A stretch of DNA of 64,000 bases from Candidatus Poribacteria bacterium (lineage in GTDB: Bacteria; Poribacteria; WGA-4E; WGA-3G). Shown here in pieces: positions 1 to 64,000 of the stretch. A program made the translations under genes and the position numbers. The stretch spans positions 672,001 to 736,000 of the forward strand of contig CBDANF010000002.1 in NCBI GenBank assembly GCA_965197475.1, given 5' to 3'. The notes below the pieces were generated by a model, which had not been told where the DNA came from, searched no databases, and worked only from the letters and a program-made list of their open reading frames with translations. Numbering within the stretch: the stretch's first letter is position 1; every line of letters begins with the position of its first letter.

Positions 1-283
1 ATGAGCACGTCTCATACCTTTGCTTTGAGCATAAAATTGCCCGAGGAGAATACTTGGCGGCAGACGCATATTACTAATGGTTATCACCCCCTCATATTCG
101 TTAATTATTTAAGTTTTCAAGGTCGTATCGTAGACGTTAGAAGCTGCGATATTTTGGTGCCCGCAGTGCACTTCATTTTATGGAGTGTCTCGCCGCGGGC
201 TTTTGTTGTTGCATTGTGGATGTCTACAATGCTTGGATTCCTTATTTCGCACTACACATACAAGCAGCGCGAGCGGCAACTAA

Positions 284-371
284 TACCAAATTAACTGGAT
301 TTATCTTGTTTTATTGACGTAGGTGCGGTTAGGAAACCGCACCTACCGAGACGAATCGCGTTAATTTGGTA
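284..371. mobile_element. 88-bp MITE with TACCAAATTAAC terminal inverted repeats, TAA target duplication and an internal REP-like palindrome
   Basis: TACCAAATTAAC at 284 and GTTAATTTGGTA ending at 371, flanked on both sides by TAA. Internal hairpin GTAGGTGCGGTT-AGGA-AACCGCACCTAC. Related copies at 6026-6099 and about 35260-35314. Confidence 0.8.
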
Positions 372-392
372 TAAAAGAAGTTCTAATTTTTG

Positions 393-420
393 TTGACTCA
401 AAACGGAGACGTGCTAAAAT
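393..420 (+). promoter_or_regulatory. putative sigma70 promoter (TTGACT-16 bp-TAAAAT, extended TGn -10), separated from the downstream gene by the IS1 insertion
   Basis: TTGACT at 393-398, TG at 412-413, TAAAAT at 415-420. Motif match only. Confidence 0.45.
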
Positions 421-424
421 ATAG

Positions 425-1371
425 GAGGGTATTGGTTAAATAATGATGCGGTAATTAGTGGGTACCCTCTGAACCACTCTGCATCACATTTCAATTAGAG
501 TAGAGTTAATGATAACACTTATGACAAAAATTGTCAATCAAAATCAAACTAATAAACTGATTTTGATTGACAGATGTATCTAAAACCTATATCCTTATTG
601 AAAACAAACTCGCTGCTCTATAGAGGACACCATGAAGAATTGCCCAAGATGTCAACACACTCACTTCGTCAAAAACGGGTTCGTCAAAACTAAACAACGC
701 TATAAATGCAAAAACTGCGGTTATCAATGGACGCGCACAACACCCCGGGGGAAACCACAAGCACAGAAAACTCTCGCCGTTCTCTTATATTGCCACGGCA
801 TCTCAATGAACGCTATCTCAAAACTTGTCGGATGCCACGTAACAACTGTGCTTCAATGGATACGCACCTTTGCTAAAAAACAGGCACCGAAACAAACACT
901 CACACCCGGCACCACCGCCTGCTTGGAACTTGATGAGATGTGGCACTATATTGGGAACAAGAAAAACAAACTCTGGATATGGAAGGCACTTGACAGAAAC
1001 ACAGGATACCTCATTGACTGGGAATGTGGTGGGCGTGATAAACAAACCCTTGAAAAACTCACGGCAAGGCTCTCAACCCTCAATGCTAAGATATATTACA
1101 CAGACAAATGGCAGGTCTATGAGTCGGTCCTACCTGCCGTAAAACATGTTCAGGATAAAGCGGAGACGCATCGCATTGAACGCAACAATGGTCGGATGCG
1201 CCACTGGTTCGGACGCTTCAAGCGCAAGTCCATTATTGTTTCCAAAAGCATAGAAATGGTGGATTTGACGATTGCTTTGTTCGCACGATTTCGTGTCAAT
1301 GGCAACGTGTTTGACATTTTAAAACTCGACGGAATAGAAAACATGAATATCATTATTTAACCAATACTCTC
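425..1371 (+). mobile_element. IS1-family insertion sequence, complete
   Basis: 23-bp imperfect TIRs GAG(G/A)GTATTGGTTAAATAATGAT at 425-447 and 1349-1371. 8-bp target duplication AAATATAG at 417-424 and 1372-1379. Confidence 0.92.
632..1360 (+). CDS. IS1-family transposase (single ORF, InsA-InsB fused type)
   Basis: N-terminal zinc ribbon (CPRC...QRYKCKNC), HTH, and DDE motifs ELDEMW, YYTDKW, HRIERNN. Confidence 0.92.
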   Translation: MKNCPRCQHTHFVKNGFVKTKQRYKCKNCGYQWTRTTPRGKPQAQKTLAVLLYCHGISMNAISKLVGCHVTTVLQWIRTFAKKQAPKQTLTPGTTACLELDEMWHYIGNKKNKLWIWKALDRNTGYLIDWECGGRDKQTLEKLTARLSTLNAKIYYTDKWQVYESVLPAVKHVQDKAETHRIERNNGRMRHWFGRFKRKSIIVSKSIEMVDLTIALFARFRVNGNVFDILKLDGIENMNIII

Positions 1372-1426
1372 AAATATAGTATATCTCCTTTGTATAATTT
1401 ATTTAATTTTGAAAAGGAGACTTGAA

Positions 1427-2176
1427 ATGTTAAAGTTTAAGACAATCCTGATCGTAGCTGTGATCTTTTCGCTATTTTTGCTCAGTTTTGTTAGCAAAAG
1501 CGATGCTATTGAAATCATCAAGATGGAATCATCTATGGGGTATGAAATTGTAGGACCTGCCCCATACATCAACGCCTTTGTAGAAACCGACGAGCCGTAC
1601 TATGCTGTTGATTGGTTTGTTGACGGGGTTTATCATATATCCTTTGGTGATGGTAACAAGAAAGTTGCTTCTTTTTATGCTTTCTTTCCAACTGCCTCTA
1701 TACGAGGATCATGGCACGAGGTAAAAGCAATCGCTTATACGATGGATCCTGACAACCCTCCTCAATCTGATATAGAATCCATTTGGATTAAGGTGTATAA
1801 AAGTGTTGAGACTTATGCTACTCCAAATAACGGTGTTGTAGGAATTTGGGCTGCAATTGATCGGCACTTTTACCAAACCGGCGAAATAATCGCCACGCAC
1901 CGAGGCAGTACGTATTCCTTCCCTGATGGGCTCAGTTTTTTCTACCGGTTCAAACGCGAAGTGACACGTCCCGATGGTTTAAATATAGAGATGCTGCCAA
2001 GGGAAGGGTTAATCGTAGCATCAACACATTATACGGAGCATTCAGAAGATTTCCCTGTTGATATACGCGGACGAGGAACGGGGGACTTTGAGTCCTGGGC
2101 ATATACGCGTATTGAAGCTGGTGGTGCTGGTGCCACAGCGACAAGCACAGAGACTTTTTTCCATTTTGATGATTAA
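1427..2176 (+). CDS. secreted hypothetical protein (beta-rich)
   Basis: AAGGAGA RBS before ATG 1427 and a Sec-type signal peptide (MLKFKTILIVAVIFSLFLL...SDA). No recognisable family. Confidence 0.7.
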   Translation: MLKFKTILIVAVIFSLFLLSFVSKSDAIEIIKMESSMGYEIVGPAPYINAFVETDEPYYAVDWFVDGVYHISFGDGNKKVASFYAFFPTASIRGSWHEVKAIAYTMDPDNPPQSDIESIWIKVYKSVETYATPNNGVVGIWAAIDRHFYQTGEIIATHRGSTYSFPDGLSFFYRFKREVTRPDGLNIEMLPREGLIVASTHYTEHSEDFPVDIRGRGTGDFESWAYTRIEAGGAGATATSTETFFHFDD

Positions 2177-2190
2177 GTAAACCTGGTTCT

Positions 2191-2218
2191 GAGGGGTCTC
2201 CACTATGAGAGACTCCTC
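2191..2218 (+). terminator. intergenic stem-loop (possible terminator or processing site)
   Basis: GAGGGGTCTC-cactatga-GAGACTCCTC. No strong U-tail. Confidence 0.35.
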
Positions 2219-2238
2219 CCACCCAAAGGAGGACTACA

Positions 2239-3341
2239 ATGCGTATACTTCTATCAATTTTGTGTCTCAGCTTGCTCCGAGTGCCGAGCGCGAGTGCAAA
2301 AATCGTTTTTGAATCCAAGCGCGACGGAAATTACGAAATCTATGTGATGGATGATGACGGCAGCAACATTCAAAGATTAACAAACAACTTGCTCGGAGAC
2401 TATTCCCCTCGCTGGTCGCCTGATGGCAAACAGATTGTTTTTTTAGGCGAGTGAATCAGCGAGAAAACCAGCGATTTCATCTCTTCATCATAAATGCCGA
2501 TGGCACGAATGAGCGTGAACTCACGGCACCGCATGGAGGACGGGACGTGTGGCCTGTGTTTTCACCGGATGGTAAACGTATTCTTTTTAGCAGGTATCGT
2601 AATAACGAAGACAAAGGGCTTTACGTGCTGGAACTTGAAAGTGGTGTGGTTAGAAAGATCACCGATTTTAACGTGAATGACCCTGAATTTACGCCTGACG
2701 GTAAACATGTTATTTTTGCAGGCGTTCCGAGAGTACAGGAAGGCGGCGGTGCCAATATTTCAATCATGGATGCGAACGGCGGGCGCGCGCGCGAACTTCT
2801 TCCCCCGATCCCTGATGGAATACATCAGACAAGACGCCACGCAAGTTTCTCGCCGAACGGTAAAAAGATACTATATAATGAGTTTGAATTTGAGAATGAG
2901 CTCAAACAATTGAACAACGGTGCGTGGGCGTTTTTCCCGATAGCGTATCGGACAATAATCTGCGATAGCAACGGAGACAACCCACGGAGACTGAATATCC
3001 CGACGAATTGGTTGATCGATTCATTGGTGTGGATGGATAACGGAAAAGCAGCACTTTTCTGTGCTGACGAGGATTTTGACATTCAACAAGCATTTGACGA
3101 TCCGGAAGCAACCTATGATATCTATAGATACGATATTGCCAAGAAACAAATCACTCCACTCACGACGCACCCCGCAAATGACAAGTTTGCAGACTGGATT
3201 AGTGACGATGTCTTCTCTGTTGCTCCTGAAGGAAAGATGTCCATGCAATGGGGTGAACTCAAAGAGCTTCTTGGGACTCACCGTGAAGCATTCAAAGCGT
3301 TTTCACGCAGTTTGCCGTTTTTCCGGCAAAATCAACGCTGA
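2239..3341 (+). pseudogene. secreted TolB-like (PD40/WD40-like beta-propeller) protein, frameshifted at a T7 run
   Basis: ORF 2239-2454 has a signal peptide, KIVFESKRDGNYEIYVM and PRWSPDGKQIVF. It continues in ORF 2451-3341 (PVFSPDGKRILF...). The break is at TTTTTTT 2438-2444. C-terminal SVAPEGKMSMQWGELK motif. Confidence 0.8.
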
Positions 3342-3421
3342 ATGTGCGTGTGACATTAGGTGATGTGTTCTTGTTCTTACTATTTTTAAACGTATACTGA
3401 ATATTTATCTATGAGCCATCC

Positions 3422-4615
3422 TTAACCATTTACTACGGATCTATAAACGGTAAGCAACTTCTTTCCGATGTTCCGCCAATCGTAATCCTGCTCTACGCGT
3501 GCACGACTGTTTTCACCAATTTTTTGACGTAGAGCCGGTTCTGTGAGCAATCGGGTGACTGCCTCAGCGAAGTCTTTCGGTTCATCAGCAATAATAATTT
3601 CCTCACCATCCCGAAGTGCTAATCCCTCTGCGCCAACAGCAGTAGAGACAACAGCTTTCCCCATTGCCAATGCTTCAAGAATTTTTAGGCGTGTCCCGCT
3701 CCCGATACGTAGCGGCACGACAAAAACTGTCGCCTCCGCGAAGTAAGGTTTGATCTCTGGCACACGACCTGTGACGACAACACCTTTCCTATCTGCCAAG
3801 CTTTGGACACGCGCTGATGGGTTTCCACCAACAATCGAAAATTTGACATCCGGCACACTGTCTTGAATCTGCGGTAACACCTCTTCAGCAAAGAATGAGA
3901 CTGCATCTTCGTTCGGATACCAATCCATACTGCCGATATAGATAAGGTGTGCTGAGGCTTCAGATGCAAATTCTGGAATGTAATGCGTAACATCCACCCC
4001 GTTAGGTATCACCTTAACAACACCTTTGGCACAGTGTTGTTGAAAAACAGCAGCATCAATATCAGATGTACACGTAACCGCATCAAACTTGGGGCTTAAC
4101 ACCCGCTCATAACGTTGAAATGCGAGTTGCTGCGTCCAATACGCGCATCTGTAAAAAAGATTCGTAGTTTCCTGGTGAAGTCTTTGCCAGATGGCAGAGT
4201 CAACGTTCTGTTGTGAAAGCACACCGGGGAGGTCTGTTTCTGTATGAAATTGTGCAGTGTGAAACATCTCATAGTGAACGAGATCAAAGGTTTCTGCTGC
4301 CAACAATTCCCTCAATTTCTGGCGATAAGCAAGTACATTGTAACGTGCTACTGTGATCGGTTGTCTTTTGAAAAACGCTGAGAGGAGTGTGCGGAGTGAT
4401 ACCCGTGGGAGTGTTGATGAATTTGGCACAAGGTGAACTTTAATACCTAATTGCTGGATATGCGTAATACTCTCGGCATCTGTTGGTTGCGTCTCTAAGG
4501 CAAGTAGTGTCACATCGTTTTTCTGTGCGGTCTGTTTGAGAAGATTAAATACGCGGATACGTCCGCCATCAGTGAGTGGAAACGGCACGGTAGGAGACAG
4601 AAAAAGAATTTTCAT
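3422..4615 (-). CDS. glycosyltransferase family 4 (GT-B)
   Basis: PFPLTDGGRIR N-terminus, IPNGVD, IGSMDWYPN, and GSGTRLKILEALAMG (GT4 nucleotide-sugar motif). Confidence 0.9.
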   Translation of the reverse strand: MKILFLSPTVPFPLTDGGRIRVFNLLKQTAQKNDVTLLALETQPTDAESITHIQQLGIKVHLVPNSSTLPRVSLRTLLSAFFKRQPITVARYNVLAYRQKLRELLAAETFDLVHYEMFHTAQFHTETDLPGVLSQQNVDSAIWQRLHQETTNLFYRCAYWTQQLAFQRYERVLSPKFDAVTCTSDIDAAVFQQHCAKGVVKVIPNGVDVTHYIPEFASEASAHLIYIGSMDWYPNEDAVSFFAEEVLPQIQDSVPDVKFSIVGGNPSARVQSLADRKGVVVTGRVPEIKPYFAEATVFVVPLRIGSGTRLKILEALAMGKAVVSTAVGAEGLALRDGEEIIIADEPKDFAEAVTRLLTEPALRQKIGENSRARVEQDYDWRNIGKKLLTVYRSVVNG

Positions 4616-4780
4616 GTTCTATGGGAGTATCACTGTTAAAGCATCAATCGCGGTTGTTCGGGTGCCAACAACAATATTGACCTATATCAAGGTAGGCACG
4701 CCGATGGAAGGAGGTATTGTTAACTGTAAAACCTACTATAAATAACCCTATCCTATGTCAAGAAAATTATCTTCGCAGTA

Positions 4781-5890
4781 CTACTGGGAGAGTTCACTGT
4801 TTTGGGGTTCATCGGGTTTATCGGATATACCAACTTTCGCTTTTAACCGCTCCATGAATCCAAGCAACTTTTCTCTATATTGCTGGCGGGAAGTGAGTGT
4901 CGGCGGAGGTGGTATGGAAACAGTACCGCGTTCGCTCTGTACCCAACCTTTGATTTTATTATTAATTCGGATAAGAAGCCATTCACTTTCGAGAGCGAGA
5001 TAAACGTTCAACGCACCCTTCTCATTTCGGATGTTATATTTTTGGGCACCATCGGTTACTCTCCAACTGACACTGTCTTCAATAGCAATCAATTTAGCAT
5101 TTCTTGATAACGGAATTTCCTTGCCTTTGAATCCCTCACGCAATTCTGTAGAGAAAACCCGTTCGTTTAAAGTATCTTTAGATGCTAAATCAACCGAAAA
5201 CAGAAGTGTCTGAATAGGATACTTAGATTGTTGAAATACATTCAGTTTTTTGGCATCATTTCTAATTTCGTAAGCTTGCTGAAACTTCTTATCTTCTATT
5301 AACCACAACTTTCCTGCTTTTTCAGCAGAGAATTTCATATCCGGTGAAAGTGTAAGCTTGTTTATGTTAAATACATCTTCTAAATTAGGTAGATAAATAT
5401 CAAGCTGATCCCCATTTCTCTCTACGGTATAACCTGCCCCAATACTATTTTCCGTAAGAAGCCAGTCCTTACCACTTAGCAAAACCTTAACTGTTGTTGA
5501 ACTTGAATTTAATCGGACACCTGCTTTTGAATCATCAAACATTTTCTGCCAGTTCAATACAGTTTTCAATTCCTTGTCCAACAGTTCCTCACTATACCTT
5601 GCCCGTTGCCCCAGATGGACACTAAAGACCAATTCCTTAGAAAATACACCAAGGCTTAAATTGCTCAGATATATTTGTTCAATGCTAAAAAGGGAAACAT
5701 TTTTTGTATAAGCGACTGGTTTTGAGTTGACCGTAGGTCTCCCCCGCACTGATGTTCGTGTGTGAACTTGTAACTTCGGTTCTTCTGGCTGCGCGACAGG
5801 TGGCGCATGGAGAACATATACGCCAAAACAAACACCAATAATTAAAAAAAATAATATAATGAAGAATAGACCTTTAAGAAGTGCTTTCAT
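4781..5890 (-). CDS. membrane-anchored hypothetical protein with internal repeats
   Basis: N-terminal TM helix. Repeated W-x-(I/V/L)-x-(D/E/N)...Y-x-(I/V)-x-(N/R)...L-(N/D)-(V/I)-(Y/F) unit three times. Possible SH3-like WLLIRINNKIKGWV tail. Confidence 0.65.
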   Translation of the reverse strand: MKALLKGLFFIILFFLIIGVCFGVYVLHAPPVAQPEEPKLQVHTRTSVRGRPTVNSKPVAYTKNVSLFSIEQIYLSNLSLGVFSKELVFSVHLGQRARYSEELLDKELKTVLNWQKMFDDSKAGVRLNSSSTTVKVLLSGKDWLLTENSIGAGYTVERNGDQLDIYLPNLEDVFNINKLTLSPDMKFSAEKAGKLWLIEDKKFQQAYEIRNDAKKLNVFQQSKYPIQTLLFSVDLASKDTLNERVFSTELREGFKGKEIPLSRNAKLIAIEDSVSWRVTDGAQKYNIRNEKGALNVYLALESEWLLIRINNKIKGWVQSERGTVSIPPPPTLTSRQQYREKLLGFMERLKAKVGISDKPDEPQNSELSQ

Positions 5891-6025
5891 AAGTGGACTC
5901 TGATATTTTTATAGAATTTGGAATATACAATTACTTCTCATTTAAACGGATATTGATAAAATTGGTTAACATTAAGTTAGTCCAAGAACACAATTACTAT
6001 AATGCCAATTCACGTGACTTTGTTA

Positions 6026-6099
6026 TACCAAATTAACCGGATTTATCGTATTATCTGGGCGGCGGCGCGCTTACAGATTAGAATCAAGTTAGTTTGGTA
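6026..6099. mobile_element. 74-bp MITE of the TACCAAATTAAC family
   Basis: TACCAAATTAACCGGATTTATC...GTTAGTTTGGTA, flanked by TTA on both sides. Confidence 0.75.
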
Positions 6100-6168
6100 T
6101 TATGTAATTGTGCCGTTTCACTATATTGTACTACAAACCAAAGAAATATGCAAGCCTTAAACCCTTTA

Positions 6169-7548
6169 GGGGTGTGTAAAGTTTTTGTACAGGTATGAAT
6201 TGGAAAGATGTTACAAGTTTTACCCAAAAATGGTATCCTATCCTAATAAATTATGAACAAAATAGGAGAGGATACCGATGTTTAGTATATCATTAGAGCG
6301 TTGTGAAGTCAAAGCGTTTGAAGGCGTATTTCAGAAGTTTGTAGAAGAATTCAACGATTTTGCGGGAGAGATGTTTTCCGATCCGTGTATACCGTTAGAA
6401 GAAGCGGAGTTTCGTGTATTTGAGGCATCTCGTTCGTGGTGTCAAAAGTTTTTAGAGATATTTATTTCTCAAAAAGCGAGTGAACAGTCTGGTGAACCTG
6501 TTGAATGTCCCGAACATCAGGAAGCGTGTCGTCCGTGGTGTAAAAGAGAGCGGCGTATTACGACCTTGTGTGGTGTTATCCGTGTAAAACGTTGGGTGTA
6601 TCGTTGTCCTTGTGGTCATAATCATGTGCCGTTTGATACCAAACAGAAGTTGCGAGGTCAATGGACGCATCGTGTTGCTGAGGCGATGTGTCGTTTGGCG
6701 GCACTTCTTGACTTTAGAGAAGCGTCAGAAGAGTTATCTCGTCAGGGAATAGAAGTCCACCAGTAGAAAATCAGCGATGGTATGTGAGTTGTGATGGCTG
6801 TCGGACGAACTCACTGGATGGTTGGGAAGAAGTAAAAGTTGGTTGTATTTATAGGGATTATCCGCAACAAGGTTCTGGGGCGATACCGAGTGCCAGAACA
6901 TCCAGTATCCGTTATGTTGCGTCTCGTCCTGATGTGGCACATTTTGGTAAAGAGTTGTTTGCGTTAGCGACAAACAGCGGTATCTATCAAGAAGCTATAG
7001 ATACCCAGGAGATTGTGTTTATTGGCGATGGTGCTGCGTGGATATGGAACTTAGCCGATGAATACTTCCCCAATGCGGTTGAGATTGTGGATTACAGGCA
7101 GGCCAAATCTCATCTGTATGATGTTGCCAAACACGCATTTGGTGAGACTGAAATAGAAGCGATTGGTGCGTGGATAAAAGCGACGGAACCGCATCTTTTT
7201 GATGGCCACATCACAGAAGTGGTCGCACGCATCCGCACCTTAGGAGCACAGAACCCGGAAGTTTCGGATATTTTAGAAAGAGAAGCGAAGTATTTTGAAA
7301 AACACGCGAAGCGTATGCGGTATCAAGCGTTTAGAGAAAAAGGATATTAGATTGGCAGTGGTGTGATTGAGAGTGCCTGTAAACATGTTGTCGGGCAAAG
7401 ATGTAAACAGGCTTCTATGAGGCGGGAGAAACCGGGTATCAACGCTGTACTTGGGTGGCGATGTTTGTATAAGAATAATGCTTGGGATAGTTATTGGTAT
7501 CTAAACACAAAAGCCGCATAATCTTTGTACAAAAACTTTACACACCCC
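6169..7548 (+). mobile_element. ISKra4-family insertion sequence, degenerate
   Basis: Perfect 23-bp TIRs GGGGTGTGTAAAGTTTTTGTACA at 6169-6191 and 7526-7548. No clear target duplication. Confidence 0.85.
6278..7521 (+). pseudogene. ISKra4-family transposase pseudogene
   Basis: Fragments: zinc finger (ECPEH...YRCPCGH), EVKVG, FIGDGAAWIW, EIVDY. After an in-frame TAG at 7348-7350 the frame continues IGSGVIESACKHVVGQRCKQASMR. There is also a break near 6766. Confidence 0.85.
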
Positions 7549-7854
7549 AAAAAGATTGTTGTTCAGAACTATTCAATTCTTGCGAGGTACTTTTGTAGGA
7601 GTGCTTTGTTAGCCCGATTTATGTGGGTAACAGCGTGTCCTTAGTGCTGATTATATGTGCAAACACGACAACTTGATGTCTCTCGGAAAATGCTAAAATT
7701 GCTTGAATTCAATCCATACGTGTGCTAAACTTCAGAATGTTCCTTGTGATTTGTATTTTGCAGGTCAACTATTGACCTACCATTATTCTTGGACCGTTAG
7801 ATTAAAACGAACGTGGGACACCCGAAAACTTAACACCCCAAGAGGAACCATCAG

Positions 7855-10800
7855 ATGAAAAAGAGACTGTTAATCATACTGAGTTTGTTGTTAGTTTCTA
7901 CTACTTTCCTACCGAACGGTTTTGCGCAAGACTTCAACCGATGGGGTTTACCTGAAGGTGCAATAGCACGTTTGGGTAAAGGGTGGATAACGGATATGGC
8001 GTTTTCACCTGACAGAAACCAACTCGCAGTGGCGTGTTCTATCGGTATATGGCTTTACAATGTGCGCACTGGCACCGAGGAAGCCTTCCTAAAGGGACAT
8101 ACAGAACTGGTCAATTCGGTTGCTTATTCTCCAGATGGGAAAATCCTTGCAAGTGGTAGTAATGATTGGACGATTCGAATTTGGGATGTGGATAAACGAA
8201 AGCATATTAAGACACTTGAAGGTCATACGGGTAAGGTTAATTCTGTAGCGTATTCGCAGGATGGAGAGACCATTGTAAGTGGAAGTGATGATGGAATTCG
8301 GGTTTGGAATGTTGAAAACTGGAATGATAAGATACTTTATAGAAGTGAGAATGCTGGCATAGTTAACATGATGTATTCACCTGATGAAAAAACACTTACC
8401 AGTTTAAGTAAAAACGGCAAAATAGAATCATGGGATTTAACAAGTGGTGAGAAGCAATGGACTATATTAGGGTATAAAAAATCAAGAAAACTCAAATCAC
8501 TGCTACAGAATGTTATTAAATTAAGTTCATATTCACTTGATGGTAAGACATTTGCCAATTGGTCTGGTGTAGAAATGCGTTTGTATAACGTAGTCAAAGG
8601 TAATTTGGAACTTCTCTTTAAAAAATCTGAAATATCTGTTTATTCGTTAGCATTTTCTCCAAATGGCAGCACAATTGTCACTGGAAGTGATGATGGTACA
8701 ATTAGTATATGGAATACGAAGAATGGAGAGCATAAACGAACTCTTCCTGGACATTCAGGTATGGTGACATCTGTGGCATATTCCCCGGACGGTAACATTG
8801 TCGCCAGTGCAAGTTTAGATGGGACGATTCGTCTGTGGGGTGCAGTGGGCGGATTGCCAAAACGAACTTTTACGGGACATACCCGTAATTTCGATCTCCT
8901 TGCATATTCGCCAAACGGGAAAACACTTGCAAGCAGGACCAAGAACGGTAACATTTTTGTATGGGATGCCAAGACATTTAAATACAAGTTTACACTTGCT
9001 GTCCATACAAATTACAAAGATGTTCTCCGGACTGCTGAAAGGCGTAATAGGGGGACCAATACCGAAAGAATAAACGTTCCACTTGCCTATTCTCCGGATG
9101 GGACTACACTTGCAACTGCAGATATGAACAATACCATACGTTTATGGGACACAGAAAACGGTAAACTTAAACTGACTTTTAAGGCAAAAAATGATGAAGA
9201 ACAACCGCCCGATCAGAATAATCGTGTTCGCCGTCCATATACTATCACCTCGTTAGCATATTCTATAGATGGAAAGACACTTGTGGGTGGTAGTAGAGAT
9301 GGTAAGATTCAATTCTGGGACCTTGAACGTGAAGGGCATCAACAAACGTTTGCAGAGCAGAGATTTCCTGTAATTTTCTTAGGGTATCCCTTGAATGATA
9401 GGATAATTACAAGCGAGATGGTTTCAGAAATAAATATTTGGGATGTTCCGAAACAACAACTTATCCGAACAATTAACATACAACAAATAAGGGGTGGAAG
9501 GGGCGGCATAAATTCCATTTCATTTTCTCCAGATGGCAAGACGGTTGCAGATGCAAATGATGATAATAAAATATTTCTTTGGAATACTGAAACTGGAACA
9601 CTTCAACAAAAAATTTCTGTACATACAGATAAGGTTTCTTCAATTGCTTATTCACCAGACGGTAGTACGCTTGCAAGTGCAGGTGATGATAATTACATTC
9701 GTTTGTGGGATGCGGGGACTGGACAGTATAAGCGGACACTTACCGGACATTTGGGCAGTGTCACTTCAGTCGCCTTTTCTCCTGACGGGAAAACATTAGC
9801 AAGCACAAGCGATGACGGGACGATTTTGCTGTGGGATATTGCACATGTAAAGCAGGGCAATGAATCAAAACCCGCACATGAAAAATGGACAGATATATCG
9901 CAATGGAATTTGCCGGACGAGGCATCAGCACGGCTTGGAAAAGGTTTAGTAAAAGATATTGCGTATTCACCAGACGGTAACCACTTAGCAGTGGCAAGCA
10001 GTATAGGCACATGGATCTATGATATTCGCACGGGTGCCGAACGCGCCTTGTTCCCAGGACCTATGGCATCAATTGAGCAGATATCATATTCACCTGATGG
10101 TAGAATACTTGCGGGGAGAAATTCTCGTGAGATTTATTCGCTTGATGCAGTAACCGGCAAATATTTGCATACTATATCTTTGAATTCAGTCCATTCTGGT
10201 TCTGGACGTAGGACATTTATGTATTCACGTGATGGAAGCAAGCTTGTAAGTTGGGGGCATGGTGGTAGTGTACAATTGTGGGATGCCATAACTGGTCAAC
10301 ACAGACACACAATTGAGGGGACGAGTAATAGTTATTGTTTTGCGTTTTCTCCAGATGGTTCAACGATCGCATACAGCATACGCGCTATGCCAGAAATCAG
10401 CAATAAAGTGCATCTGTGGGATGGGACTACTTCAAAACACAAGAAAACTTTAACCGGACACAAGCATGGGGTTGAATCCATTATATGGGCACCAAATGGA
10501 AAAACCATAGCAAGTCTAAGTAAGCCAAATGGTTGGTCGCCCGGTTCAAGTAAAATAGATATCCAATTGTGGGATGCAGAAACAGGCAATCTTAAACACA
10601 CACTGACTTATGATGAATATGTCAGTTTAGTTACATATTCTCCTGATGGTAAGACCTTAGCTGTTGGATCAGATATGCTTATTTACTTATATGATGTTTT
10701 AAGTGGAAAACTCAAACATAAACTTTTGGGGTATGCCCCATTTGTGTTTTCACCAGATGGAAAAACAATTGCAGTTGATGGTTATATCAACACTATCAGT

Positions 10801-11838
10801 TTGTGGGATGCAGTATCTGGCAGACCCTTGCAGGCGTTCAATGGACCATTAGCAGTCACTTCACTACTATACTCACCTGACGGCACCACGCTCACAGGTG
10901 CGAATGAACACAGTATGGTTTGTGTTTGGGATGTAGACACTGCAAAACTAAAACATACTTTTGAGCATTCTGGTGATATCAGAGCTTTGGCATATTCCCC
11001 AGATAGGAAGACATTGGCATCTGGTGGGAGTGACAGTATGATCCGTCTGTGGGATGTCGCTTCAAGGACCCAAAAACTAAAATTGAATGGACCCGACTAT
11101 ATTGAGACAATGACATATTCACCTGATGGGACTACAATAGCAGCTAATGGTGAGTATAACACAGTCCTATTATTGGATGTATCAAGTGGAAACCAAAAAC
11201 AGAAATTTAAACTTGATATGCCGCATCATATTGTCCGCTCAATTGCGTATTCCCCCGATGGGAAGACATTAGCCACCTCAGGACCAGAAAATACAATTGA
11301 ATTGTGGGATGTAATGACAGGAACACTTAAAAAAATACTTACTGGACATACCAAATATGTGCGGTCGGTAGCCTATTCACCAGACGGTAAAACAATAGCG
11401 AGTGGAAGTTCAGACACAAATATTCGATTGTGGGATGCATCCACAGGCGAGCATAAACTTACGCTATCTAATAATACGCATGCTGGGTCTAAAGTGGTGT
11501 TTTCCCCAGATGGTCAGACGTTAGCCAGTACGGGTGATCACAGCAAAATTCATTTGTGGGATTTAGAGACAGGACAACTCAAATCTATACTCAAACACGG
11601 TGCAAATTCTGTAGCATATTCCCCAGATGGTGTGATATTAGCAAGTAGTGCAGGAGGTTCCATTCATTTATGGAATCCACATACTGGTAAACTGAAAAAG
11701 GTATTTTACGGACATTTTAATTATCACAATGTGAATTCGTTAGTTTTTTCACCAGATGGAAAAACGCTTGCAAGCGGTAGTAGTGATGGAACAATCCTAA
11801 TGTGGGATATAACAGAATTCAAAAATACAACTGATTAG
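7855..11838 (+). CDS. large secreted WD40-repeat protein (two tandem multi-propeller modules)
   Basis: Signal peptide and many GH...SVAYSPDG..LAS.S.D..IRLWD repeats. The lead-in WGLPEGAIARLGKG recurs as WNLPDEASARLGKG near 9900. Confidence 0.95.
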   Translation: MKKRLLIILSLLLVSTTFLPNGFAQDFNRWGLPEGAIARLGKGWITDMAFSPDRNQLAVACSIGIWLYNVRTGTEEAFLKGHTELVNSVAYSPDGKILASGSNDWTIRIWDVDKRKHIKTLEGHTGKVNSVAYSQDGETIVSGSDDGIRVWNVENWNDKILYRSENAGIVNMMYSPDEKTLTSLSKNGKIESWDLTSGEKQWTILGYKKSRKLKSLLQNVIKLSSYSLDGKTFANWSGVEMRLYNVVKGNLELLFKKSEISVYSLAFSPNGSTIVTGSDDGTISIWNTKNGEHKRTLPGHSGMVTSVAYSPDGNIVASASLDGTIRLWGAVGGLPKRTFTGHTRNFDLLAYSPNGKTLASRTKNGNIFVWDAKTFKYKFTLAVHTNYKDVLRTAERRNRGTNTERINVPLAYSPDGTTLATADMNNTIRLWDTENGKLKLTFKAKNDEEQPPDQNNRVRRPYTITSLAYSIDGKTLVGGSRDGKIQFWDLEREGHQQTFAEQRFPVIFLGYPLNDRIITSEMVSEINIWDVPKQQLIRTINIQQIRGGRGGINSISFSPDGKTVADANDDNKIFLWNTETGTLQQKISVHTDKVSSIAYSPDGSTLASAGDDNYIRLWDAGTGQYKRTLTGHLGSVTSVAFSPDGKTLASTSDDGTILLWDIAHVKQGNESKPAHEKWTDISQWNLPDEASARLGKGLVKDIAYSPDGNHLAVASSIGTWIYDIRTGAERALFPGPMASIEQISYSPDGRILAGRNSREIYSLDAVTGKYLHTISLNSVHSGSGRRTFMYSRDGSKLVSWGHGGSVQLWDAITGQHRHTIEGTSNSYCFAFSPDGSTIAYSIRAMPEISNKVHLWDGTTSKHKKTLTGHKHGVESIIWAPNGKTIASLSKPNGWSPGSSKIDIQLWDAETGNLKHTLTYDEYVSLVTYSPDGKTLAVGSDMLIYLYDVLSGKLKHKLLGYAPFVFSPDGKTIAVDGYINTISLWDAVSGRPLQAFNGPLAVTSLLYSPDGTTLTGANEHSMVCVWDVDTAKLKHTFEHSGDIRALAYSPDRKTLASGGSDSMIRLWDVASRTQKLKLNGPDYIETMTYSPDGTTIAANGEYNTVLLLDVSSGNQKQKFKLDMPHHIVRSIAYSPDGKTLATSGPENTIELWDVMTGTLKKILTGHTKYVRSVAYSPDGKTIASGSSDTNIRLWDASTGEHKLTLSNNTHAGSKVVFSPDGQTLASTGDHSKIHLWDLETGQLKSILKHGANSVAYSPDGVILASSAGGSIHLWNPHTGKLKKVFYGHFNYHNVNSLVFSPDGKTLASGSSDGTILMWDITEFKNTTD

Positions 11839-11964
11839 TCTGCTCTATTCAATTTTTAGTGTCGCTGAGTTCTAAATAAGCGTCTATCAGTGATGCCTTA
11901 AAATCACAAGTTTACTATAAATTCTTAATTTCTATAGAGGTGTGAAACCTCCTGAAAGAAAAGC

Positions 11965-12729
11965 ATGTTTATTGATTCACACGCACATATACAACTCTCC
12001 CAATTTGATAGCGATCGAACCGCTGTGTTGAAGCGCGCGAAGGACGCTGGTGTCTTTAACATTCTTGTCATTGGGATTGATGTGGAAACCAGTTTTGATG
12101 CAATTAAATTGGCTGAGAGATACGACAACGTCTATGCTACCGTCGGGATGCATCCACACAATGCGAAGCAAATGAATTCTGATGCATACCACTACTTTTT
12201 TGACCTCACGAGACATCCGAAAGTGGTTGCCCTTGGTGAGATGGGGTTAGACTACTACCGCAACCAAGCACCACGCACAGTGCAGAAAAAGGCGTTTGAA
12301 AGACAGTTAGACATCGCTGAAGAATTTGATTTTCCTATCATCATCCACAACCGTGATGCCTATGAGGATATTCTACCTATCTTAGAGGAACGGGATGTAG
12401 GGCAAAACTGCGTGATGCACTGTTTTACGGGTGATTTAGACTTGATGCATAAATGCCTTGAGCTTGAGTTTTACATCGGCATCGGGGGAATTGTCACATA
12501 TCCAAATGCCAAAGATGTGCAAGCCGTGGCGAAAGAAGTGCCACTGGAACGCCTATTAATCGAAACCGATTGTCCGTGGTTAGCACCACAATTCCGACGT
12601 GGTAAACGCAACGAACCTGCTTATGTCCGTGCAGTTGCAGAAAAGATAGCTGAACTAAGAGGCACTACCGTAGAAGCAATTGGTGAAATAACGACAAAGA
12701 ATTTTGATACGTTGTTCGCACCTGATTAA
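11965..12729 (+). CDS. tatD: TatD-family deoxyribonuclease
   Basis: IDSHAH, GMHPH, GEMGLDY, IIHNRDA, MHCFTG, ETDCPWL, RNEP motifs. Confidence 0.93.
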   Translation: MFIDSHAHIQLSQFDSDRTAVLKRAKDAGVFNILVIGIDVETSFDAIKLAERYDNVYATVGMHPHNAKQMNSDAYHYFFDLTRHPKVVALGEMGLDYYRNQAPRTVQKKAFERQLDIAEEFDFPIIIHNRDAYEDILPILEERDVGQNCVMHCFTGDLDLMHKCLELEFYIGIGGIVTYPNAKDVQAVAKEVPLERLLIETDCPWLAPQFRRGKRNEPAYVRAVAEKIAELRGTTVEAIGEITTKNFDTLFAPD

Positions 12730-12752
12730 TCAGAAAGACAAAACTATCAAGT

Positions 12753-13862
12753 ATGAAGCATCTGAATCTTCGTATGTATGCAATGGTGCTCGTTCTCGTC
12801 AGTGTCTGGGTGATTTTTACACTACTGACCAGCGGCACCTTCCTCAGCACTCGGAATCTCTCTAATCTTTCCCGTCAAGCTGCTGTCTCTGCTATCCTCG
12901 CTGTCGGTATGACGTTCGTCATCGTCTCCGCCAACATTGACCTATCTGTCGGCTACGGTGCTGGGTTGCTCGGTGCTATTACTGCAATTCTGCACGTTCG
13001 GTGGGAACAGCCGATAATCCTGACACTCCTCGCCGTTGTCTGCATCGGTATTCTGATAGGATTGATACAAGGCTATCTCGTGGCGTATCAGCGCATTCCA
13101 GCGTTTATTGTCACTCTTGGAGGATTTTTGGTCTACCGTGGCTTGATGTTAGCCTTTACAAAAGGCGAAACTATCCTCCTAAACGATAATTGGTTAAAAG
13201 CCATTGGCAACGCCTACCTTCCACGGACCATCGGATGGGGTATTATGGTTGTTGGACTTGGTGTGAGCGGATATGTGTTTTTCCGTCAACTCTCAAATTC
13301 GGAGTCGGCGCGCACCCTCAAAGCATATTTACCCATAATTTTTAAAATAATTGGGACGTGGGGCTGCATTATCGTATTCGTCACTGTGATGAATATTTAT
13401 AAAGGAATTCCACTGTCAGTGTGTATTCTGTTCGGGTTGGCATTTGTGTTCCACTTCATTGCGAACCATACCCGTTTTGGAAGGTATGTTTATGCTGTTG
13501 GTGGCAATGCCGAAGCAGCATATCTCTCCGGTATCAATGTCCGCGGAATCACGTTGCGGGTGTTTGCAACAATGGGTGCATTAATGGCAATCGCTGGCAT
13601 TGTAATGACAGCGCGCGTCGGGAGTGCAACTTCAGAAGCCGGACGTTTGCTTGAGTTAGATGCAATTGCGGCGTGTGTTATCGGCGGTGCCAGTTTAATG
13701 GGTGGACGCGGCAGCATTTTCGGTGCTATCTTAGGTGCGTTCGTCATGGAAAGCCTTAACAACGGAATGAGCATGGCAAACATGGCAATCGCTTGGCAAG
13801 ATATTATCAAAGGTCTTGTCCTTGTTGCAGCTGTTGGCTTTGATATGGCATCACGAAAATAA
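12753..13862 (+). CDS. sugar ABC transporter permease (XylH/GguB-like)
   Basis: IDLSVG, IPAFIVTLGG, TRFGRYVYAVGGNAEAAYLSGI and ELDAIAACVIGGASLMGGRG motifs; multiple TM helices. Confidence 0.92.
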   Translation: MKHLNLRMYAMVLVLVSVWVIFTLLTSGTFLSTRNLSNLSRQAAVSAILAVGMTFVIVSANIDLSVGYGAGLLGAITAILHVRWEQPIILTLLAVVCIGILIGLIQGYLVAYQRIPAFIVTLGGFLVYRGLMLAFTKGETILLNDNWLKAIGNAYLPRTIGWGIMVVGLGVSGYVFFRQLSNSESARTLKAYLPIIFKIIGTWGCIIVFVTVMNIYKGIPLSVCILFGLAFVFHFIANHTRFGRYVYAVGGNAEAAYLSGINVRGITLRVFATMGALMAIAGIVMTARVGSATSEAGRLLELDAIAACVIGGASLMGGRGSIFGAILGAFVMESLNNGMSMANMAIAWQDIIKGLVLVAAVGFDMASRK

Positions 13863-14014
13863 TTTTTCATGCTGAATTATTGGATTATTTGTATTGTGAT
13901 TTAGATGGAATTGCGTAAATAACGATCTTCGACGAATCTCAAAAACAGTGTGGACACTTCTAAACATCAACAAATCTATTCCTTTGTTATCAAGGCTTAG
14001 AGGAGGGATTTAAG

Positions 14015-14326
14015 TTGGATAGCCAAACAGTTCTTAGCAAACACTTCATCAAACAGAAACTCTTAGACAATCGGGATACACTGAAAAAGTATGGTGTCAA
14101 ACAGATTGGGTTGTCCGGATCCTACGTGAACGGGACTGCACATGCCTCAAGTGACATTGATCTACTTGTTGAATTAGAAAGGTTGACTTTTCACGACTAT
14201 ATGGGATTGACTCTTTACCTTGAAGATCTGTTTGAGAAAAAGGTTGATCTTGTCACCGCTAAATCGATTAAACCGCACCTGAAACCACATATAGAAAAAG
14301 AGGTGGAATATGTCACGGGCCTATGA
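14015..14326 (+). CDS. minimal nucleotidyltransferase antitoxin (MntA-like)
   Basis: GSY...SDIDLLV and LEDLFEKKVDLVT. Overlaps the downstream HEPN gene. Confidence 0.88.
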   Translation: MDSQTVLSKHFIKQKLLDNRDTLKKYGVKQIGLSGSYVNGTAHASSDIDLLVELERLTFHDYMGLTLYLEDLFEKKVDLVTAKSIKPHLKPHIEKEVEYVTGL

Positions 14327-14627
14327 CGTATATTTCCAAGATATAATAGAAGCGATCAACCGTATTGAGTCGTATGTTCAAAGCACTACTCGCTTCCAGT
14401 TTGAAATCGATCGGATGCGATATGATGCAGTCGTCCGTAACCTTGAGATAATAGGTGAAGCAGTCAAGCGGATTCCCGACTTGATTCGGGAGAGTTACCC
14501 AAGTGTTGCTTGGCGAAAGATAGCAGGTTTAAGAGACAGACTGATTCATGCATACTTTGATATTGACACCGACATTATCTGGGATGTGGTGCAATCGGAA
14601 CTCCCGATTTTGAAGAGCGAAGTTTAG
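14310..14627 (+). CDS. HEPN/DUF86 ribonuclease toxin (HepT-like)
   Basis: DAVVRNLEIIGEA, W..IAGLRDRLIHAY (RX4HXY) and IIWDVV. Confidence 0.88.
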   Translation: MSRAYDVYFQDIIEAINRIESYVQSTTRFQFEIDRMRYDAVVRNLEIIGEAVKRIPDLIRESYPSVAWRKIAGLRDRLIHAYFDIDTDIIWDVVQSELPILKSEV

Positions 14628-14937
14628 CGTATTCTTGATGAGCATAGCAGATAATTATATTGATTTGTAAACAAGGTTTGTAACCACACCATCCAAAAGA
14701 AAACCCTCTTATCCGATTGATTAATATCTTGCATCCGTCTTCACTTTTCCAGTGTTATTTATGCTTTTACACTAAGTCACTTCATTAATCTCCTAACTTC
14801 AAACAATTAAGAATATCTCAATAAGATTTGAGTGTTCAATAAAATTAATTCCAAAACCGAAATTTTCTGTCATTTTTTTAAACCGTTTTCCCAAATTTCC
14901 CCCTCTTTATAACTGAAATCTAATTGGGAACCTACTC

Positions 14938-17900
14938 ATGCACTACAATTTTGTCACTCCAAACAATCTGACAGATGAAGAACTGGTTCGACTTGTCCAA
15001 AGTCGCGATGAAGCAGCATTCGCGGAATTAATGTCTCGTTATAGTCCACGAATCTGGAACGTGGTTGTCGAAAATTCAAGACAACGTCGGGATGCGGAAG
15101 AGATTCTTATGGACATCTGGATGGTTGTATGGGATAACATTATCGGTTTACGAAAAGCGGAAAGTTTTAGCGGATGGTTACGGCGAATAGCCTACACCGC
15201 TTGCAACAGATACTACGGTTCTGGATCGCATCGGCATAGTGAAATTATACTGAGTTACGAAGATTTAGCTTTTCAGATTGATAGAGAAGCTGAGCAGCGT
15301 TTTCAGGATGTGAGGCTTCGATCAGATGCAAGAGAGGCTGTGCATAACCTTCCACAAAGGGTCCGTTCTGTAGCAATATTGTACTATCTCGAACTATGGA
15401 ATGTTAAAGAAATTGCAGAAGAACTCAACTTACCGATCGGCACAGTCAAGACGAAGCTAAGTGAAATAAGACACCTTTTACGCCAAGAGTTTGAGGTGGA
15501 ACCTACAAGGGGGAAAACGATGTCACAGGAACAGGAAAAATCTGAAAGTTTACGAACCAAATTTAAAGTTATAGGAATCGGTGGAGCGGGTTGCAATGTT
15601 GTTAAACACATGATAGAAGACGGTTTGGCAGACATTGAATTCTGTGCTGTTGATACAGACACGGAAACACTTAGTGCATGCCACGGTGCAACACAAGTGC
15701 AAATAGGTGTCAACACCGTTCAAGGACAAAGCACGGACGGGAGTCTGGAACTGGGAAGAAGAGCTGCTGCGGAAAGCATAGATGAACTTCGATCTATCGT
15801 CTCAGATGCCAAGATGGTTATCGTTATCGCTGGCATGGGTGGTGGAACGGGCACTGGTGTCGCTCCGGTGGTTGCATCTCTGGCACGAGAACATGGCGCA
15901 TTAACAGTTTGCTTTGTAACCCGTCCGTTCGATTCTGAAGGAGAACACCGTTCAGAACAGGCAGGATACGGAGTGCGGGAACTGCAAAGCGGTACACACC
16001 CACGGGCAGATGCTCTCATCGTTGTGCCTAACCAACGGATATTGGACTTGATCGACCGAGAATTACCGATGCAAGAAGCGTTTCAACAAAGCGATGAAAT
16101 CCTGCTACACGGTATTAAAAACATTACAGATCTCCTTGTAGAAATGGGCGAAATAAGCATTAACTTTGATGATATTCAGGAAACGCTGCGCGACCAAGGG
16201 ACTGTCCTGATGGGTATCGGAAAAGCAACAGGTGAAAATAGGGCAACAATTGCAGCAAAGAACGCTATCTCCTCACCCTTGCTTGAAGGGAACAGCATTG
16301 CCGGTGCTGTTGGAATGATTATAAATATCGCTTCTCCACCAGATTTCACTATGCAGGAATTGGACCAAGCCATGAAAGTAATTTGTAAAACATGTGAAAA
16401 TGCCCAACCCCTCTTCGGATTAATCTTCAAAGATGAAATGGGAGCTAGCGATGAAGTCTTGGTGACTGTAATGGCAAGCGGGTTTGAGTCACAAAGTGAT
16501 CAGACACCACCGATTTCTTCCAGCAAGGGCGGCGACACTCCCAGACAAGACAGTGTTATTTCACCTTCAACCGCTTCAGAATTTGTTCATCTACACAATC
16601 ACAGTGAATATAGCCTGTTGGACGGTGCGTGCCGAATCCCGGATATGGTGCAGTGGGCAATTGAGAACAGTTCGCCTGCTGTCGCACTTACCGACCACGG
16701 TAATATGTTCGGTGCATGGGAATTTTACAACACTGCCAAAGCAGCAGGTGTGAACCCAATTGTTGGATGTGAAGTGTATGTCGAAACAGAAAACACAAGA
16801 ACAGATGGGAATTGCCAATGTTCACCGTCCCATCTCACCCTGCTCGCAGAGGACGCTACAGGCTATCACAATCTCTTAGAATTAACATCACTCGGATATA
16901 CGCAAGGTTTCCACAGTAAACCCCGTATCAATCTGGAAATGCTGCGTGAAAATCATGGTGGTATAATAGCATTGACAGGATGCATCAACGGATTAGTCCC
17001 AAAGTTAATCTGTTCTGATCAAAGAGACGAAGCGGTTCGCAACCTCTTGCAATTGAGAGACATCATGGGAGCAGACAACCTATTTGTCGAAATTCAAAAC
17101 CACTATATTGATGAGGAATTGGCAGCATATCCGGTGATGGTGGAATTTGCAAATGAGTTCAATCTCCCTATTGTCGGCACAAACGATTGTCACTATCTCC
17201 GAAAATCCGACCACCGTATGCACGAGATCCTTCTCTGTATCCAGAGAAAGAAAACCGTCAATGACCCTGAACGGATGCGGTTTGACAATCATTTCTATTT
17301 TAAGAATGTTGACGAAATGCGCGTGGTGCTTAAGGATTATCCACCCGAAGCGATCATCAATACTGTTGAAATTGCCAACCGGTGTAATCTGAGACTTGAT
17401 TACGGCAAAAGTATGATACCTGAATTTGAAGTGCCAGAAGGACATACCAACGACAGTTATCTGAAAGAACTTTGCTATGACGGTTTGCGACAAAAATATG
17501 GGGGACATCTTTCCGAACCGATTCGCAAGCGGTTGGAGTACGAACTTGACATTATCCAACAAACCGGCCACGCTAGCTATTTCCTAATTGTTGCGGATTA
17601 CGTCAGCTATGCGAACAAACAGGGATATCTACTCTCTGCTCGTGGTTCTGCTGCTGGTAGTCTTGTGCTTTATGCGCTCAGTGTAATTAATTTCAATCCG
17701 ATGGAACATGGATGTCTGTTTGAAAGATTTTTAAACCTTGACAGGATGAATCCTCCAGACATTGATATAGATTTCGCTGATCATGCACGTGATGATGTGA
17801 TCAATTACCTTGTGAGAAAATACGGTCATGATTCTGTCGGTAAAGTTGCTACCTTTGCTACGTTAGGGGCAAAAGCTGCTATCAAAGATGTCGGACGTGC

Positions 17901-19224
17901 CCTTGAAATCCCTCTTGATAACGTCGCTAAGTTGACAGGATTAATTCCATCCATACCTGGCATCACGCTTGACGAAGCATTGGAAAAGACACCAGATTTT
18001 CAGGAACTTGCGGAACTCCCTGAAAATAGGGAATTGATAGAGCTTAGCAAGGCGGTAGAAGGTATGAAACGGCATGTTTCATGTCATGCCTCTGCAATCG
18101 TGGTTTCACACGGTTCTCTGATGAATTATGTACCGCTATTCAAGGATAGAAATGGACAAGTTGCAACACAGTTTGAAGGAAAAACGGTTGAAGATGTCGG
18201 CATCATTAAATTTGATACGCTTGGTGTCCGAAGTCTTTCTGAGGTTGCTGACTGTCTCAATATGATTCAAGAAAATCATGGTCGCAAGATTGCACTTGAA
18301 GATATTCCGCTTGACGATGAAAAGACCTATTCACTCATTAGTAAAGGGTTGATTGCTGGGCTATTCCAACTCGAAACTTCTCCCGGTATGTATAAGTTGG
18401 TTATAGAACTCAAGCCGGAAAACTTTGCGGTATTTTCCGCAATTCCCGCACTCTATCGCCCTGGTCCATTGGAAAGTGGTATAATGCAGCAGTTTATTGA
18501 TCGGAAAAACGGATTACAACCTATTGCGTATATACATCCCTCGTTTGAAAATGCGCTCAAAAGCACTTTCGGTGTCTGTATCTATCAGGAACAAGTGATG
18601 CAGATTGCATGTGATACAGCAGGTTTCACACTTGGTGAGGCAGATACCCTCCGCGGGGCAATGGGAAAAAAGAAAGTAGATGTAATCAAAGAACAACGAT
18701 CCAAATTCATTGATGGAGCGGTAGAAAATGGAATTCAAAAAAATGAGGCTGGAGAGGTTTTTGAACATCTCATATCTATAGGTAGATATGCCTTCAACAA
18801 ATCGCACTCCGTCGCTTATTCTATGTTAGCCTACCGAATGGCGTATCTGAAAACGCACTATCCCCATGAATTTATGGCGGCGATAATGAGTGGAGAGGCA
18901 GCGGATAAAGAAAAGATTAAGCGTTACCGAGCTGAATGTGTGAAACTTGCTGACTTCCTCGGTGTAGAAATCAATCTTATTCCGTTAGATATCAACAGCA
19001 GTGAGAAAAACTTTGTTGTGGAAGGCAACGATATCCGTTTCGGACTTGTTGCTGTTGAACGTATTAGTGATGCAGCAATAGATTCAATTCTAACGGAAAG
19101 AAATCGTGACGGTTTATTTACATCACTCCAAGATTTTCGTGATCGTTTGGATTCAACAGAGGTGGATGAAACCGTTATTGAAAACCTCATCAAGTCCGGT
19201 GCATTTAACACTCTTTCTGAATAA
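14938..19224 (+). CDS. triple fusion: ECF sigma-70 factor (aa ~1-190) + FtsZ-like GTPase (aa ~205-516) + DNA polymerase III alpha core (aa ~548-1428, C-terminally truncated)
   Basis: One open frame. Sigma: DAEEIL, FSGWLRRIA, LPQRVR...VKEIAEELNLPIGTVKT. FtsZ: KVIGIGGAGCN, AGMGGGTGTG, RPFDSEG, VPNQ, AISSPLLE, VTVMASGF. DnaE: HLHNHSEYSLLDG, TDHG, TNDCHY, RGSAAGS, PDIDIDF, KFDTLG, YQEQVMQ, YAFNKSHS, LIKSGAF. Confidence 0.93.
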   Translation: MHYNFVTPNNLTDEELVRLVQSRDEAAFAELMSRYSPRIWNVVVENSRQRRDAEEILMDIWMVVWDNIIGLRKAESFSGWLRRIAYTACNRYYGSGSHRHSEIILSYEDLAFQIDREAEQRFQDVRLRSDAREAVHNLPQRVRSVAILYYLELWNVKEIAEELNLPIGTVKTKLSEIRHLLRQEFEVEPTRGKTMSQEQEKSESLRTKFKVIGIGGAGCNVVKHMIEDGLADIEFCAVDTDTETLSACHGATQVQIGVNTVQGQSTDGSLELGRRAAAESIDELRSIVSDAKMVIVIAGMGGGTGTGVAPVVASLAREHGALTVCFVTRPFDSEGEHRSEQAGYGVRELQSGTHPRADALIVVPNQRILDLIDRELPMQEAFQQSDEILLHGIKNITDLLVEMGEISINFDDIQETLRDQGTVLMGIGKATGENRATIAAKNAISSPLLEGNSIAGAVGMIINIASPPDFTMQELDQAMKVICKTCENAQPLFGLIFKDEMGASDEVLVTVMASGFESQSDQTPPISSSKGGDTPRQDSVISPSTASEFVHLHNHSEYSLLDGACRIPDMVQWAIENSSPAVALTDHGNMFGAWEFYNTAKAAGVNPIVGCEVYVETENTRTDGNCQCSPSHLTLLAEDATGYHNLLELTSLGYTQGFHSKPRINLEMLRENHGGIIALTGCINGLVPKLICSDQRDEAVRNLLQLRDIMGADNLFVEIQNHYIDEELAAYPVMVEFANEFNLPIVGTNDCHYLRKSDHRMHEILLCIQRKKTVNDPERMRFDNHFYFKNVDEMRVVLKDYPPEAIINTVEIANRCNLRLDYGKSMIPEFEVPEGHTNDSYLKELCYDGLRQKYGGHLSEPIRKRLEYELDIIQQTGHASYFLIVADYVSYANKQGYLLSARGSAAGSLVLYALSVINFNPMEHGCLFERFLNLDRMNPPDIDIDFADHARDDVINYLVRKYGHDSVGKVATFATLGAKAAIKDVGRALEIPLDNVAKLTGLIPSIPGITLDEALEKTPDFQELAELPENRELIELSKAVEGMKRHVSCHASAIVVSHGSLMNYVPLFKDRNGQVATQFEGKTVEDVGIIKFDTLGVRSLSEVADCLNMIQENHGRKIALEDIPLDDEKTYSLISKGLIAGLFQLETSPGMYKLVIELKPENFAVFSAIPALYRPGPLESGIMQQFIDRKNGLQPIAYIHPSFENALKSTFGVCIYQEQVMQIACDTAGFTLGEADTLRGAMGKKKVDVIKEQRSKFIDGAVENGIQKNEAGEVFEHLISIGRYAFNKSHSVAYSMLAYRMAYLKTHYPHEFMAAIMSGEAADKEKIKRYRAECVKLADFLGVEINLIPLDINSSEKNFVVEGNDIRFGLVAVERISDAAIDSILTERNRDGLFTSLQDFRDRLDSTEVDETVIENLIKSGAFNTLSE

Positions 19225-19353
19225 CACCTCCTCCCTACTTGTATGGGCAGGTCGCTGCGCCTGCTCATCCTTCTGTACTGATCCTAATCCAATATCCCAA
19301 TTGCAATCATCTTTTTAGATAACTTGCATAAAGTGTTAACTTTTGTTAAAATA

Positions 19354-19547
19354 ACGTGAGTTTGATAATAATATTGGATGGACGCAGTCCGATCAAAAGT
19401 CCCCCTGATAAGGGGGATTTAGGGGGTTAAAAGTGCCTCAAAAATTGCTTTTCGCGCCCAAAAATACCCTTTTTTGCCAAATTTGCGTCCGTCTTGAATA
19501 TTATTAAAGTCCATTTGACTCAATGAATTCTTTTATCAAGCTCACGT
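19354..19547. mobile_element. MITE-like element with nested inverted repeats and an SDR-like palindrome core
   Basis: ACGTGAGTTTGATAA at the left and TTATCAAGCTCACGT at the right, flanked by duplicated TAAAATA. Inner inverted repeat AATAATATT..GA(T/C)GGACGCA. Core CCCCCTGATAAGGGGGATTTAGGGGG at 19401-19426. Confidence 0.65.
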
Positions 19548-19608
19548 TAAAATAGTATGACTAACATTCTAAGGACATTGCAAAAGAAAATAACGCTAAT
19601 TTCCTTTT

Positions 19609-20265
19609 ATGAACATTCAGAGAATTAGGAAAGTGACACAGTTAATTCACCGTATTACACAAAAAGACGTTAATTTTCCGGTATCAATAAATGCATTTTT
19701 AAAAACAGATACACCTGAAGTGATATGGGCGCGTGGGAATTTAGACCTATTATCTAATAAAAGCGATGCCTCAAAAGAGGACTTATGGGCACTATTCTGT
19801 TCCAGTAAATGTCCTGCCGAGATTATCTTGAAAACACACGATTTAGTTCAGGAATTCAAGGCAGAAGGTGTCTCAACAATCGGTGGATTTCATTCACCTG
19901 TTGAACAAGAGTGCTTACGCGTCTTATTGCGTGGCTCACAACCGATCTTATTATGTCCCGCACGAAGTATTGAAAACATGCAATTGAAGTCGGGGTGGCG
20001 AAAGGCTTATTTTGATAGAAGGCTCCTGATCTTATCTATATTTTGTGAAAAAAGAATTTCCGCAGAACGAGCGTACAAACGTAACCACTTCGTTGCAGCA
20101 CTCGCAAGTAAGGTATTAATTGCACATGCCGCTGAAGACAGTAAAACTTTGGAATTTACACAAACAATATTGAAATGGGGAAAACCTGTTTTCACTTTTA
20201 ATTCATCATCAAATAAAGCACTTATTCAACTCGGGGTAAAACCTTATTCAAGGGATTTACCCTAA
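19609..20265 (+). CDS. DprA/SLOG-fold (Rossmann) protein
   Basis: IWARGNLDLL, ALFCSSKCP, IGGFHSPVEQECL, LCPARS and RNHFVAALASKVLIAHA resemble the DprA/Smf core. Confidence 0.7.
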   Translation: MNIQRIRKVTQLIHRITQKDVNFPVSINAFLKTDTPEVIWARGNLDLLSNKSDASKEDLWALFCSSKCPAEIILKTHDLVQEFKAEGVSTIGGFHSPVEQECLRVLLRGSQPILLCPARSIENMQLKSGWRKAYFDRRLLILSIFCEKRISAERAYKRNHFVAALASKVLIAHAAEDSKTLEFTQTILKWGKPVFTFNSSSNKALIQLGVKPYSRDLP

Positions 20266-20299
20266 ACTATTGACCAACTACTAAAAAGGAATACTTTAT

Positions 20300-23200
20300 A
20301 TGCCACGAATCTTTGATAACATAGACCAACCGCTCCTCCAAGCACTGCAGCAAACCCTCGAATCCTCTACCCATGCAGACTTCTGTGTCGGATATTTTAA
20401 CCTCAGAGGATGGAGAAGACTCGCAAATTACATTGAAAATTGGCAAGGTGGCGATGGCGAATGCTGCCGTCTACTCGTAGGAATGCAGCGACTCCCCGAT
20501 GAAGAACTACGTCACACCATGCGTATTTTTAAAGATACAGACAGAATTGATAACCAGACAGCCAACCGTTTAAAACGAAAGTTAGCAGAAGAATTTCGCG
20601 AGCAATTAACTGTTGGCATACCTACCCGTGATGACGAAATCGGTCTAAGACAGTTAGCACGCCAACTTCGGCACGGAAAGGTAAAGGTAAAATTATATCT
20701 TCAACATCCCCTTCATGCCAAACTTTATCTACTTTACCGCCAAGACCTCGCCGCACCGATTGTCGGTTACCTCGGCAGCAGCAACCTCACCCTTGCCGGA
20801 CTTTCACAGCAAGGCGAACTCAACGTTGATGTGCTCGATTCAGACGCATGCCAAAAGTTAGAGGTGTGGTTTGAAGACAGGTGGAGCGACAAGCGGTGCA
20901 TTGATATATCTAAGGAATTAGTCGAAATTATTGACGAGAGTTGGGCGCGTGAAGAACTCATTCCACCATATCACATCTACATTAAAATGGCGTATCACCT
21001 ATCCCAGGAAGCAAGGGCGGGGTTGAACGAATTTCGGATTCCACGCGAATTTGAAGATACGCTCTTTGATTTTCAAACTGCTGCTGTTAAAATCGCAGCA
21101 CATCATCTTAACAGACGCGGCGGTGTTCTTATCGGAGACGTTGTGGGTCTCGGCAAAACGCTGATGGGAACAGCACTTGCACGCATACAGGAAGACGATT
21201 ACGACCTTGAAACACTTATTATTTGTCCGAAGAATCTCGTCAGCATGTGGGAATTTTACCGTGACGAATACCGCTTGCGCGCAAGGGTGCTTTCAATAAG
21301 TCGAGTTCAGAACGTGTTGCCGACGCTTCGACGTTATCGACTCGTGATGATTGATGAAAGCCACAACCTCAGAAACCGTGAAGGCAAACGTTACCGCGCG
21401 ATTCAAGAATATATCCATGAAAATGAGAGCAAGGTTATCTTACTCTCTGCAACCCCTTACAACAAAACCTTCCTTGATCTCTCAAACCAACTTCGCCTCT
21501 TTGTTGATGAAACCGAAGGTATTGGAATCCGACCAGAACAATACATCAAAGCGTTAGGCGGCGAAATCGGTTTTAATCGCGAACACCAAAGTGGTATTCG
21601 CACCCTTGCTGCGTTTGAACATAGTGAATTCATTGACGATTGGCGTGAATTGATGCGGCGTTATCTTGTCCGCAGAACCCGTAGTTTTATCATGCAAAAC
21701 TATGCTGAAGTAGACCCCGACACGGAACGAAAATTCCTTTCTTTTGCCGATGGAACGCGGTCCTACTTCCCAACACGTGTACCAAAAACAGTTAAGTTTA
21801 CAATTGATGACCAAGACCCTGATGACACCTATGCACAGTTATACTCTTCTTACGTCGTTAACATAATAAGCAAACTCAAACTGGCTCGATACGGGCTTGC
21901 AAACTATATTGACATATCGGATTCTGAACCACTGACAGAAGCTGAAGAGGAACAATTGCAAGACCTTTCACGTGGTGGACAACGGTTGATGGGCTTCTGT
22001 CGCACAAACCTTTTCAAACGACTTGAAAGTAGTGGTAAAGCATTCCTACAATCTGTTGATCGGCATATCCTACGAAACTATATCTTTCTCCATGCAATAG
22101 AGAACAACGAATCATTCCCGATCGGTGGTCTTGATGCTTCAATGCTTGATTCCCGTTTCAGTGATAAAGACTCCGATGATGTTAACCTAATTTCAGGTAT
22201 CTCAGATGATGAAGATGATGAGTTGATTGATACGAGCGATTCTCAATCCAACTTGTACACTACTGAAAACTATAGACAACGCGCTGCCCGTATTTATCAA
22301 CTTTACTTGACCCAGTATAAAACTCGGTTTAAGTGGATTCGTTCAGATCTATTTCTGCCGATACTTAAGGATGAGCTCACCAAAGATGCAAACGCACTGA
22401 TTCAAATCTTGCAACAATATGGCGAATGGGATGTTAAAAAAGATGCAAAACTCAACGCACTTGAGGAACTATTAACACAAATACATCCAGACACAAAAGT
22501 CTTGGTTTTCACGCAATTTGCAGATACTGTAAAATATTTGACAGGCGAACTTAAAGTACGAGGTATCACGCAAATAGAAAAAGCAACCGGTGATTCAGCA
22601 AATCCAACCGAATTGGCATGCCGATTCAGTCCTATCAGCAATAATAGAGAAGGTATCCCCACAGAAGATATATTGCGCGTTCTCATCAGCACAGATGTAC
22701 TAAGTGAAGGGCAGAATTTACAGGACTGTGCAATTGTCGTAAACTATGATCTGCCGTGGGCAATTATACGGTTAGTCCAACGTGCTGGTCGCGTTGACCG
22801 TATTGGTCAAACGGCGGAAGAAATATTGTGCTACTCATTTTTACCAGCGGAAGGTGTTGAACGTATTATCAATCTACGCGGACGCGTCCGAGCACGTCTG
22901 CAACAGAACGCTGAAGTGGTAGGCACAGATGAGGCATTTTTTGAGGATGACGGTGAAGATGGTAACACAGCAATCATTAACCTTTATAATGAGGAGGCAG
23001 GTTTGCTTGACGATGATATGGATAACGACGTTGATCTCGCCTCTCACGCCTATCAGATTTGGAAAAATGCTATTACCGAAGACCCTGACTTAGAAAAAAT
23101 TATTACAAAACTCCCCTCTGTTGTCTATTCAACTAAATCACATACGCCTACTGATACGCAACCGATAGGTGCACTGGTGTATATTCGAACTGGAGAAGAT

Positions 23201-23686
23201 AATGATGCGCTTGCATGGATTGATAAAAACGGAGAAAGTGTGACAGAATCACAGTTCACCATTCTACAAGCTGCAGCGTGCGAACCGGAGACAGAAGCAC
23301 TTCAACCCCTTGAGAAACACCACGACCTCGTGCAAGAAGCCGCGAAACTCATCGTATCTGAGGAGCGATCAGTTGGTGGGCAACTCGGCAGACCGTCGGG
23401 AGCGCGGTTTCGCACTTATGAAAGGTTGAAGGATTACGCCTCAGAGGTTGAAGGCACGCTATTTGATACGCCAGAACTCAAACAGGTTATAGAAAATGTC
23501 TATCGTTACCCCTTACGTCCAGTAGCAACCGATACCCTCAACCGTCAACTCCGCATCGGTATTACTAACGAGAACCTTGTTAAGTTAGTGATTGATTTAT
23601 GGAATGATGGTCGACTTTGTATTGTTGAAGAAAAACGCGAAATGCGAGAACCCAAGATCGTCTGTTCATTAGGGCTTTCTTCCTAA
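20300..23686 (+). CDS. PLD-nuclease + SNF2-family helicase (defence-associated)
   Basis: PLD-like motifs VGYF, HAKLYL and GSSNLT...GELN. Helicase motifs DVVGLGKT, IDESHN, LSATP, VFTQFADT, SEGQNLQ, QRAGRVDRIG. Confidence 0.9.
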   Translation: MPRIFDNIDQPLLQALQQTLESSTHADFCVGYFNLRGWRRLANYIENWQGGDGECCRLLVGMQRLPDEELRHTMRIFKDTDRIDNQTANRLKRKLAEEFREQLTVGIPTRDDEIGLRQLARQLRHGKVKVKLYLQHPLHAKLYLLYRQDLAAPIVGYLGSSNLTLAGLSQQGELNVDVLDSDACQKLEVWFEDRWSDKRCIDISKELVEIIDESWAREELIPPYHIYIKMAYHLSQEARAGLNEFRIPREFEDTLFDFQTAAVKIAAHHLNRRGGVLIGDVVGLGKTLMGTALARIQEDDYDLETLIICPKNLVSMWEFYRDEYRLRARVLSISRVQNVLPTLRRYRLVMIDESHNLRNREGKRYRAIQEYIHENESKVILLSATPYNKTFLDLSNQLRLFVDETEGIGIRPEQYIKALGGEIGFNREHQSGIRTLAAFEHSEFIDDWRELMRRYLVRRTRSFIMQNYAEVDPDTERKFLSFADGTRSYFPTRVPKTVKFTIDDQDPDDTYAQLYSSYVVNIISKLKLARYGLANYIDISDSEPLTEAEEEQLQDLSRGGQRLMGFCRTNLFKRLESSGKAFLQSVDRHILRNYIFLHAIENNESFPIGGLDASMLDSRFSDKDSDDVNLISGISDDEDDELIDTSDSQSNLYTTENYRQRAARIYQLYLTQYKTRFKWIRSDLFLPILKDELTKDANALIQILQQYGEWDVKKDAKLNALEELLTQIHPDTKVLVFTQFADTVKYLTGELKVRGITQIEKATGDSANPTELACRFSPISNNREGIPTEDILRVLISTDVLSEGQNLQDCAIVVNYDLPWAIIRLVQRAGRVDRIGQTAEEILCYSFLPAEGVERIINLRGRVRARLQQNAEVVGTDEAFFEDDGEDGNTAIINLYNEEAGLLDDDMDNDVDLASHAYQIWKNAITEDPDLEKIITKLPSVVYSTKSHTPTDTQPIGALVYIRTGEDNDALAWIDKNGESVTESQFTILQAAACEPETEALQPLEKHHDLVQEAAKLIVSEERSVGGQLGRPSGARFRTYERLKDYASEVEGTLFDTPELKQVIENVYRYPLRPVATDTLNRQLRIGITNENLVKLVIDLWNDGRLCIVEEKREMREPKIVCSLGLSS

Positions 23687-23699
23687 TAAGGGTGTCTCA

Positions 23700-24092
23700 T
23701 TACAACACATCGGCCGGTTCCCGTCTTCCCCTATCTGTTTGATCAAAATCTGTATCAAAACTGATAAGTTGCAGATCATATTTCTTGGCGACAGCATATT
23801 GGTATGCATCATCAAAGTCAAGACTGAATTGCTGAGCGGGTTGTCCTAACGTCTTGTGCTCTTCTGGAGACAGTGAGAGGACACCGACACCGTTAATTAC
23901 TATATCTTCTAAAAATGAGACGAAAAGCGGAAAATTTTTCAACCGGAACAGAATAATACCGATGGAATGAAGAGACAAATCCGTTATAAAGATTGTCCTC
24001 AAATCAATGGATTGTAAGAATAATCGAACTTCGTTTGTCCTATTTTGCCCTAACAGAGATTCCAGGAAGATGTTGGTGTCTACAAAATACAC
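23700..24092 (-). CDS. PIN-domain (VapC-like) toxin
   Basis: FVDTNIFLE, LDFDDAYQY, ISFDTDFD. Confidence 0.88.
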   Translation of the reverse strand: MYFVDTNIFLESLLGQNRTNEVRLFLQSIDLRTIFITDLSLHSIGIILFRLKNFPLFVSFLEDIVINGVGVLSLSPEEHKTLGQPAQQFSLDFDDAYQYAVAKKYDLQLISFDTDFDQTDRGRREPADVL

Positions 24093-24326
24093 TTAATCTC
24101 TCCAATCCGACGCCTTTTTCTGAAGTTCAAGTGCTGTGTACTGCCCTTGATATTCTATTAAGCCACCAATCCACTCCAATTTCGGTTTCTTTTTTTCTTC
24201 TGAAACCTTTTTTGTTAACAAGGAATCAATAAAATTTAGCACTTCTTCGTAGTCCTTTGGTGAAAGATGCTTAAGTTTCTCAATAATGGTAGTTTGCATG
24301 GTCATTTCCTCGTTAGGTTTTTGCAA
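24093..24326 (-). CDS. DUF2281-like antitoxin
   Basis: Small ORF directly upstream of the PIN gene. EVLNFIDSLL...LEWIGGL...TALELQKKASDWR. The start may be a downstream Met. Confidence 0.75.
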   Translation of the reverse strand: MQKPNEEMTMQTTIIEKLKHLSPKDYEEVLNFIDSLLTKKVSEEKKKPKLEWIGGLIEYQGQYTALELQKKASDWRD

Positions 24327-24479
24327 TTGATAAAAAAAGCATGCTTAAAAGTATACCACACAACATACGGAAATAAAAGAAAAATTACTATATCAAATAA
24401 CGAGTAGTTAAACCTTGAATTCCATGTCTAAGTCATGTATAATTGGCATTAACATAATCCCTACTGCCAGAGGTATCAG

Positions 24480-24812
24480 ATGAAAAAACCTAAACTTGTC
24501 GTTGGACATCTCATGAACGACGAATTACTCGTCAAATCTGTTACGACCTCAAAGTCCTTTGATTGGCTCAAATGGTTAGAGGCAGAAGAGCTGGTTGAGT
24601 TTTTCGCGGAATTGCTCAAGATGGTAACACAAATCTCAGAAGGCAAAAAAGATGCTAAAACACTTTCTATTTTTCTCTCCGAATGGCGTGAAACGGCATT
24701 GATTAATTCAGAGCCAGATGTCTTGGCAGATATGGCTGAGGCTGAACAGGAATTGGATGCTGGCGGCGGAATACCCTGGTCACAGATCAAGAAGGAATTG
24801 GATGCTGTCTGA
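24480..24812 (+). CDS. small acidic protein, antitoxin-like (orphan)
   Basis: EWRETA...LADMAEAEQELDAGGGIPWSQIKKEL resembles the C-terminus of RelB/Phd-type antitoxins. Confidence 0.55.
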   Translation: MKKPKLVVGHLMNDELLVKSVTTSKSFDWLKWLEAEELVEFFAELLKMVTQISEGKKDAKTLSIFLSEWRETALINSEPDVLADMAEAEQELDAGGGIPWSQIKKELDAV

Positions 24813-24862
24813 ATCGCGGATTATCGCGGATTATCGCGGATGACGCGGATTTCGCGGATTAT
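24813..24862 (+). repeat. short tandem repeat (TCGCGGATT-based, 9-10 bp units, 5 copies)
   Basis: ATCGCGGATT ATCGCGGATT ATCGCGGAT GACGCGGATT TCGCGGATT. Confidence 0.85.
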
Positions 24863-24917
24863 GTTGGATTTCGTACCCTCAAACCAAATACAATACTACT
24901 GACGCAGGAAACCCTTT

Positions 24918-27900
24918 ATGCAAATTGACTTTGAACAAACGCGCGAATACCTCAAAGAATTCAAATTTGAAGACCTTTTTATTGAGGAACTCGGTTGGGA
25001 TAACCCTCCTGAAACGTTGAACGTTACTATAGACGAAACCGAATATGTTCTTACTGCAATTGCCCACAAACGCGGCATGGTTGTCTACGAATGTCCACAA
25101 ACTACATCTCAGGAAAACATTCCAGTCTACGCTACCCGCCGCAAGATTCAAAAGCAAGTCGCCAAATCCACCCACGAGAACTTTATCATCTACACCAACG
25201 CAGAGAAAACCACACAAATTTGGCAGTGGGTTAAAAGAGAACAGGGAAAACCTGATGCATGCCGTGAACACCGTTACGAAATCTGGCAGTCAGGTGATTC
25301 TCTGATTCAGAAGTTGCAAAACATTGCCTTTAGTTTTGAAGAGGAAGAGGAAATTTCTCTCTTTAGCGTGATTGAACGCGTCGGAACAGCCTTTTACGCT
25401 GAACGGGTCACCAAAAAGTTTTATGACCGTTTCAAGAAGGAGCATGACGCATTCCTCGAATTTCTCAATGGGATTCCAGATGAAGAGATGCAAAAATGGT
25501 ATGTTTCTGTGATGCTCAACCGCCTCATGTTTATCTACTTTATCCAAAAGAAAGGTTTTCTGAATAGTGATATAAACTATCTGCAAACGAAGCTAAGAGA
25601 AACACAACAGAACGGTACGGATCTATACTACAAAGAATTCCTGTGCCCGCTATTCTTTGAAGGGTTTGCGAAGCCTGAAAACGAAAGAGATAGGGATATT
25701 TCAGACCAACTCGGTACGATCCCTTATCTCAACGGCGGTATCTTCCAAAAACATCAACTTGAGACGCTTCACGGTGAAAACATTGAGATTCCCGACACAG
25801 CATTTAAGAAACTGTTTAGTTTCTTTGAGCAATACCAGTGGCACCTTGATGATCGTCAACTGCGGAACGATAACGAAATCAACCCTGATGTGCTCGGATA
25901 CATCTTTGAAAAATACATCAACCAGAAACAGATGGGCGCATACTATACCAAAGAGGACATCACGGAGTACATCAGCAAAAACACCATCATTCCGTTTTTA
26001 TTTGACGCTGCGAAGAAATCATGTAAAATTGCATTTGAAGGTGATGCATCTGTCTGGAAACTACTACAAGAAGACCCAGACAGGTATATCTATGATGCAG
26101 TCAAAAAAGGTGTTAAATTAGATTTGCCAGAGGATATTACTGCTGGAATTGACGATGTCTCCAAGCGGACCGAATGGAACGAACGCGCCCCCGAAGGAGT
26201 TGATGAAATCGCCCTACCGACAGAAATCTGGCGGGAGGTTGTTGCACGCAGACAACGGCATGAACAAATCCGATCCAAACTCGCAAACGGTAAGATAGAC
26301 AACATCAACGATCTGATTACTTATAACCTCAATATCCGTCAATTCGCACAGGATGTCATCGAAAATTGTGAGGGACCTGAACTGCTCCGCGCTTTCTGGA
26401 AAGCCATCACTGAAGTAACAGTCCTTGACCCGACCTGCGGCTCCGGGGCGTTCTTATTTGCCGCACTGAACATCCTTGAACCACTCTATGAGGCATGCCT
26501 TGATCGGATGCAAGTTTTCCTTGACGAACTCATAACGGTTTCCCCTCTGACAAGGGGGGCAGGGGGGTTAGAGAATATTCCTAAAAAACCGCACGCCCTG
26601 AAATACAAAGACTTCCGCCAAACCCTTGACCGCATTGCGGAACACCCTAACCGCGATTATTTTGTCCTCAAATCTATTATCATCAACAATCTTTACGGTG
26701 TAGACATTATGGAGGAGGCAATTGAGATTTGCAAGCTGCGCCTTTTCCTCAAAATGGTGGCACAGATTGAGGATGTCCAACAGATTGAACCGTTGCCGGA
26801 TATTGACTTTAACATTCAGGCAGGCAATACCCTTGTCGGCTTTGCAACTGATGACGAGATAGAGTCTGCATTTTCCGGTAGGCTTGATTTTGAAAATGCA
26901 ATGGAGCGTATTATAGAAAAAGCTGAGGATATTAAGGAGCGATTCACTCTATTTCGCCAACAGCAAACGGAATTAGGCGGTACAGTAACACAAGCTGACA
27001 AACAGGTGTTACAGAGTGAAATTGGGACATTGGGAGACGAACTCAATGAATACCTTGCTGACATATATGATGTTGATATGAACGAACTGTCTGATTACGA
27101 AGAGTGGCTAAATTCACACAAACCTTTCCACTGGTTTATTGCGTTTTACGGTATTCTTCAAGATGGCGGGTTTGATGTGATTATTGGTAATCCACCGTAT
27201 CTTGAATTAAGAGAGGTAGACTACAGGCCACCTACAAGCCTAATTAGTTATGAAACTAAGACGATCCACGCAATGTGTATGGATCGTAGTTTACAGCTTT
27301 TAATTCAACACGGCTGCATGAGCATGATTGTACCTTCAGCTTTAGTTTCTACACAGCGAATGCGAATTGTCCAAAGTCTTTTGGAAAAAAGTCGTAATGT
27401 TTGGTACGCCAACTATTCATGGCGTCCGGGTAAACTGTTTGATACAGTAAATCGTGCCCTGACTATTTTTGTTGTTGCTCCTTCTAATCAGGGACAGACT
27501 TTTTCTACGAACTATCAGAAATGGACTTCCGAAAATAGGGATTTACTGATGCGGGGTGTTGATTATGCTGAAATTCCGCGTAATAGAACAGCTTTTTGGG
27601 CACCGAAGTTGGGAACGGAAATTGAAAACGTTTTACTCGAAAAATTTATGAGGGTAAAAGCTGTCTTAAAGTTGTTCATGGCAAAAAGTGGAAATCGAGT
27701 TTACTACCGTAATTCAGGCGGATTATATTGGAAGGTATTTACAGACTTTCCTCCTGCGTTCAAAGTCAACGGAGAAACTGGACACTCTACACGTGAGACC
27801 TCTTTCTCATTAGCACAAAGAGGAATGACAAAATCATCTATTGCTATCCTAAGCAGCAACGTTTTTTGGTGGTGGTATACAGTTACTTCGGATTGTCGTT

Positions 27901-28196
27901 CACTCAACCCATCTGATGTCCAAAATTTTCCTGTTTATGAATCTGCACTCAATGATCCGCAACTCATTGAACTCGGAGAGATGTATTTAGAAGATCTACA
28001 ACGTAATAGTATTATGCAGGTTCGCGTTCAAAAACAGACTGGACGCACTGAAACGCAATCGTTCAAAATTCAGAAATCCAAGCACATCATAAATGAAATT
28101 GACCGTGTGCTTGCCGAACACTACGGCTTTACCGACGAGGAATTAGACTTTATCATTAACTACGACATCAAGTATCGTATGGGTTTAGGGAATTGA
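24918..28196 (+). CDS. large N6-adenine DNA methyltransferase (Eco57I/type IIG-like)
   Basis: IPYLNGGIF, LGYIFEKYIN, GAYYT, motif I VLDPTCGSGAFL, LYGVDI, motif IV IIGNPPY, and a C-terminal target-recognition region. Confidence 0.9.
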   Translation: MQIDFEQTREYLKEFKFEDLFIEELGWDNPPETLNVTIDETEYVLTAIAHKRGMVVYECPQTTSQENIPVYATRRKIQKQVAKSTHENFIIYTNAEKTTQIWQWVKREQGKPDACREHRYEIWQSGDSLIQKLQNIAFSFEEEEEISLFSVIERVGTAFYAERVTKKFYDRFKKEHDAFLEFLNGIPDEEMQKWYVSVMLNRLMFIYFIQKKGFLNSDINYLQTKLRETQQNGTDLYYKEFLCPLFFEGFAKPENERDRDISDQLGTIPYLNGGIFQKHQLETLHGENIEIPDTAFKKLFSFFEQYQWHLDDRQLRNDNEINPDVLGYIFEKYINQKQMGAYYTKEDITEYISKNTIIPFLFDAAKKSCKIAFEGDASVWKLLQEDPDRYIYDAVKKGVKLDLPEDITAGIDDVSKRTEWNERAPEGVDEIALPTEIWREVVARRQRHEQIRSKLANGKIDNINDLITYNLNIRQFAQDVIENCEGPELLRAFWKAITEVTVLDPTCGSGAFLFAALNILEPLYEACLDRMQVFLDELITVSPLTRGAGGLENIPKKPHALKYKDFRQTLDRIAEHPNRDYFVLKSIIINNLYGVDIMEEAIEICKLRLFLKMVAQIEDVQQIEPLPDIDFNIQAGNTLVGFATDDEIESAFSGRLDFENAMERIIEKAEDIKERFTLFRQQQTELGGTVTQADKQVLQSEIGTLGDELNEYLADIYDVDMNELSDYEEWLNSHKPFHWFIAFYGILQDGGFDVIIGNPPYLELREVDYRPPTSLISYETKTIHAMCMDRSLQLLIQHGCMSMIVPSALVSTQRMRIVQSLLEKSRNVWYANYSWRPGKLFDTVNRALTIFVVAPSNQGQTFSTNYQKWTSENRDLLMRGVDYAEIPRNRTAFWAPKLGTEIENVLLEKFMRVKAVLKLFMAKSGNRVYYRNSGGLYWKVFTDFPPAFKVNGETGHSTRETSFSLAQRGMTKSSIAILSSNVFWWWYTVTSDCRSLNPSDVQNFPVYESALNDPQLIELGEMYLEDLQRNSIMQVRVQKQTGRTETQSFKIQKSKHIINEIDRVLAEHYGFTDEELDFIINYDIKYRMGLGN
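26541..26570. repeat. SDR/REP-like palindrome inserted in frame in the methyltransferase (SPLTRGAGGL)
   Basis: TCCCCTCTGACAAGGGGGGCAGGGGGGTTA matches the intergenic TCCCCCTGATAAGGGGGATTTAGGGGGTTA at 19400-19429. Confidence 0.7.
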
Positions 28197-28627
28197 CTAA
28201 AGAACAAATTATCTTAGAGGCATATAAAGATTTAAGTGCTTGGAATCAACAAGATGCCCAAACTGTCGGGGCTTTTGATAAAATTTTCTTGCCAGTTGTA
28301 ATTGGGGGATTCGTTGCAGCACTTGCCACAAACAATCATCATTATGCCTTTTTCGGAAAGTTGTTATTATGGGCACTCTGGCTACTTCTATCTGACCGAT
28401 ATAAGAAAAGGATTGAAAAAAGATTTTGCATAATGAAAAATATAGAGCGTAATTTAGATTTTGAAGCATATTCACTTATATCCGAAGAAGATATGACAAT
28501 ATCGCCAAATATGAAGGCAAGATGGATTTTCTGCATAGTGACTGTTTTTTTCAGTTTCCTTGGGATGGCACATAAATCCGAGTGGTTATCTTTACTGTGG
28601 CAGCTGCTTGAAGGGGCAGCTGCTTGA
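28193..28627 (+). CDS. small AT-rich membrane protein of unknown function
   Basis: Overlaps the MTase stop codon (TTGA), has about 3 hydrophobic segments and is lower in GC than its neighbours. Confidence 0.55.
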   Translation: MTKEQIILEAYKDLSAWNQQDAQTVGAFDKIFLPVVIGGFVAALATNNHHYAFFGKLLLWALWLLLSDRYKKRIEKRFCIMKNIERNLDFEAYSLISEEDMTISPNMKARWIFCIVTVFFSFLGMAHKSEWLSLLWQLLEGAAA

Positions 28628-28794
28628 GCGTTGATAGAAGATTTTTAATTTCAACTCTTGGAAATTATATGGATTTTGGGAATTGAGGCATCAAGTAAAT
28701 AGGTTATATCAACCCTTGCTTCAGAACTTTAAATCGTTTGCACGCAACGCCAATTTCTGTTAAAATTGTATACAAAGGAGTATCCAAACATCTC

Positions 28795-28998
28795 ATGAAA
28801 ACACCACAACGCACAAACACAACCAGCGAAAAACAGGAGCAACGTCTTGTCTTTCTTTTGTATGACGAAGAAGATCTACTTGATTGGGACACTGCTATAA
28901 CCACGCCACCGCCGCGTCAATCGGGAACAATCCGGGTTAAGCTGGTATACAAAGGACGTAGCAAACCGTTTCCTGTTGAAAATTTTTGGGAAGAATAG
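28795..28998 (+). CDS. small hypothetical protein
   Basis: AAGGAG RBS before ATG 28795, within ORF 28738-28998. Confidence 0.5.
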   Translation: MKTPQRTNTTSEKQEQRLVFLLYDEEDLLDWDTAITTPPPRQSGTIRVKLVYKGRSKPFPVENFWEE

Positions 28999-29029
28999 GT
29001 AAACAAGTAAATGTTGGAAGGAGACGCAA

Positions 29030-29482
29030 ATGAAATTAATTTTTGCTCTGGGCGTAGCACTTTTTCTCTTTACCACAACTGTGGACAGCCAACTAACGGA
29101 TGCGGACCTGAACAAGATCCGGTTAGTTGTGAAAGAGGAAGTTGAAAAAGCAATTGACGCATCCGAGAAACGAATGAAAGAACATATCTCTCAAGAGATT
29201 GGAAAGGTTGACATCAAAGTCTCTGAAATGGACAAACGCTTTACTGGCAAAATCGCATCGTCGGAGAAAGACTTGAGCGGCGATATTGAGACGTTAGGAG
29301 AACGATTAAATAACATTTTTTTCTTAACCTTAGGTTTGTTAGCATTCATTGCAGTAGTTGTTGGGGTGCCGCAGATTATAGTTGCGATGCAGCGAAAAGA
29401 CATACGCACACAAGACGAAAAAATCGAAGCATTGATGCAAGAGATAGAAACACTTAAACAGGAACGCATTGTTAGACCCTAA
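29030..29482 (+). CDS. exported/membrane coiled-coil hypothetical protein
   Basis: AAGGAG RBS, signal peptide, coiled coil, C-terminal TM helix followed by a short coiled coil. Confidence 0.7.
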   Translation: MKLIFALGVALFLFTTTVDSQLTDADLNKIRLVVKEEVEKAIDASEKRMKEHISQEIGKVDIKVSEMDKRFTGKIASSEKDLSGDIETLGERLNNIFFLTLGLLAFIAVVVGVPQIIVAMQRKDIRTQDEKIEALMQEIETLKQERIVRP

Positions 29483-29567
29483 CTGGGACGTTGTCATAGT
29501 CGTGATGCACCATCAAGTATCGTATGGGTTTGGGGAATTAATTTAGGAAAAGGAATGGCGACATCTA

Positions 29568-30305
29568 ATGCAAGGACGACCAAATATCCTCCAACAAACA
29601 CTCGAAACGGCAATCACGTTTCTCTATCCTGCACAATGCCGAGTCTGTGAAAAACCGCTTGGACTTGAATCTGTGCCTTATATGTGCGATGCATGCTGGA
29701 ATGATATGCCGTTAATTGAACCGCCTTGGTGTGAAATGTGCGGCACCCCAAATACTGAAGATGTCTGTGATGAGTGTGCGACCACGCCGCCGCCCTTCGG
29801 AAAATTACGCACGATTGCTTTTTATGAAGTAGCACTTCAGCAGGCAATACACCTCTTTAAGTTTGAAAAACGAACAACGCTTGCAAAACCGCTTGCCCAG
29901 TTGATGATTAGACATATTTCTAATGATTTTAACATGGCAGATTATGACTTTATCCTGCCGATTCCGATTCATAAAAAGCGATTGCGAGAACGAGGCTTTA
30001 ATCAAGCCACCCTACTTGCAAACGGAATTGCCAAAACCAAAAACATACCAGTTGTAACAGATGTTCTCGTTCGACACAAGAACACATCACCGCAGAGCAG
30101 TTTGGATAGAGAAGCACGCCAAACTAACATTGTTGGTGCTTTTGAACTACAGAGAAAAGAAGTTGTGCAGGACAAGCGTATACTTGTTCTTGACGATGTC
30201 TTCACCACAGGTGCTACCGTTCGCGAGGCAGTAAAAGTCTTATGGAATGCCGACCCGGTTGAGATTGATGTGTTAACTTTAGCACGGGCATTAGACCCTG
30301 AATGA
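29568..30305 (+). CDS. comF: ComF-family protein (double zinc ribbon + phosphoribosyltransferase)
   Basis: Four CxxC motifs, PIPIHKKRLRERGFNQA, LVLDDVFTTGAT. Confidence 0.9.
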   Translation: MQGRPNILQQTLETAITFLYPAQCRVCEKPLGLESVPYMCDACWNDMPLIEPPWCEMCGTPNTEDVCDECATTPPPFGKLRTIAFYEVALQQAIHLFKFEKRTTLAKPLAQLMIRHISNDFNMADYDFILPIPIHKKRLRERGFNQATLLANGIAKTKNIPVVTDVLVRHKNTSPQSSLDREARQTNIVGAFELQRKEVVQDKRILVLDDVFTTGATVREAVKVLWNADPVEIDVLTLARALDPE

Positions 30306-30411
30306 AACCTTTTTGAGATTTTTTGCGTATAAAAAGTAGGTTAAGTATACGGTAATAAAACGTTAAGTTATGAAGTATGTGAAAACCGCATTATTTTGGT
30401 AGGAGGTTCCC

Positions 30412-33400
30412 TTGCACTTAAATAGCATCAAAATAAGTGGATTTAAGAGTTTCGCCGAAGAAGTTGAACTTATACTGGAACCGGGGATTACGACGATTGT
30501 TGGTCCTAACGGTTGTGGAAAGAGTAATGTCTCCGATGCAATTCGGTGGGTACTTGGTGAGCAGAGTGCCCGCGCGCTTCGGTGTACCAATATGCGTGAC
30601 CTCCTTTTCAATGGTGGTGCCAATTTTAGTCCTGCCCAAAAAGCAGCAGTTACGCTATCCTTTACAAACATATCTGAAAATCTATCTATCGGATCACCTG
30701 AAGTGGAAGTCCGCAGACAACTGACACGCGATGGTGAGAGCAGTTATCTTATCAATCAAACTCCCTGCCGCCTACGTGACATAAGCGAACTCTTTATGGA
30801 TACAGGAGTTGGCGTTGATGCCTACTCCGTTATGGAACAGAGCAAAATTGATCTGATTCTCAACGTGCGCCCGGAGGAACGGCGATTCCTTTTTGATGAA
30901 GTCGCGGGTATTACAAAATATAAACATCATAAGAAAACTGCTATCCGTAAATTAGAAGCAACAAAGCAGAATTTGGTTCGCATCAATGATGTTATTCAAG
31001 AGTTACAACGTGAAACTGAATCTCTGAAAACGCAAGCTGAACAAGCAGAACACTATCAATCGTTAAAAGAACAACTCCAACAATTAGAATTAGGTCTTGC
31101 TTTTCGAGAATACGAGAAACTTGATGCAGATTATCGTGAAGCCCAAAATAAATTAGATTCTGTTTCAAATGAAGTTTCTGAAGCAAATCAACTTTTACAA
31201 GAAGCGGATGAACGGATCGAAAACGCAACCGACAGAAGGTCCGAACTTGATACTGCAATTACAACCTCTCAGGAAGAGATAGGTGAGATTTCCGGTCGGA
31301 TAGAGAAGATCGAACGCCAGCTTGTTCAGTACAAAGAACGTCAGTTGAATATTCAACAGCAGCGTCAGAGAGCGCATCAAACGCTTGAATCTCTAAAGAC
31401 ACAGCACGCCAACCTACAAACACAGAAACGCGAAAAGACTCAAGAGCAGAAAAAACTTGATGGCTCGATTAAGATTGAAGAAGGCCGCTTATTTAGAAAG
31501 CAACAAGTTTTAGAAAAATTAACCTCACAGATTGACAAAACGAAAGAGTCTATCCAGGAGGCACAGAATGTTTTGCAGGAAACCTCAACAAAACTTTCCC
31601 AGTGTGAGAACAAACGTTTGTCAATTGAAGACAAGGTTACAAGCACGCAAAGCAGTCTCGACCAACTTCAAGAAAGCTCTGATGCTTTGAAAACAGAGCT
31701 GAAGGCAGCTACGGATGATCGTGAACAAATCCAACATGCAGCCACCCAATTAGATGCCGAATTGATTCAGATTGATACCGAGAAAAACAAAGCCGACACT
31801 ACTCTCAACGAAACTCAGGACGCACTCCGCAAGATTGAATCTGAAATACGTGGGTTTGAAGATAATTTAGGAGGTAGTGTTTCACGGTATAAATCGTTGG
31901 AGCAATTGCAATCTGCTTATGAAGGTTACTACGCAGGTGTACGCGCAATTATGCAGGCAAAAACGCATTTTCCAGACCAATTCGGCGGGATTTGTGGTGT
32001 TGTGGCAGAACTCATTGATACAGATACCGAGTACGAAGTTGCCATAGAGGTTGCGCTCGCCAGTCGTATACAGAATGTCGTCACCGAAACCGCTGAAGAT
32101 GTCGTTGCCGGAATCAACTTTCTGAAGAAACACCGCGCGGGCATAGTTACGTTTCTACCACTTGACACCTTAAGACGTAGGACATTCTCTGATGACGCGC
32201 TCCTTGATAAACCAGGGGTTATCGGTATTGCTGAAGAATTGGTGGATTACGATTATACATACGAAATTGCTGTTCAACATCTGTTGGGCAATACGCTCGT
32301 CATCGAAAATTTGGATGCTGCAATCGCTCTGACGCGCCGATTCCGACCAAACGCTCGATTGGTCACCTTAGAAGGAGAACTACTCAATACTTTGGGAGAT
32401 ATCACTGGAGGGCATACTGGTCAAAAGAAGAGTGGACTTCTCAACCGTGCACGTGAACTTGATGTGTTAAAAACCAAGATCGGAGAATTAACCCAAATTG
32501 TCAATCAGAAGGATGAAAAACGCAAATTATACGCCTCAAAAATTGCTGAAACTCAACAAACTCGACAAAAACTTATCGCGCAATTGCAAGACAAACAGAT
32601 TGCAAAGGCCGCAATAACAAAAGATATTGAGCAAGCGGACCAAAACATTACTCGTCTTGAAGCACAACTTGCTGAAGTTGAAACGCGAAACAAAGAGTTT
32701 CAACAAACCGTTGATCTTTCACTTGAAGCGCAGCAGACACTTGACACAGAGATTGAGGAACTCACCAAAAAACGCAACCAAACAGAACGGCGAATTCAAA
32801 GGGTGTCTGAACAGATTGAGAGTGAAAATCGTAAACGTGAGGAGTCCGTTGCGGAATGTCAGGAGATGGAGATCTTTCTGGCTGAACAACGACAAAAATT
32901 GGCAGGTTTTATAACCGAACTCGAATCGTTTGATAAACAACAAACTCAAATAGAGCAGAATATTGAAGGGCAACAAGCGATTATAGATTCTGATGAGCAG
33001 ACTAAACACGATATCGCTGAGCAAATTGTCAACGCACAACGTGAATTCCTACGGGTTGAGGGAGATCGAGCTGAAGCGGAAGCAAAATTTGAGGAACTCA
33101 CTGAAGAACGGGAAACACTCGTGGAGGAGATTGAATCTGTTCAGAAAGAGAGGCGCGGAACCCGAAGGCAGTTTGAGAAACAGAATCGCCGCCGACATCA
33201 ACTTGAAGTGAAAACTACCCAGTTTGAGATGCGGTTAAAATCCATCTCTGCCCGTATCTTTGATAAATATCAAGTGTCAATCGATGAAATTCCTAAACCG
33301 ATGGTTCAAAATGAAGTTTCCGAAAACGAGACGCAATCTACTGCTCCCGCCACTTCAGAACTAAACGAAATTGACTTGATGGACAATATTGAAAAGTTGA

Positions 33401-34014
33401 AGGCAGAACTTTCGGCAATGGGAGCAGTCAATCTCAAGGCGATTGAAACACATAAAGAGCACAAGAAACGTTTGGATTTCCAAGTTGCTCAACGTGATGA
33501 TATTGAGCAGTCAATACAATCCATGCATCAAGCAATTCAGAAAATCAATGAAACCTCACGGGATGTGTTCCTAAAAACATTTGAGAAAGTTAAGATCAAT
33601 TTCCAAGAGGTTTTTGCCCAACTCTTTGGTGGCGGTGAAACAGAATTGCGGTTGACCGACGAATCGAATATCCTTGAATCTGGTGTTGAGATTATCGCTC
33701 GTCCACCGGGGAAACGCCCACAAAGCATTACGCAACTTTCTGGGGGTGAACGTTCCCTTGTCGCAATCGGATTACTGTTTGCTGTCTTCAAAATTAAGCC
33801 GAGTCCCTTCTGTGTGCTTGATGAAGTGGATGCTGCGCTTGACGAAGCAAATGTGCTACGTTTCACAAATCTCATTCGTGCCTATTCGCATAACACACAG
33901 TTCGTGATTATCACACATAACAAGCGCACCATGGAGATCGCTGATGTGATGTACGGTGTGACGATGGAACAAGCCGGTATGTCAAAAATTGTCTCAGCCA
34001 AGTTTGCAGCATAG
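30412..34014 (+). CDS. smc: chromosome segregation protein SMC
   Basis: GFKSF, Walker A GPNGCGKSN, long coiled coils, hinge, LSGGE signature, Walker B LDEVDAALD, ITH. Confidence 0.97.
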   Translation: MHLNSIKISGFKSFAEEVELILEPGITTIVGPNGCGKSNVSDAIRWVLGEQSARALRCTNMRDLLFNGGANFSPAQKAAVTLSFTNISENLSIGSPEVEVRRQLTRDGESSYLINQTPCRLRDISELFMDTGVGVDAYSVMEQSKIDLILNVRPEERRFLFDEVAGITKYKHHKKTAIRKLEATKQNLVRINDVIQELQRETESLKTQAEQAEHYQSLKEQLQQLELGLAFREYEKLDADYREAQNKLDSVSNEVSEANQLLQEADERIENATDRRSELDTAITTSQEEIGEISGRIEKIERQLVQYKERQLNIQQQRQRAHQTLESLKTQHANLQTQKREKTQEQKKLDGSIKIEEGRLFRKQQVLEKLTSQIDKTKESIQEAQNVLQETSTKLSQCENKRLSIEDKVTSTQSSLDQLQESSDALKTELKAATDDREQIQHAATQLDAELIQIDTEKNKADTTLNETQDALRKIESEIRGFEDNLGGSVSRYKSLEQLQSAYEGYYAGVRAIMQAKTHFPDQFGGICGVVAELIDTDTEYEVAIEVALASRIQNVVTETAEDVVAGINFLKKHRAGIVTFLPLDTLRRRTFSDDALLDKPGVIGIAEELVDYDYTYEIAVQHLLGNTLVIENLDAAIALTRRFRPNARLVTLEGELLNTLGDITGGHTGQKKSGLLNRARELDVLKTKIGELTQIVNQKDEKRKLYASKIAETQQTRQKLIAQLQDKQIAKAAITKDIEQADQNITRLEAQLAEVETRNKEFQQTVDLSLEAQQTLDTEIEELTKKRNQTERRIQRVSEQIESENRKREESVAECQEMEIFLAEQRQKLAGFITELESFDKQQTQIEQNIEGQQAIIDSDEQTKHDIAEQIVNAQREFLRVEGDRAEAEAKFEELTEERETLVEEIESVQKERRGTRRQFEKQNRRRHQLEVKTTQFEMRLKSISARIFDKYQVSIDEIPKPMVQNEVSENETQSTAPATSELNEIDLMDNIEKLKAELSAMGAVNLKAIETHKEHKKRLDFQVAQRDDIEQSIQSMHQAIQKINETSRDVFLKTFEKVKINFQEVFAQLFGGGETELRLTDESNILESGVEIIARPPGKRPQSITQLSGGERSLVAIGLLFAVFKIKPSPFCVLDEVDAALDEANVLRFTNLIRAYSHNTQFVIITHNKRTMEIADVMYGVTMEQAGMSKIVSAKFAA

Positions 34015-34053
34015 ATTGTGCTTCTATCTAACCGTTCCACACAATACCAAATA

Positions 34054-35022
34054 ATGCCCCAGTTCAATCGTTCTCACCTTAAAATCCTGCCGCTTTCTGA
34101 ACGCCAACACAAAATGACTGTGGCGGACATCTATGCATTAGATGCCGAAACCCCGCCTTATGAAAATGAACGACTCAACATCGTTGCTGAACGAATTGTC
34201 CAGGCCTATAAAAACAGTAAACAGGTTATTTGGATGATGGGCGCACATGTGATGCGTCGCGGTAATTCCCGCTTTATCATTGATTTAATGGAGCGAGGTG
34301 TAATAACACATATTGCGACTAACGGCGCATGCGCTATCCACGATTTTGAATTGGCACACATCGGCGCAACGCTTGAAGATGTTGAGATTTACATACGGGA
34401 TGGTAAGTTTGGCAACTGGGAGGAAACGGGACGCTATCTGAACGAAGCTATCGTTCGAGGCTACCGAGACAAAATTGGTTTTGGAGAGGCAGTCGGTAGG
34501 TTAATTCAGGAAGGAGAAACGGATATCTCTTTTCCGCACCGTGATGTGAGTTTCTTTGCGGCAGCATCCCGATTAGGCGTGCCAATTACTGTTCACAAAG
34601 GCATCGGTTACGATATAACCGACCAGCATCCCACTGCAGATTATGCCGCAATTGGCTGGACAACAGGGGAGGACTTTCTCCGTTTTGTTCACACTGTTTC
34701 ACTACTGGAAGGTGGCGTTTTTCTGAACTTAGGTTCTGCCGTTATGGGACCGGAAGTTTACCTCAAAAGCCTATCTATGGCGCGGAACATTGCAGCACAA
34801 CGCGGAGAGGAAATCCGTCATTTTACCCCCGCTAATTTCGATCTGATCGATTTTTCAGATTTTCAGGAGGAGGGAAAACCCACCGATGCACATTATTATC
34901 ACCGTCCCAAAAAGACGATTCTCATTCGTACTGTTAAGGATGGTGGAGAGAGTTATCATATCTCAGGTGATTTTTCTGTTACTGTCCCGCAATTGTATCG
35001 GTTGATAACTACATCCGGATAA
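34054..35022 (+). CDS. conserved hypothetical protein, possibly deoxyhypusine-synthase-like fold
   Basis: MGAHV, ATNGACAIHDFELA, EETG, PITVH, GGVFLNLGSAVMGPEVYLK. Start taken at MPQFNR. The fold assignment is from recall. Confidence 0.6.
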   Translation: MPQFNRSHLKILPLSERQHKMTVADIYALDAETPPYENERLNIVAERIVQAYKNSKQVIWMMGAHVMRRGNSRFIIDLMERGVITHIATNGACAIHDFELAHIGATLEDVEIYIRDGKFGNWEETGRYLNEAIVRGYRDKIGFGEAVGRLIQEGETDISFPHRDVSFFAAASRLGVPITVHKGIGYDITDQHPTADYAAIGWTTGEDFLRFVHTVSLLEGGVFLNLGSAVMGPEVYLKSLSMARNIAAQRGEEIRHFTPANFDLIDFSDFQEEGKPTDAHYYHRPKKTILIRTVKDGGESYHISGDFSVTVPQLYRLITTSG

Positions 35023-35194
35023 AGTTATAGAAAAACAGAAGTGTCTATTGGAATCCGTTTATTAAGCTGGTGGAAGGTCTATTGAACCGATAAAAGATGT
35101 ACAGGCTCAGCCTGGTTCCGACATACGCGGATCGACATCGCGGGTTCAAAGAACAAACGCCCGCACCATAAGCGTCAATTTAGTGCCATATATG

Positions 35195-35314
35195 CTTGTG
35201 GGAGGCGTTTTTAACGCCGATAACAAATCGGGCGGACAAGGGTTTCCCTCCCACAGTGTCGGTAGGTGCGGTTAGGAAAACGAACCACTATATTGGAATC
35301 AAGTTAATTTGGTA
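35195..35314. repeat. cluster of REP-like palindromes plus the right end of a TACCAAATTAAC-family MITE
   Basis: TGTGGGAGG...CCTCCCACA hairpin. GTAGGTGCGGTTAGGAAA as at 319. GAATCAAGTTAATTTGGTA as at about 6080-6099. Confidence 0.65.
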
Positions 35315-35516
35315 TTAGACACCTGCTCAGGCAGCAGCGATCCGAGCTGAACAAGCGCAAGCAAGAGATGATCGGAAGCCATTGCGAGGCAGCACGCAGA
35401 GGAAGAAATTGCCCAACAACGAGAGGAAATTGAGCGGTTGCGGACTTTAACTACGACATCCCAGATGGATTCTCAAGAGTAGTGCCACTTCTGCCAAACA
35501 GAAACTTGTCGAAAAA

Positions 35517-36224
35517 TTATTTTCGGACATTAAGCAGCTCAGGCAATTCAGAGAGCCTCCGAATAGTTTCACCCCATCTGTCAACGTGCGGCTCTTCTCG
35601 ATCGATCAGTATTGGACGAATCCCTACCCCTTGTGCCCCAATAATATCTGCTTCATAAGTATCGCCTACGTGCACAGTTTCTTCTGCCGAAACCCCAACT
35701 GCTTCTAACGTGTACTCGAATATATGTGGATCAGGTTTCGCTGATCTGACACGGGTATCATGTGAGGCGACAATTATGTCGAAATAGTGGGCAATACCGA
35801 GCCGCTCGGCGAGTGGATCCAATGGTGTATCCCAATTTGAGACAATCGCTAACTTATATCCATCATCACGCAAACGTTGGAGCGTTGGGATAACGTCGTC
35901 GTAGAGCGTGGCAACATTGGCAGCAAAGAGCGAGTGTCCAGCTTGCAACAATTCCCATGCCATCTGTTCTGCATGTTCCTGAACACCGAGTTGTCGGACA
36001 AATTCGTAGTAACTATCTACAATTTTTTGCATTGTGTCAAGCAGAGAGTGTGTAGTAGGGTCCGAATCTGACGCATCCGCAAACAGATTCTCTACTGCTG
36101 CTGCATAATGTTCCCAGTTAATTTCAAATTGGTACCGATCTGCAATTTTTTGGAGACTATCTTCAAGCGGCAGTCCCCAAACACATAAAGTTCTATAAAA
36201 ATCAAAGAATACTGCTTTTATCAT
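35517..36224 (-). CDS. HAD-superfamily hydrolase (HAD-IA)
   Basis: AVFFDFYRTL, AIVSNWD, KPDPHIF, HVGDTYEADIIGA. Confidence 0.9.
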   Translation of the reverse strand: MIKAVFFDFYRTLCVWGLPLEDSLQKIADRYQFEINWEHYAAAVENLFADASDSDPTTHSLLDTMQKIVDSYYEFVRQLGVQEHAEQMAWELLQAGHSLFAANVATLYDDVIPTLQRLRDDGYKLAIVSNWDTPLDPLAERLGIAHYFDIIVASHDTRVRSAKPDPHIFEYTLEAVGVSAEETVHVGDTYEADIIGAQGVGIRPILIDREEPHVDRWGETIRRLSELPELLNVRK

Positions 36225-36238
36225 TTTGAATGCTTGTC

Positions 36239-36973
36239 CTATTTGTAACGCGTAGGATCAGAAATACCTGTGTCTTCAAAACCTTTTTTGCGGAGTAAGC
36301 AACTATCGCATCTACCACATGCTCGCGCATCCATATCAGGATCATAACAACTAAGTGTAAGGCTATAGTCAACGCTAAGTGCTGTCCCAATTTGGATTAT
36401 CTCTGCTTTTGTTTTATCAATAAGTGGAGTACAGATTGTGAGTTTTGTCTTACCTTCAACACCTGCTTGCGTTGCGAGGTTTGCCATCTTTTGATAGGCT
36501 TGTATATATTCGGGACGGCAATCTGGATATCCGCTGTAGTCAATAGCATTTACGCCAATAAAAATGGTATCGGCGGTGAGCACCTCGGCCCATGCAAGTG
36601 CAAAGGAGAGAAAGATGGTGTTCCGAGCAGGGACATAAGTAATCGGTATGCTACCACCCACTTCAGTTTCTGATCTACCTTTGGGTACCTCAATGTCTGC
36701 TGTCAAGGCTGATGCACCGAACATACGTAGGTCAATGTCAATAATGGTATGCTGCTTTGCACCTAATGACTTTGCGATGTTTTTTGCACATTTTAGTTCC
36801 ACCCTATTCCGCTGACCATACCGAAAACTCATCACATAGGTATCATAACCCTCGTCGCGTGCGATTGCTAAGGTAGTGGTTGAATCTAAGCCTCCGCTCA
36901 GTAGGACGACTGCTTTTGGTGTTTCTTGAGAATCACTGAGACGCACTGTATTTTTTGGCAATTCTTTTCTCAA
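36239..36973 (-). CDS. queC: 7-cyano-7-deazaguanine synthase
   Basis: [34 protein letters not shown]...CGRCDSC. Confidence 0.95.
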
Positions 36974-37021
36974 TTATATGAATGGGACGGCATTGAGCCG
37001 TCCCTACAAAGATTTCGCGTG

Positions 37022-37548
37022 TTATTCGCTTTCAAACTCAAGTTTAGCAAAACGTAGAAAGATTCCGCCTCCCGGCCTACCAAGAGGACCGTTGATAGCC
37101 AAACATGCGATGACATGTTTAGCACCCGGTTCAGCACTATCGGATACAACCACGCGTTGCGGCGCATTGAAACCTGAAGCAGCACCACGACCCGACTCAC
37201 CGAAAGCCAAGTCAATTTCGCCATTGACCCAAACTTCACCGTAGTCATCAATACAAGTGTGAAACCACACTTTTGAACCAGCAACGGACTTCCCATCTAC
37301 TTCTTCTGGAATAGTGACAGTAATCCGATACCAACCGAAGCAGAGACCTGTTAAGACGATTTCTTGAATATTTTCACAAATTCCCAACCGGAATCGTCAT
37401 AATCGGCATTACGCGCTGGCGATTCTGGCATCTGATCAACTAAACCGCCGTTTGGCTCACCGGGGACGAGTCCCGCGGCAAAACGCCATTGGGCATTTGT
37501 GAGTTCAAGATGTTCAGCATTTTCTAAATCAAGTTCAGCAATAATCAT
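37022..37548 (-). pseudogene. jelly-roll (GH2 sugar-binding-like) hypothetical protein, split by a frameshift
   Basis: MIIAEL...WRFAAG...YDDSGWE continues after a 1-nt shift near 37383 as ICENIQE...GWYRITVTIP...IDDYGEVWVNG. Confidence 0.7.
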
Positions 37549-38783
37549 AGGTGTTCCTTCCTTAGTTTTGATTGAGTGTGCCAAAGTTTATAGGCTATAC
37601 TTGTTGAACAAATCAGGAAAAATCCTGCGACAATAAATGGTACATAAACTGAAATGTTAATTAAAAATCCACTTGCGACAAAACCGAGAAGAAACCCGGT
37701 GCTCCAAGCTAAATGTGTTATGCCAACACCATGTCCCTTCTCATCGGGGTTAGTGAATTCATTGATGAACCGTGGGATAGTAGTTGAGAGCGCCCATGCA
37801 GCACCTGCACCGAGTATCCCGAAGATTTCCAGACCAATTAACGAGTTATGAAAAAATGCCAATCCAAAAGCGAGAATTGTAACGACTGCATTTGCGACTA
37901 AAGCCGGAATTCGATGACCTACTCCATCACAAATCCTTCCAGTAATAAATTGGCATGTAAAAGCAAACATTAGACTAACAGCACCGTAATAACCTGTAAC
38001 TTTATCCCCCGCAATCCGAGAAATAAGGATCGGCATAAGCAGGCTTACTGATCCCCAATAGTAGGTTGGAAAAACGCGTAAACCGATTAACATCCGTATT
38101 TCAGGTCTGCGACATAAGTTTAAGTACTTCCCGGCGTTTAGGGTTGATTTCCAAATTTCTTCCTGCTTCTGTTGAATGTTGCCAACATATTGTTTAAGAC
38201 GAGGTAGAAAGAAACATGCACTAACAAACAGTAAACCGGACAGAAATACCGCGCTAGTTCCAAAAATGTTATAGTTGATACGACTGATAATCTCGCCTTT
38301 GTCATTGAGCCGACCAATAACCTCGCCAGCGATGGCACTACCGATTGCATTTCCGACAGTGCTACTAATAAAGTACATTCCTGTTGCGAAACCTAAACGA
38401 TTCGGTGGCACAGCACTAATGAGATATGATTGTCCTCCCGCGGTTTTGAATCCGGATGCGATGCCTTCATAGCAGAGAATACCCCATATCAACCACGGTA
38501 TTTGTGTCGTAAATAGGCTTCCTATTACTACCGCACCGGTCATACCGATAAGTAGCGTTAGTTTTCGTCCGAATCGATCACTAAGCGTCCCACCGATGAG
38601 TGCTGTTATTCCACCGAGTCCGATTGGTATTGCACGTAACAACGCAGCGAATAGTGCGTTTTTTTCTAAAACTGATTCGGCGTATACCGGAAAGAATAGG
38701 TGCACTGGTCCAGTAATCAAACCGATCACAAACACGATGAGACAGAGAGAAATAAATCCTTGAGTCCACATCAGATCACGCAA
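37545..38783 (-). CDS. MFS transporter
   Basis: About 12 TM helices and MFS motif A GTLSDRFGRK. Confidence 0.9.
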   Translation of the reverse strand: MRDLMWTQGFISLCLIVFVIGLITGPVHLFFPVYAESVLEKNALFAALLRAIPIGLGGITALIGGTLSDRFGRKLTLLIGMTGAVVIGSLFTTQIPWLIWGILCYEGIASGFKTAGGQSYLISAVPPNRLGFATGMYFISSTVGNAIGSAIAGEVIGRLNDKGEIISRINYNIFGTSAVFLSGLLFVSACFFLPRLKQYVGNIQQKQEEIWKSTLNAGKYLNLCRRPEIRMLIGLRVFPTYYWGSVSLLMPILISRIAGDKVTGYYGAVSLMFAFTCQFITGRICDGVGHRIPALVANAVVTILAFGLAFFHNSLIGLEIFGILGAGAAWALSTTIPRFINEFTNPDEKGHGVGITHLAWSTGFLLGFVASGFLINISVYVPFIVAGFFLICSTSIAYKLWHTQSKLRKEHL

Positions 38784-38835
38784 GGAACATGGTCATAGTA
38801 GAAATCCTGTCTATCCATTGATATGGGTTGGCAGT

Positions 38836-40464
38836 TTATTGGCTCAATCGTATCAGACTTTCTGTAATATTCGGTGCAGCGGTGCCGAGTCCACAAGCAC
38901 TTGTCGCTTTCATCACTGTCCCGATTTCCGCAATCAGTTCTTTTGATTTCGGGTGCAGCGGTTCAGACAACAATTCCGTGAGTCGATGTGTTCCGATACG
39001 ACACGGGAAACATTTTCCACAAGATTCTTCAGCGAAAAATTCCATTGCGTTGCGCGCCACGTCAAGCATATCTCGTGTGTTATCAAACACCATGATACCA
39101 GCTGCACCGAGCATCGCGCCCACTTTTTGGAAACTTGGCTCATCAATAGTGATATCTAATTCGCTTTCACCGATAAATCCACCTGATAACCCTGCCGATG
39201 TAATCGCTTGAATTGAACGTCCTTCTTCCGGTCCGTCTGCCCATTCATAAAGTAGTGTCTTTAGTGGAAGTCCGAACGGCACCTCATAATTCCCAGGCTT
39301 TTGTATATCTCCAGAGAGGCTAATGATTTTTGTGCCTGCCAGATTTTTATCATAACTCAAATTTTTATACCATTCGGCACCGTGTCGAAGAATCTGCGAA
39401 GCGGCGGCGAGTGTCTCCACGTTATTTACCACAGTAGGTAAGTTTTCAAAGCCGTGTGTCACAGGGTAGGGCGGTCGGTTTCTTGGAAAGGGATGTTTTC
39501 CTTCCAAACTGTTCAACAACGAACCTTCTTCGCCACAGACATAAGCACCAGCACCGCGCCGAATATAGATATGAAAATTAAATTGTTCTCCGAGGATAGC
39601 ATCACCAATCAATCCTTCTGCTTCTGCTTCAGCGAGTGCGTGTTCAAGTGTTTTTAAGGTTTCTGGATATTCATATCGGAGATAGATAAAGCCTCGCGTC
39701 GCGCCAGTTGCATAAGAGGCGAGTGTCATCCCTTCAATTACCGCATGCGGCGCGTAATCAAGAATAACCCGATCCTTGAAACAGCCCGGTTCGCCTTCAT
39801 CCGCATTGCAGACAATCGTTTTCGGTTCACCGGGAGCATTCAGAACCGATTCCCACTTCATACCTGTGGGAAATCCTGCGCCACCTCTACCAGCAAGTTG
39901 ACTCTCTTTGAGTGTATCAATAACTTCTTCGGGTGTAAGGGACGTTACCGCGTGTTTTAATGCTTCATATCCACCAGCACGTTGATAACCAGCAAGCGTC
40001 CTGCGGTTCGGTTCGCGGATCTCTGCAAAGATACATTCTTCGCCATCCCCCGGATATGGGGGCGGTAAAGGGGTAGGTTGAACAGAAAGCGTGTCCGCTT
40101 GTTTTCCTGTGAGGACTTTATGCCCTTTTAGAACAGGGATACAATCGTCGCATCTTCCAGCACACGGCATTGCGGTAGCACCTTCGTTTCTTAGTGCCTC
40201 AAAAATTTCTAATCCGCCTTGCAAACGACAAACTGGACCGGTACAGACACGCGGTACGTTCTGTCCTGGTGCTTCAAGCGCAAAGTGGTGATAAAAAGTT
40301 AAGGTGCCGAAAAGTTCTGCGAGTGGAATTCGAAGTCCGACTGCAATGTCGCGGAGAGCTGCCTCCGATATAAACCCGTCCCTATCATGGAACGCGTGTA
40401 GTATACCGAGTAATGGCGCAGGTGCATCACGCCATTTTGCAATCAGTTGTACGTTTGTTGGCAT
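38836..40464 (-). CDS. NuoE-NuoF-like fused NAD(H)-binding flavo/Fe-S subunit
   Basis: N-terminal NuoE-like region (TFYHHF, CTGPVC, CAGRC), then GRGGAGFPTG, CNADEGEPG.FKDR, GAGAYVCGEE and ESCGKCFPCRIG...SACGLG. Confidence 0.9.
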   Translation of the reverse strand: MPTNVQLIAKWRDAPAPLLGILHAFHDRDGFISEAALRDIAVGLRIPLAELFGTLTFYHHFALEAPGQNVPRVCTGPVCRLQGGLEIFEALRNEGATAMPCAGRCDDCIPVLKGHKVLTGKQADTLSVQPTPLPPPYPGDGEECIFAEIREPNRRTLAGYQRAGGYEALKHAVTSLTPEEVIDTLKESQLAGRGGAGFPTGMKWESVLNAPGEPKTIVCNADEGEPGCFKDRVILDYAPHAVIEGMTLASYATGATRGFIYLRYEYPETLKTLEHALAEAEAEGLIGDAILGEQFNFHIYIRRGAGAYVCGEEGSLLNSLEGKHPFPRNRPPYPVTHGFENLPTVVNNVETLAAASQILRHGAEWYKNLSYDKNLAGTKIISLSGDIQKPGNYEVPFGLPLKTLLYEWADGPEEGRSIQAITSAGLSGGFIGESELDITIDEPSFQKVGAMLGAAGIMVFDNTRDMLDVARNAMEFFAEESCGKCFPCRIGTHRLTELLSEPLHPKSKELIAEIGTVMKATSACGLGTAAPNITESLIRLSQ

Positions 40465-40762
40465 CTATCTCTCCACTGTTATTAACGTCTCTTATAGAAA
40501 ACCTACTGAAAACCGTGTTTGCTAATTAGGGTATCAGATTTTCAGGATATGGTCAACGTTTTTGTTTCTGATATTCCCGAAAAACAATTGACTTCCCATT
40601 ATAATATCTGATATACTTGCAGAAACGGAACCAATAAATTGCTGAACCCAAATTTGTCCTTCACACGACGCATTAATTACTCAGGAGATGACACGATGCA
40701 ATCTAAAATACACTCAGCCCAGCAATCGTCTATTCCAATTCTAAATATTAAACCTACGGAAA

Positions 40763-41674
40763 GTGTACAAGATGAATAACGTTGAATTGTTCAAAAACTG
40801 CACCCAATCCGAACTGCCACGGAGTTTTAAGGAAAGACTCAATAAAAAGCAAGTAACCGAGATTACGTTTTCGCCGAACGGTTCTCAACTTGCCGCGGGC
40901 GGTGACGAACGAATCTGGGTATATGATTTGGACAGCGGCGCACAACTCGCCATGCTTTCAGGACATACTGACCGCATCCGTGCATTAGCATTCGCACCAG
41001 ACAATCGCACCCTCGCCAGTGCAAGTGAGGACAGTACCCTCCGGCTTTGGGACACAGATTCCGCAAACGAAATAGCAATACTCGCAGGAGAATCTTCAAG
41101 TTTAGTGAGTGCGTTAGCATCATCTCCAGACGGAGTACCACTGACCGCGTGGAATGAAGAAACCGCGCGTCTGTTAAGCGGTTCAACTGCTGACCCAGCC
41201 AGAATTAGAGCGTTAACATTTTCATCGGATGGAAAAATCCTCATCAGTGGTGGTGCTGATGGCAAGATTCGCGTGTGGGAATTGGAAACTGGGCGGCAGT
41301 TGTCCTCATTTTCCGCGCATGATGGGTTAGTTTTGGCATTGGCATTCTCACCTGACGGCAAACTGCTCGCCAGTGGTGGATCAGATGCCACAGTGCGGTT
41401 ATGGGAACTGGAAAACAAACATCTTCTTTCAACCTTCACTGCGCATTCAGATTCAGTAAATGCTTTAGCGTTTTCTCTTGATGGTGAAATACTTGCGAGT
41501 GGCGGGAGAGATCCAGAAATCCGGTTGTGGAACGTGAATGCCAGGGGGCTAATGTCCACCATACCAGCACCAGAAGGCTTTATGTGGGAATTAGCATTCT
41601 GGGAAAGCAACCAAACCAATGGACAGCAGCTTGTCAGTGTAAGCAGGGATGGTCTGCTTTTTGTGAGGGAATGA
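40763..41674 (+). CDS. WD40-repeat protein (start uncertain)
   Basis: GHTDRIRALAFAPD..LASASEDSTLRLWD and similar repeats. Confidence 0.88.
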   Translation: MYKMNNVELFKNCTQSELPRSFKERLNKKQVTEITFSPNGSQLAAGGDERIWVYDLDSGAQLAMLSGHTDRIRALAFAPDNRTLASASEDSTLRLWDTDSANEIAILAGESSSLVSALASSPDGVPLTAWNEETARLLSGSTADPARIRALTFSSDGKILISGGADGKIRVWELETGRQLSSFSAHDGLVLALAFSPDGKLLASGGSDATVRLWELENKHLLSTFTAHSDSVNALAFSLDGEILASGGRDPEIRLWNVNARGLMSTIPAPEGFMWELAFWESNQTNGQQLVSVSRDGLLFVRE

Positions 41675-41753
41675 TATAAACTTAACCCCTTCCCAGATTT
41701 TTTGACGAAGATATTATCAGGAATAATCTTTTTAATGCCCATTGTGAAATTCT

Positions 41754-43445
41754 ATGAAAAACGTTTCTTTTAGTCGGTCTTCTGCTGATAAAATAGTGAG
41801 AACCGACTTAATCTTGTGCTTGTCATCGCGGACTTCCCTCCAAAAATTTTTCCTAACAATTCTTATTTTCACAATATTTTTTCTATCTGTTCCAGCAAAA
41901 GCCGATTCACAGAAAAAAGGCGGCACGTTAATTTTTGGACGCGGTGGCGACTCTATCGGGTTAGATCCGGCATTTGAAGTAGATGGAGAATCTTTCAAAG
42001 TCTGCGACAATATCTACGACACTCTCGTTCACTATAAAGATGGCACGATTGAACTTGAACCGGGTCTTGCTACAAGATGGGAGAGTTCAGAGGACGGTTT
42101 GAAATGGACGTTCTACCTTCGGCAAGGTGTCACTTTTCATGACGGAACTCCTTTCAATGCAGAAGCAGTTCTTTTTTCCTTTAACAGACAGCACGATAAG
42201 GCACACCCATTTTATAACGTTGGCGGCAGCTATACTTACTGGGTGGCAACTGGTTTAGCAGAAATTGTTGATAAAATTATCGCTGTTGACGAGTTTACCG
42301 TCCAATTTCGCCTTAAAACTGTTTATGCTCCCTTTATCTACACAATTGCTATAGCCCCTTTTTCTATTGTCAGCCCAACAGCAGTTCAAAAGTGGGGTGA
42401 TGCGTATTCCAACAATCCCGTTGGCACCGGTCCTTTCAAGTTTGTTCAGTGGGATAGGAAGGATAAAGTCGTGCTTGAAGCAAACGATGACTATTGGGGA
42501 GGCCGACCCGTGTTAGATCGCGTCATTTTCCGTTATATTCCCGACAACTCAGTTCGTCTCGTTAAACTTCAGCAAGGGAGCCTCCATGCTATGGAGTATC
42601 CAAATCCGGACGATCTGCAGCAAATTTTGGATGATGAAACTCTTGAATTGCTCTCGCAACCCGGCATGAATATTGGTTATTTAGCGATGAACATGGACAA
42701 ACCACCGTTTGATAACCTTAAAGTGAGACTCGCAGTAAACCATGCAGTAAACAAATCAGCGATCATTGATCATTTATATCAGGGGCTCGGCATTCCTGCG
42801 AAAAATCCCATTCCACCAACGCTTTGGAGTTATGACGACACAATTGAGGATTACGCCTACGATCCAGAATTAGCAAAACAACTTCTGGCTGAGGCAGGAT
42901 ATCCCAACGGATTTGAAACGACACTCTGGGCCCTACCGATTCCTGGTTCTACCATTCCTGACGGGCGGGCACTTGCAGAAGTACTCCAATCTGAACTCCG
43001 AAATATTGGGATTGAAACAAAGATAGTTACCTATGACTGGGGCACCTATCTTGAGAAGATAAAAAATGGGGAACACGATATCGCAATGTTGGGATGGAGT
43101 GCTGACCTCGGCGATCCAGATAATTTCTTCTACTTTCTTTTGAGTAAATCGTCTGCAGAGAAGCCAGCGGGAAATATAGCATTTTATCGTAGTGATGCGA
43201 TGCAAGATGTTTTAGAACAAGCAAGAGCAACCTCAAATAAAGAAAAACGAATCTCACTTTATAAAGAAGCACAGCGGATTTTTCACAAAGACGTACCGTG
43301 GTTGCCATTAGTACACGCGCAACAAGTTTTAGTTATTAACAAGAAGGTTAAAAATCTCAAACTCCATCCATTGGATTGGAAATACCTCCGCAAAGTTTGG
43401 ATCAAAAATAGCAGAGAAAACATTAATTCTTATACTAATCAATAA
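41754..43445 (+). CDS. ABC transporter peptide-binding protein (DppA/OppA family 5); true start probably downstream
   Basis: LDPA, EPGLAT.W..S.DG..WTFYLRQGVTFHDGTPFNA, PVGTGPF, VRLAVNHAVN, AKQLLAEAGYPNG. Confidence 0.92.
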   Translation: MKNVSFSRSSADKIVRTDLILCLSSRTSLQKFFLTILIFTIFFLSVPAKADSQKKGGTLIFGRGGDSIGLDPAFEVDGESFKVCDNIYDTLVHYKDGTIELEPGLATRWESSEDGLKWTFYLRQGVTFHDGTPFNAEAVLFSFNRQHDKAHPFYNVGGSYTYWVATGLAEIVDKIIAVDEFTVQFRLKTVYAPFIYTIAIAPFSIVSPTAVQKWGDAYSNNPVGTGPFKFVQWDRKDKVVLEANDDYWGGRPVLDRVIFRYIPDNSVRLVKLQQGSLHAMEYPNPDDLQQILDDETLELLSQPGMNIGYLAMNMDKPPFDNLKVRLAVNHAVNKSAIIDHLYQGLGIPAKNPIPPTLWSYDDTIEDYAYDPELAKQLLAEAGYPNGFETTLWALPIPGSTIPDGRALAEVLQSELRNIGIETKIVTYDWGTYLEKIKNGEHDIAMLGWSADLGDPDNFFYFLLSKSSAEKPAGNIAFYRSDAMQDVLEQARATSNKEKRISLYKEAQRIFHKDVPWLPLVHAQQVLVINKKVKNLKLHPLDWKYLRKVWIKNSRENINSYTNQ

Positions 43446-43662
43446 ACCTAAGACTATTATTCCTGCTTTTGATGATACAGTCATCGCGCGATTCAATCTC
43501 AATGCTAAAATAGAGACACTTAATTTCCTCAGCTACCGTCCTCTATATCGTGCTAAACTACTCTGCAATCCACCGAAACAGACAATTCGTGTGTTCCACT
43601 CCCAAAAACAACCCCCTTGAGCGGGGTTACGTCTGAGTAATCTCTCCCCCAAGCAACCGTAA

Positions 43663-44814
43663 TACCATTTCTGAATAATTATATTCCATTTGCGACTTTC
43701 GTGAAATATTTAAAATTTGTAATTTGAGCAATAGCTGCCTTCGTATACTTTCTCAAGATTTGTGTGATTTTGTCCTGCATTTCCTCTATTGACCCCAATG
43801 TGTGCTGAAACAATTTGGCTTTGATGTCTTGCCAGAGTCTTTCGATCGGGTTCAACTCTGGACTATAAGGGGGTAGAAAAATCAAGGCGATATTGTCAGG
43901 AAGTTGTAGCGATTTCGCCTGATGAAAACGACCATTATCAAGCACAAGGACATTTAGCGTCTTTGGAAAAGTCTTTGCTAACTCATCAATGCATACTTGG
44001 AAACAGACACCATTGAGCCAGGGCATTTCAAGGAAGAAACTTTCTCCTGTTATCGGTTCCACAGCACCGTATAGATAAAGGCTCTGGTAAGTGTGATCAA
44101 CATTGGCAATCGGTTTAACACCGCGTAAAGTGGGACGCCGAGACGACACAGGCAAAAGACCACACCTTGACTCGTCTTGGCAAAAAAGTCGGACGCTTTG
44201 AAAAGAAGATGCCTTCTCCGAAATCACCTCCTCAACTTTGGTAGCGAAGTTAGCAACGAACGCATCACACGCTACATCGTTTTTTTATGACTTTTGCGAG
44301 GCACTTTGAGTTTCGCATTCCATTTATACCGAACTAACGCATGAACTGTTTTATAGTGCATTTTGACACCGAAGGTTTCTTCAATATAATCTGTTATCTG
44401 TTGATAACTGGAAAAACCTTCTGGTTTTTGAAGTTCCGCTCGCAGCAGCTCTTGTTGTTCTTTGGATAACCGAGGGGGACGCCCGGGAAATAATCACGAT
44501 CCAAAAGCGCATCAAGTCCTTCAGTCTCATAAGTCGCTATCCAGTGTCCAATCGTTTTTCGGCTGACACCTAACCTCTCAGCGACTTGCTTGCGAGTTAT
44601 TGCTTGACCACTACGAAATAGGTAAAGGGCTGTCAATCTTTGCTTTTGATAACCTACTGATGTCTCTCTCAACAGGCTTTTCAACTCTGAAACACTTTCT
44701 GTAATCTCTGGAGGCTTTATGTGCATTGGTATCAATCCTATGATTTGTATAATTGGAAAAAGTATAGCAGAAATTGAAAACTTTTAAAAGGATAAATATA
44801 TACAAGAAATGGTA
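43663..44814 (-). mobile_element. IS630-family insertion sequence
   Basis: TIRs TACCATTTCT at 43663 and AGAAATGGTA ending at 44814, flanked by duplicated TAA. Removing it restores the transglutaminase C-terminus (RHITVAWGRD). Confidence 0.9.
43679..44735 (-). pseudogene. IS630 transposase (HTH ORF + DDE ORF), with an extra frameshift
   Basis: HTH ORF 44394-44735 shifts near 44490 into PGRPPRLSKEQQ...KVPRKSHKK. A7 slippery run near 44280. DDE ORF with QDESR, LDNGRFH, LPPYSPELNPIE. Confidence 0.85.
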
Positions 44815-45612
44815 TAATATGCCGGTCAGATGGAATTTGGTTATTGGTCGGATCAAAATCGATCCAACCGATGTCTGGCAGATAAACTGAAACCCACGCA
44901 TGAGAAGCACCTGTACCGACTAACTGTTCTTGGTCAGACTGTGCTACCGTTTCAATGTACCCGCTGACGTAACGCGCCGCTAATCCCATTGCGCGTAGAC
45001 AGCCAATTCCGAGATGTGCGAAGTCCTGACACACCCCGGCGATGTTTTATCACATCTGCCAAAGGTGTAGCAACCGTAGTAAAATCTGGGTCGTAGACAA
45101 AATCGTTGTAAAGACGCATGATTAAATCTTCTACCGCTTCAAGCAGAGAACGTCCTTGAGTGAACGAACGGTCTGCATAAGAACGAAGTTCGGGCATTTC
45201 ATGGACCATTGGAGAGTTAAGAATATACTGCCGCATCTCCAAAATATCAGCGTCCCGATCAGTATGTAGCTGTTCCCTAACAACTTCCCATGCGATGCTT
45301 TCAGCAAAATCCTGATGCGTTTCCCTATCATTGACTTCCACATGGCTTGTAACCGTAACGTTTAGATCTTGGTGTGGGCGTTGAATGGTGAAATAGCAAA
45401 CAGTATTTCCGAAGAAATCCTTTCGTTCACGGTAGCCTGTCGGTTCGGGATCAACAGTAAATTCACTTTGCGTGCAGGCTTGTCGTTCAAAACTTCGTGG
45501 AGTCAGTCGTGCTTCGTTATGACAGAGGTTGACAAGGCTGTTATAACTGTACTGAGTGTTGTGGGTAATCTTATAGTTCATTGTTGTCGCAAAAATCTAT
45601 GAAGGGTCTGTT

Positions 45613-48266
45613 TTAACCAACTGTTGAGGTCCCTGATACATGACTAAAATAGGTTTGCGTGAGAACATCGGATATTTCTATCAATATCTGTGCAAGCCGA
45701 ACCAAGAATTTTTCTAATCCTTGGCGTTGTGTCGTTTGTTCAAACCTTTGTGCAAGCTGAAGTGTGTTGGATAGTTGCAACTGCGTCAAAGTTTCCAAGA
45801 TTAATTGTTCCTCCTCGCTAAGTCGGTAACCAACCTTTTCCCGTGGCAGATCGCGAATCTGCTCCTGGAGTCGTTTTAATTGATAGACCAACGAGCGCGG
45901 GTTGCTTTCGTCCAGAAGCAGCATCTCAAGTGCAGTTGGAAGGTGTAATGCTGATCGATAACGACTCCGATAGGTAATCAAGCTTTCTGCAGCCGCAAGT
46001 ATAGATTCAAGTAGCAGATGTTCAATCCATTCTCCTTGCACTGCGACCAGACTTGACCGACACAGCACAATGAGGAGCAGTGCCCGTTCAATGCGACGTC
46101 CCATATCAAGGCTAACCCAGCGAATCGTTTGTGTCATACTTTCCGCGTTGAGCCCACTCAGTGCTGCAAGAAAAATCATCAGCTGGTCAAGTTCCGTTTG
46201 AATATGTTGTAACGTGCGTTCATCAGATTCATTTGGGGTGAATTGTGATTGTAAATCCTCATCCTTGGAGATATTATTTTCAAGCGCGTTACACAAGTTT
46301 TCAATGCTGTTCATTACACGCCATGTATCTGTAGACCAACGATCACGGACAGCATAAGCAGCACTCACCAATGATTGAAGTGTTGACACGAGACTGCCGC
46401 TATTTTTTGTGTCAAGCATGATGGAAAGCAGTTCGCTTTCTAACCCTTGTCCGCCTTTACTAACAAATCCCGGATGAGATGACGTTAAACCGGTCAATGA
46501 TGGAGCATACTATAGAGATAAGCGAATTCCGATACGTTTCTTGATTCTTCCCCGTGTGTTTCTGTGAAAACCACTGACGGAAGAGGTTGTCCTAAAGGCA
46601 AAGCTTCCAACCCCATCTTAATTTTGTCCAATGTTATCCGAAGGAGGCGAGCGTGTCCCTCTGCGCGTTCCGCATAGCGACCCACCCAGAACAGATTTTC
46701 AGCGGACCGACTTGATAACCCCTGCGAATCTTCAGAAATAATGGATCCACTTTTCGGATGCTGCCACAAACTGATATGCGGCTCCGGTTCAGGTGCTAAA
46801 ATCCATGTATCTTTACTAACACCACCGTCTTGGATTGAGACTGTCAGTTCACCGACCTCACCTTCACAGCGCGTGAGTCCACCCGGCATCACGGCGTATC
46901 CACTCTTTTCCGCAAATAAGAAGCCTCGAAGAATCGCACGGCGCGGTTCAAGTTTCCCATCAATCAGCGAAGGCGTTGTGGAAAAGTGAATAACCTCTTG
47001 CCCAACATAGAGATATGGTTTGGCATTAATCTGAGCGCGGAGTGTATCAAGTTCTGTGGTACTTAGTTCCGATCCAAATAAGGGTTTCCCGCCAAGTGGA
47101 CGATGAATCGGTTTGACAACCAACTTTTTGAGGTTTTCCAGCACATAGTCTCGGTGTTTCGTGTGTCCGCACCACCACGTCGCGACAGAGGGGAGGCGTA
47201 AATCTTCACCGATTAACCGTTTGGCAATTTTCGGTAAAAACGGCATTAAGGCAGGATTTTCCAAAACGCTACTTCCAGGCGGATTTACGACAACTACATT
47301 GCCCTGACGGATTGCCTCTAACAGTCCTGCCACGCCGAAACGAGAGTCCTGCCGTAGTTCCAATGGATCACAGAAAATGTCGTCTACACGCCGCAAAATG
47401 ATGTCTACGGGTTGTAGTCCATCAAGCGATTTTAGCCACACACGTCCATCTAACACTGTCAGGTCATCGCCTTGAACAAGCGTGTAACCGAGATAACTCG
47501 CCAAATAAGCGTGTTCAAAGTAGGTTTCATTGTAAGGACCGGGTGTCAACACAACGACATGCGGGTTGTCTTTCAGGCGCGGTGCAAACTCTGCTATGCT
47601 GTTTTGCATTGCCCGAAAGAAGAAAGAGAGACGATGAACACCAACTTCACCAAAGAGGTGCGGCAATGTACGCGCCAAAACAGTGCGGTTTTCAAGTGCG
47701 TATCCAGCTCCTGACGGTGCCTGAGTCTGATCGCTCAGCACCTTTATGTTTCCGCTGGAATCTTTAGCTAAATCCGCCGCGTACATTAGCAGCAGATTTT
47801 CATCCGGCGGCACTAACGCGTTACAGGGACGCAAAAACCCAGCGTGTGCATAGACAACTTCCGGGGGAATCAATCCGTCTTTGATTAGCCTTTTCTCGCC
47901 ATACAGGTCCTTCAAAACCAGATTTAAGAGTTCAGCGCGTTGCGTAAGCCCTGCCGAGATGGATTCCCAGTCCGAGTTTGAAATAATCAACGGAATAGGG
48001 TCTAATTCCCAAGGACGTTGTCCATGCTTTTCACCATGAACAACGTAGGTGACACCGTTTTCACGAAGCAGGCGTACTGCCTCCTTATGCCGAGCAGCCA
48101 TATCTTCAAGACCGAGCGTATTCAGTGCTTGAATAAAAGGCTGCCAGTGCGGGTTTATCTGTCCAGAACTGTCAAGCATTTCATCAATCCGTTCAGTGTC
48201 TGCAAATGTTGTAGTGGTATAGTTATCGTCAACGATATCTGAGTTTGTTTTGTCTGTGCGTTGCAT
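45613..48266 (-). pseudogene. circularly permuted type-2 ATP-grasp + alpha-E domain fusion, split by a frameshift
   Basis: ORF 46494-48266 has RPWELDPIP, QAPSGAGYALENR, YFEHAYLA, RRVDD, MPGGLTR, SKDTW and LFWVGRYAERAE. It continues after a shift near 46497 into 45613-46497 (alpha-E: RDRWS.DTWR, GRRIER, DESNPRS). Confidence 0.8.
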
Positions 48267-48480
48267 TCTTCAAGCGATGCCTTCTTATGAAGTAAAATTT
48301 TGATAGTTGACAATTCTCACTCAGTTGTGATGTGGGTGATTTTCATATAAAAGCTGAGTTTCAAATTTCGCTATCCTTTTTAATTTCTGGTTATAACCGA
48401 ATCTTTTAAAATCTTTAGCCAATCTGATTTGTTTAATTCTCCAGGTCTATCCACCTCGTCGTTATAGAAATACACCATTT

Positions 48481-49466
48481 CGCTCATGTCAAGAGTAAGT
48501 GCTTTTGACAAGTTTTGCTATAAAATCAACACTGACAGCTTTTAGATTCATGACGAACTCACAGATTGCGACGTAACCGGCGAGGAACTTTTTATGAACG
48601 CCACGAAAGGGACGAAGGAAGTTTCGCAGCGTCGTCCAGGCACCTTCAATCGTCCTTGTATGGATCTCGTAAAGACCATCACCGTCTGCGTCTCTTGCCC
48701 ACTCGCCATCCTTATGGAGAACAATCTCACGGGCGCGCTGAATACGGTTATAGCCACGCCAACCATCCGTATACACCGTTGAAGTCGGCAACGTCCACTG
48801 ATGAACGTGTGTTGAAAGCGTCGCAGAATCGGTGTGCCGCACAACACGTAATCTCAGGAGACCGCTTTCGCGACCTTTCGTCCCAACAATAGGCGGACGA
48901 TCATTGTCATAAGTCCCATGTCCCCTGCGTTTATTGCCACGCCGACGCGGCGGATCCGAAGCATCAACGTGCTTATCGCCTTTTTCACCGGCGTTTTGAA
49001 ACATCTCATCTGTTTCGACTTCAGCATCAGGTAAAGCAGCTTCGGGTTGTATCTGCTCTGCCGAAGTTTGGAGTTTACGTCTTATAGAAAGAACGGTTTG
49101 ACGACTTAGACCCAGTTCACACCCGAGTTGTGCACTTGAAACACCTTGACAGACACCGCGCAAAAGCAGAACGACCTGTGAGGGACGAAACTGCGTGCCA
49201 GCAAAGACCGTCCCGGTATAGAGGTTGTAGATGCTCTCACAGTGTTTGCAGCGATACACTTGTAGACCACTTGTTTCAGTCGGACGGAACTTGCGTGCCT
49301 CCGCCACGCTCGCTTGGCATTTTGGGCAACACAGCCCTTGAGGGTGGAAATGATCCAACACCCACGCTTGAGTTTTTTCTTCATCCAGGAGAGATTGTAT
49401 TGGAAAGTCCATAGGTAACACGCTAACATAACTTTGAAAAAATAGCACTTACTTTTTACATGAGCC
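48481..49466 (-). mobile_element. IS1595-family insertion sequence, complete
   Basis: TIRs GCTCATGT(C/A)AA(G/A)AGTAAGTGCT at 48482-48503 and 49444-49465. 8-bp target duplication CACCATTT at 48473-48480 and 49467-49474. Confidence 0.92.
48489..49412 (-). CDS. IS1595-family (ISXO2-like) transposase
   Basis: CPKC...YRCKHC zinc ribbon, HTH, EVETDE, VYTDGW and HTRTIEGAW. Start taken at MDFPIQ. Confidence 0.88.
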   Translation of the reverse strand: MDFPIQSLLDEEKTQAWVLDHFHPQGLCCPKCQASVAEARKFRPTETSGLQVYRCKHCESIYNLYTGTVFAGTQFRPSQVVLLLRGVCQGVSSAQLGCELGLSRQTVLSIRRKLQTSAEQIQPEAALPDAEVETDEMFQNAGEKGDKHVDASDPPRRRGNKRRGHGTYDNDRPPIVGTKGRESGLLRLRVVRHTDSATLSTHVHQWTLPTSTVYTDGWRGYNRIQRAREIVLHKDGEWARDADGDGLYEIHTRTIEGAWTTLRNFLRPFRGVHKKFLAGYVAICEFVMNLKAVSVDFIAKLVKSTYS

Positions 49467-49851
49467 CACCATTTTATTTTGGACGTGCCTTAAGAAAGGG
49501 ATTTTTTGGATAGTATCCTTTAGCTGCCGGTCACACGTGTGAAAGGTGACATTAGAACAGTTTGCATAATATAGATATTCGAAATCCCTCATGATTTCTC
49601 GTTTATAACTTCCTTTTGATTTTGTAATATGTAGTATCATTGTCAACTGCAATGCAAGGATATAGTAAGCATAAGAAGCAAAGTACTTTAAATTCTTGAG
49701 GGTAGTTTCTTCCCATCTTTTGAAAATTTGAGTTTTTTCTTCTGCTTTGACATGAAAGCATTCGCACGCAAAATCCAACCATTCCTTATTCCGGATATAG
49801 GTACGTTGATCTTCTTTTAGGTGTCTATCTTCTTCTCTTATCGGCTTATTA

Positions 49852-49974
49852 TACCAATTCTGATAAATAAAATGCCATTACGGAGATTTTATGAGATTTC
49901 GAATGTAAGAGGCGCGTGAATTGCGCGACTACAAAAGCGTTTTGTTAATGAAAAGCCATCATTCAGAAATGGTA
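49852..49974. mobile_element. 123-bp MITE with IS630-like ends
   Basis: TACCAATTCTGA...TCAGAAATGGTA flanked by TTA on both sides. The ends match the IS630 TIR TACCATTTCTGA at 43663. Confidence 0.8.
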
Positions 49975-50075
49975 TTACATTCAATGTTGATTTTAGATCG
50001 TTTCTATAGGGAGAGGGTAGCGACCGGGAGATCGCTCAGTCAGGGACGAGATAGAATTTTAAAAACGTTAAAATT

Positions 50076-50105
50076 AACGCCAAATGCAATGAATGCATTT
50101 GGCGT
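50076..50105. terminator. stem-loop downstream of the Gfo/Idh/MocA gene
   Basis: ACGCCAAATGCA-atgaa-TGCATTTGGCGT. Confidence 0.45.
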
Positions 50106-50130
50106 ATGAAATTTCGTATTAAAATCTGTT

Positions 50131-51111
50131 TTAGGCGAATGCGTCTTCTTCTACATCTGCGAGAAAAACACGTGCATTATCCTGCAAGGCAGATCGGTGT
50201 ACTGCAGCCTCAAATAGCAGTTCATTCCATGCAGCATTTCCATCTGCAGGAAATGGTTGATCCGCTTGCATTGCTTTAATTACACCGTCAGCCATTCTTT
50301 TGAAAGACTCTGGCATTTCCGGTTTACCAGGTTCGTTTTCCCAGCGTTCCTCAACTTCTGAGTTATTTGCTTTACGGCGTAAGTAAGAACCGTCTAAACC
50401 CCGTGCTTCAGCATAAGATTTGTCGCCAAGCACCTTGATTCGAAGCGGATGGTCGTCGTAACCCCACAGATTTGTGCCGCTCAATGAACCGATTACTCCG
50501 TTTGGCCAACCGATATGAATTAAACGTGCCCAACCGCCAGATGCATTCGGATCACCTACAACACTCACCCACTCTGGTCTTCCCACCGTCCATAGAATAA
50601 GATCAATGATATGTGGCCAGCAGTTAAAATGTGCTCGTGCATGCACCATGCGAATCTCGCCTAATGTTCCTCCCGCAACATCGTCATGGAGCTTTCTGAA
50701 ATGATGCATAAACCTATAATTAAAGTCAATGCCGAATTTGAGACCAGAGTCTCGCCAAGTTGCAATAGCAGGCGCAGCAATCTTGAGATCTTCTTCTCGT
50801 ACGCGAGCCTGTCCTTCTAATCCACAGAGCGGTTTTTCTGTAAAAACGTTCCGACCACCTTCAAGCAGTTCCCGTAACGGTGGGATACGACGTGTTTCAT
50901 TGACAATTAGGAGGACGAGTTCAGCATCACAGTTGGCTAACAACTCTTCAATTGATAAATACCCTGCAACCCCGAAGTGTTCTTTTGCTTTTTCAAGGAG
51001 TCCGGGATCCATTTCGCAAACAGCGACAACCTCCGCGTCTGGATGGTTGTGGAAGTTACCTCCATGCATCATACCCATCTCTCTGCCGCTGATAAGTGCA
51101 CATTTAGTCAT
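50131..51111 (-). CDS. Gfo/Idh/MocA-family oxidoreductase
   Basis: Rossmann-like N-terminus, VFTEKPL, FNYRF, HIIDLILW. Confidence 0.85.
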   Translation of the reverse strand: MTKCALISGREMGMMHGGNFHNHPDAEVVAVCEMDPGLLEKAKEHFGVAGYLSIEELLANCDAELVLLIVNETRRIPPLRELLEGGRNVFTEKPLCGLEGQARVREEDLKIAAPAIATWRDSGLKFGIDFNYRFMHHFRKLHDDVAGGTLGEIRMVHARAHFNCWPHIIDLILWTVGRPEWVSVVGDPNASGGWARLIHIGWPNGVIGSLSGTNLWGYDDHPLRIKVLGDKSYAEARGLDGSYLRRKANNSEVEERWENEPGKPEMPESFKRMADGVIKAMQADQPFPADGNAAWNELLFEAAVHRSALQDNARVFLADVEEDAFA

Positions 51112-51329
51112 AACTTAATCCTTTCCATTTTTATTCAGAAGTGTCGTAATGAGATTCCTCGAATTGAGGAAACACCGCTGAGGTCTCATTCTGTATGATC
51201 TCACCATATACTTGTTGGTTTTCTTTTAAAGTAGAGACGAGGCTTCCTCAACAAAGTTCTACATGATTATATGGAAACCAATTTTGTCCAGTTTAACAAT
51301 ACCTTCGCCAAAAAATACTTGAATAAATA

Positions 51330-51530
51330 GAGCGATTGTCCTTAAGTTATAACAACTAAACATAACTTAGAAAGGACAATCCCTCATGCCTGAAATTATA
51401 GCACTGTTTACTGTTTTTATTCCACATTTATCCGTAACGACGACCCATCAGTTATCCCAAGTTGTCCTCACACTGCTTGCCATGATAGGGCGGATAACAA
51501 TGTTAATATATCTCACAGGACTTAACAAGT
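51330..51530 (+). mobile_element. probable truncated IS remnant (transposase N-terminus only)
   Basis: Hairpin GATTGTCCTT...AAGGACAATC covering the RBS, then MPEIIALFTVFIPHLSVTTTHQLSQVVLTLLAMIGRITML. This resembles IS4-type transposase starts (from recall). Confidence 0.4.
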
Positions 51531-51551
51531 TTGTAGCTATGTAGGGAAATA

Positions 51552-53006
51552 CTACGCGCCAGGATAGAGTCTTCCGAAATATGGTGAGAATCCTGCCGGT
51601 CCGGGGAACCCATCATAGAATCGACAATCGGTTGGGAATGACCCCTCGCCACCACTTCGCAACCACGCCATTAACGCGGGATCAATGCCACGGCGTGCAA
51701 TCTCATCAACAGCAGCAGCGTGTAGTTTCGCAACGATATCCTGATGTTGATCTTGGACATGTTCTAACGTTCCAAGTTTGGTAAGTTTCGAGTTTTCAGG
51801 TTTCGCGGCAACCTCTAAGTTCCATTCTTGGTCAAAAGCGGTAAAGAGGATAGTATTTTCTCTTTGTGATGCTTGCTTCCACCTTTCAACGCTGCCACCA
51901 GATAATGCGACCTCTCTTTCGCCTGATTTACCTTCACGCGCGGGTGTTAAAAAGTCGTGTCCTTCAATACCTTCAGGGTAATCTTCACCAAGAATACTAA
52001 AAATAGTCGGGAAGAAATCTTGGGGTTGGACGATCACGTTACTACGTCCTGTATCCCCTTCTGGTAGACGGACAAAGAGCGGGACATGTCCCACCTGTTC
52101 ACGGACAGGTTGTCCTTTACCGAACGAACCGCGTTCCCCGACATTCGTGCCGTGGTCACCAGTTAGAATAACAGCAGTATTCTTATCAAGCCCAGTAGAT
52201 TCAAGCGCGTCCACGAATTGACCGAAGCAGTGGTCCATCCATGTCAACTTCGCGGCATATTGGTCTTTGATATGTTGCTTCGCCGCATCAGAGAGACTTG
52301 CTTTGTTCCTACCGCCGAGACTTCGCGGGTCAATATTTCCATCATAGCCAGGTCGTTTGTCATATTTTTTCATGAATTCGGGTGGGGAATCCCACGGTTC
52401 ATGTGGATCAAAGCAGTCCACCCAGAGAAAGAAATTCTCTCGTTTTGCGTTATCTTTCAGGAATTGCGCGGCGGTGTTAAAGAGTTTTGCACAGTTCCAA
52501 TCTTCAAGTTTTTTGCGATTTCGGTTGGCACGCGCATAACTCCGGAGCATATTTGATTGAAATGCATTATCGTCAAGACAATCAAAAAGTGTTTCTTTAA
52601 CCCAATTGTCGGGCATAGGTACAGTATCCATAATCCAGTCACGGTCTACTTCAGCACCGCGAACGAATGTCCAGGCGTGAAAGGGCCAGTCGAAGTTATG
52701 CCCCCCGTTGACAAGATGTGGCGTGTCGTGAATAAGTTGCGTCGCGTAACCTCGCTGTGCAAGCGTTCGAGGTAACGTTTGTCGTTCATGTCGCAGCGGT
52801 TTCCACGGATGGAATGGCGCACCATATTGACCCGTGATAACATCAGTCCGGTAAGGAATAGTCGGGAAACTCGCACAGAAAGCACGATCAAATGCCCATG
52901 CTTTAGATGCAAACCGATCAATGTTGGGTGTTTCTATCCAATCATTGCCGTTTGCACCGATATAATCATAACGTAGTGTGTCAATAACAATGTAAGCTAA
53001 GTTCAT
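51552..53006 (-). CDS. sulfatase-like hydrolase (alkaline phosphatase superfamily), TxPxR variant
   Basis: MNLAYIVIDTLRYD, TPNIDRFA, PTIPYRTDVITG, FDPHEPW, TGDHG. Start taken at MNLAY. Confidence 0.85.
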   Translation of the reverse strand: MNLAYIVIDTLRYDYIGANGNDWIETPNIDRFASKAWAFDRAFCASFPTIPYRTDVITGQYGAPFHPWKPLRHERQTLPRTLAQRGYATQLIHDTPHLVNGGHNFDWPFHAWTFVRGAEVDRDWIMDTVPMPDNWVKETLFDCLDDNAFQSNMLRSYARANRNRKKLEDWNCAKLFNTAAQFLKDNAKRENFFLWVDCFDPHEPWDSPPEFMKKYDKRPGYDGNIDPRSLGGRNKASLSDAAKQHIKDQYAAKLTWMDHCFGQFVDALESTGLDKNTAVILTGDHGTNVGERGSFGKGQPVREQVGHVPLFVRLPEGDTGRSNVIVQPQDFFPTIFSILGEDYPEGIEGHDFLTPAREGKSGEREVALSGGSVERWKQASQRENTILFTAFDQEWNLEVAAKPENSKLTKLGTLEHVQDQHQDIVAKLHAAAVDEIARRGIDPALMAWLRSGGEGSFPTDCRFYDGFPGPAGFSPYFGRLYPGA

Positions 53007-53055
53007 ATAATTTCTCCGTTGGTTATAGCACAAAGGTTGTGCCTATTACTTTGCA

Positions 53056-53802
53056 TTACCACTTTGGAATTGCACCGAGCAGTAACTTTTGCTGCGGCGT
53101 GCCTTCGTCGCGCAGTCGTGTGACGCGAGGCCCGTTAAAAGGTTCGCGAGATTTCATCCAAGCGTTTTGGTAACACATAAGACAGACGCGTCGACGTTCT
53201 GAAGAAGTGTTAGCAGCACCGCGGTGCCACGTCCACCCATCAAACATAACTGCTTGTCCTGGGGAAACTAATACGCGTTTTTCGTCAGGAAGTTGAATAG
53301 GGCTTGGCGGTGGACGGAACGGTGCTCTGTGGCTACCGGGCTGCACAACTGTCGGTCCCGTTTCATCAGTAACTTCATCAAGATAGTAGCCGCAGTTAAT
53401 TTGCGCGGGCAGACTGCCGTAAGGTGTGCCAAATGGGTCAACCGGCCAGGGACCATCACGATGCCAGTTTTGGTCAGGCGTTCCCGGTTCAGTAATGCGG
53501 GCGGTTGCACTGTGAAGCTGCACACATGTCCCCAATATCGCTTCCATCCGTTTCATCACAGGCGGATTGTCAAGCAAAAAAGCAAACCTATCGTCCTCTT
53601 CAAGCAGTTCACCGATAAATTGGTCTTTATTGTGTCGTTCGTAACTCTCATCAAGCGCGTTGCGTAACGACACAATCTGTTCAGGTGTTGCAGCATCATT
53701 GACAATAAGGTAACCCCATTTTAGGAAAAAATTGACTTCTTGTTGTAATTCGTAGTCAAGTTCAACATTGAGCGTAGGGGGTACTACAGGAACTTCAGCC
53801 AT
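53056..53802 (-). CDS. phytanoyl-CoA dioxygenase (PhyH)-family Fe/2OG dioxygenase
   Basis: WHRD, YYLD, GPT...PGSH, WHRGAAN, RR. Confidence 0.88.
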   Translation of the reverse strand: MAEVPVVPPTLNVELDYELQQEVNFFLKWGYLIVNDAATPEQIVSLRNALDESYERHNKDQFIGELLEEDDRFAFLLDNPPVMKRMEAILGTCVQLHSATARITEPGTPDQNWHRDGPWPVDPFGTPYGSLPAQINCGYYLDEVTDETGPTVVQPGSHRAPFRPPPSPIQLPDEKRVLVSPGQAVMFDGWTWHRGAANTSSERRRVCLMCYQNAWMKSREPFNGPRVTRLRDEGTPQQKLLLGAIPKW

Positions 53803-53805
53803 CGT

Positions 53806-54660
53806 CTACACCTCCTTTATTGCAGTACGGTCGGCGGTAGCCCATTCTTCCCATCTTTTCTCGTCTGGACTGAGGAAGCCAGAATTGCATCGCGGTTGCA
53901 ACTGTTCGTCAACGCCCAGGAGTCGCATCAGCTGATGATTGTTTGCTTCTTTTGCTTCTGCAAGCAGTTTTTGTGTATGTGGACCGGAATGGTGGTCAGT
54001 ATGTTTGAGCCAAGTCAAGTTGTAGTAGATACTGAAAAAATAGCGCATCTGTCCAGAGGTATTCGGTGTGCCGGAATGGACGAGACCGTTATGCGTGATG
54101 ACGACATCCCCAGCCTTCATGTGAATAATCACTTCATCGGGATGCAGTTTCCCGCGGTCAGCATCCTCTATGGTCAGCGGTTTTCGGTGTGAACCGACAA
54201 TGACGCGAAGAGGTCCAAACTCGTCTGTCAAATCTTGCAGATATGAGATAGCGTTGATCGCGTTCGGACGATGATATGCATCCGTAAAAGGGACATGCGC
54301 CCACCGATCCCGATGCCACCCTGACACTCTCCCCTCAGCTTTTTCCGGTTCAATTGAGGCAAACGCGGCAAGCGTAAGGTTGTCTAATTGTACAAAGGGT
54401 CCCATCACCTTTTCTATGAAGTCAAGGATAGTCGGATGTGAGACGGCGGGCCACATCAGTTCAGGAGCCAATTCAATCGTGTTTGCGAACCAAGTTTGTC
54501 CGTTGTGTGCTGCTGAGAGTTGTTGATGCTTCTCTTTCCAGCACTGCATTTGTGTTTCGTCAAAAACTTTCTCGAAGATTGTGAAGCCCTCAGATTTATA
54601 GGCTTCCAGTCGTTGTTCTATTGTGGGCATTGTTGTGTTCCTATTGAGTAGATGAGGCAC
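53806..54660 (-). CDS. PhyH-family Fe/2OG dioxygenase
   Basis: GWHRD, YLQD, GPLRVIVGSH, HSGTPN...R. The start may be MPTIEQ. Confidence 0.88.
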   Translation of the reverse strand: MPHLLNRNTTMPTIEQRLEAYKSEGFTIFEKVFDETQMQCWKEKHQQLSAAHNGQTWFANTIELAPELMWPAVSHPTILDFIEKVMGPFVQLDNLTLAAFASIEPEKAEGRVSGWHRDRWAHVPFTDAYHRPNAINAISYLQDLTDEFGPLRVIVGSHRKPLTIEDADRGKLHPDEVIIHMKAGDVVITHNGLVHSGTPNTSGQMRYFFSIYYNLTWLKHTDHHSGPHTQKLLAEAKEANNHQLMRLLGVDEQLQPRCNSGFLSPDEKRWEEWATADRTAIKEV

Positions 54661-54671
54661 AATTTTTGTAC

Positions 54672-55619
54672 CTACTTCTTTTCACTTAAAATATCCGCTG
54701 CGAGTTGCATGGTTTTTACTGCTTCGTCCAAGTTGGCTGCGGGGAGTGAAACGGGAGTATCGGATTTAACGCAATCAAGGAAATACCTATTTTGCTCAAC
54801 GGTGCCACCACTGCCAGGATCGGTGAGTTTGTGCTGCGTGCCATCGCAGAAGACGGTTCCCTGAGACACCCCCTCAAGATATGCTGAAATGTCTCTGCCG
54901 TGAATCTCGTAACGTTCAAGACGTGCGTCTGTAGTGTAGTTTGCAATGAGTTGTGCAACACAGCCATTGTCAAAGAGAATCAATGCGGCGTGAACATCCT
55001 TGTAATCCGAAATTGTCCGTTGGACTACACTATAAACCTCATGGACATCTGCTTCTGCAATTGCGCGGAGTGTATCCAGAGCGTGGATAGGTGTTTCCAG
55101 AAACATGTTATCCATCAGATGTTTGGGGAATTTGCCCGATTGCGCCAAACGGGTGATACTCTTGTGGAATTCGCCGACCAGTTGAGTAACATGCCCGCGT
55201 GCTTTTACCAGTTGCTTAGCTTGCATAATAATCGGATGGAAACGGCGGTTCCAACCCACCATGGCTTTCGCACCGGTTTTCTTAGCGGTATCTCGCAAGG
55301 CAGTGGTTTCTGTAACATTCATCCCCGGCGGTTTTTCGAGTAGTGTATTGACCCCTCGTTCTAAACAGGGAGCTGCTACTTCTCCGTTAAGATGTGCAGG
55401 AGTAGCGACGAAAATCGCATCAAGGGTTTCATTGTCGAGCAATGCTTCAATCGTTTTATAACGTTTTGAGACGTTGAACGTATCACCAGCGTTGTTTCGT
55501 GCGCCCTCCACCGGATCACAGATCGCAACAAGGTCGGTATCCTTAAATTGAGAGAGGATTTTCATGTGACCACGTCCACGACCTCCACATCCGATAACTG
55601 CGACTCGTAGATTTGCCAT
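54672..55619 (-). CDS. Gfo/Idh/MocA-family oxidoreductase
   Basis: VAVIGCGGRG, LEKPPG, VGWNRRF, IHALD. Confidence 0.9.
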   Translation of the reverse strand: MANLRVAVIGCGGRGRGHMKILSQFKDTDLVAICDPVEGARNNAGDTFNVSKRYKTIEALLDNETLDAIFVATPAHLNGEVAAPCLERGVNTLLEKPPGMNVTETTALRDTAKKTGAKAMVGWNRRFHPIIMQAKQLVKARGHVTQLVGEFHKSITRLAQSGKFPKHLMDNMFLETPIHALDTLRAIAEADVHEVYSVVQRTISDYKDVHAALILFDNGCVAQLIANYTTDARLERYEIHGRDISAYLEGVSQGTVFCDGTQHKLTDPGSGGTVEQNRYFLDCVKSDTPVSLPAANLDEAVKTMQLAADILSEKK

Positions 55620-55630
55620 AATATACTCCG

Positions 55631-56419
55631 CTAATGTCTAATGTGTGGTGCTTCCATCACTTCGCGTTGTTCCGGGGACATATCTTCAATATAGTCTGGA
55701 TATTCAATACGATGTGCACCTGCACTATATGCTTGAAAACCAGGACTGAATTTATAGAGCAGCGCACGTCGTTGATGTGAGGCTTTCCACGGGAGGGCAC
55801 CGTGTGTTAAGGTTTCAGTGAAGATAACAGCATCGCCTGCCTTGGCATTGACTTCAAGCACCAAGTTTTGGTGTTTTTCGTAACGTTTCATGCTACTTGG
55901 ACATGGGAGGTTCGCCTTATGACTACCGGGAATAATCGCGAGACCGCCATCACCAGGGCCTTCATCGGCAAGCATATACTCAACGACGGTAAGTCCGGTA
56001 TAGATTCGTCCATATTTAAAGAAATAAGCTTCGGAAAAATTTGGTCGTTCAATTCCACCGCCGTGTAATGTGCCGCCTTCGGTGCCGTTCTCCATAGCAA
56101 TTAAACCTGGTCCGTGATCAAGTCTATATTTTTTGCCTAAGACTTCCTCTAAATGAGGTTTTACGTTTGGATGTACTAATAAAGTACGAAAAGGTTCACA
56201 CCAAGGTTTTTCCCATGCCAACATTCCGCCCATATCCATGCGATGTGCTGTTCCGGCAAGTGCTTCTGCACCACCTGCTAATGAGTTCTCGCGTTCTCTA
56301 AGCTGTTCTATGTGGTAGTCAATAGCTGCGTTGCACTGTGCAACCTCTTCGGAAGTGAGTGCATTTTCGACTATGATATATCCTGTCAAATCAAATAGGT
56401 ATTTTTGTTCTTCGTTCAT
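55631..56419 (-). CDS. PhyH-family dioxygenase-like protein (HGG variant)
   Basis: MNEEQKYLFDLTGY, LHGG, GGLAIIPGSHKAN, AGDAVIFTETLTHG, RRALLYKF. Start taken at MNEEQ. Confidence 0.82.
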   Translation of the reverse strand: MNEEQKYLFDLTGYIIVENALTSEEVAQCNAAIDYHIEQLRERENSLAGGAEALAGTAHRMDMGGMLAWEKPWCEPFRTLLVHPNVKPHLEEVLGKKYRLDHGPGLIAMENGTEGGTLHGGGIERPNFSEAYFFKYGRIYTGLTVVEYMLADEGPGDGGLAIIPGSHKANLPCPSSMKRYEKHQNLVLEVNAKAGDAVIFTETLTHGALPWKASHQRRALLYKFSPGFQAYSAGAHRIEYPDYIEDMSPEQREVMEAPHIRH

Positions 56420-56640
56420 AAGTAATTTCTCCAGCGTTGATGACGGTTGAAGTATTTGGGTTTTCAACGTTTTGCATATTAGCAATGTCCAAAAAGTGTG
56501 TCAAGGAAAAAGATAATACACCTACATGAAAAAGTCTTGTAATTTACTTATTATATGTGTATAATGCATTTAACCGATAAATGTTCAACCTCACAGACGT
56601 TTTCCTACAACTACTTTTAACCAGAAAACATCTTTAATCA

Positions 56641-59349
56641 ATGTCTATACAGATCGAAAACCGACTCACACAATACGTTCCAAACCTAAATATTTCTCAA
56701 CAAGTGTTGCAAAATCAGTTAGCCACTTTCATTCAATCAGAGCGCGAACAACTCAAAGCGCATATCATGGATGGAGAGAGCGGGTTTTCTGTGTGTTCTA
56801 TGCACACGCAGATATGGGATGCTGTAATCCAGAAAGTTTACGAAGTCGCTTCATATCAGATTCAGTCTGAATATACGAAACAGGTTGAAGAACTACTCAA
56901 GATTCCCGGTGTTGATTCCAGTGAATTGCTCTCCGAAATTCCGGACGAATGGTCTCCTGATGTTGCGCTTTATGGCGTAGGGAGTTATGGTAGAAATGAA
57001 CTCTGCTACTATTCAGATGTAGACGTTGTGTATACCTCCTCCGTTGACCTTGAGGAGGTATATGACGAGGGCACTCTGGAACTTATCCGTTGGTTTTACG
57101 ACTTTTTTGACAGTCTTCATTCGGTGATTTCTGGGTTTGAGTTTAGTTTTATATACCGTCCAATGGCAGATATCGCAAAGTGGAATTATCAGGATATGAC
57201 TGCATTAATCGATATGCGATTCATTACTGGTGACGCTACACTGACAGAAAAATTCCGAAAAGCCGTGCATTCAGAAAAATCAGATATTTCGCTTGTATTG
57301 GACCTGCTACAATCAAAGGCAGATTCCTTCAAAGCCTCCGAAGATACCATCTATCTGAATCAACCCGATATAAAAACTGGACGTGGAGGATTACGGACGC
57401 TTCAGTATGCACTCTGGATGTGTGGACTTCCTGAGTTTACGTCGATCCTTGAACTTTATGAACGTTATAATGACGAACAGTTGATGCCTTCTCTTGATTT
57501 TATGTTCAAGGTGCGAAATTTGCTTCACGTTTTAGCGGATGGACCGCACGATTCGCTCTCCTATCATCCTGAACAAGGGGACACACTTCAGTCACAAATT
57601 GCTTCTGCACTCGGTTATTCAGATAAAACCGGTGAATGCCGTTACGATTTTATGGCGGACTACTATAACAAAGCTAAGTATTTGCACTTTAAGGCGGAAT
57701 TATTGATTCGGAAGTTTCTTGCAAACGGCATACCGGTTTCCGATGTACTCGGTGTGAGAACAGATGTCCTATATTGCATTGATAATAATTTTGGGGAACT
57801 TGATACGGATGAACTCTATAAACTTTTCACATATTTTCAACAGTACGATTTTGAGATTGATCCTTCATTGGCTACCTTTATCTTTGCCTATGTTGATGCA
57901 TTTGATTGGGAACGTTTCAAACAAAGAGTCGCTGAACTCATCAACACGCCGGGTAATGTTGAAAAGACTTTAACACGACTGCACCGACTCGGTATATTGT
58001 CTCAACTCGGAGAGGGCGGAGAACGATTTGAAAAAGCGATGATGACACGAAGCGAACGCAGCCTTGACCCATATACTGTGGGTAAACACACACTCGTAGC
58101 GATAGGACACCTTGATGAGATTCGTCGAACTGAATCAAGCAGTCCGTTTGGTGGGGCGCGCCTTAGTCAACCGATGACACCCTCTCCAAACTCTGAGTTA
58201 GAGGAGTTAAACACTGCTTTTCGCTCGCTTTCCGATCCAGCACCGCTCTACATGGCACTATTTCTCCATGATATTGATAAACCTGATCCGACTCATCCGC
58301 AGACGGGCGCAGAAAAAGCGAAACGTATTACACCTGAATTTGGGTTTAATCAACAACAAACTGATGATATATGTTTTCTGATCCGGGAGCATCTTACAAT
58401 GATTACATTGGCACGTTATCATCAATGGGATGAGGGCACTATCTCAGAGTTTTGCGAAAAGGTTAATTCTCTTGAACGTTTAACTACGCTTTATCTGCTG
58501 ACCTATTGCGATTCGAAAGCGAACGGTTCCCAAAACTTTAGCAATCTGGTAAAACATAATCTGAAAAGGTTATACGAGGTTGTGCGGGTACGTTTCGTGG
58601 GTCCAGAGGAATCGCAGTGGGGTGTTTACGCGCCGCCCGAAGAGTTTCAGCAATTTCTCCATCAGATGCCTGTCATTTATCGTATAGGTATTGCGCCTGA
58701 AGAGATCTTGATGCATATCAAAATGATCGCACAAGCGGAGGCTACACCATCAGATAATCCGAATGCAACGGCAAGTGCGGCTATTCTCCAATTTGTTGAT
58801 AAACCTGGGTTTACGGAACTGCATCTTTGTAGCCATAGCCATATCGGGAAGTTGCACACGGTGAGCGGTCTGTTTTTTGCAAATAATATTGATGTTAGCG
58901 ATGCACGCGTCTACACGAAACAGGATACAAACGTTGAATTGGAAATTTACCGACTGGTACATCAGCCTCCCCATCATAGTGGAGAATCGCTGCCGCTTGA
59001 CGAAGATTTAAAACGGGATTTGGATTTTGACATCCGAAGCTTAATGGCGAGAAAGGTAACGCTTGAACAGATTTTTGAGAAGCACTACGTAGACCCTACA
59101 GGTATATGGCGGGTAGATGATGTCACTGTAGAGACAGCGAGAAATTATACAGAAATCGTAGTAACAGGTGAGGAGAAGGTCGGTTTTCTCCACTATTTCA
59201 GCGGGATTTTAGCGAAATTGGAGTTAAACGTGGAGATGTGCAAATGTTCCGGCTTGGGAGGACAGGCGATTGACAGGTTTTATGTACAACCTGTCGCAGA
59301 CCCCCAAAAAGTGCGTGATCAAATTTTAGCGGAGTTGCCAACTGAATAG
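56641..59349 (+). CDS. glnD: bifunctional PII uridylyltransferase/uridylyl-removing enzyme-like protein
   Basis: NTase GSYGRNEL..YSDVD, PDIKTGRGGLR, YTVGKH, HD domain LHDIDK, and two C-terminal ACT-like domains. Confidence 0.8.
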   Translation: MSIQIENRLTQYVPNLNISQQVLQNQLATFIQSEREQLKAHIMDGESGFSVCSMHTQIWDAVIQKVYEVASYQIQSEYTKQVEELLKIPGVDSSELLSEIPDEWSPDVALYGVGSYGRNELCYYSDVDVVYTSSVDLEEVYDEGTLELIRWFYDFFDSLHSVISGFEFSFIYRPMADIAKWNYQDMTALIDMRFITGDATLTEKFRKAVHSEKSDISLVLDLLQSKADSFKASEDTIYLNQPDIKTGRGGLRTLQYALWMCGLPEFTSILELYERYNDEQLMPSLDFMFKVRNLLHVLADGPHDSLSYHPEQGDTLQSQIASALGYSDKTGECRYDFMADYYNKAKYLHFKAELLIRKFLANGIPVSDVLGVRTDVLYCIDNNFGELDTDELYKLFTYFQQYDFEIDPSLATFIFAYVDAFDWERFKQRVAELINTPGNVEKTLTRLHRLGILSQLGEGGERFEKAMMTRSERSLDPYTVGKHTLVAIGHLDEIRRTESSSPFGGARLSQPMTPSPNSELEELNTAFRSLSDPAPLYMALFLHDIDKPDPTHPQTGAEKAKRITPEFGFNQQQTDDICFLIREHLTMITLARYHQWDEGTISEFCEKVNSLERLTTLYLLTYCDSKANGSQNFSNLVKHNLKRLYEVVRVRFVGPEESQWGVYAPPEEFQQFLHQMPVIYRIGIAPEEILMHIKMIAQAEATPSDNPNATASAAILQFVDKPGFTELHLCSHSHIGKLHTVSGLFFANNIDVSDARVYTKQDTNVELEIYRLVHQPPHHSGESLPLDEDLKRDLDFDIRSLMARKVTLEQIFEKHYVDPTGIWRVDDVTVETARNYTEIVVTGEEKVGFLHYFSGILAKLELNVEMCKCSGLGGQAIDRFYVQPVADPQKVRDQILAELPTE

Positions 59350-59352
59350 ATC

Positions 59353-59491
59353 AGGACTTACGCAATATGATGTGCACGACAAAATATGATGTGCACGACA
59401 AATTGATACAGATCGCTCTAAAGAACGCGCGATAAATTGTGCTACTACAAAAACTGCAAATGCCTGAAAACAAGCAAAATGCGCAAGTCCT
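59353..59491. mobile_element. MITE-like element with AGGACTTACGCA ends, internal 19-bp tandem duplication and degenerate REP-like core
   Basis: AGGACTTACGCA at 59353-59364 and TGCGCAAGTCCT at 59480-59491. AATATGATGTGCACGACAA occurs twice at 59364-59401. Confidence 0.65.
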
Positions 59492-59546
59492 ATAGAGTTT
59501 AATTACACATCAAAAAACAAACAGATTAAACCAATGCGGCGATAAA

Positions 59547-60226
59547 ATGAATGAAAAACAAGTAGTAAATGCTGTTGCTGATTATTTGAAAGAATATAAA
59601 TCAGTTCAGTTTATACACAGTTTGAAAAATCAATTCAGATTGGGCACTACCGATGCAGAGCAGACGTTGTGGTTTATACGCAAAAATTTCCTCAAAAACT
59701 GGTTGCCATCGTGGAATGTAAAAAAGAAGGTAGCCTGGGTAAATCAAAAACAGGTATAGATCAATTGCAGTCTTATCTTTGTGCTTCGGATACATCTTTA
59801 GGAATATTCGCTAATAGCTTAAATCCCGCTGATTGGATATATATGGAAAATCTTGGAAACAATATATTTGTTAAGATAACTCAGGATCAGTTTATTATAT
59901 CCGTAAAAACAGAAATTGAGACGCATAAGGATCTCCAACAACGTATTTCTGACAAATTAGAGAAATTAATATTACAAAAGGCCACTGAAAACCTAAAAAA
60001 TACGGCTATTCAACAACGTATACAACAACTAACTAATGATTATATAGAACAGGAAGCAAGGAAGAATGTGACGCCAGGCAAAATAGTATCAGCTACTATC
60101 AATATGTCTGCAGAACGAATTAAACAATTGGAAGCTGAAATATCTAAGTTAAAAAGATATAAAACCTGGGGTTGGATTTTAGCAGTTCTATTTTTATTTT
60201 TTTTACTGGCGATGTTCTATAATTAA
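59547..60226 (+). pseudogene. HsdR-N-like PD-(D/E)xK nuclease + coiled coil + C-terminal TM, frameshifted
   Basis: MNE..V...V..YL start. After a shift near 59615: FEKSIQIGHYRCRADVV...AIVECKK...GIDQLQSYL...GIFAN. Ends WGWILAVLFLFFLLAMFYN. Confidence 0.7.
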
Positions 60227-60295
60227 ACTTGTCGTTCCAACTCAGCAATCTCCTCATGAATTTATAGTGCGTATGTGCCATAGAAGAAAAAAGAA

Positions 60296-61057
60296 ATGAA
60301 AAAACGAGTACTTATCACAGGTGCAGCCGGTACGGTAGGTTCAACCCTCTGGCAAGCATGGGAAAAGCAGGATTTATATACATTAACCCTGATGGATATC
60401 AAACCAATTGAGGGATCGGTGTCCCGCGTGGAACAAGCTGATATTCGGGATTACACTGCGATGCACGAGTTGTGTCAAGGACAAGATGTCTTGGTGCATC
60501 TTGGGTATCTCCGCCAAAAATCGCCAAGTAAGGTTCCGGGTGAAGTCAACGACATCGGTGCTTCAATGGCTCTGTTTGAGGCTGCACGAGAGAGTGGAAT
60601 ACAAAAGATCGTATACGCAAGCACAAATCATGCATCTGGGTGGAATGAGCGAATTAGTTCGCCGCCAAGATTTTCCACAGGTGATCAGTTCAGGCCTGAT
60701 GGTTGGTATGGTGCAATGAAAGGGATGGCAGAAATTGCTGGACGATATCTCGTTGATGCACACAATATGCGATTTATCAGCATCCGAATCGGAAGTTATA
60801 ACGCTACTTATGAACCGAGCGGAATTCGACACTGTAGCACACTTCTAACACCACGCGATTGCGTGCAACTGTTCAGTTTGGCTGTAGATTACGATGGACC
60901 TGTCAAATATCTAATAACTTACGGTCGCTCAGCAAATTCAGATGGATACCAGCAGAGTTACCTTGATATTAGTGGCGCGGTTGAAGTGTTAGGGTATGAA
61001 CCACAAGACAATTTGATTAAGACACACCTATACAAATTTTTGAAAAGTGAGTTATGA
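60296..61057 (+). CDS. NAD-dependent epimerase/dehydratase (uronate dehydrogenase-like)
   Basis: LITGAAGTVG, VYASTNHA, RPDGWYGAMK, SIRIG. Confidence 0.85.
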   Translation: MKKRVLITGAAGTVGSTLWQAWEKQDLYTLTLMDIKPIEGSVSRVEQADIRDYTAMHELCQGQDVLVHLGYLRQKSPSKVPGEVNDIGASMALFEAARESGIQKIVYASTNHASGWNERISSPPRFSTGDQFRPDGWYGAMKGMAEIAGRYLVDAHNMRFISIRIGSYNATYEPSGIRHCSTLLTPRDCVQLFSLAVDYDGPVKYLITYGRSANSDGYQQSYLDISGAVEVLGYEPQDNLIKTHLYKFLKSEL

Positions 61058-61752
61058 ATGCAGAACCTCGTTACAACGACATCTACTATGAATGCACAAC
61101 TTTCCAATCTCAGATAATTGATGTTGTGCGGGGTAATGCTGTCTCGTTAAATGAACTGCCTTCCCCGATTGATTGGAATATGCTCTTTGGTAATACACAA
61201 CCGGTAGAGGTTGAGATCGGATTCGGCAAGGGGCGGTTTTTATTGGAAGCATCAAAGCAGTTTCCGCAGGTAAACTACATCGGTGTTGAGCGTGCACAAA
61301 AATATGTAGCACTCACACGTGAAAGGTTTGAGAAATACGGACGGCATTTCTCGGTAGATAAAAATTCGGGAAAATTCCAGAACGTACGCCTCGTGTGGAC
61401 AGATGCAAATTACTTTATAACACGGTATGTACCAGAGGAATCAGTACAAGCTTATCATATCTATTTCCCAGACCCGTGGCCAAAAGCACGGCAGCAGAAA
61501 CGGAGAATCTTTCGGAATAAGGATTTCCTTACCGCAATTACGCGAACGCTTACGTTAGATGGTGGTAAGTTGTCCGTTGCAACAGATTATGCAGAATATT
61601 TCAGTGAGATTCAAGAAAGACTCTCGGAGTTGAAAGAACTAAAACCTGTTCCGCTGATTTCAAGTGGCTATCAACATATCACCACCAATTTTGAAACGAA
61701 ATATCGTTTAGAAGGCAGGAAAATCTATCGCGCTGTTTATGAGAAGATGTAA
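61054..61752 (+). CDS. trmB: tRNA (guanine-N7)-methyltransferase
   Basis: VEIGFGKG.FL, NYIGVE, IYFPDPWPK...KRR, ATD..EY, TNFE.KY. Confidence 0.92.
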   Translation: MNAEPRYNDIYYECTTFQSQIIDVVRGNAVSLNELPSPIDWNMLFGNTQPVEVEIGFGKGRFLLEASKQFPQVNYIGVERAQKYVALTRERFEKYGRHFSVDKNSGKFQNVRLVWTDANYFITRYVPEESVQAYHIYFPDPWPKARQQKRRIFRNKDFLTAITRTLTLDGGKLSVATDYAEYFSEIQERLSELKELKPVPLISSGYQHITTNFETKYRLEGRKIYRAVYEKM

Positions 61753-61767
61753 TTTTTGGAGTAAATT

Positions 61768-62343
61768 GTGGCAACTGTACTTGCAGAAATCCTACTAACC
61801 CCTGAAGAATATTTGGTTATGGAGCGGGAAGCGGCTTTCAAAAGCGAATATCGCGACGGACAAATAGTTGCAATGCCTGGTGCCAGTCGCCAACATAATC
61901 TTATCACGGTTAATTTATCCAGCGGACTTCACATACAGTTGTTGGAACGAGGGTGTGAAGTTTATGTCAATGATATGCGGGTAAAAGTTAGTAATACGGG
62001 TTTATACACATATCCAGATGTTGTCGTTGTCTGTGATGAACCCCGTTTTGAGGATAATCACTTTGATACACTTCTCAATCCAACTGTACTCGTAGAAGTG
62101 CTTTCTCCGTCAACAGAAAATTATGATCGCAATGACAAATTTCTGTCTTATCAGACCCTTGAATCTTTGCAGGAATATATCCTTGTTTCACAAAATGGTG
62201 TGCATGTAGAACAGTATATCCGTCAAGATGGGAAGTGGATATTGAGAGAATTCCGTTCACTTGATGATGTGCTTCAAATCGCATCAATAGAATGTGAGTT
62301 GGCATTACGAGCAATCTATGCTAAGGTCAAATTTTTGAGGTAG
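61768..62343 (+). CDS. Uma2-family putative restriction endonuclease
   Basis: EY.DG.IVAMPGAS..HN, YPDVVVVC, NPTVLVEVLSPST...DR..K...Y, EYILV. Confidence 0.9.
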   Translation: MATVLAEILLTPEEYLVMEREAAFKSEYRDGQIVAMPGASRQHNLITVNLSSGLHIQLLERGCEVYVNDMRVKVSNTGLYTYPDVVVVCDEPRFEDNHFDTLLNPTVLVEVLSPSTENYDRNDKFLSYQTLESLQEYILVSQNGVHVEQYIRQDGKWILREFRSLDDVLQIASIECELALRAIYAKVKFLR

Positions 62344-62348
62344 CGGAA

Positions 62349-64000
62349 ATGAAAGAAAACCAGTCAAAAATGTGGCAATCTCTCCCGGGTGCGCCGGGGG
62401 TTTATCTGATGAAAGCTTCCGACGGTTCTCCTATCTACATTGGTAAGGCAGTCAACCTGCGGAATCGCGTTCGCTCCTATTTTCAACAGGGTGGACTCAC
62501 TGACAACCCGCTGACTGCACAGATGATGCGGTATGTAACAGAGGTTGATTATATTGTTACGACCACTGAGATCGAAGCTCTCATTCTGGAAAATAATCTG
62601 ATTAAGGCACATCAACCAAGATATAATGTTAAACTAAAGGATGACAAACGCTACCCATTTCTGAGAGTAACAACGAATGAGCCATTTCCACGGATAATGA
62701 TTACGCGCAAAACAGACAGTGACGGGACACGCTACTTCGGTCCTTTTGTGCGAGTTCGTTCCACACGACAGGTACTTAAACAGTTAACCAAGTTGTTTCC
62801 GATTCGCACCTGTACGCTGCCGCTTACAGAAACAGGTAACAAATACCGCGCATGTCTTGATTATCACATCGGACGGTGCCCCGCACCATGCGCTAATAAA
62901 ATAAGTGTGCAGGATTATAAAAAGATAGTTCGTAAGGTGTGTCAGTTTTTGGGCGGAAATACAGCTGCTGTCGTAAAAGAACTACAGCAGCAGATGCAAG
63001 CAGCAGCGAAATCCTTAGATTTTGAAACTGCAGCGAAATATAGAGATATGCTTAAAGATGTTCAACAAGCTGTTACCACACAACAGAGCCTTGACAATGT
63101 TTCAACAGTAGATGAGGATGTTATCGGTATTGCAACGGCTTTTCAGCATGGCGTGCAAAGCCGACTTGGAGATATTGCCTGTGTTCAAGTGCTGCATATT
63201 CGCGATGGTAAGCTGCTTGACCGTGAACACTATTATCTGAATGACGTACATCCTGAATTAATACCGACTGCACTAAGCGCATTTGTTTCTCAACACTATC
63301 AGAATGCTGTCTTGGTCCCAAAAACGATTGTTTTGCCGATGCCGATTGAATCGGTGGAATTGATTGAAAAATGGCTTAGTGAGAAACGGGGCAACCATGT
63401 ATCTTTGCACGTGCCGAGGGCAGGAAGACTCAGGCGGTTGCAAACTTTGGCAACAAAAAATGCTGAAGTGCTATTGATACAGCGGGAACAAAGTGTGGTT
63501 TATAGTAGCGATGTGGATCCAGCACTGGTTGAACTTCAGGAACTCCTTGGGATAAATCATCCGCTCAGACGGATTGAGGCGTATGATATTTCGAATCTTG
63601 GAGATAGGTATGCCGTTGGATCTATGGTAGTTTTGGAAGATGGGAAACCCGCTTCAAGTGAATACCGACAGTTTCGGATCCGCGACGTTATTGGGCAGAA
63701 CGATTACGGTATGATGCAAGAGGTTATTACACGTCGGTTTCGCCGCGTTGAGGCAGGAGATAAAAAATTTAGCAAATTACCAGATTTAATACTGATTGAT
63801 GGTGGGAAGGGACAATTGGGTGCTGCGCAAGCTGCGCTTCAACCTTTCGCTGAAGTAGATTTAGACCCTGTTCCGACTCAGATTCCAATTATTGCGTTAG
63901 CAAAACGGATTGAGGAGATTTTCGTTCCGGGAAATCCGGATCCGATTTTGTTACGGGAAGATAATCCTACATTGCACATGATTCAGCGGTTGCGGGATGA
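62349..64000 (+). CDS. uvrC: excinuclease ABC subunit C (partial, runs off the window; absent from the ORF track)
   Basis: ATG 62349: MKENQ...LPGAPGVYLMK...YIGKAVNLRNRVRSYF (GIY-YIG), EALILENNLIK, YNVKLKDDKRYP, RIEAYDISN, LILIDGGKGQL, LAKR.EE, IQRLRD. Confidence 0.95.
   Translation, partial: MKENQSKMWQSLPGAPGVYLMKASDGSPIYIGKAVNLRNRVRSYFQQGGLTDNPLTAQMMRYVTEVDYIVTTTEIEALILENNLIKAHQPRYNVKLKDDKRYPFLRVTTNEPFPRIMITRKTDSDGTRYFGPFVRVRSTRQVLKQLTKLFPIRTCTLPLTETGNKYRACLDYHIGRCPAPCANKISVQDYKKIVRKVCQFLGGNTAAVVKELQQQMQAAAKSLDFETAAKYRDMLKDVQQAVTTQQSLDNVSTVDEDVIGIATAFQHGVQSRLGDIACVQVLHIRDGKLLDREHYYLNDVHPELIPTALSAFVSQHYQNAVLVPKTIVLPMPIESVELIEKWLSEKRGNHVSLHVPRAGRLRRLQTLATKNAEVLLIQREQSVVYSSDVDPALVELQELLGINHPLRRIEAYDISNLGDRYAVGSMVVLEDGKPASSEYRQFRIRDVIGQNDYGMMQEVITRRFRRVEAGDKKFSKLPDLILIDGGKGQLGAAQAALQPFAEVDLDPVPTQIPIIALAKRIEEIFVPGNPDPILLREDNPTLHMIQRLRD

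What the first reader, a model, noticed from the sequence alone, without database searches (positions are those of the whole stretch)
14938..19224. Single polypeptide fusing an ECF sigma factor, FtsZ and DNA polymerase III alpha
Seen in sequence: one 1428-codon frame with no stop joins three domains. These are sigma regions 2 and 4 (aa ~1-190), a full-length FtsZ fold (tubulin signature GMGGGTGTG at 15832-15858) and, after a Pro/Ser-rich linker, a DnaE PHP-polymerase core. Established knowledge: these are normally separate transcription, division and replication proteins, and I know no characterised protein with this architecture. The gene is outside any dcw or replication operon, between a HEPN/MNT TA pair and a defence island, so it is probably an accessory paralogue. 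Inference: it could be an ECF sigma whose C-terminal extension uses copies of essential proteins as sensors or decoys. For example, it might act as bait for phage or competitor inhibitors of FtsZ/DnaE, triggering a transcriptional response. It could also link cell-cycle or DNA-damage status to transcription.
Basis: partly seen in the sequence, partly recalled or inferred. Interest (0 to 1): 0.97.

Follow-up and report, generated by a model that had tools for sequence, protein, structure and literature searches.

The report
Sigma factor fused to FtsZ and DnaE
A sponge-symbiont bacterium carries one intact, conserved gene that joins a transcription sigma factor to diverged copies of the cell-division protein FtsZ and the replicative DNA polymerase core, an architecture that appears undescribed and may wire gene expression directly to division and replication.

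Summary
ORF 14938..19224 (+) encodes 1428 aa: an ECF-type sigma, an FtsZ paralogue and a DnaE catalytic core.

It is not an artefact. The organism is a Candidatus Poribacteria MAG. Canonical ftsZ and dnaE lie elsewhere in its genome. Sigma-FtsZ fusions occur in 98 of 176 genomes of the phylum, all in one family, at a fixed position after TatD and a permease. All three modules are under purifying selection, with dN/dS 0.09-0.30.

The FtsZ module lacks the C-terminal tether peptide and has altered GTP loops. The DnaE module stops just before the clamp motif.

Three new points:
- The same sigma module is fused to other cargo in paralogues, including WD40, FtsZ GTPase domain only, and DnaE only.
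- Every paralogue carries a private ECF-like promoter, TTTAAACC-N17-CCTCT.
- A conserved ribosome-binding site and ATG sit at the sigma/cargo junction.

The TA pair and defence island are insertions specific to this genome.

Best reading (inferred): a self-regulated one-component sigma gated by its FtsZ/DnaE extension. The phage-decoy idea is not supported. I found no paper describing the architecture.

The parts
14877..14906 (+). Private ECF-like promoter motif. TTTAAACC (-35-like) is at 14877-14884, a 17-nt spacer follows, and CCTCT (-10-like) is at 14902-14906.
   Evidence: The motif is conserved upstream of sigma-fusion paralogues. 37 of 44 upstream regions match, 34 of them with a spacer of exactly 17. 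It gives the top PWM score in the 5.7-Mb genome, 35.0 bits against a reversed-genome control maximum of 21.8. Across 40 genus genomes there are 99 matches against 23 for the reversed control. By my hand comparison, 79 of the 99 lie just upstream of a sigma paralogue. Coordinates were checked.
14926..14930 (+). Shine-Dalgarno-like GGGAA, 7 nt before the start codon at 14938.
   Evidence: Read from the sequence. The block TAATTGGGAA before the ATG is conserved in orthologues.
14938..15519 (+). ECF-type sigma module, aa 1-194. The sigma2 helices are about aa 13-93 and the sigma4 helices about aa 125-184.
   Evidence: Pfam r2 and r4 hits and TIGR02937 above its cut-off. AF2 predicts helical bundles with pLDDT 70-80. 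Mean column identity is 80% over 25 orthologues. dN/dS is 0.09-0.16.
15508..15522 (+). Internal Shine-Dalgarno-like AGGGGG (15508-15513) and in-frame ATG (15520-15522, M195) at the sigma/cargo junction. This is a probable second translation start that would give a sigma-less FtsZ-DnaE of 1234 aa.
   Evidence: 41 of 43 junction start codons in all paralogue classes have an SD-like core at -16 to -4. Only 70 of 821 other in-frame internal ATGs in the same genes do. The nucleotides are conserved while the encoded residues vary. The junction is predicted disordered at aa 186-205. A 1230-aa FtsZ-DnaE protein without sigma is on record as P0121.
15523..16488 (+). Diverged FtsZ paralogue module, aa 196-517. 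It has the GTPase domain and FtsZ_C but no C-terminal tether peptide.
   Evidence: Pfam and NCBIfam hits. AF2 pLDDT is 80-93 over aa 206-516. PDB FtsZ chains match at E 1e-77. It falls in a clade of fused FtsZ sister to the genus's canonical FtsZ. The NTD motif is DTD, the T3 loop is altered, and the T7 loop has S407 and N409. dN/dS is 0.16-0.29.
16489..16572 (+). Pro/Ser-rich flexible linker, aa 518-545, derived from the FtsZ C-terminal linker.
   Evidence: AF2 pLDDT is below 50 for aa 517-545. Sequence read. Contig X1 record 5 covers 16306-16609 with 0 differences.
16573..19224 (+). DnaE (Pol III alpha) catalytic core, aa 546-1428, plus the stop codon. It contains PHP, palm, thumb, fingers and HhH. 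The clamp-binding motif, OB fold and tau-binding domain are absent.
   Evidence: Pfam and NCBIfam hits covering profile positions 3-885 of 1146. It aligns over 3-881 to residues 5-891 of the truncated E. coli alpha constructs 2hnh and 2hqa. PDIDIDF (aa 940) and KFDTLG (aa 1091) are retained. It ends just before the QMNLF motif that the canonical DnaE carries. All fused DnaE form one clade with 100 support. dN/dS is 0.10-0.16.

Best explanation
SHOWN. This is a real single gene of a Candidatus Poribacteria genome. It encodes an ECF-type sigma factor (aa 1-194). A disordered junction joins this to a diverged FtsZ paralogue that lacks the membrane-tether peptide. The FtsZ linker then joins it to the catalytic core of a DnaE paralogue that lacks the clamp-binding, OB and tau-binding parts.

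The gene is vertically inherited and sits at a fixed position in one family of Poribacteria. All three modules are under purifying selection.

It belongs to a sigma subfamily in which the same sigma module is fused to exchangeable cargo: WD40 propellers, whole FtsZ, the FtsZ GTPase domain alone, FtsZ-DnaE, or DnaE alone. Each gene is preceded by the same promoter motif, which is almost private to the subfamily. Each sigma/cargo junction carries a conserved ribosome-binding site and start codon.

INFERRED MECHANISM. The protein is a 'one-component' sigma factor that activates its own promoter, and probably those of its paralogues. Its availability to RNA polymerase is gated by the C-terminal extension.

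The FtsZ-like module would assemble in a GTP-dependent way. Its partners could be other copies of itself, the sigma-less FtsZ-DnaE made from the internal start, and possibly the cell's own FtsZ. The DnaE core would bind DNA or primer ends. Assembly would hold the sigma away from core polymerase.

Transcription from the private promoter would then report the state of the division and replication machinery, or the GTP level. The output would be mainly more of the fusion and its paralogues.
For: Reality and conservation:
- Full-length fusions with no stop codon, 61-81% identical, were listed in 10 other species of the genus. G010 matches to aa 1321 and G019 carries one TAA.
- By my count, open frames of 1359-1473 aa occur in 17 of 40 genus genomes. 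Sigma-FtsZ frames of about 594-671 aa occur in 16, sigma-DnaE in 2, and a split form in 1.
- Sigma-FtsZ is present in 98 of 112 family genomes and in 98 of 176 phylum genomes, with 0 of 64 outside the family.
- 118 of the 120 listed database clusters carry sigma and Tubulin domains. Their lengths are about 1345-1430 aa.
- Synteny was conserved in all 17 loci I examined.
- The fused FtsZ and fused DnaE each form one clade beside the canonical copies.
- dN/dS is 0.09-0.16 for sigma, 0.16-0.29 for FtsZ and 0.10-0.16 for DnaE. The canonical genes give 0.04-0.09.

Sigma function and autoregulation:
- TIGR02937 scores above its cut-off.
- The bipartite motif TTTAAACC-N17-CCTCT is found upstream of 37 of 44 paralogues.
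- In this genome the only three strong PWM sites lie in front of the three paralogues.
- Across the genus there are 99 matches against 23 control matches, and 79 of the 99 are at paralogue starts.

Extension as regulator:
- By the review passages I read (PMC8999054), ECFs with C-terminal extensions use them in place of an anti-sigma factor. WD40-type extensions are known in group ECF57.
- Pfam gave no anti-sigma domain for the immediate neighbours.
- A fold of the sigma module against the FtsZ module gave weak support. ipSAE was 0.40 and the best of 3 controls was 0.00. The partner pLDDT was 82 and at least 66% of contacts agreed between runs.
- In calibration that mark was reached by 58 of 80 solved complexes and 2 of 110 mismatched pairs. 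At 0.60 or under it was reached by only 7 of the 80 solved complexes and by both mismatches.

Internal start:
- 41 of 43 junctions have an SD-like core, against 70 of 821 other internal ATGs.
- A sigma-less FtsZ-DnaE is on record as P0121.
- In G020 a TAA lies within the sigma match, and sigma and FtsZ stand in separate open frames of 248 and 430 aa.

Loss of housekeeping contacts:
- The WDIPAFLR tail is absent.
- The QMNLF clamp motif is absent.
Against: - No target of the sigma other than its own gene family was found. Matches outside paralogue starts number 20, close to the control's 23.
- A few of those outside sites are conserved. One lies before a MacB/FtsX-type permease gene in 3 genomes, and one before an unknown 432-aa ORF in 2 genomes. 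The homologues in this genome lack the motif.
- It is not shown that this sigma, rather than another one, reads the motif.
- The FtsZ module is strongly diverged at loops that form the filament interface and sense GTP. Co-assembly with native FtsZ, or any assembly at all, is unproven.
- The DnaE core keeps its catalytic aspartates and PHP motifs: 167 of 314 columns invariant in free DnaE are unchanged in all 17 fused copies. A pure sensor would not need this. It hints at a catalytic or DNA-bound role.
- The docking prediction is only weak, and the AF2 pTM is 0.57 with disordered junctions.
- There is no RNA or protein evidence.
Confidence: 0.4

Rival explanations
1. Self-amplifying growth-arrest switch. 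The cargo is the effector, not the sensor. An FtsZ copy without a membrane tether and with altered GTPase loops would poison or cap Z-rings. A polymerase core without clamp or tau contacts would compete at primer ends. The private autoregulated promoter gives positive feedback. Once triggered, the cell would stop dividing and replicating, as symbiont growth control, dormancy or abortive infection.
For: - The promoter is private to the family, so the main product of the circuit is the fusion itself.
- The C-terminal peptide is lost and the T2/T3/T7 loops are altered.
- The clamp motif is lost.
- A conserved paralogue carries only the FtsZ GTPase domain with canonical GTP loops, which is the geometry expected of a filament-end cap.
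- Passages of PMC7159879 report inactive cell-division domains (MinD/ParA, FtsK, rarely FtsZ/tubulin) as effectors of bacterial conflict systems.
Against: - No toxicity or dominant-negative effect has been tested.
- The gene is conserved and syntenic next to housekeeping genes, not in defence islands.
- Most paralogues carry WD40 cargo, which is not an obvious poison.
- The DnaE module can be lost, and so can the FtsZ module, while the gene persists.
Confidence: 0.2
2. Cargo-centred structural role. The working molecule is an FtsZ-DnaE protein, made from the internal start and as the fusion. It forms GTP-dependent filaments tethered to DNA through the polymerase core instead of to the membrane. 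This would be a nucleoid-organising or segregation cytoskeleton. The sigma module would only provide autoregulated supply.
For: - The internal SD and ATG are conserved.
- The FtsZ linker, which normally leads to the membrane-tether peptide, leads to a DNA-binding polymerase core instead.
- The ancestral downstream neighbours are a ComF-like gene and SMC.
- The DnaE core is well conserved.
Against: - 16 of 40 genus genomes keep only sigma-FtsZ, with a roughly 40-aa remnant of DnaE.
- 2 genus genomes keep sigma-DnaE without FtsZ, so the pair is not obligatory.
- The sigma module is the most conserved part.
- DNA binding and filament formation are untested.
Confidence: 0.12
3. Integrated decoy or guard. 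The FtsZ and DnaE copies act as bait for phage or competitor inhibitors of the real proteins, and binding releases or activates the sigma to start a defence programme.
For: - In this genome the gene lies beside a TA pair and a restriction/helicase island.
- The FtsZ module evolves 2-4 times faster than the canonical FtsZ.
- Passages of PMC11506125's abstract (listing) show that ECF sigma/anti-sigma pairs can control defence islands in another phylum.
Against: - The defence genes are not conserved neighbours.
- The fusion has 0 PADLOC hits.
- No defence gene carries the promoter motif in this genome.
- The bait surfaces are diverged: 128 of 155 canonical-invariant FtsZ columns are changed in some fused copy, with consistent changes in the T2/T3 loops.
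- dN/dS is well below 1, and no test for diversifying sites was done.
Confidence: 0.07
4. Promoter-targeted DNA polymerase. The sigma carries a clamp-independent polymerase core to promoters that it opens. There it could extend short RNA polymerase transcripts and so start local DNA synthesis or mutagenesis at the family's own genes.
For: - The catalytic aspartates and PHP motifs are retained.
- The natural truncation matches the crystallised E. coli core constructs.
- The motif marks only the fast-diversifying paralogue family.
- Synonymous divergence differs between modules of the same gene pair, for example 0.10-0.11 against 0.39 for L017/L018. This suggests recombination or locally different mutation.
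Against: - Many family members have no polymerase module.
- One sigma-DnaE copy has the motif changed to PDINIDF.
- There is no direct evidence of any kind.
Confidence: 0.04
5. Artefact or decaying gene: a chimeric assembly, a lost stop codon in one MAG, or a pseudogene.
For: The source is a MAG with 6.97% estimated contamination. The public short-contig data do not span the whole gene in one piece.
Against: - The same frame is open in dozens of independent assemblies, including single-contig genomes.
- Purifying selection acts on all modules.
- One contig piece bridges the FtsZ-DnaE junction with 0 differences, and no indels were listed.
Confidence: 0.01

Closest known systems
[quoted passage not shown]
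   Same: It has a sigma2 plus sigma4 core with a fused C-terminal domain and no anti-sigma domain found in the immediate neighbours. Paralogues in these genomes carry WD40 propellers, as ECF57 does (review passages). The promoter is a bipartite ECF-like motif with an AAC-containing -35 element.
   Different: The extension is 1234 aa, built from paralogues of two essential machines, FtsZ and the Pol III alpha core. The passages I read of PMC8999054 and of bioRxiv 10.1101/2019.12.11.873521 do not contain FtsZ, tubulin or polymerase III. Their supplements were not seen. The cargo is exchangeable within one sigma subfamily, there is an internal start at the junction, and the promoter is almost private to the family. 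I did not assign it to an ECF group because no ECF-group models were on hand.
Canonical FtsZ, and FtsZ paralogues without the C-terminal tail (for example the magnetosome FtsZ-like protein, recalled)
   Same: It has the Tubulin GTPase domain and the FtsZ_C domain. The GGGTGTG signature is present. PDB FtsZ chains match at E 1e-77.
   Different: It has no C-terminal conserved peptide. NTD is changed to DTD, the T3 loop is changed, and the T7 loop is partly changed. It is not in a dcw cluster. It evolves 2-4 times faster than the canonical copy, and both of its ends are fused to other proteins.
DnaE (Pol III alpha) and the truncated E. coli alpha catalytic-core constructs (PDB 2hnh, 2hqa)
   Same: It has PHP, palm, thumb, fingers and HhH, and the catalytic motifs are kept. 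It aligns end to end with residues 5-891 of the crystallised truncations.
   Different: It is a natural truncation before the clamp-binding motif, OB fold and tau-binding domain, so it cannot join a replisome in the usual way. It is fused behind FtsZ and a sigma. It is not the DnaE2/ImuC type: it is 71% identical to the genome's own dnaE and sister to it.
Systems that couple sigma activity to division or replication through separate proteins: B. subtilis SpoIIE-FtsZ-sigma F, and phage T4 gp55-gp33-sliding clamp (both recalled, not tested here)
   Same: The logic is the same: a sigma's activity is tied to the division ring or to the replication machinery.
   Different: In those systems the link runs through non-covalent partners. 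Here copies of the machines are covalently part of the sigma. There is no homology to those proteins, and coupling is inferred here, not shown.

Membership tests
ECF (group 4) sigma-70 factors | Only the sigma2 and sigma4 domains are present, and the protein is recognised by the family models. | tested here: met
   TIGR02937 scores 64.5 bits against a cut-off of 42.9. Pfam r4_2 scores 33.1 bits against a cut-off of 25.7. Pfam r2 scores 21.3 bits, under its 24-bit cut-off. AF2 predicts two helical bundles, aa 13-93 and aa 125-184.
ECF (group 4) sigma-70 factors | An autoregulated bipartite promoter with an AAC -35 element and a short -10 element. | tested here: inconclusive
   A conserved TTTAAACC-N17-CCTCT motif lies 31 nt before the start codon and in front of paralogues. 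It has not been shown that this sigma reads it. The -10 element is CTC, not the common CGTC (the latter is recalled).
ECF (group 4) sigma-70 factors | Binds RNA polymerase core and directs initiation. | not testable with these tools
   This needs biochemistry or a reporter assay.
ECF sigmas with regulatory C-terminal extensions | A fused extension stands in place of a separately encoded anti-sigma factor. | tested here: met
   The extension is 1234 aa. Pfam gave no anti-sigma domain for the immediate neighbours on either side.
ECF sigmas with regulatory C-terminal extensions | The extension contacts or controls the sigma core. | tested here: inconclusive
   The fold of sigma against the FtsZ module gave weak support. 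ipSAE was 0.40 and the best of 3 controls 0.00. Partner pLDDT was 82 and at least 66% of contacts agreed. In calibration 58 of 80 solved complexes and 2 of 110 mismatches reached the mark. At 0.60 or under only 7 of the 80 solved complexes and both mismatches did. The junction is predicted disordered.
FtsZ (division protein) | Tubulin-type GTPase domain, FtsZ_C domain and GGGTGTG signature. | tested here: met
   TIGR00065 scores 298.6 bits against a cut-off of 295.2.
FtsZ (division protein) | T7 synergy-loop residues N-x-D-x-x-D, needed for GTP hydrolysis in the filament (role recalled). | tested here: not met
   The window protein has S407 and N409 and keeps D412. Among the 15 triple fusions, N is kept in 9, the first D in 11 and the last D in 14. 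All 13 canonical copies keep all three.
FtsZ (division protein) | A conserved C-terminal peptide that binds membrane anchors. | tested here: not met
   The canonical copies end in ...WDIPAFLRV.... The fused modules run into the linker and DnaE instead.
FtsZ (division protein) | It is the genome's division gene, as a single canonical copy. | tested here: not met
   A separate canonical ftsZ lies at G000:C3:2028366-2029394. The fused copies form their own clade.
DnaE / Pol III alpha | PHP, palm with catalytic aspartates, fingers and HhH. | tested here: met
   PDIDIDF is at aa 940 and KFDTLG at aa 1091.
DnaE / Pol III alpha | Internal clamp-binding motif, OB fold and tau-binding C-terminus. | tested here: not met
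   The profile is matched only to position 885 of 1146. The protein ends just before the QMNLF motif of the canonical copy.
Known anti-phage defence proteins (PADLOC) | A match to a defence-system model. | tested here: not met
   There were 0 families for P0001 at E up to 0.001.

The most novel reading that the evidence does not exclude
The gene is a self-amplifying cell-cycle brake. The sigma module drives a promoter found almost only in front of its own gene family. The protein it makes carries crippled copies of the division ring protein and the replicative polymerase. These copies cap Z-rings and occupy primer ends. One trigger would then flip the symbiont into a non-dividing, non-replicating state, and the internal start would supply sigma-less brake protein.
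Probability: 0.2. Interest if true: 0.9.

Novelty: new variant of a known kind. Interest (0 to 1): 0.82.

Why it matters
Sigma factors, FtsZ and the replicative polymerase are the central parts of bacterial transcription, division and replication, and they are normally separate proteins.

This fusion of all three is conserved and selected across a whole family of uncultured sponge symbionts. That suggests these bacteria link the three processes in one molecule.

The finding also gives a family of natural 'sigma plus exchangeable cargo' proteins with a private promoter and a probable second start codon. This makes a compact, self-contained regulatory circuit that could be rebuilt and tested in a model bacterium.

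Whichever mechanism proves right, it extends what an ECF sigma extension can be. It may also bear on how symbionts limit their own growth inside a host.

Tried and rejected
Misassembly, lost stop codon or pseudogene: rejected.

Defence-island membership: rejected as a conserved feature.

RNA evidence: no RNA holder was listed by the look-up of sequencing runs. The laid runs were short contigs only, and no single listed piece spans the whole stretch. The sigma/FtsZ junction is covered only by overlapping pieces: X2 records 9 and 10, and X1 record 2.

Regulon search:
- A regex and a PWM scan of the own genome found nothing convincing beyond the three paralogue promoters.
- The extra sites seen in other genomes (MacB/FtsX permease, an unknown 432-aa ORF, a sigma-less WD40) are not matched in this genome.

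Sigma-70 promoter and terminator scan: no terminator-like site on the + strand after the gene, and fewer promoter-like sites than in shuffles.

Literature: seven searches found no description of the architecture. I read passages only of PMC8999054, bioRxiv 10.1101/2019.12.11.873521, PMC12879404 and PMC7159879. Supplementary files were not seen and could list such architectures, in particular the ECF group compendium of the bioRxiv paper.

AF2 model of aa 1-545: it confirms the folds and the disordered junctions but gives no inter-domain information.

Not done: ECF group assignment, site-wise selection tests, and trees that include the second genus (g13).

Correction: my notebook entries 4 and 5 placed the junction Met at aa 194. 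One search corrects this to M195 (15520-15522).

Full report
THE OBSERVATION

The window holds one ORF at 14938..19224 on the + strand. It encodes 1428 aa with no internal stop.

Pfam finds eight domains:
- Sigma70_r2, aa 31-93, at 21.3 bits, slightly under the cut-off
- Sigma70_r4_2, aa 132-178
- Tubulin, aa 210-372
- FtsZ_C, aa 421-517
- PHP, aa 551-722
- DNA_pol3_alpha, aa 840-1096
- DNA_pol3_finger, aa 1101-1265
- HHH_6, aa 1345-1427

NCBIfam puts the N-terminus in sigma70-ECF (64.5 bits, cut-off 42.9) and the middle in ftsZ (298.6 bits, cut-off 295.2). The rest matches DnaE (1040 bits), but only over profile positions 3-885 of 1146.

WHERE IT COMES FROM, AND WHETHER IT IS REAL

Related records are titled Candidatus Poribacteria MAGs. 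The window lies on contig 2 of a 5.70-Mb, 3-contig genome that is 92.7% complete with 6.97% contamination.

That genome also has a canonical dnaE (1183-aa frame, 71% identical to the fused core) and a canonical ftsZ (57% identical). Both are on contig 3.

The same three-part frame is listed as open, at 61-81% identity, in 10 other species of the genus. G010 matches to aa 1321 and G019 carries one TAA.

By my count of the best sigma match per genome, the 40 genus genomes divide as follows:
- 17 have frames of 1359-1473 aa.
- 16 have sigma-FtsZ frames of about 594-671 aa.
- 2 have sigma-DnaE frames of 1105 and 1113 aa.
- 1 has sigma and FtsZ in separate open frames (G020).
- 4 show none of these (G009, G011, G018, G042).

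Across the family, 98 of 112 genomes have a sigma-FtsZ match at E up to 1e-125:
- genus g1: 33 of 39
- genus g13: 62 of 65
- genus g10: 1 of 1
- genus g12: 1 of 1
- genus g9: 0 of 3
- genus g11: 0 of 2

By my count, 40 of the g13 genomes show frames of 1221 aa or more. Across the phylum the figure is 98 of 176, and none of the 64 genomes in the ten other families has a match.

A search of the large protein collection gave 223 proteins at E up to 1e-5. Of the 120 listed, 118 carry sigma and Tubulin Pfam domains. Their lengths cluster near 1345-1356 aa (no HHH_6) and 1420-1430 aa. Where a source names them, they are called 'DNA polymerase III subunit alpha' or 'cell division protein FtsZ' of Candidatus Poribacteria.

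Public short contigs from three runs of one study cover the gene. One piece covers 16306-16609 without a difference, across the FtsZ-DnaE junction, and no indels were listed.

Misassembly and a private lost stop codon are therefore excluded.

EVOLUTION

In an FtsZ tree of 42 rows, built with the quick method, all sigma-linked FtsZ modules form one group (SH-aLRT 89). The triple and double forms together have support of 100. This group lies beside the genus's canonical FtsZ clade (96), with other families of the order as outgroup. The fused branches are much longer.

In a DnaE tree of 37 rows, the 17 fused cores form one clade (100) beside the free DnaE copies. The two sigma-DnaE proteins nest inside it next to a triple fusion whose FtsZ branch is very long, so they lost FtsZ secondarily.

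The roughly 600-aa 'double' forms end in a 40-residue tail that is a recognisable, degenerate remnant of the DnaE N-terminus. They descend from a triple fusion by truncation.

I computed pairwise dN/dS with my own NG86 script on five genomes and six further close pairs:

| Module | dN/dS |
|---|---|
| Sigma | 0.09-0.16 |
| Fused FtsZ | 0.16-0.29 |
| Fused DnaE | 0.10-0.16 |
| Canonical FtsZ | 0.04-0.09 |
| Canonical DnaE | 0.04-0.07 |

Some dS values exceed 1 and are near saturation. All three modules are under selection, but it is relaxed relative to the housekeeping copies.

WHAT THE MODULES HAVE KEPT AND LOST

FtsZ module:
- Of 155 alignment columns invariant in 13 canonical FtsZ, 128 are changed in at least one of the 27 full fused copies.
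- Some changes are consistent. NTD becomes DTD in all 27. The T3 loop has T at aa 266 in 26 of 27 and L instead of P at aa 270 in 26 of 27.
- In the window protein the T7 loop has S407 and N409 where canonical copies have N and D. D412 is kept.
- Canonical copies end with a conserved ...WDIPAFLRV... peptide. The fused modules do not have it.

DnaE module:
- Of 314 columns invariant in 20 free DnaE, 167 are unchanged in all 17 fused copies. Only 28 are changed in the majority.
- The PDIDIDF and KFDxLG motifs and the N-terminal PHP motifs are kept. One sigma-DnaE copy reads PDINIDF.
- The module ends just before the QMNLF clamp motif of the canonical protein.
- It aligns end to end with residues 5-891 of the truncated E. 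coli alpha constructs in the PDB.

An AF2 model of aa 1-545 has mean pLDDT 72.4 and pTM 0.57. It gives two helical sigma bundles and a confident FtsZ fold. It gives disordered stretches at aa 94-128, aa 186-205 (the sigma/FtsZ junction) and aa 517-545.

CONTEXT

In all 17 related loci I examined, the fusion (triple or double) directly follows homologues of the TatD gene and the permease gene (window 11965-13862).

The MNT/HepT pair (14015-14627) had no match in any of those loci. In 4 loci the next genes downstream are homologues of window 29547-30305 (double zinc ribbon plus phosphoribosyltransferase, ComF-like) and of 30403 onward (SMC).

The stretch at 19.3-29.5 kb holds a PsyrA/ShosA-like gene, an HKD+Snf2 helicase and a Type IIG restriction-modification gene (1027 bits). 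Its content does look like a defence island, but it appears to be an insertion specific to this genome.

The fusion itself matches no PADLOC model.

A SIGMA SUBFAMILY WITH EXCHANGEABLE CARGO

The sigma module has close paralogues, 46-89% identical, in 39 of 40 genus genomes, at 1-8 copies per genome. Pfam on ten examples shows these cargo types:
- WD40 propellers, in frames of 800-940 aa
- the FtsZ GTPase domain alone, in frames of about 404-413 aa
- DnaE directly
- a short HTH-like region

This genome has two such paralogues, 64% and 58% identical in the sigma part, in frames of 569 and 568 aa.

The GTPase-only paralogue keeps canonical T2 and T3 loops. It is present in most genomes of the second large genus.

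A PRIVATE PROMOTER

Upstream of 37 of 44 family members lies TTTAAACC, a spacer and CCTCT. In 34 of them the spacer is exactly 17 nt. The motif is preceded by a T tract and followed about 20 nt later by a GGGA-type ribosome-binding site. In the window it lies at 14877-14906.

A PWM built from these sites finds only three strong sites in the 5.7-Mb genome, all in front of the three family members, at 35.0, 31.5 and 25.4 bits. The next site scores 22.5 bits, and the maximum on the reversed genome is 21.8.

The exact pattern occurs 99 times in 40 genus genomes, against 23 for the reversed control. By my hand comparison with the coordinates, 79 of the 99 lie within about 100 nt upstream of a family member. 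The remaining 20 are no more than the control.

A few of the 20 are conserved:
- a MacB_PCD/FtsX permease gene in three genomes
- an unknown 432-aa ORF in two genomes
- a WD40 gene whose sigma part has been lost

The homologues in this genome lack the motif.

The simplest reading is autoregulation and cross-regulation within the family. That this sigma reads the motif is inferred, not shown.

A SECOND START CODON AT THE JUNCTION

In every cargo class the sigma module ends in a short variable stretch whose nucleotides hold a purine-rich Shine-Dalgarno-like run. Examples are AGGGGG, AGGAGG, AAGGAG and GAGGAG. An in-frame ATG follows 5-9 nt later (GTG in two cases). The encoded residues differ between copies.

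An SD-like core lies at -16 to -4 of 41 of 43 junction starts. The same is true of only 70 of 821 other in-frame internal ATGs in the same genes. The rows are homologous and so not independent.

In the window the run is at 15508-15513 and the ATG (M195) at 15520-15522.

A 1230-aa FtsZ-DnaE protein without sigma is on record (P0121). In one genome, G020, a TAA lies within the sigma match, and sigma and FtsZ stand in separate open frames.

I infer that the gene gives two products: the fusion and a sigma-less cargo protein.

MECHANISM

According to the review passages I read (PMC8999054), ECF sigmas with C-terminal extensions use the extension in place of an anti-sigma factor. WD40-type extensions are known in group ECF57.

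My best explanation is that this is such a one-component sigma, driving its own family's promoter. The FtsZ-like module would gate it by GTP-dependent assembly with itself, with the sigma-less product and perhaps with native FtsZ. The DnaE core would add DNA or primer-end binding.

A fold of the sigma module against the FtsZ module gave only weak support:
- ipSAE was 0.40, and the best of 3 controls was 0.00.
- Partner pLDDT was 82, and at least 66% of contacts agreed between runs.
- In calibration 58 of 80 solved complexes and 2 of 110 mismatched pairs reached the mark.
- At 0.60 or under, only 7 of the 80 solved complexes and both mismatches did.

Against this reading:
- No outside regulon was found.
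- The FtsZ interface loops have diverged.
- The polymerase active site is kept, which a pure sensor would not need.

I rate the identity and conservation claims as near certain and the mechanism at about 0.4.

The rival readings are:
- a self-amplifying growth-arrest effector (0.2)
- a DNA-tethered FtsZ-like cytoskeleton with sigma-based supply (0.12)
- a promoter-targeted polymerase (0.04)
- an artefact (0.01)

NOVELTY

Seven full-text searches found no description of a sigma-FtsZ, sigma-DnaE or triple fusion.

Two ECF overview papers do not contain FtsZ, tubulin or polymerase III in their main texts. Their supplements were not seen.

Public databases hold the proteins under automatic names.

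I file it as a new variant of a known kind: an ECF sigma with a fused extension. Its cargo, modular family, private promoter and internal start appear to be new.

Noticed in passing
window 14015-14627: This MNT (NTP_transf_2, PADLOC PDC-S09) and HepT toxin-antitoxin pair lies between the permease gene and the fusion. It had no match in the 17 related loci I examined, so it appears to be an insertion into a conserved gene order.
   Followed up: partly
window 19300-29500: This is a variable island holding a PsyrA/ShosA-like DprA-fold gene (19609-20265), an HKD+Snf2 helicase (20300-23686) and a Type IIG restriction-modification enzyme (24918-28196, 1027 bits). In relatives the ComF-like and SMC genes follow the fusion directly.
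   Followed up: partly
window 19390-19430: A G/C-rich hairpin (TCCCCCTTATCAGGGGGA on the - strand scan) lies within a short element. In the laid contigs its depth is far above its surroundings, and many contigs end there. It is probably a dispersed repeat.
   Followed up: no
window 7834-11838: This is a 1334-aa protein made almost wholly of WD40 propellers. About 300-aa relatives of its repeats lie downstream of the fusion in several related genomes.
   Followed up: no
G024:C1:293867-296512; G010:C79; G002:C14 and C15; G012:C121; G007:C1:2693031; G011:C380 (loci L055-L062): Several genomes of the genus carry a further free DnaE paralogue, 61-68% identical, in frames of about 990-1185 aa. In the tree these form their own clade with support of 100.
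   Followed up: partly
G089:C1:2600061 onward (L092), protein P0090: This is a 1743-aa variant of the fusion. It has an extra 320 or so C-terminal residues after the HhH region with no Pfam match in the whole-protein scan.
   Followed up: partly
L017/L018 and L019/L017 (orthologues of the fusion): Synonymous divergence differs several-fold between modules of the same gene pair. For example, dS is 0.10-0.11 in sigma and FtsZ but 0.39 in DnaE. This suggests recombination between species within the gene.
   Followed up: no
G022:C1:2184967, G052:C1:1749928, G006:C1:259886 (L083-L085): The family's promoter motif also precedes a MacB_PCD/FtsX-type permease gene in three genomes. It is the only recurrent candidate target outside the family.
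   Followed up: partly
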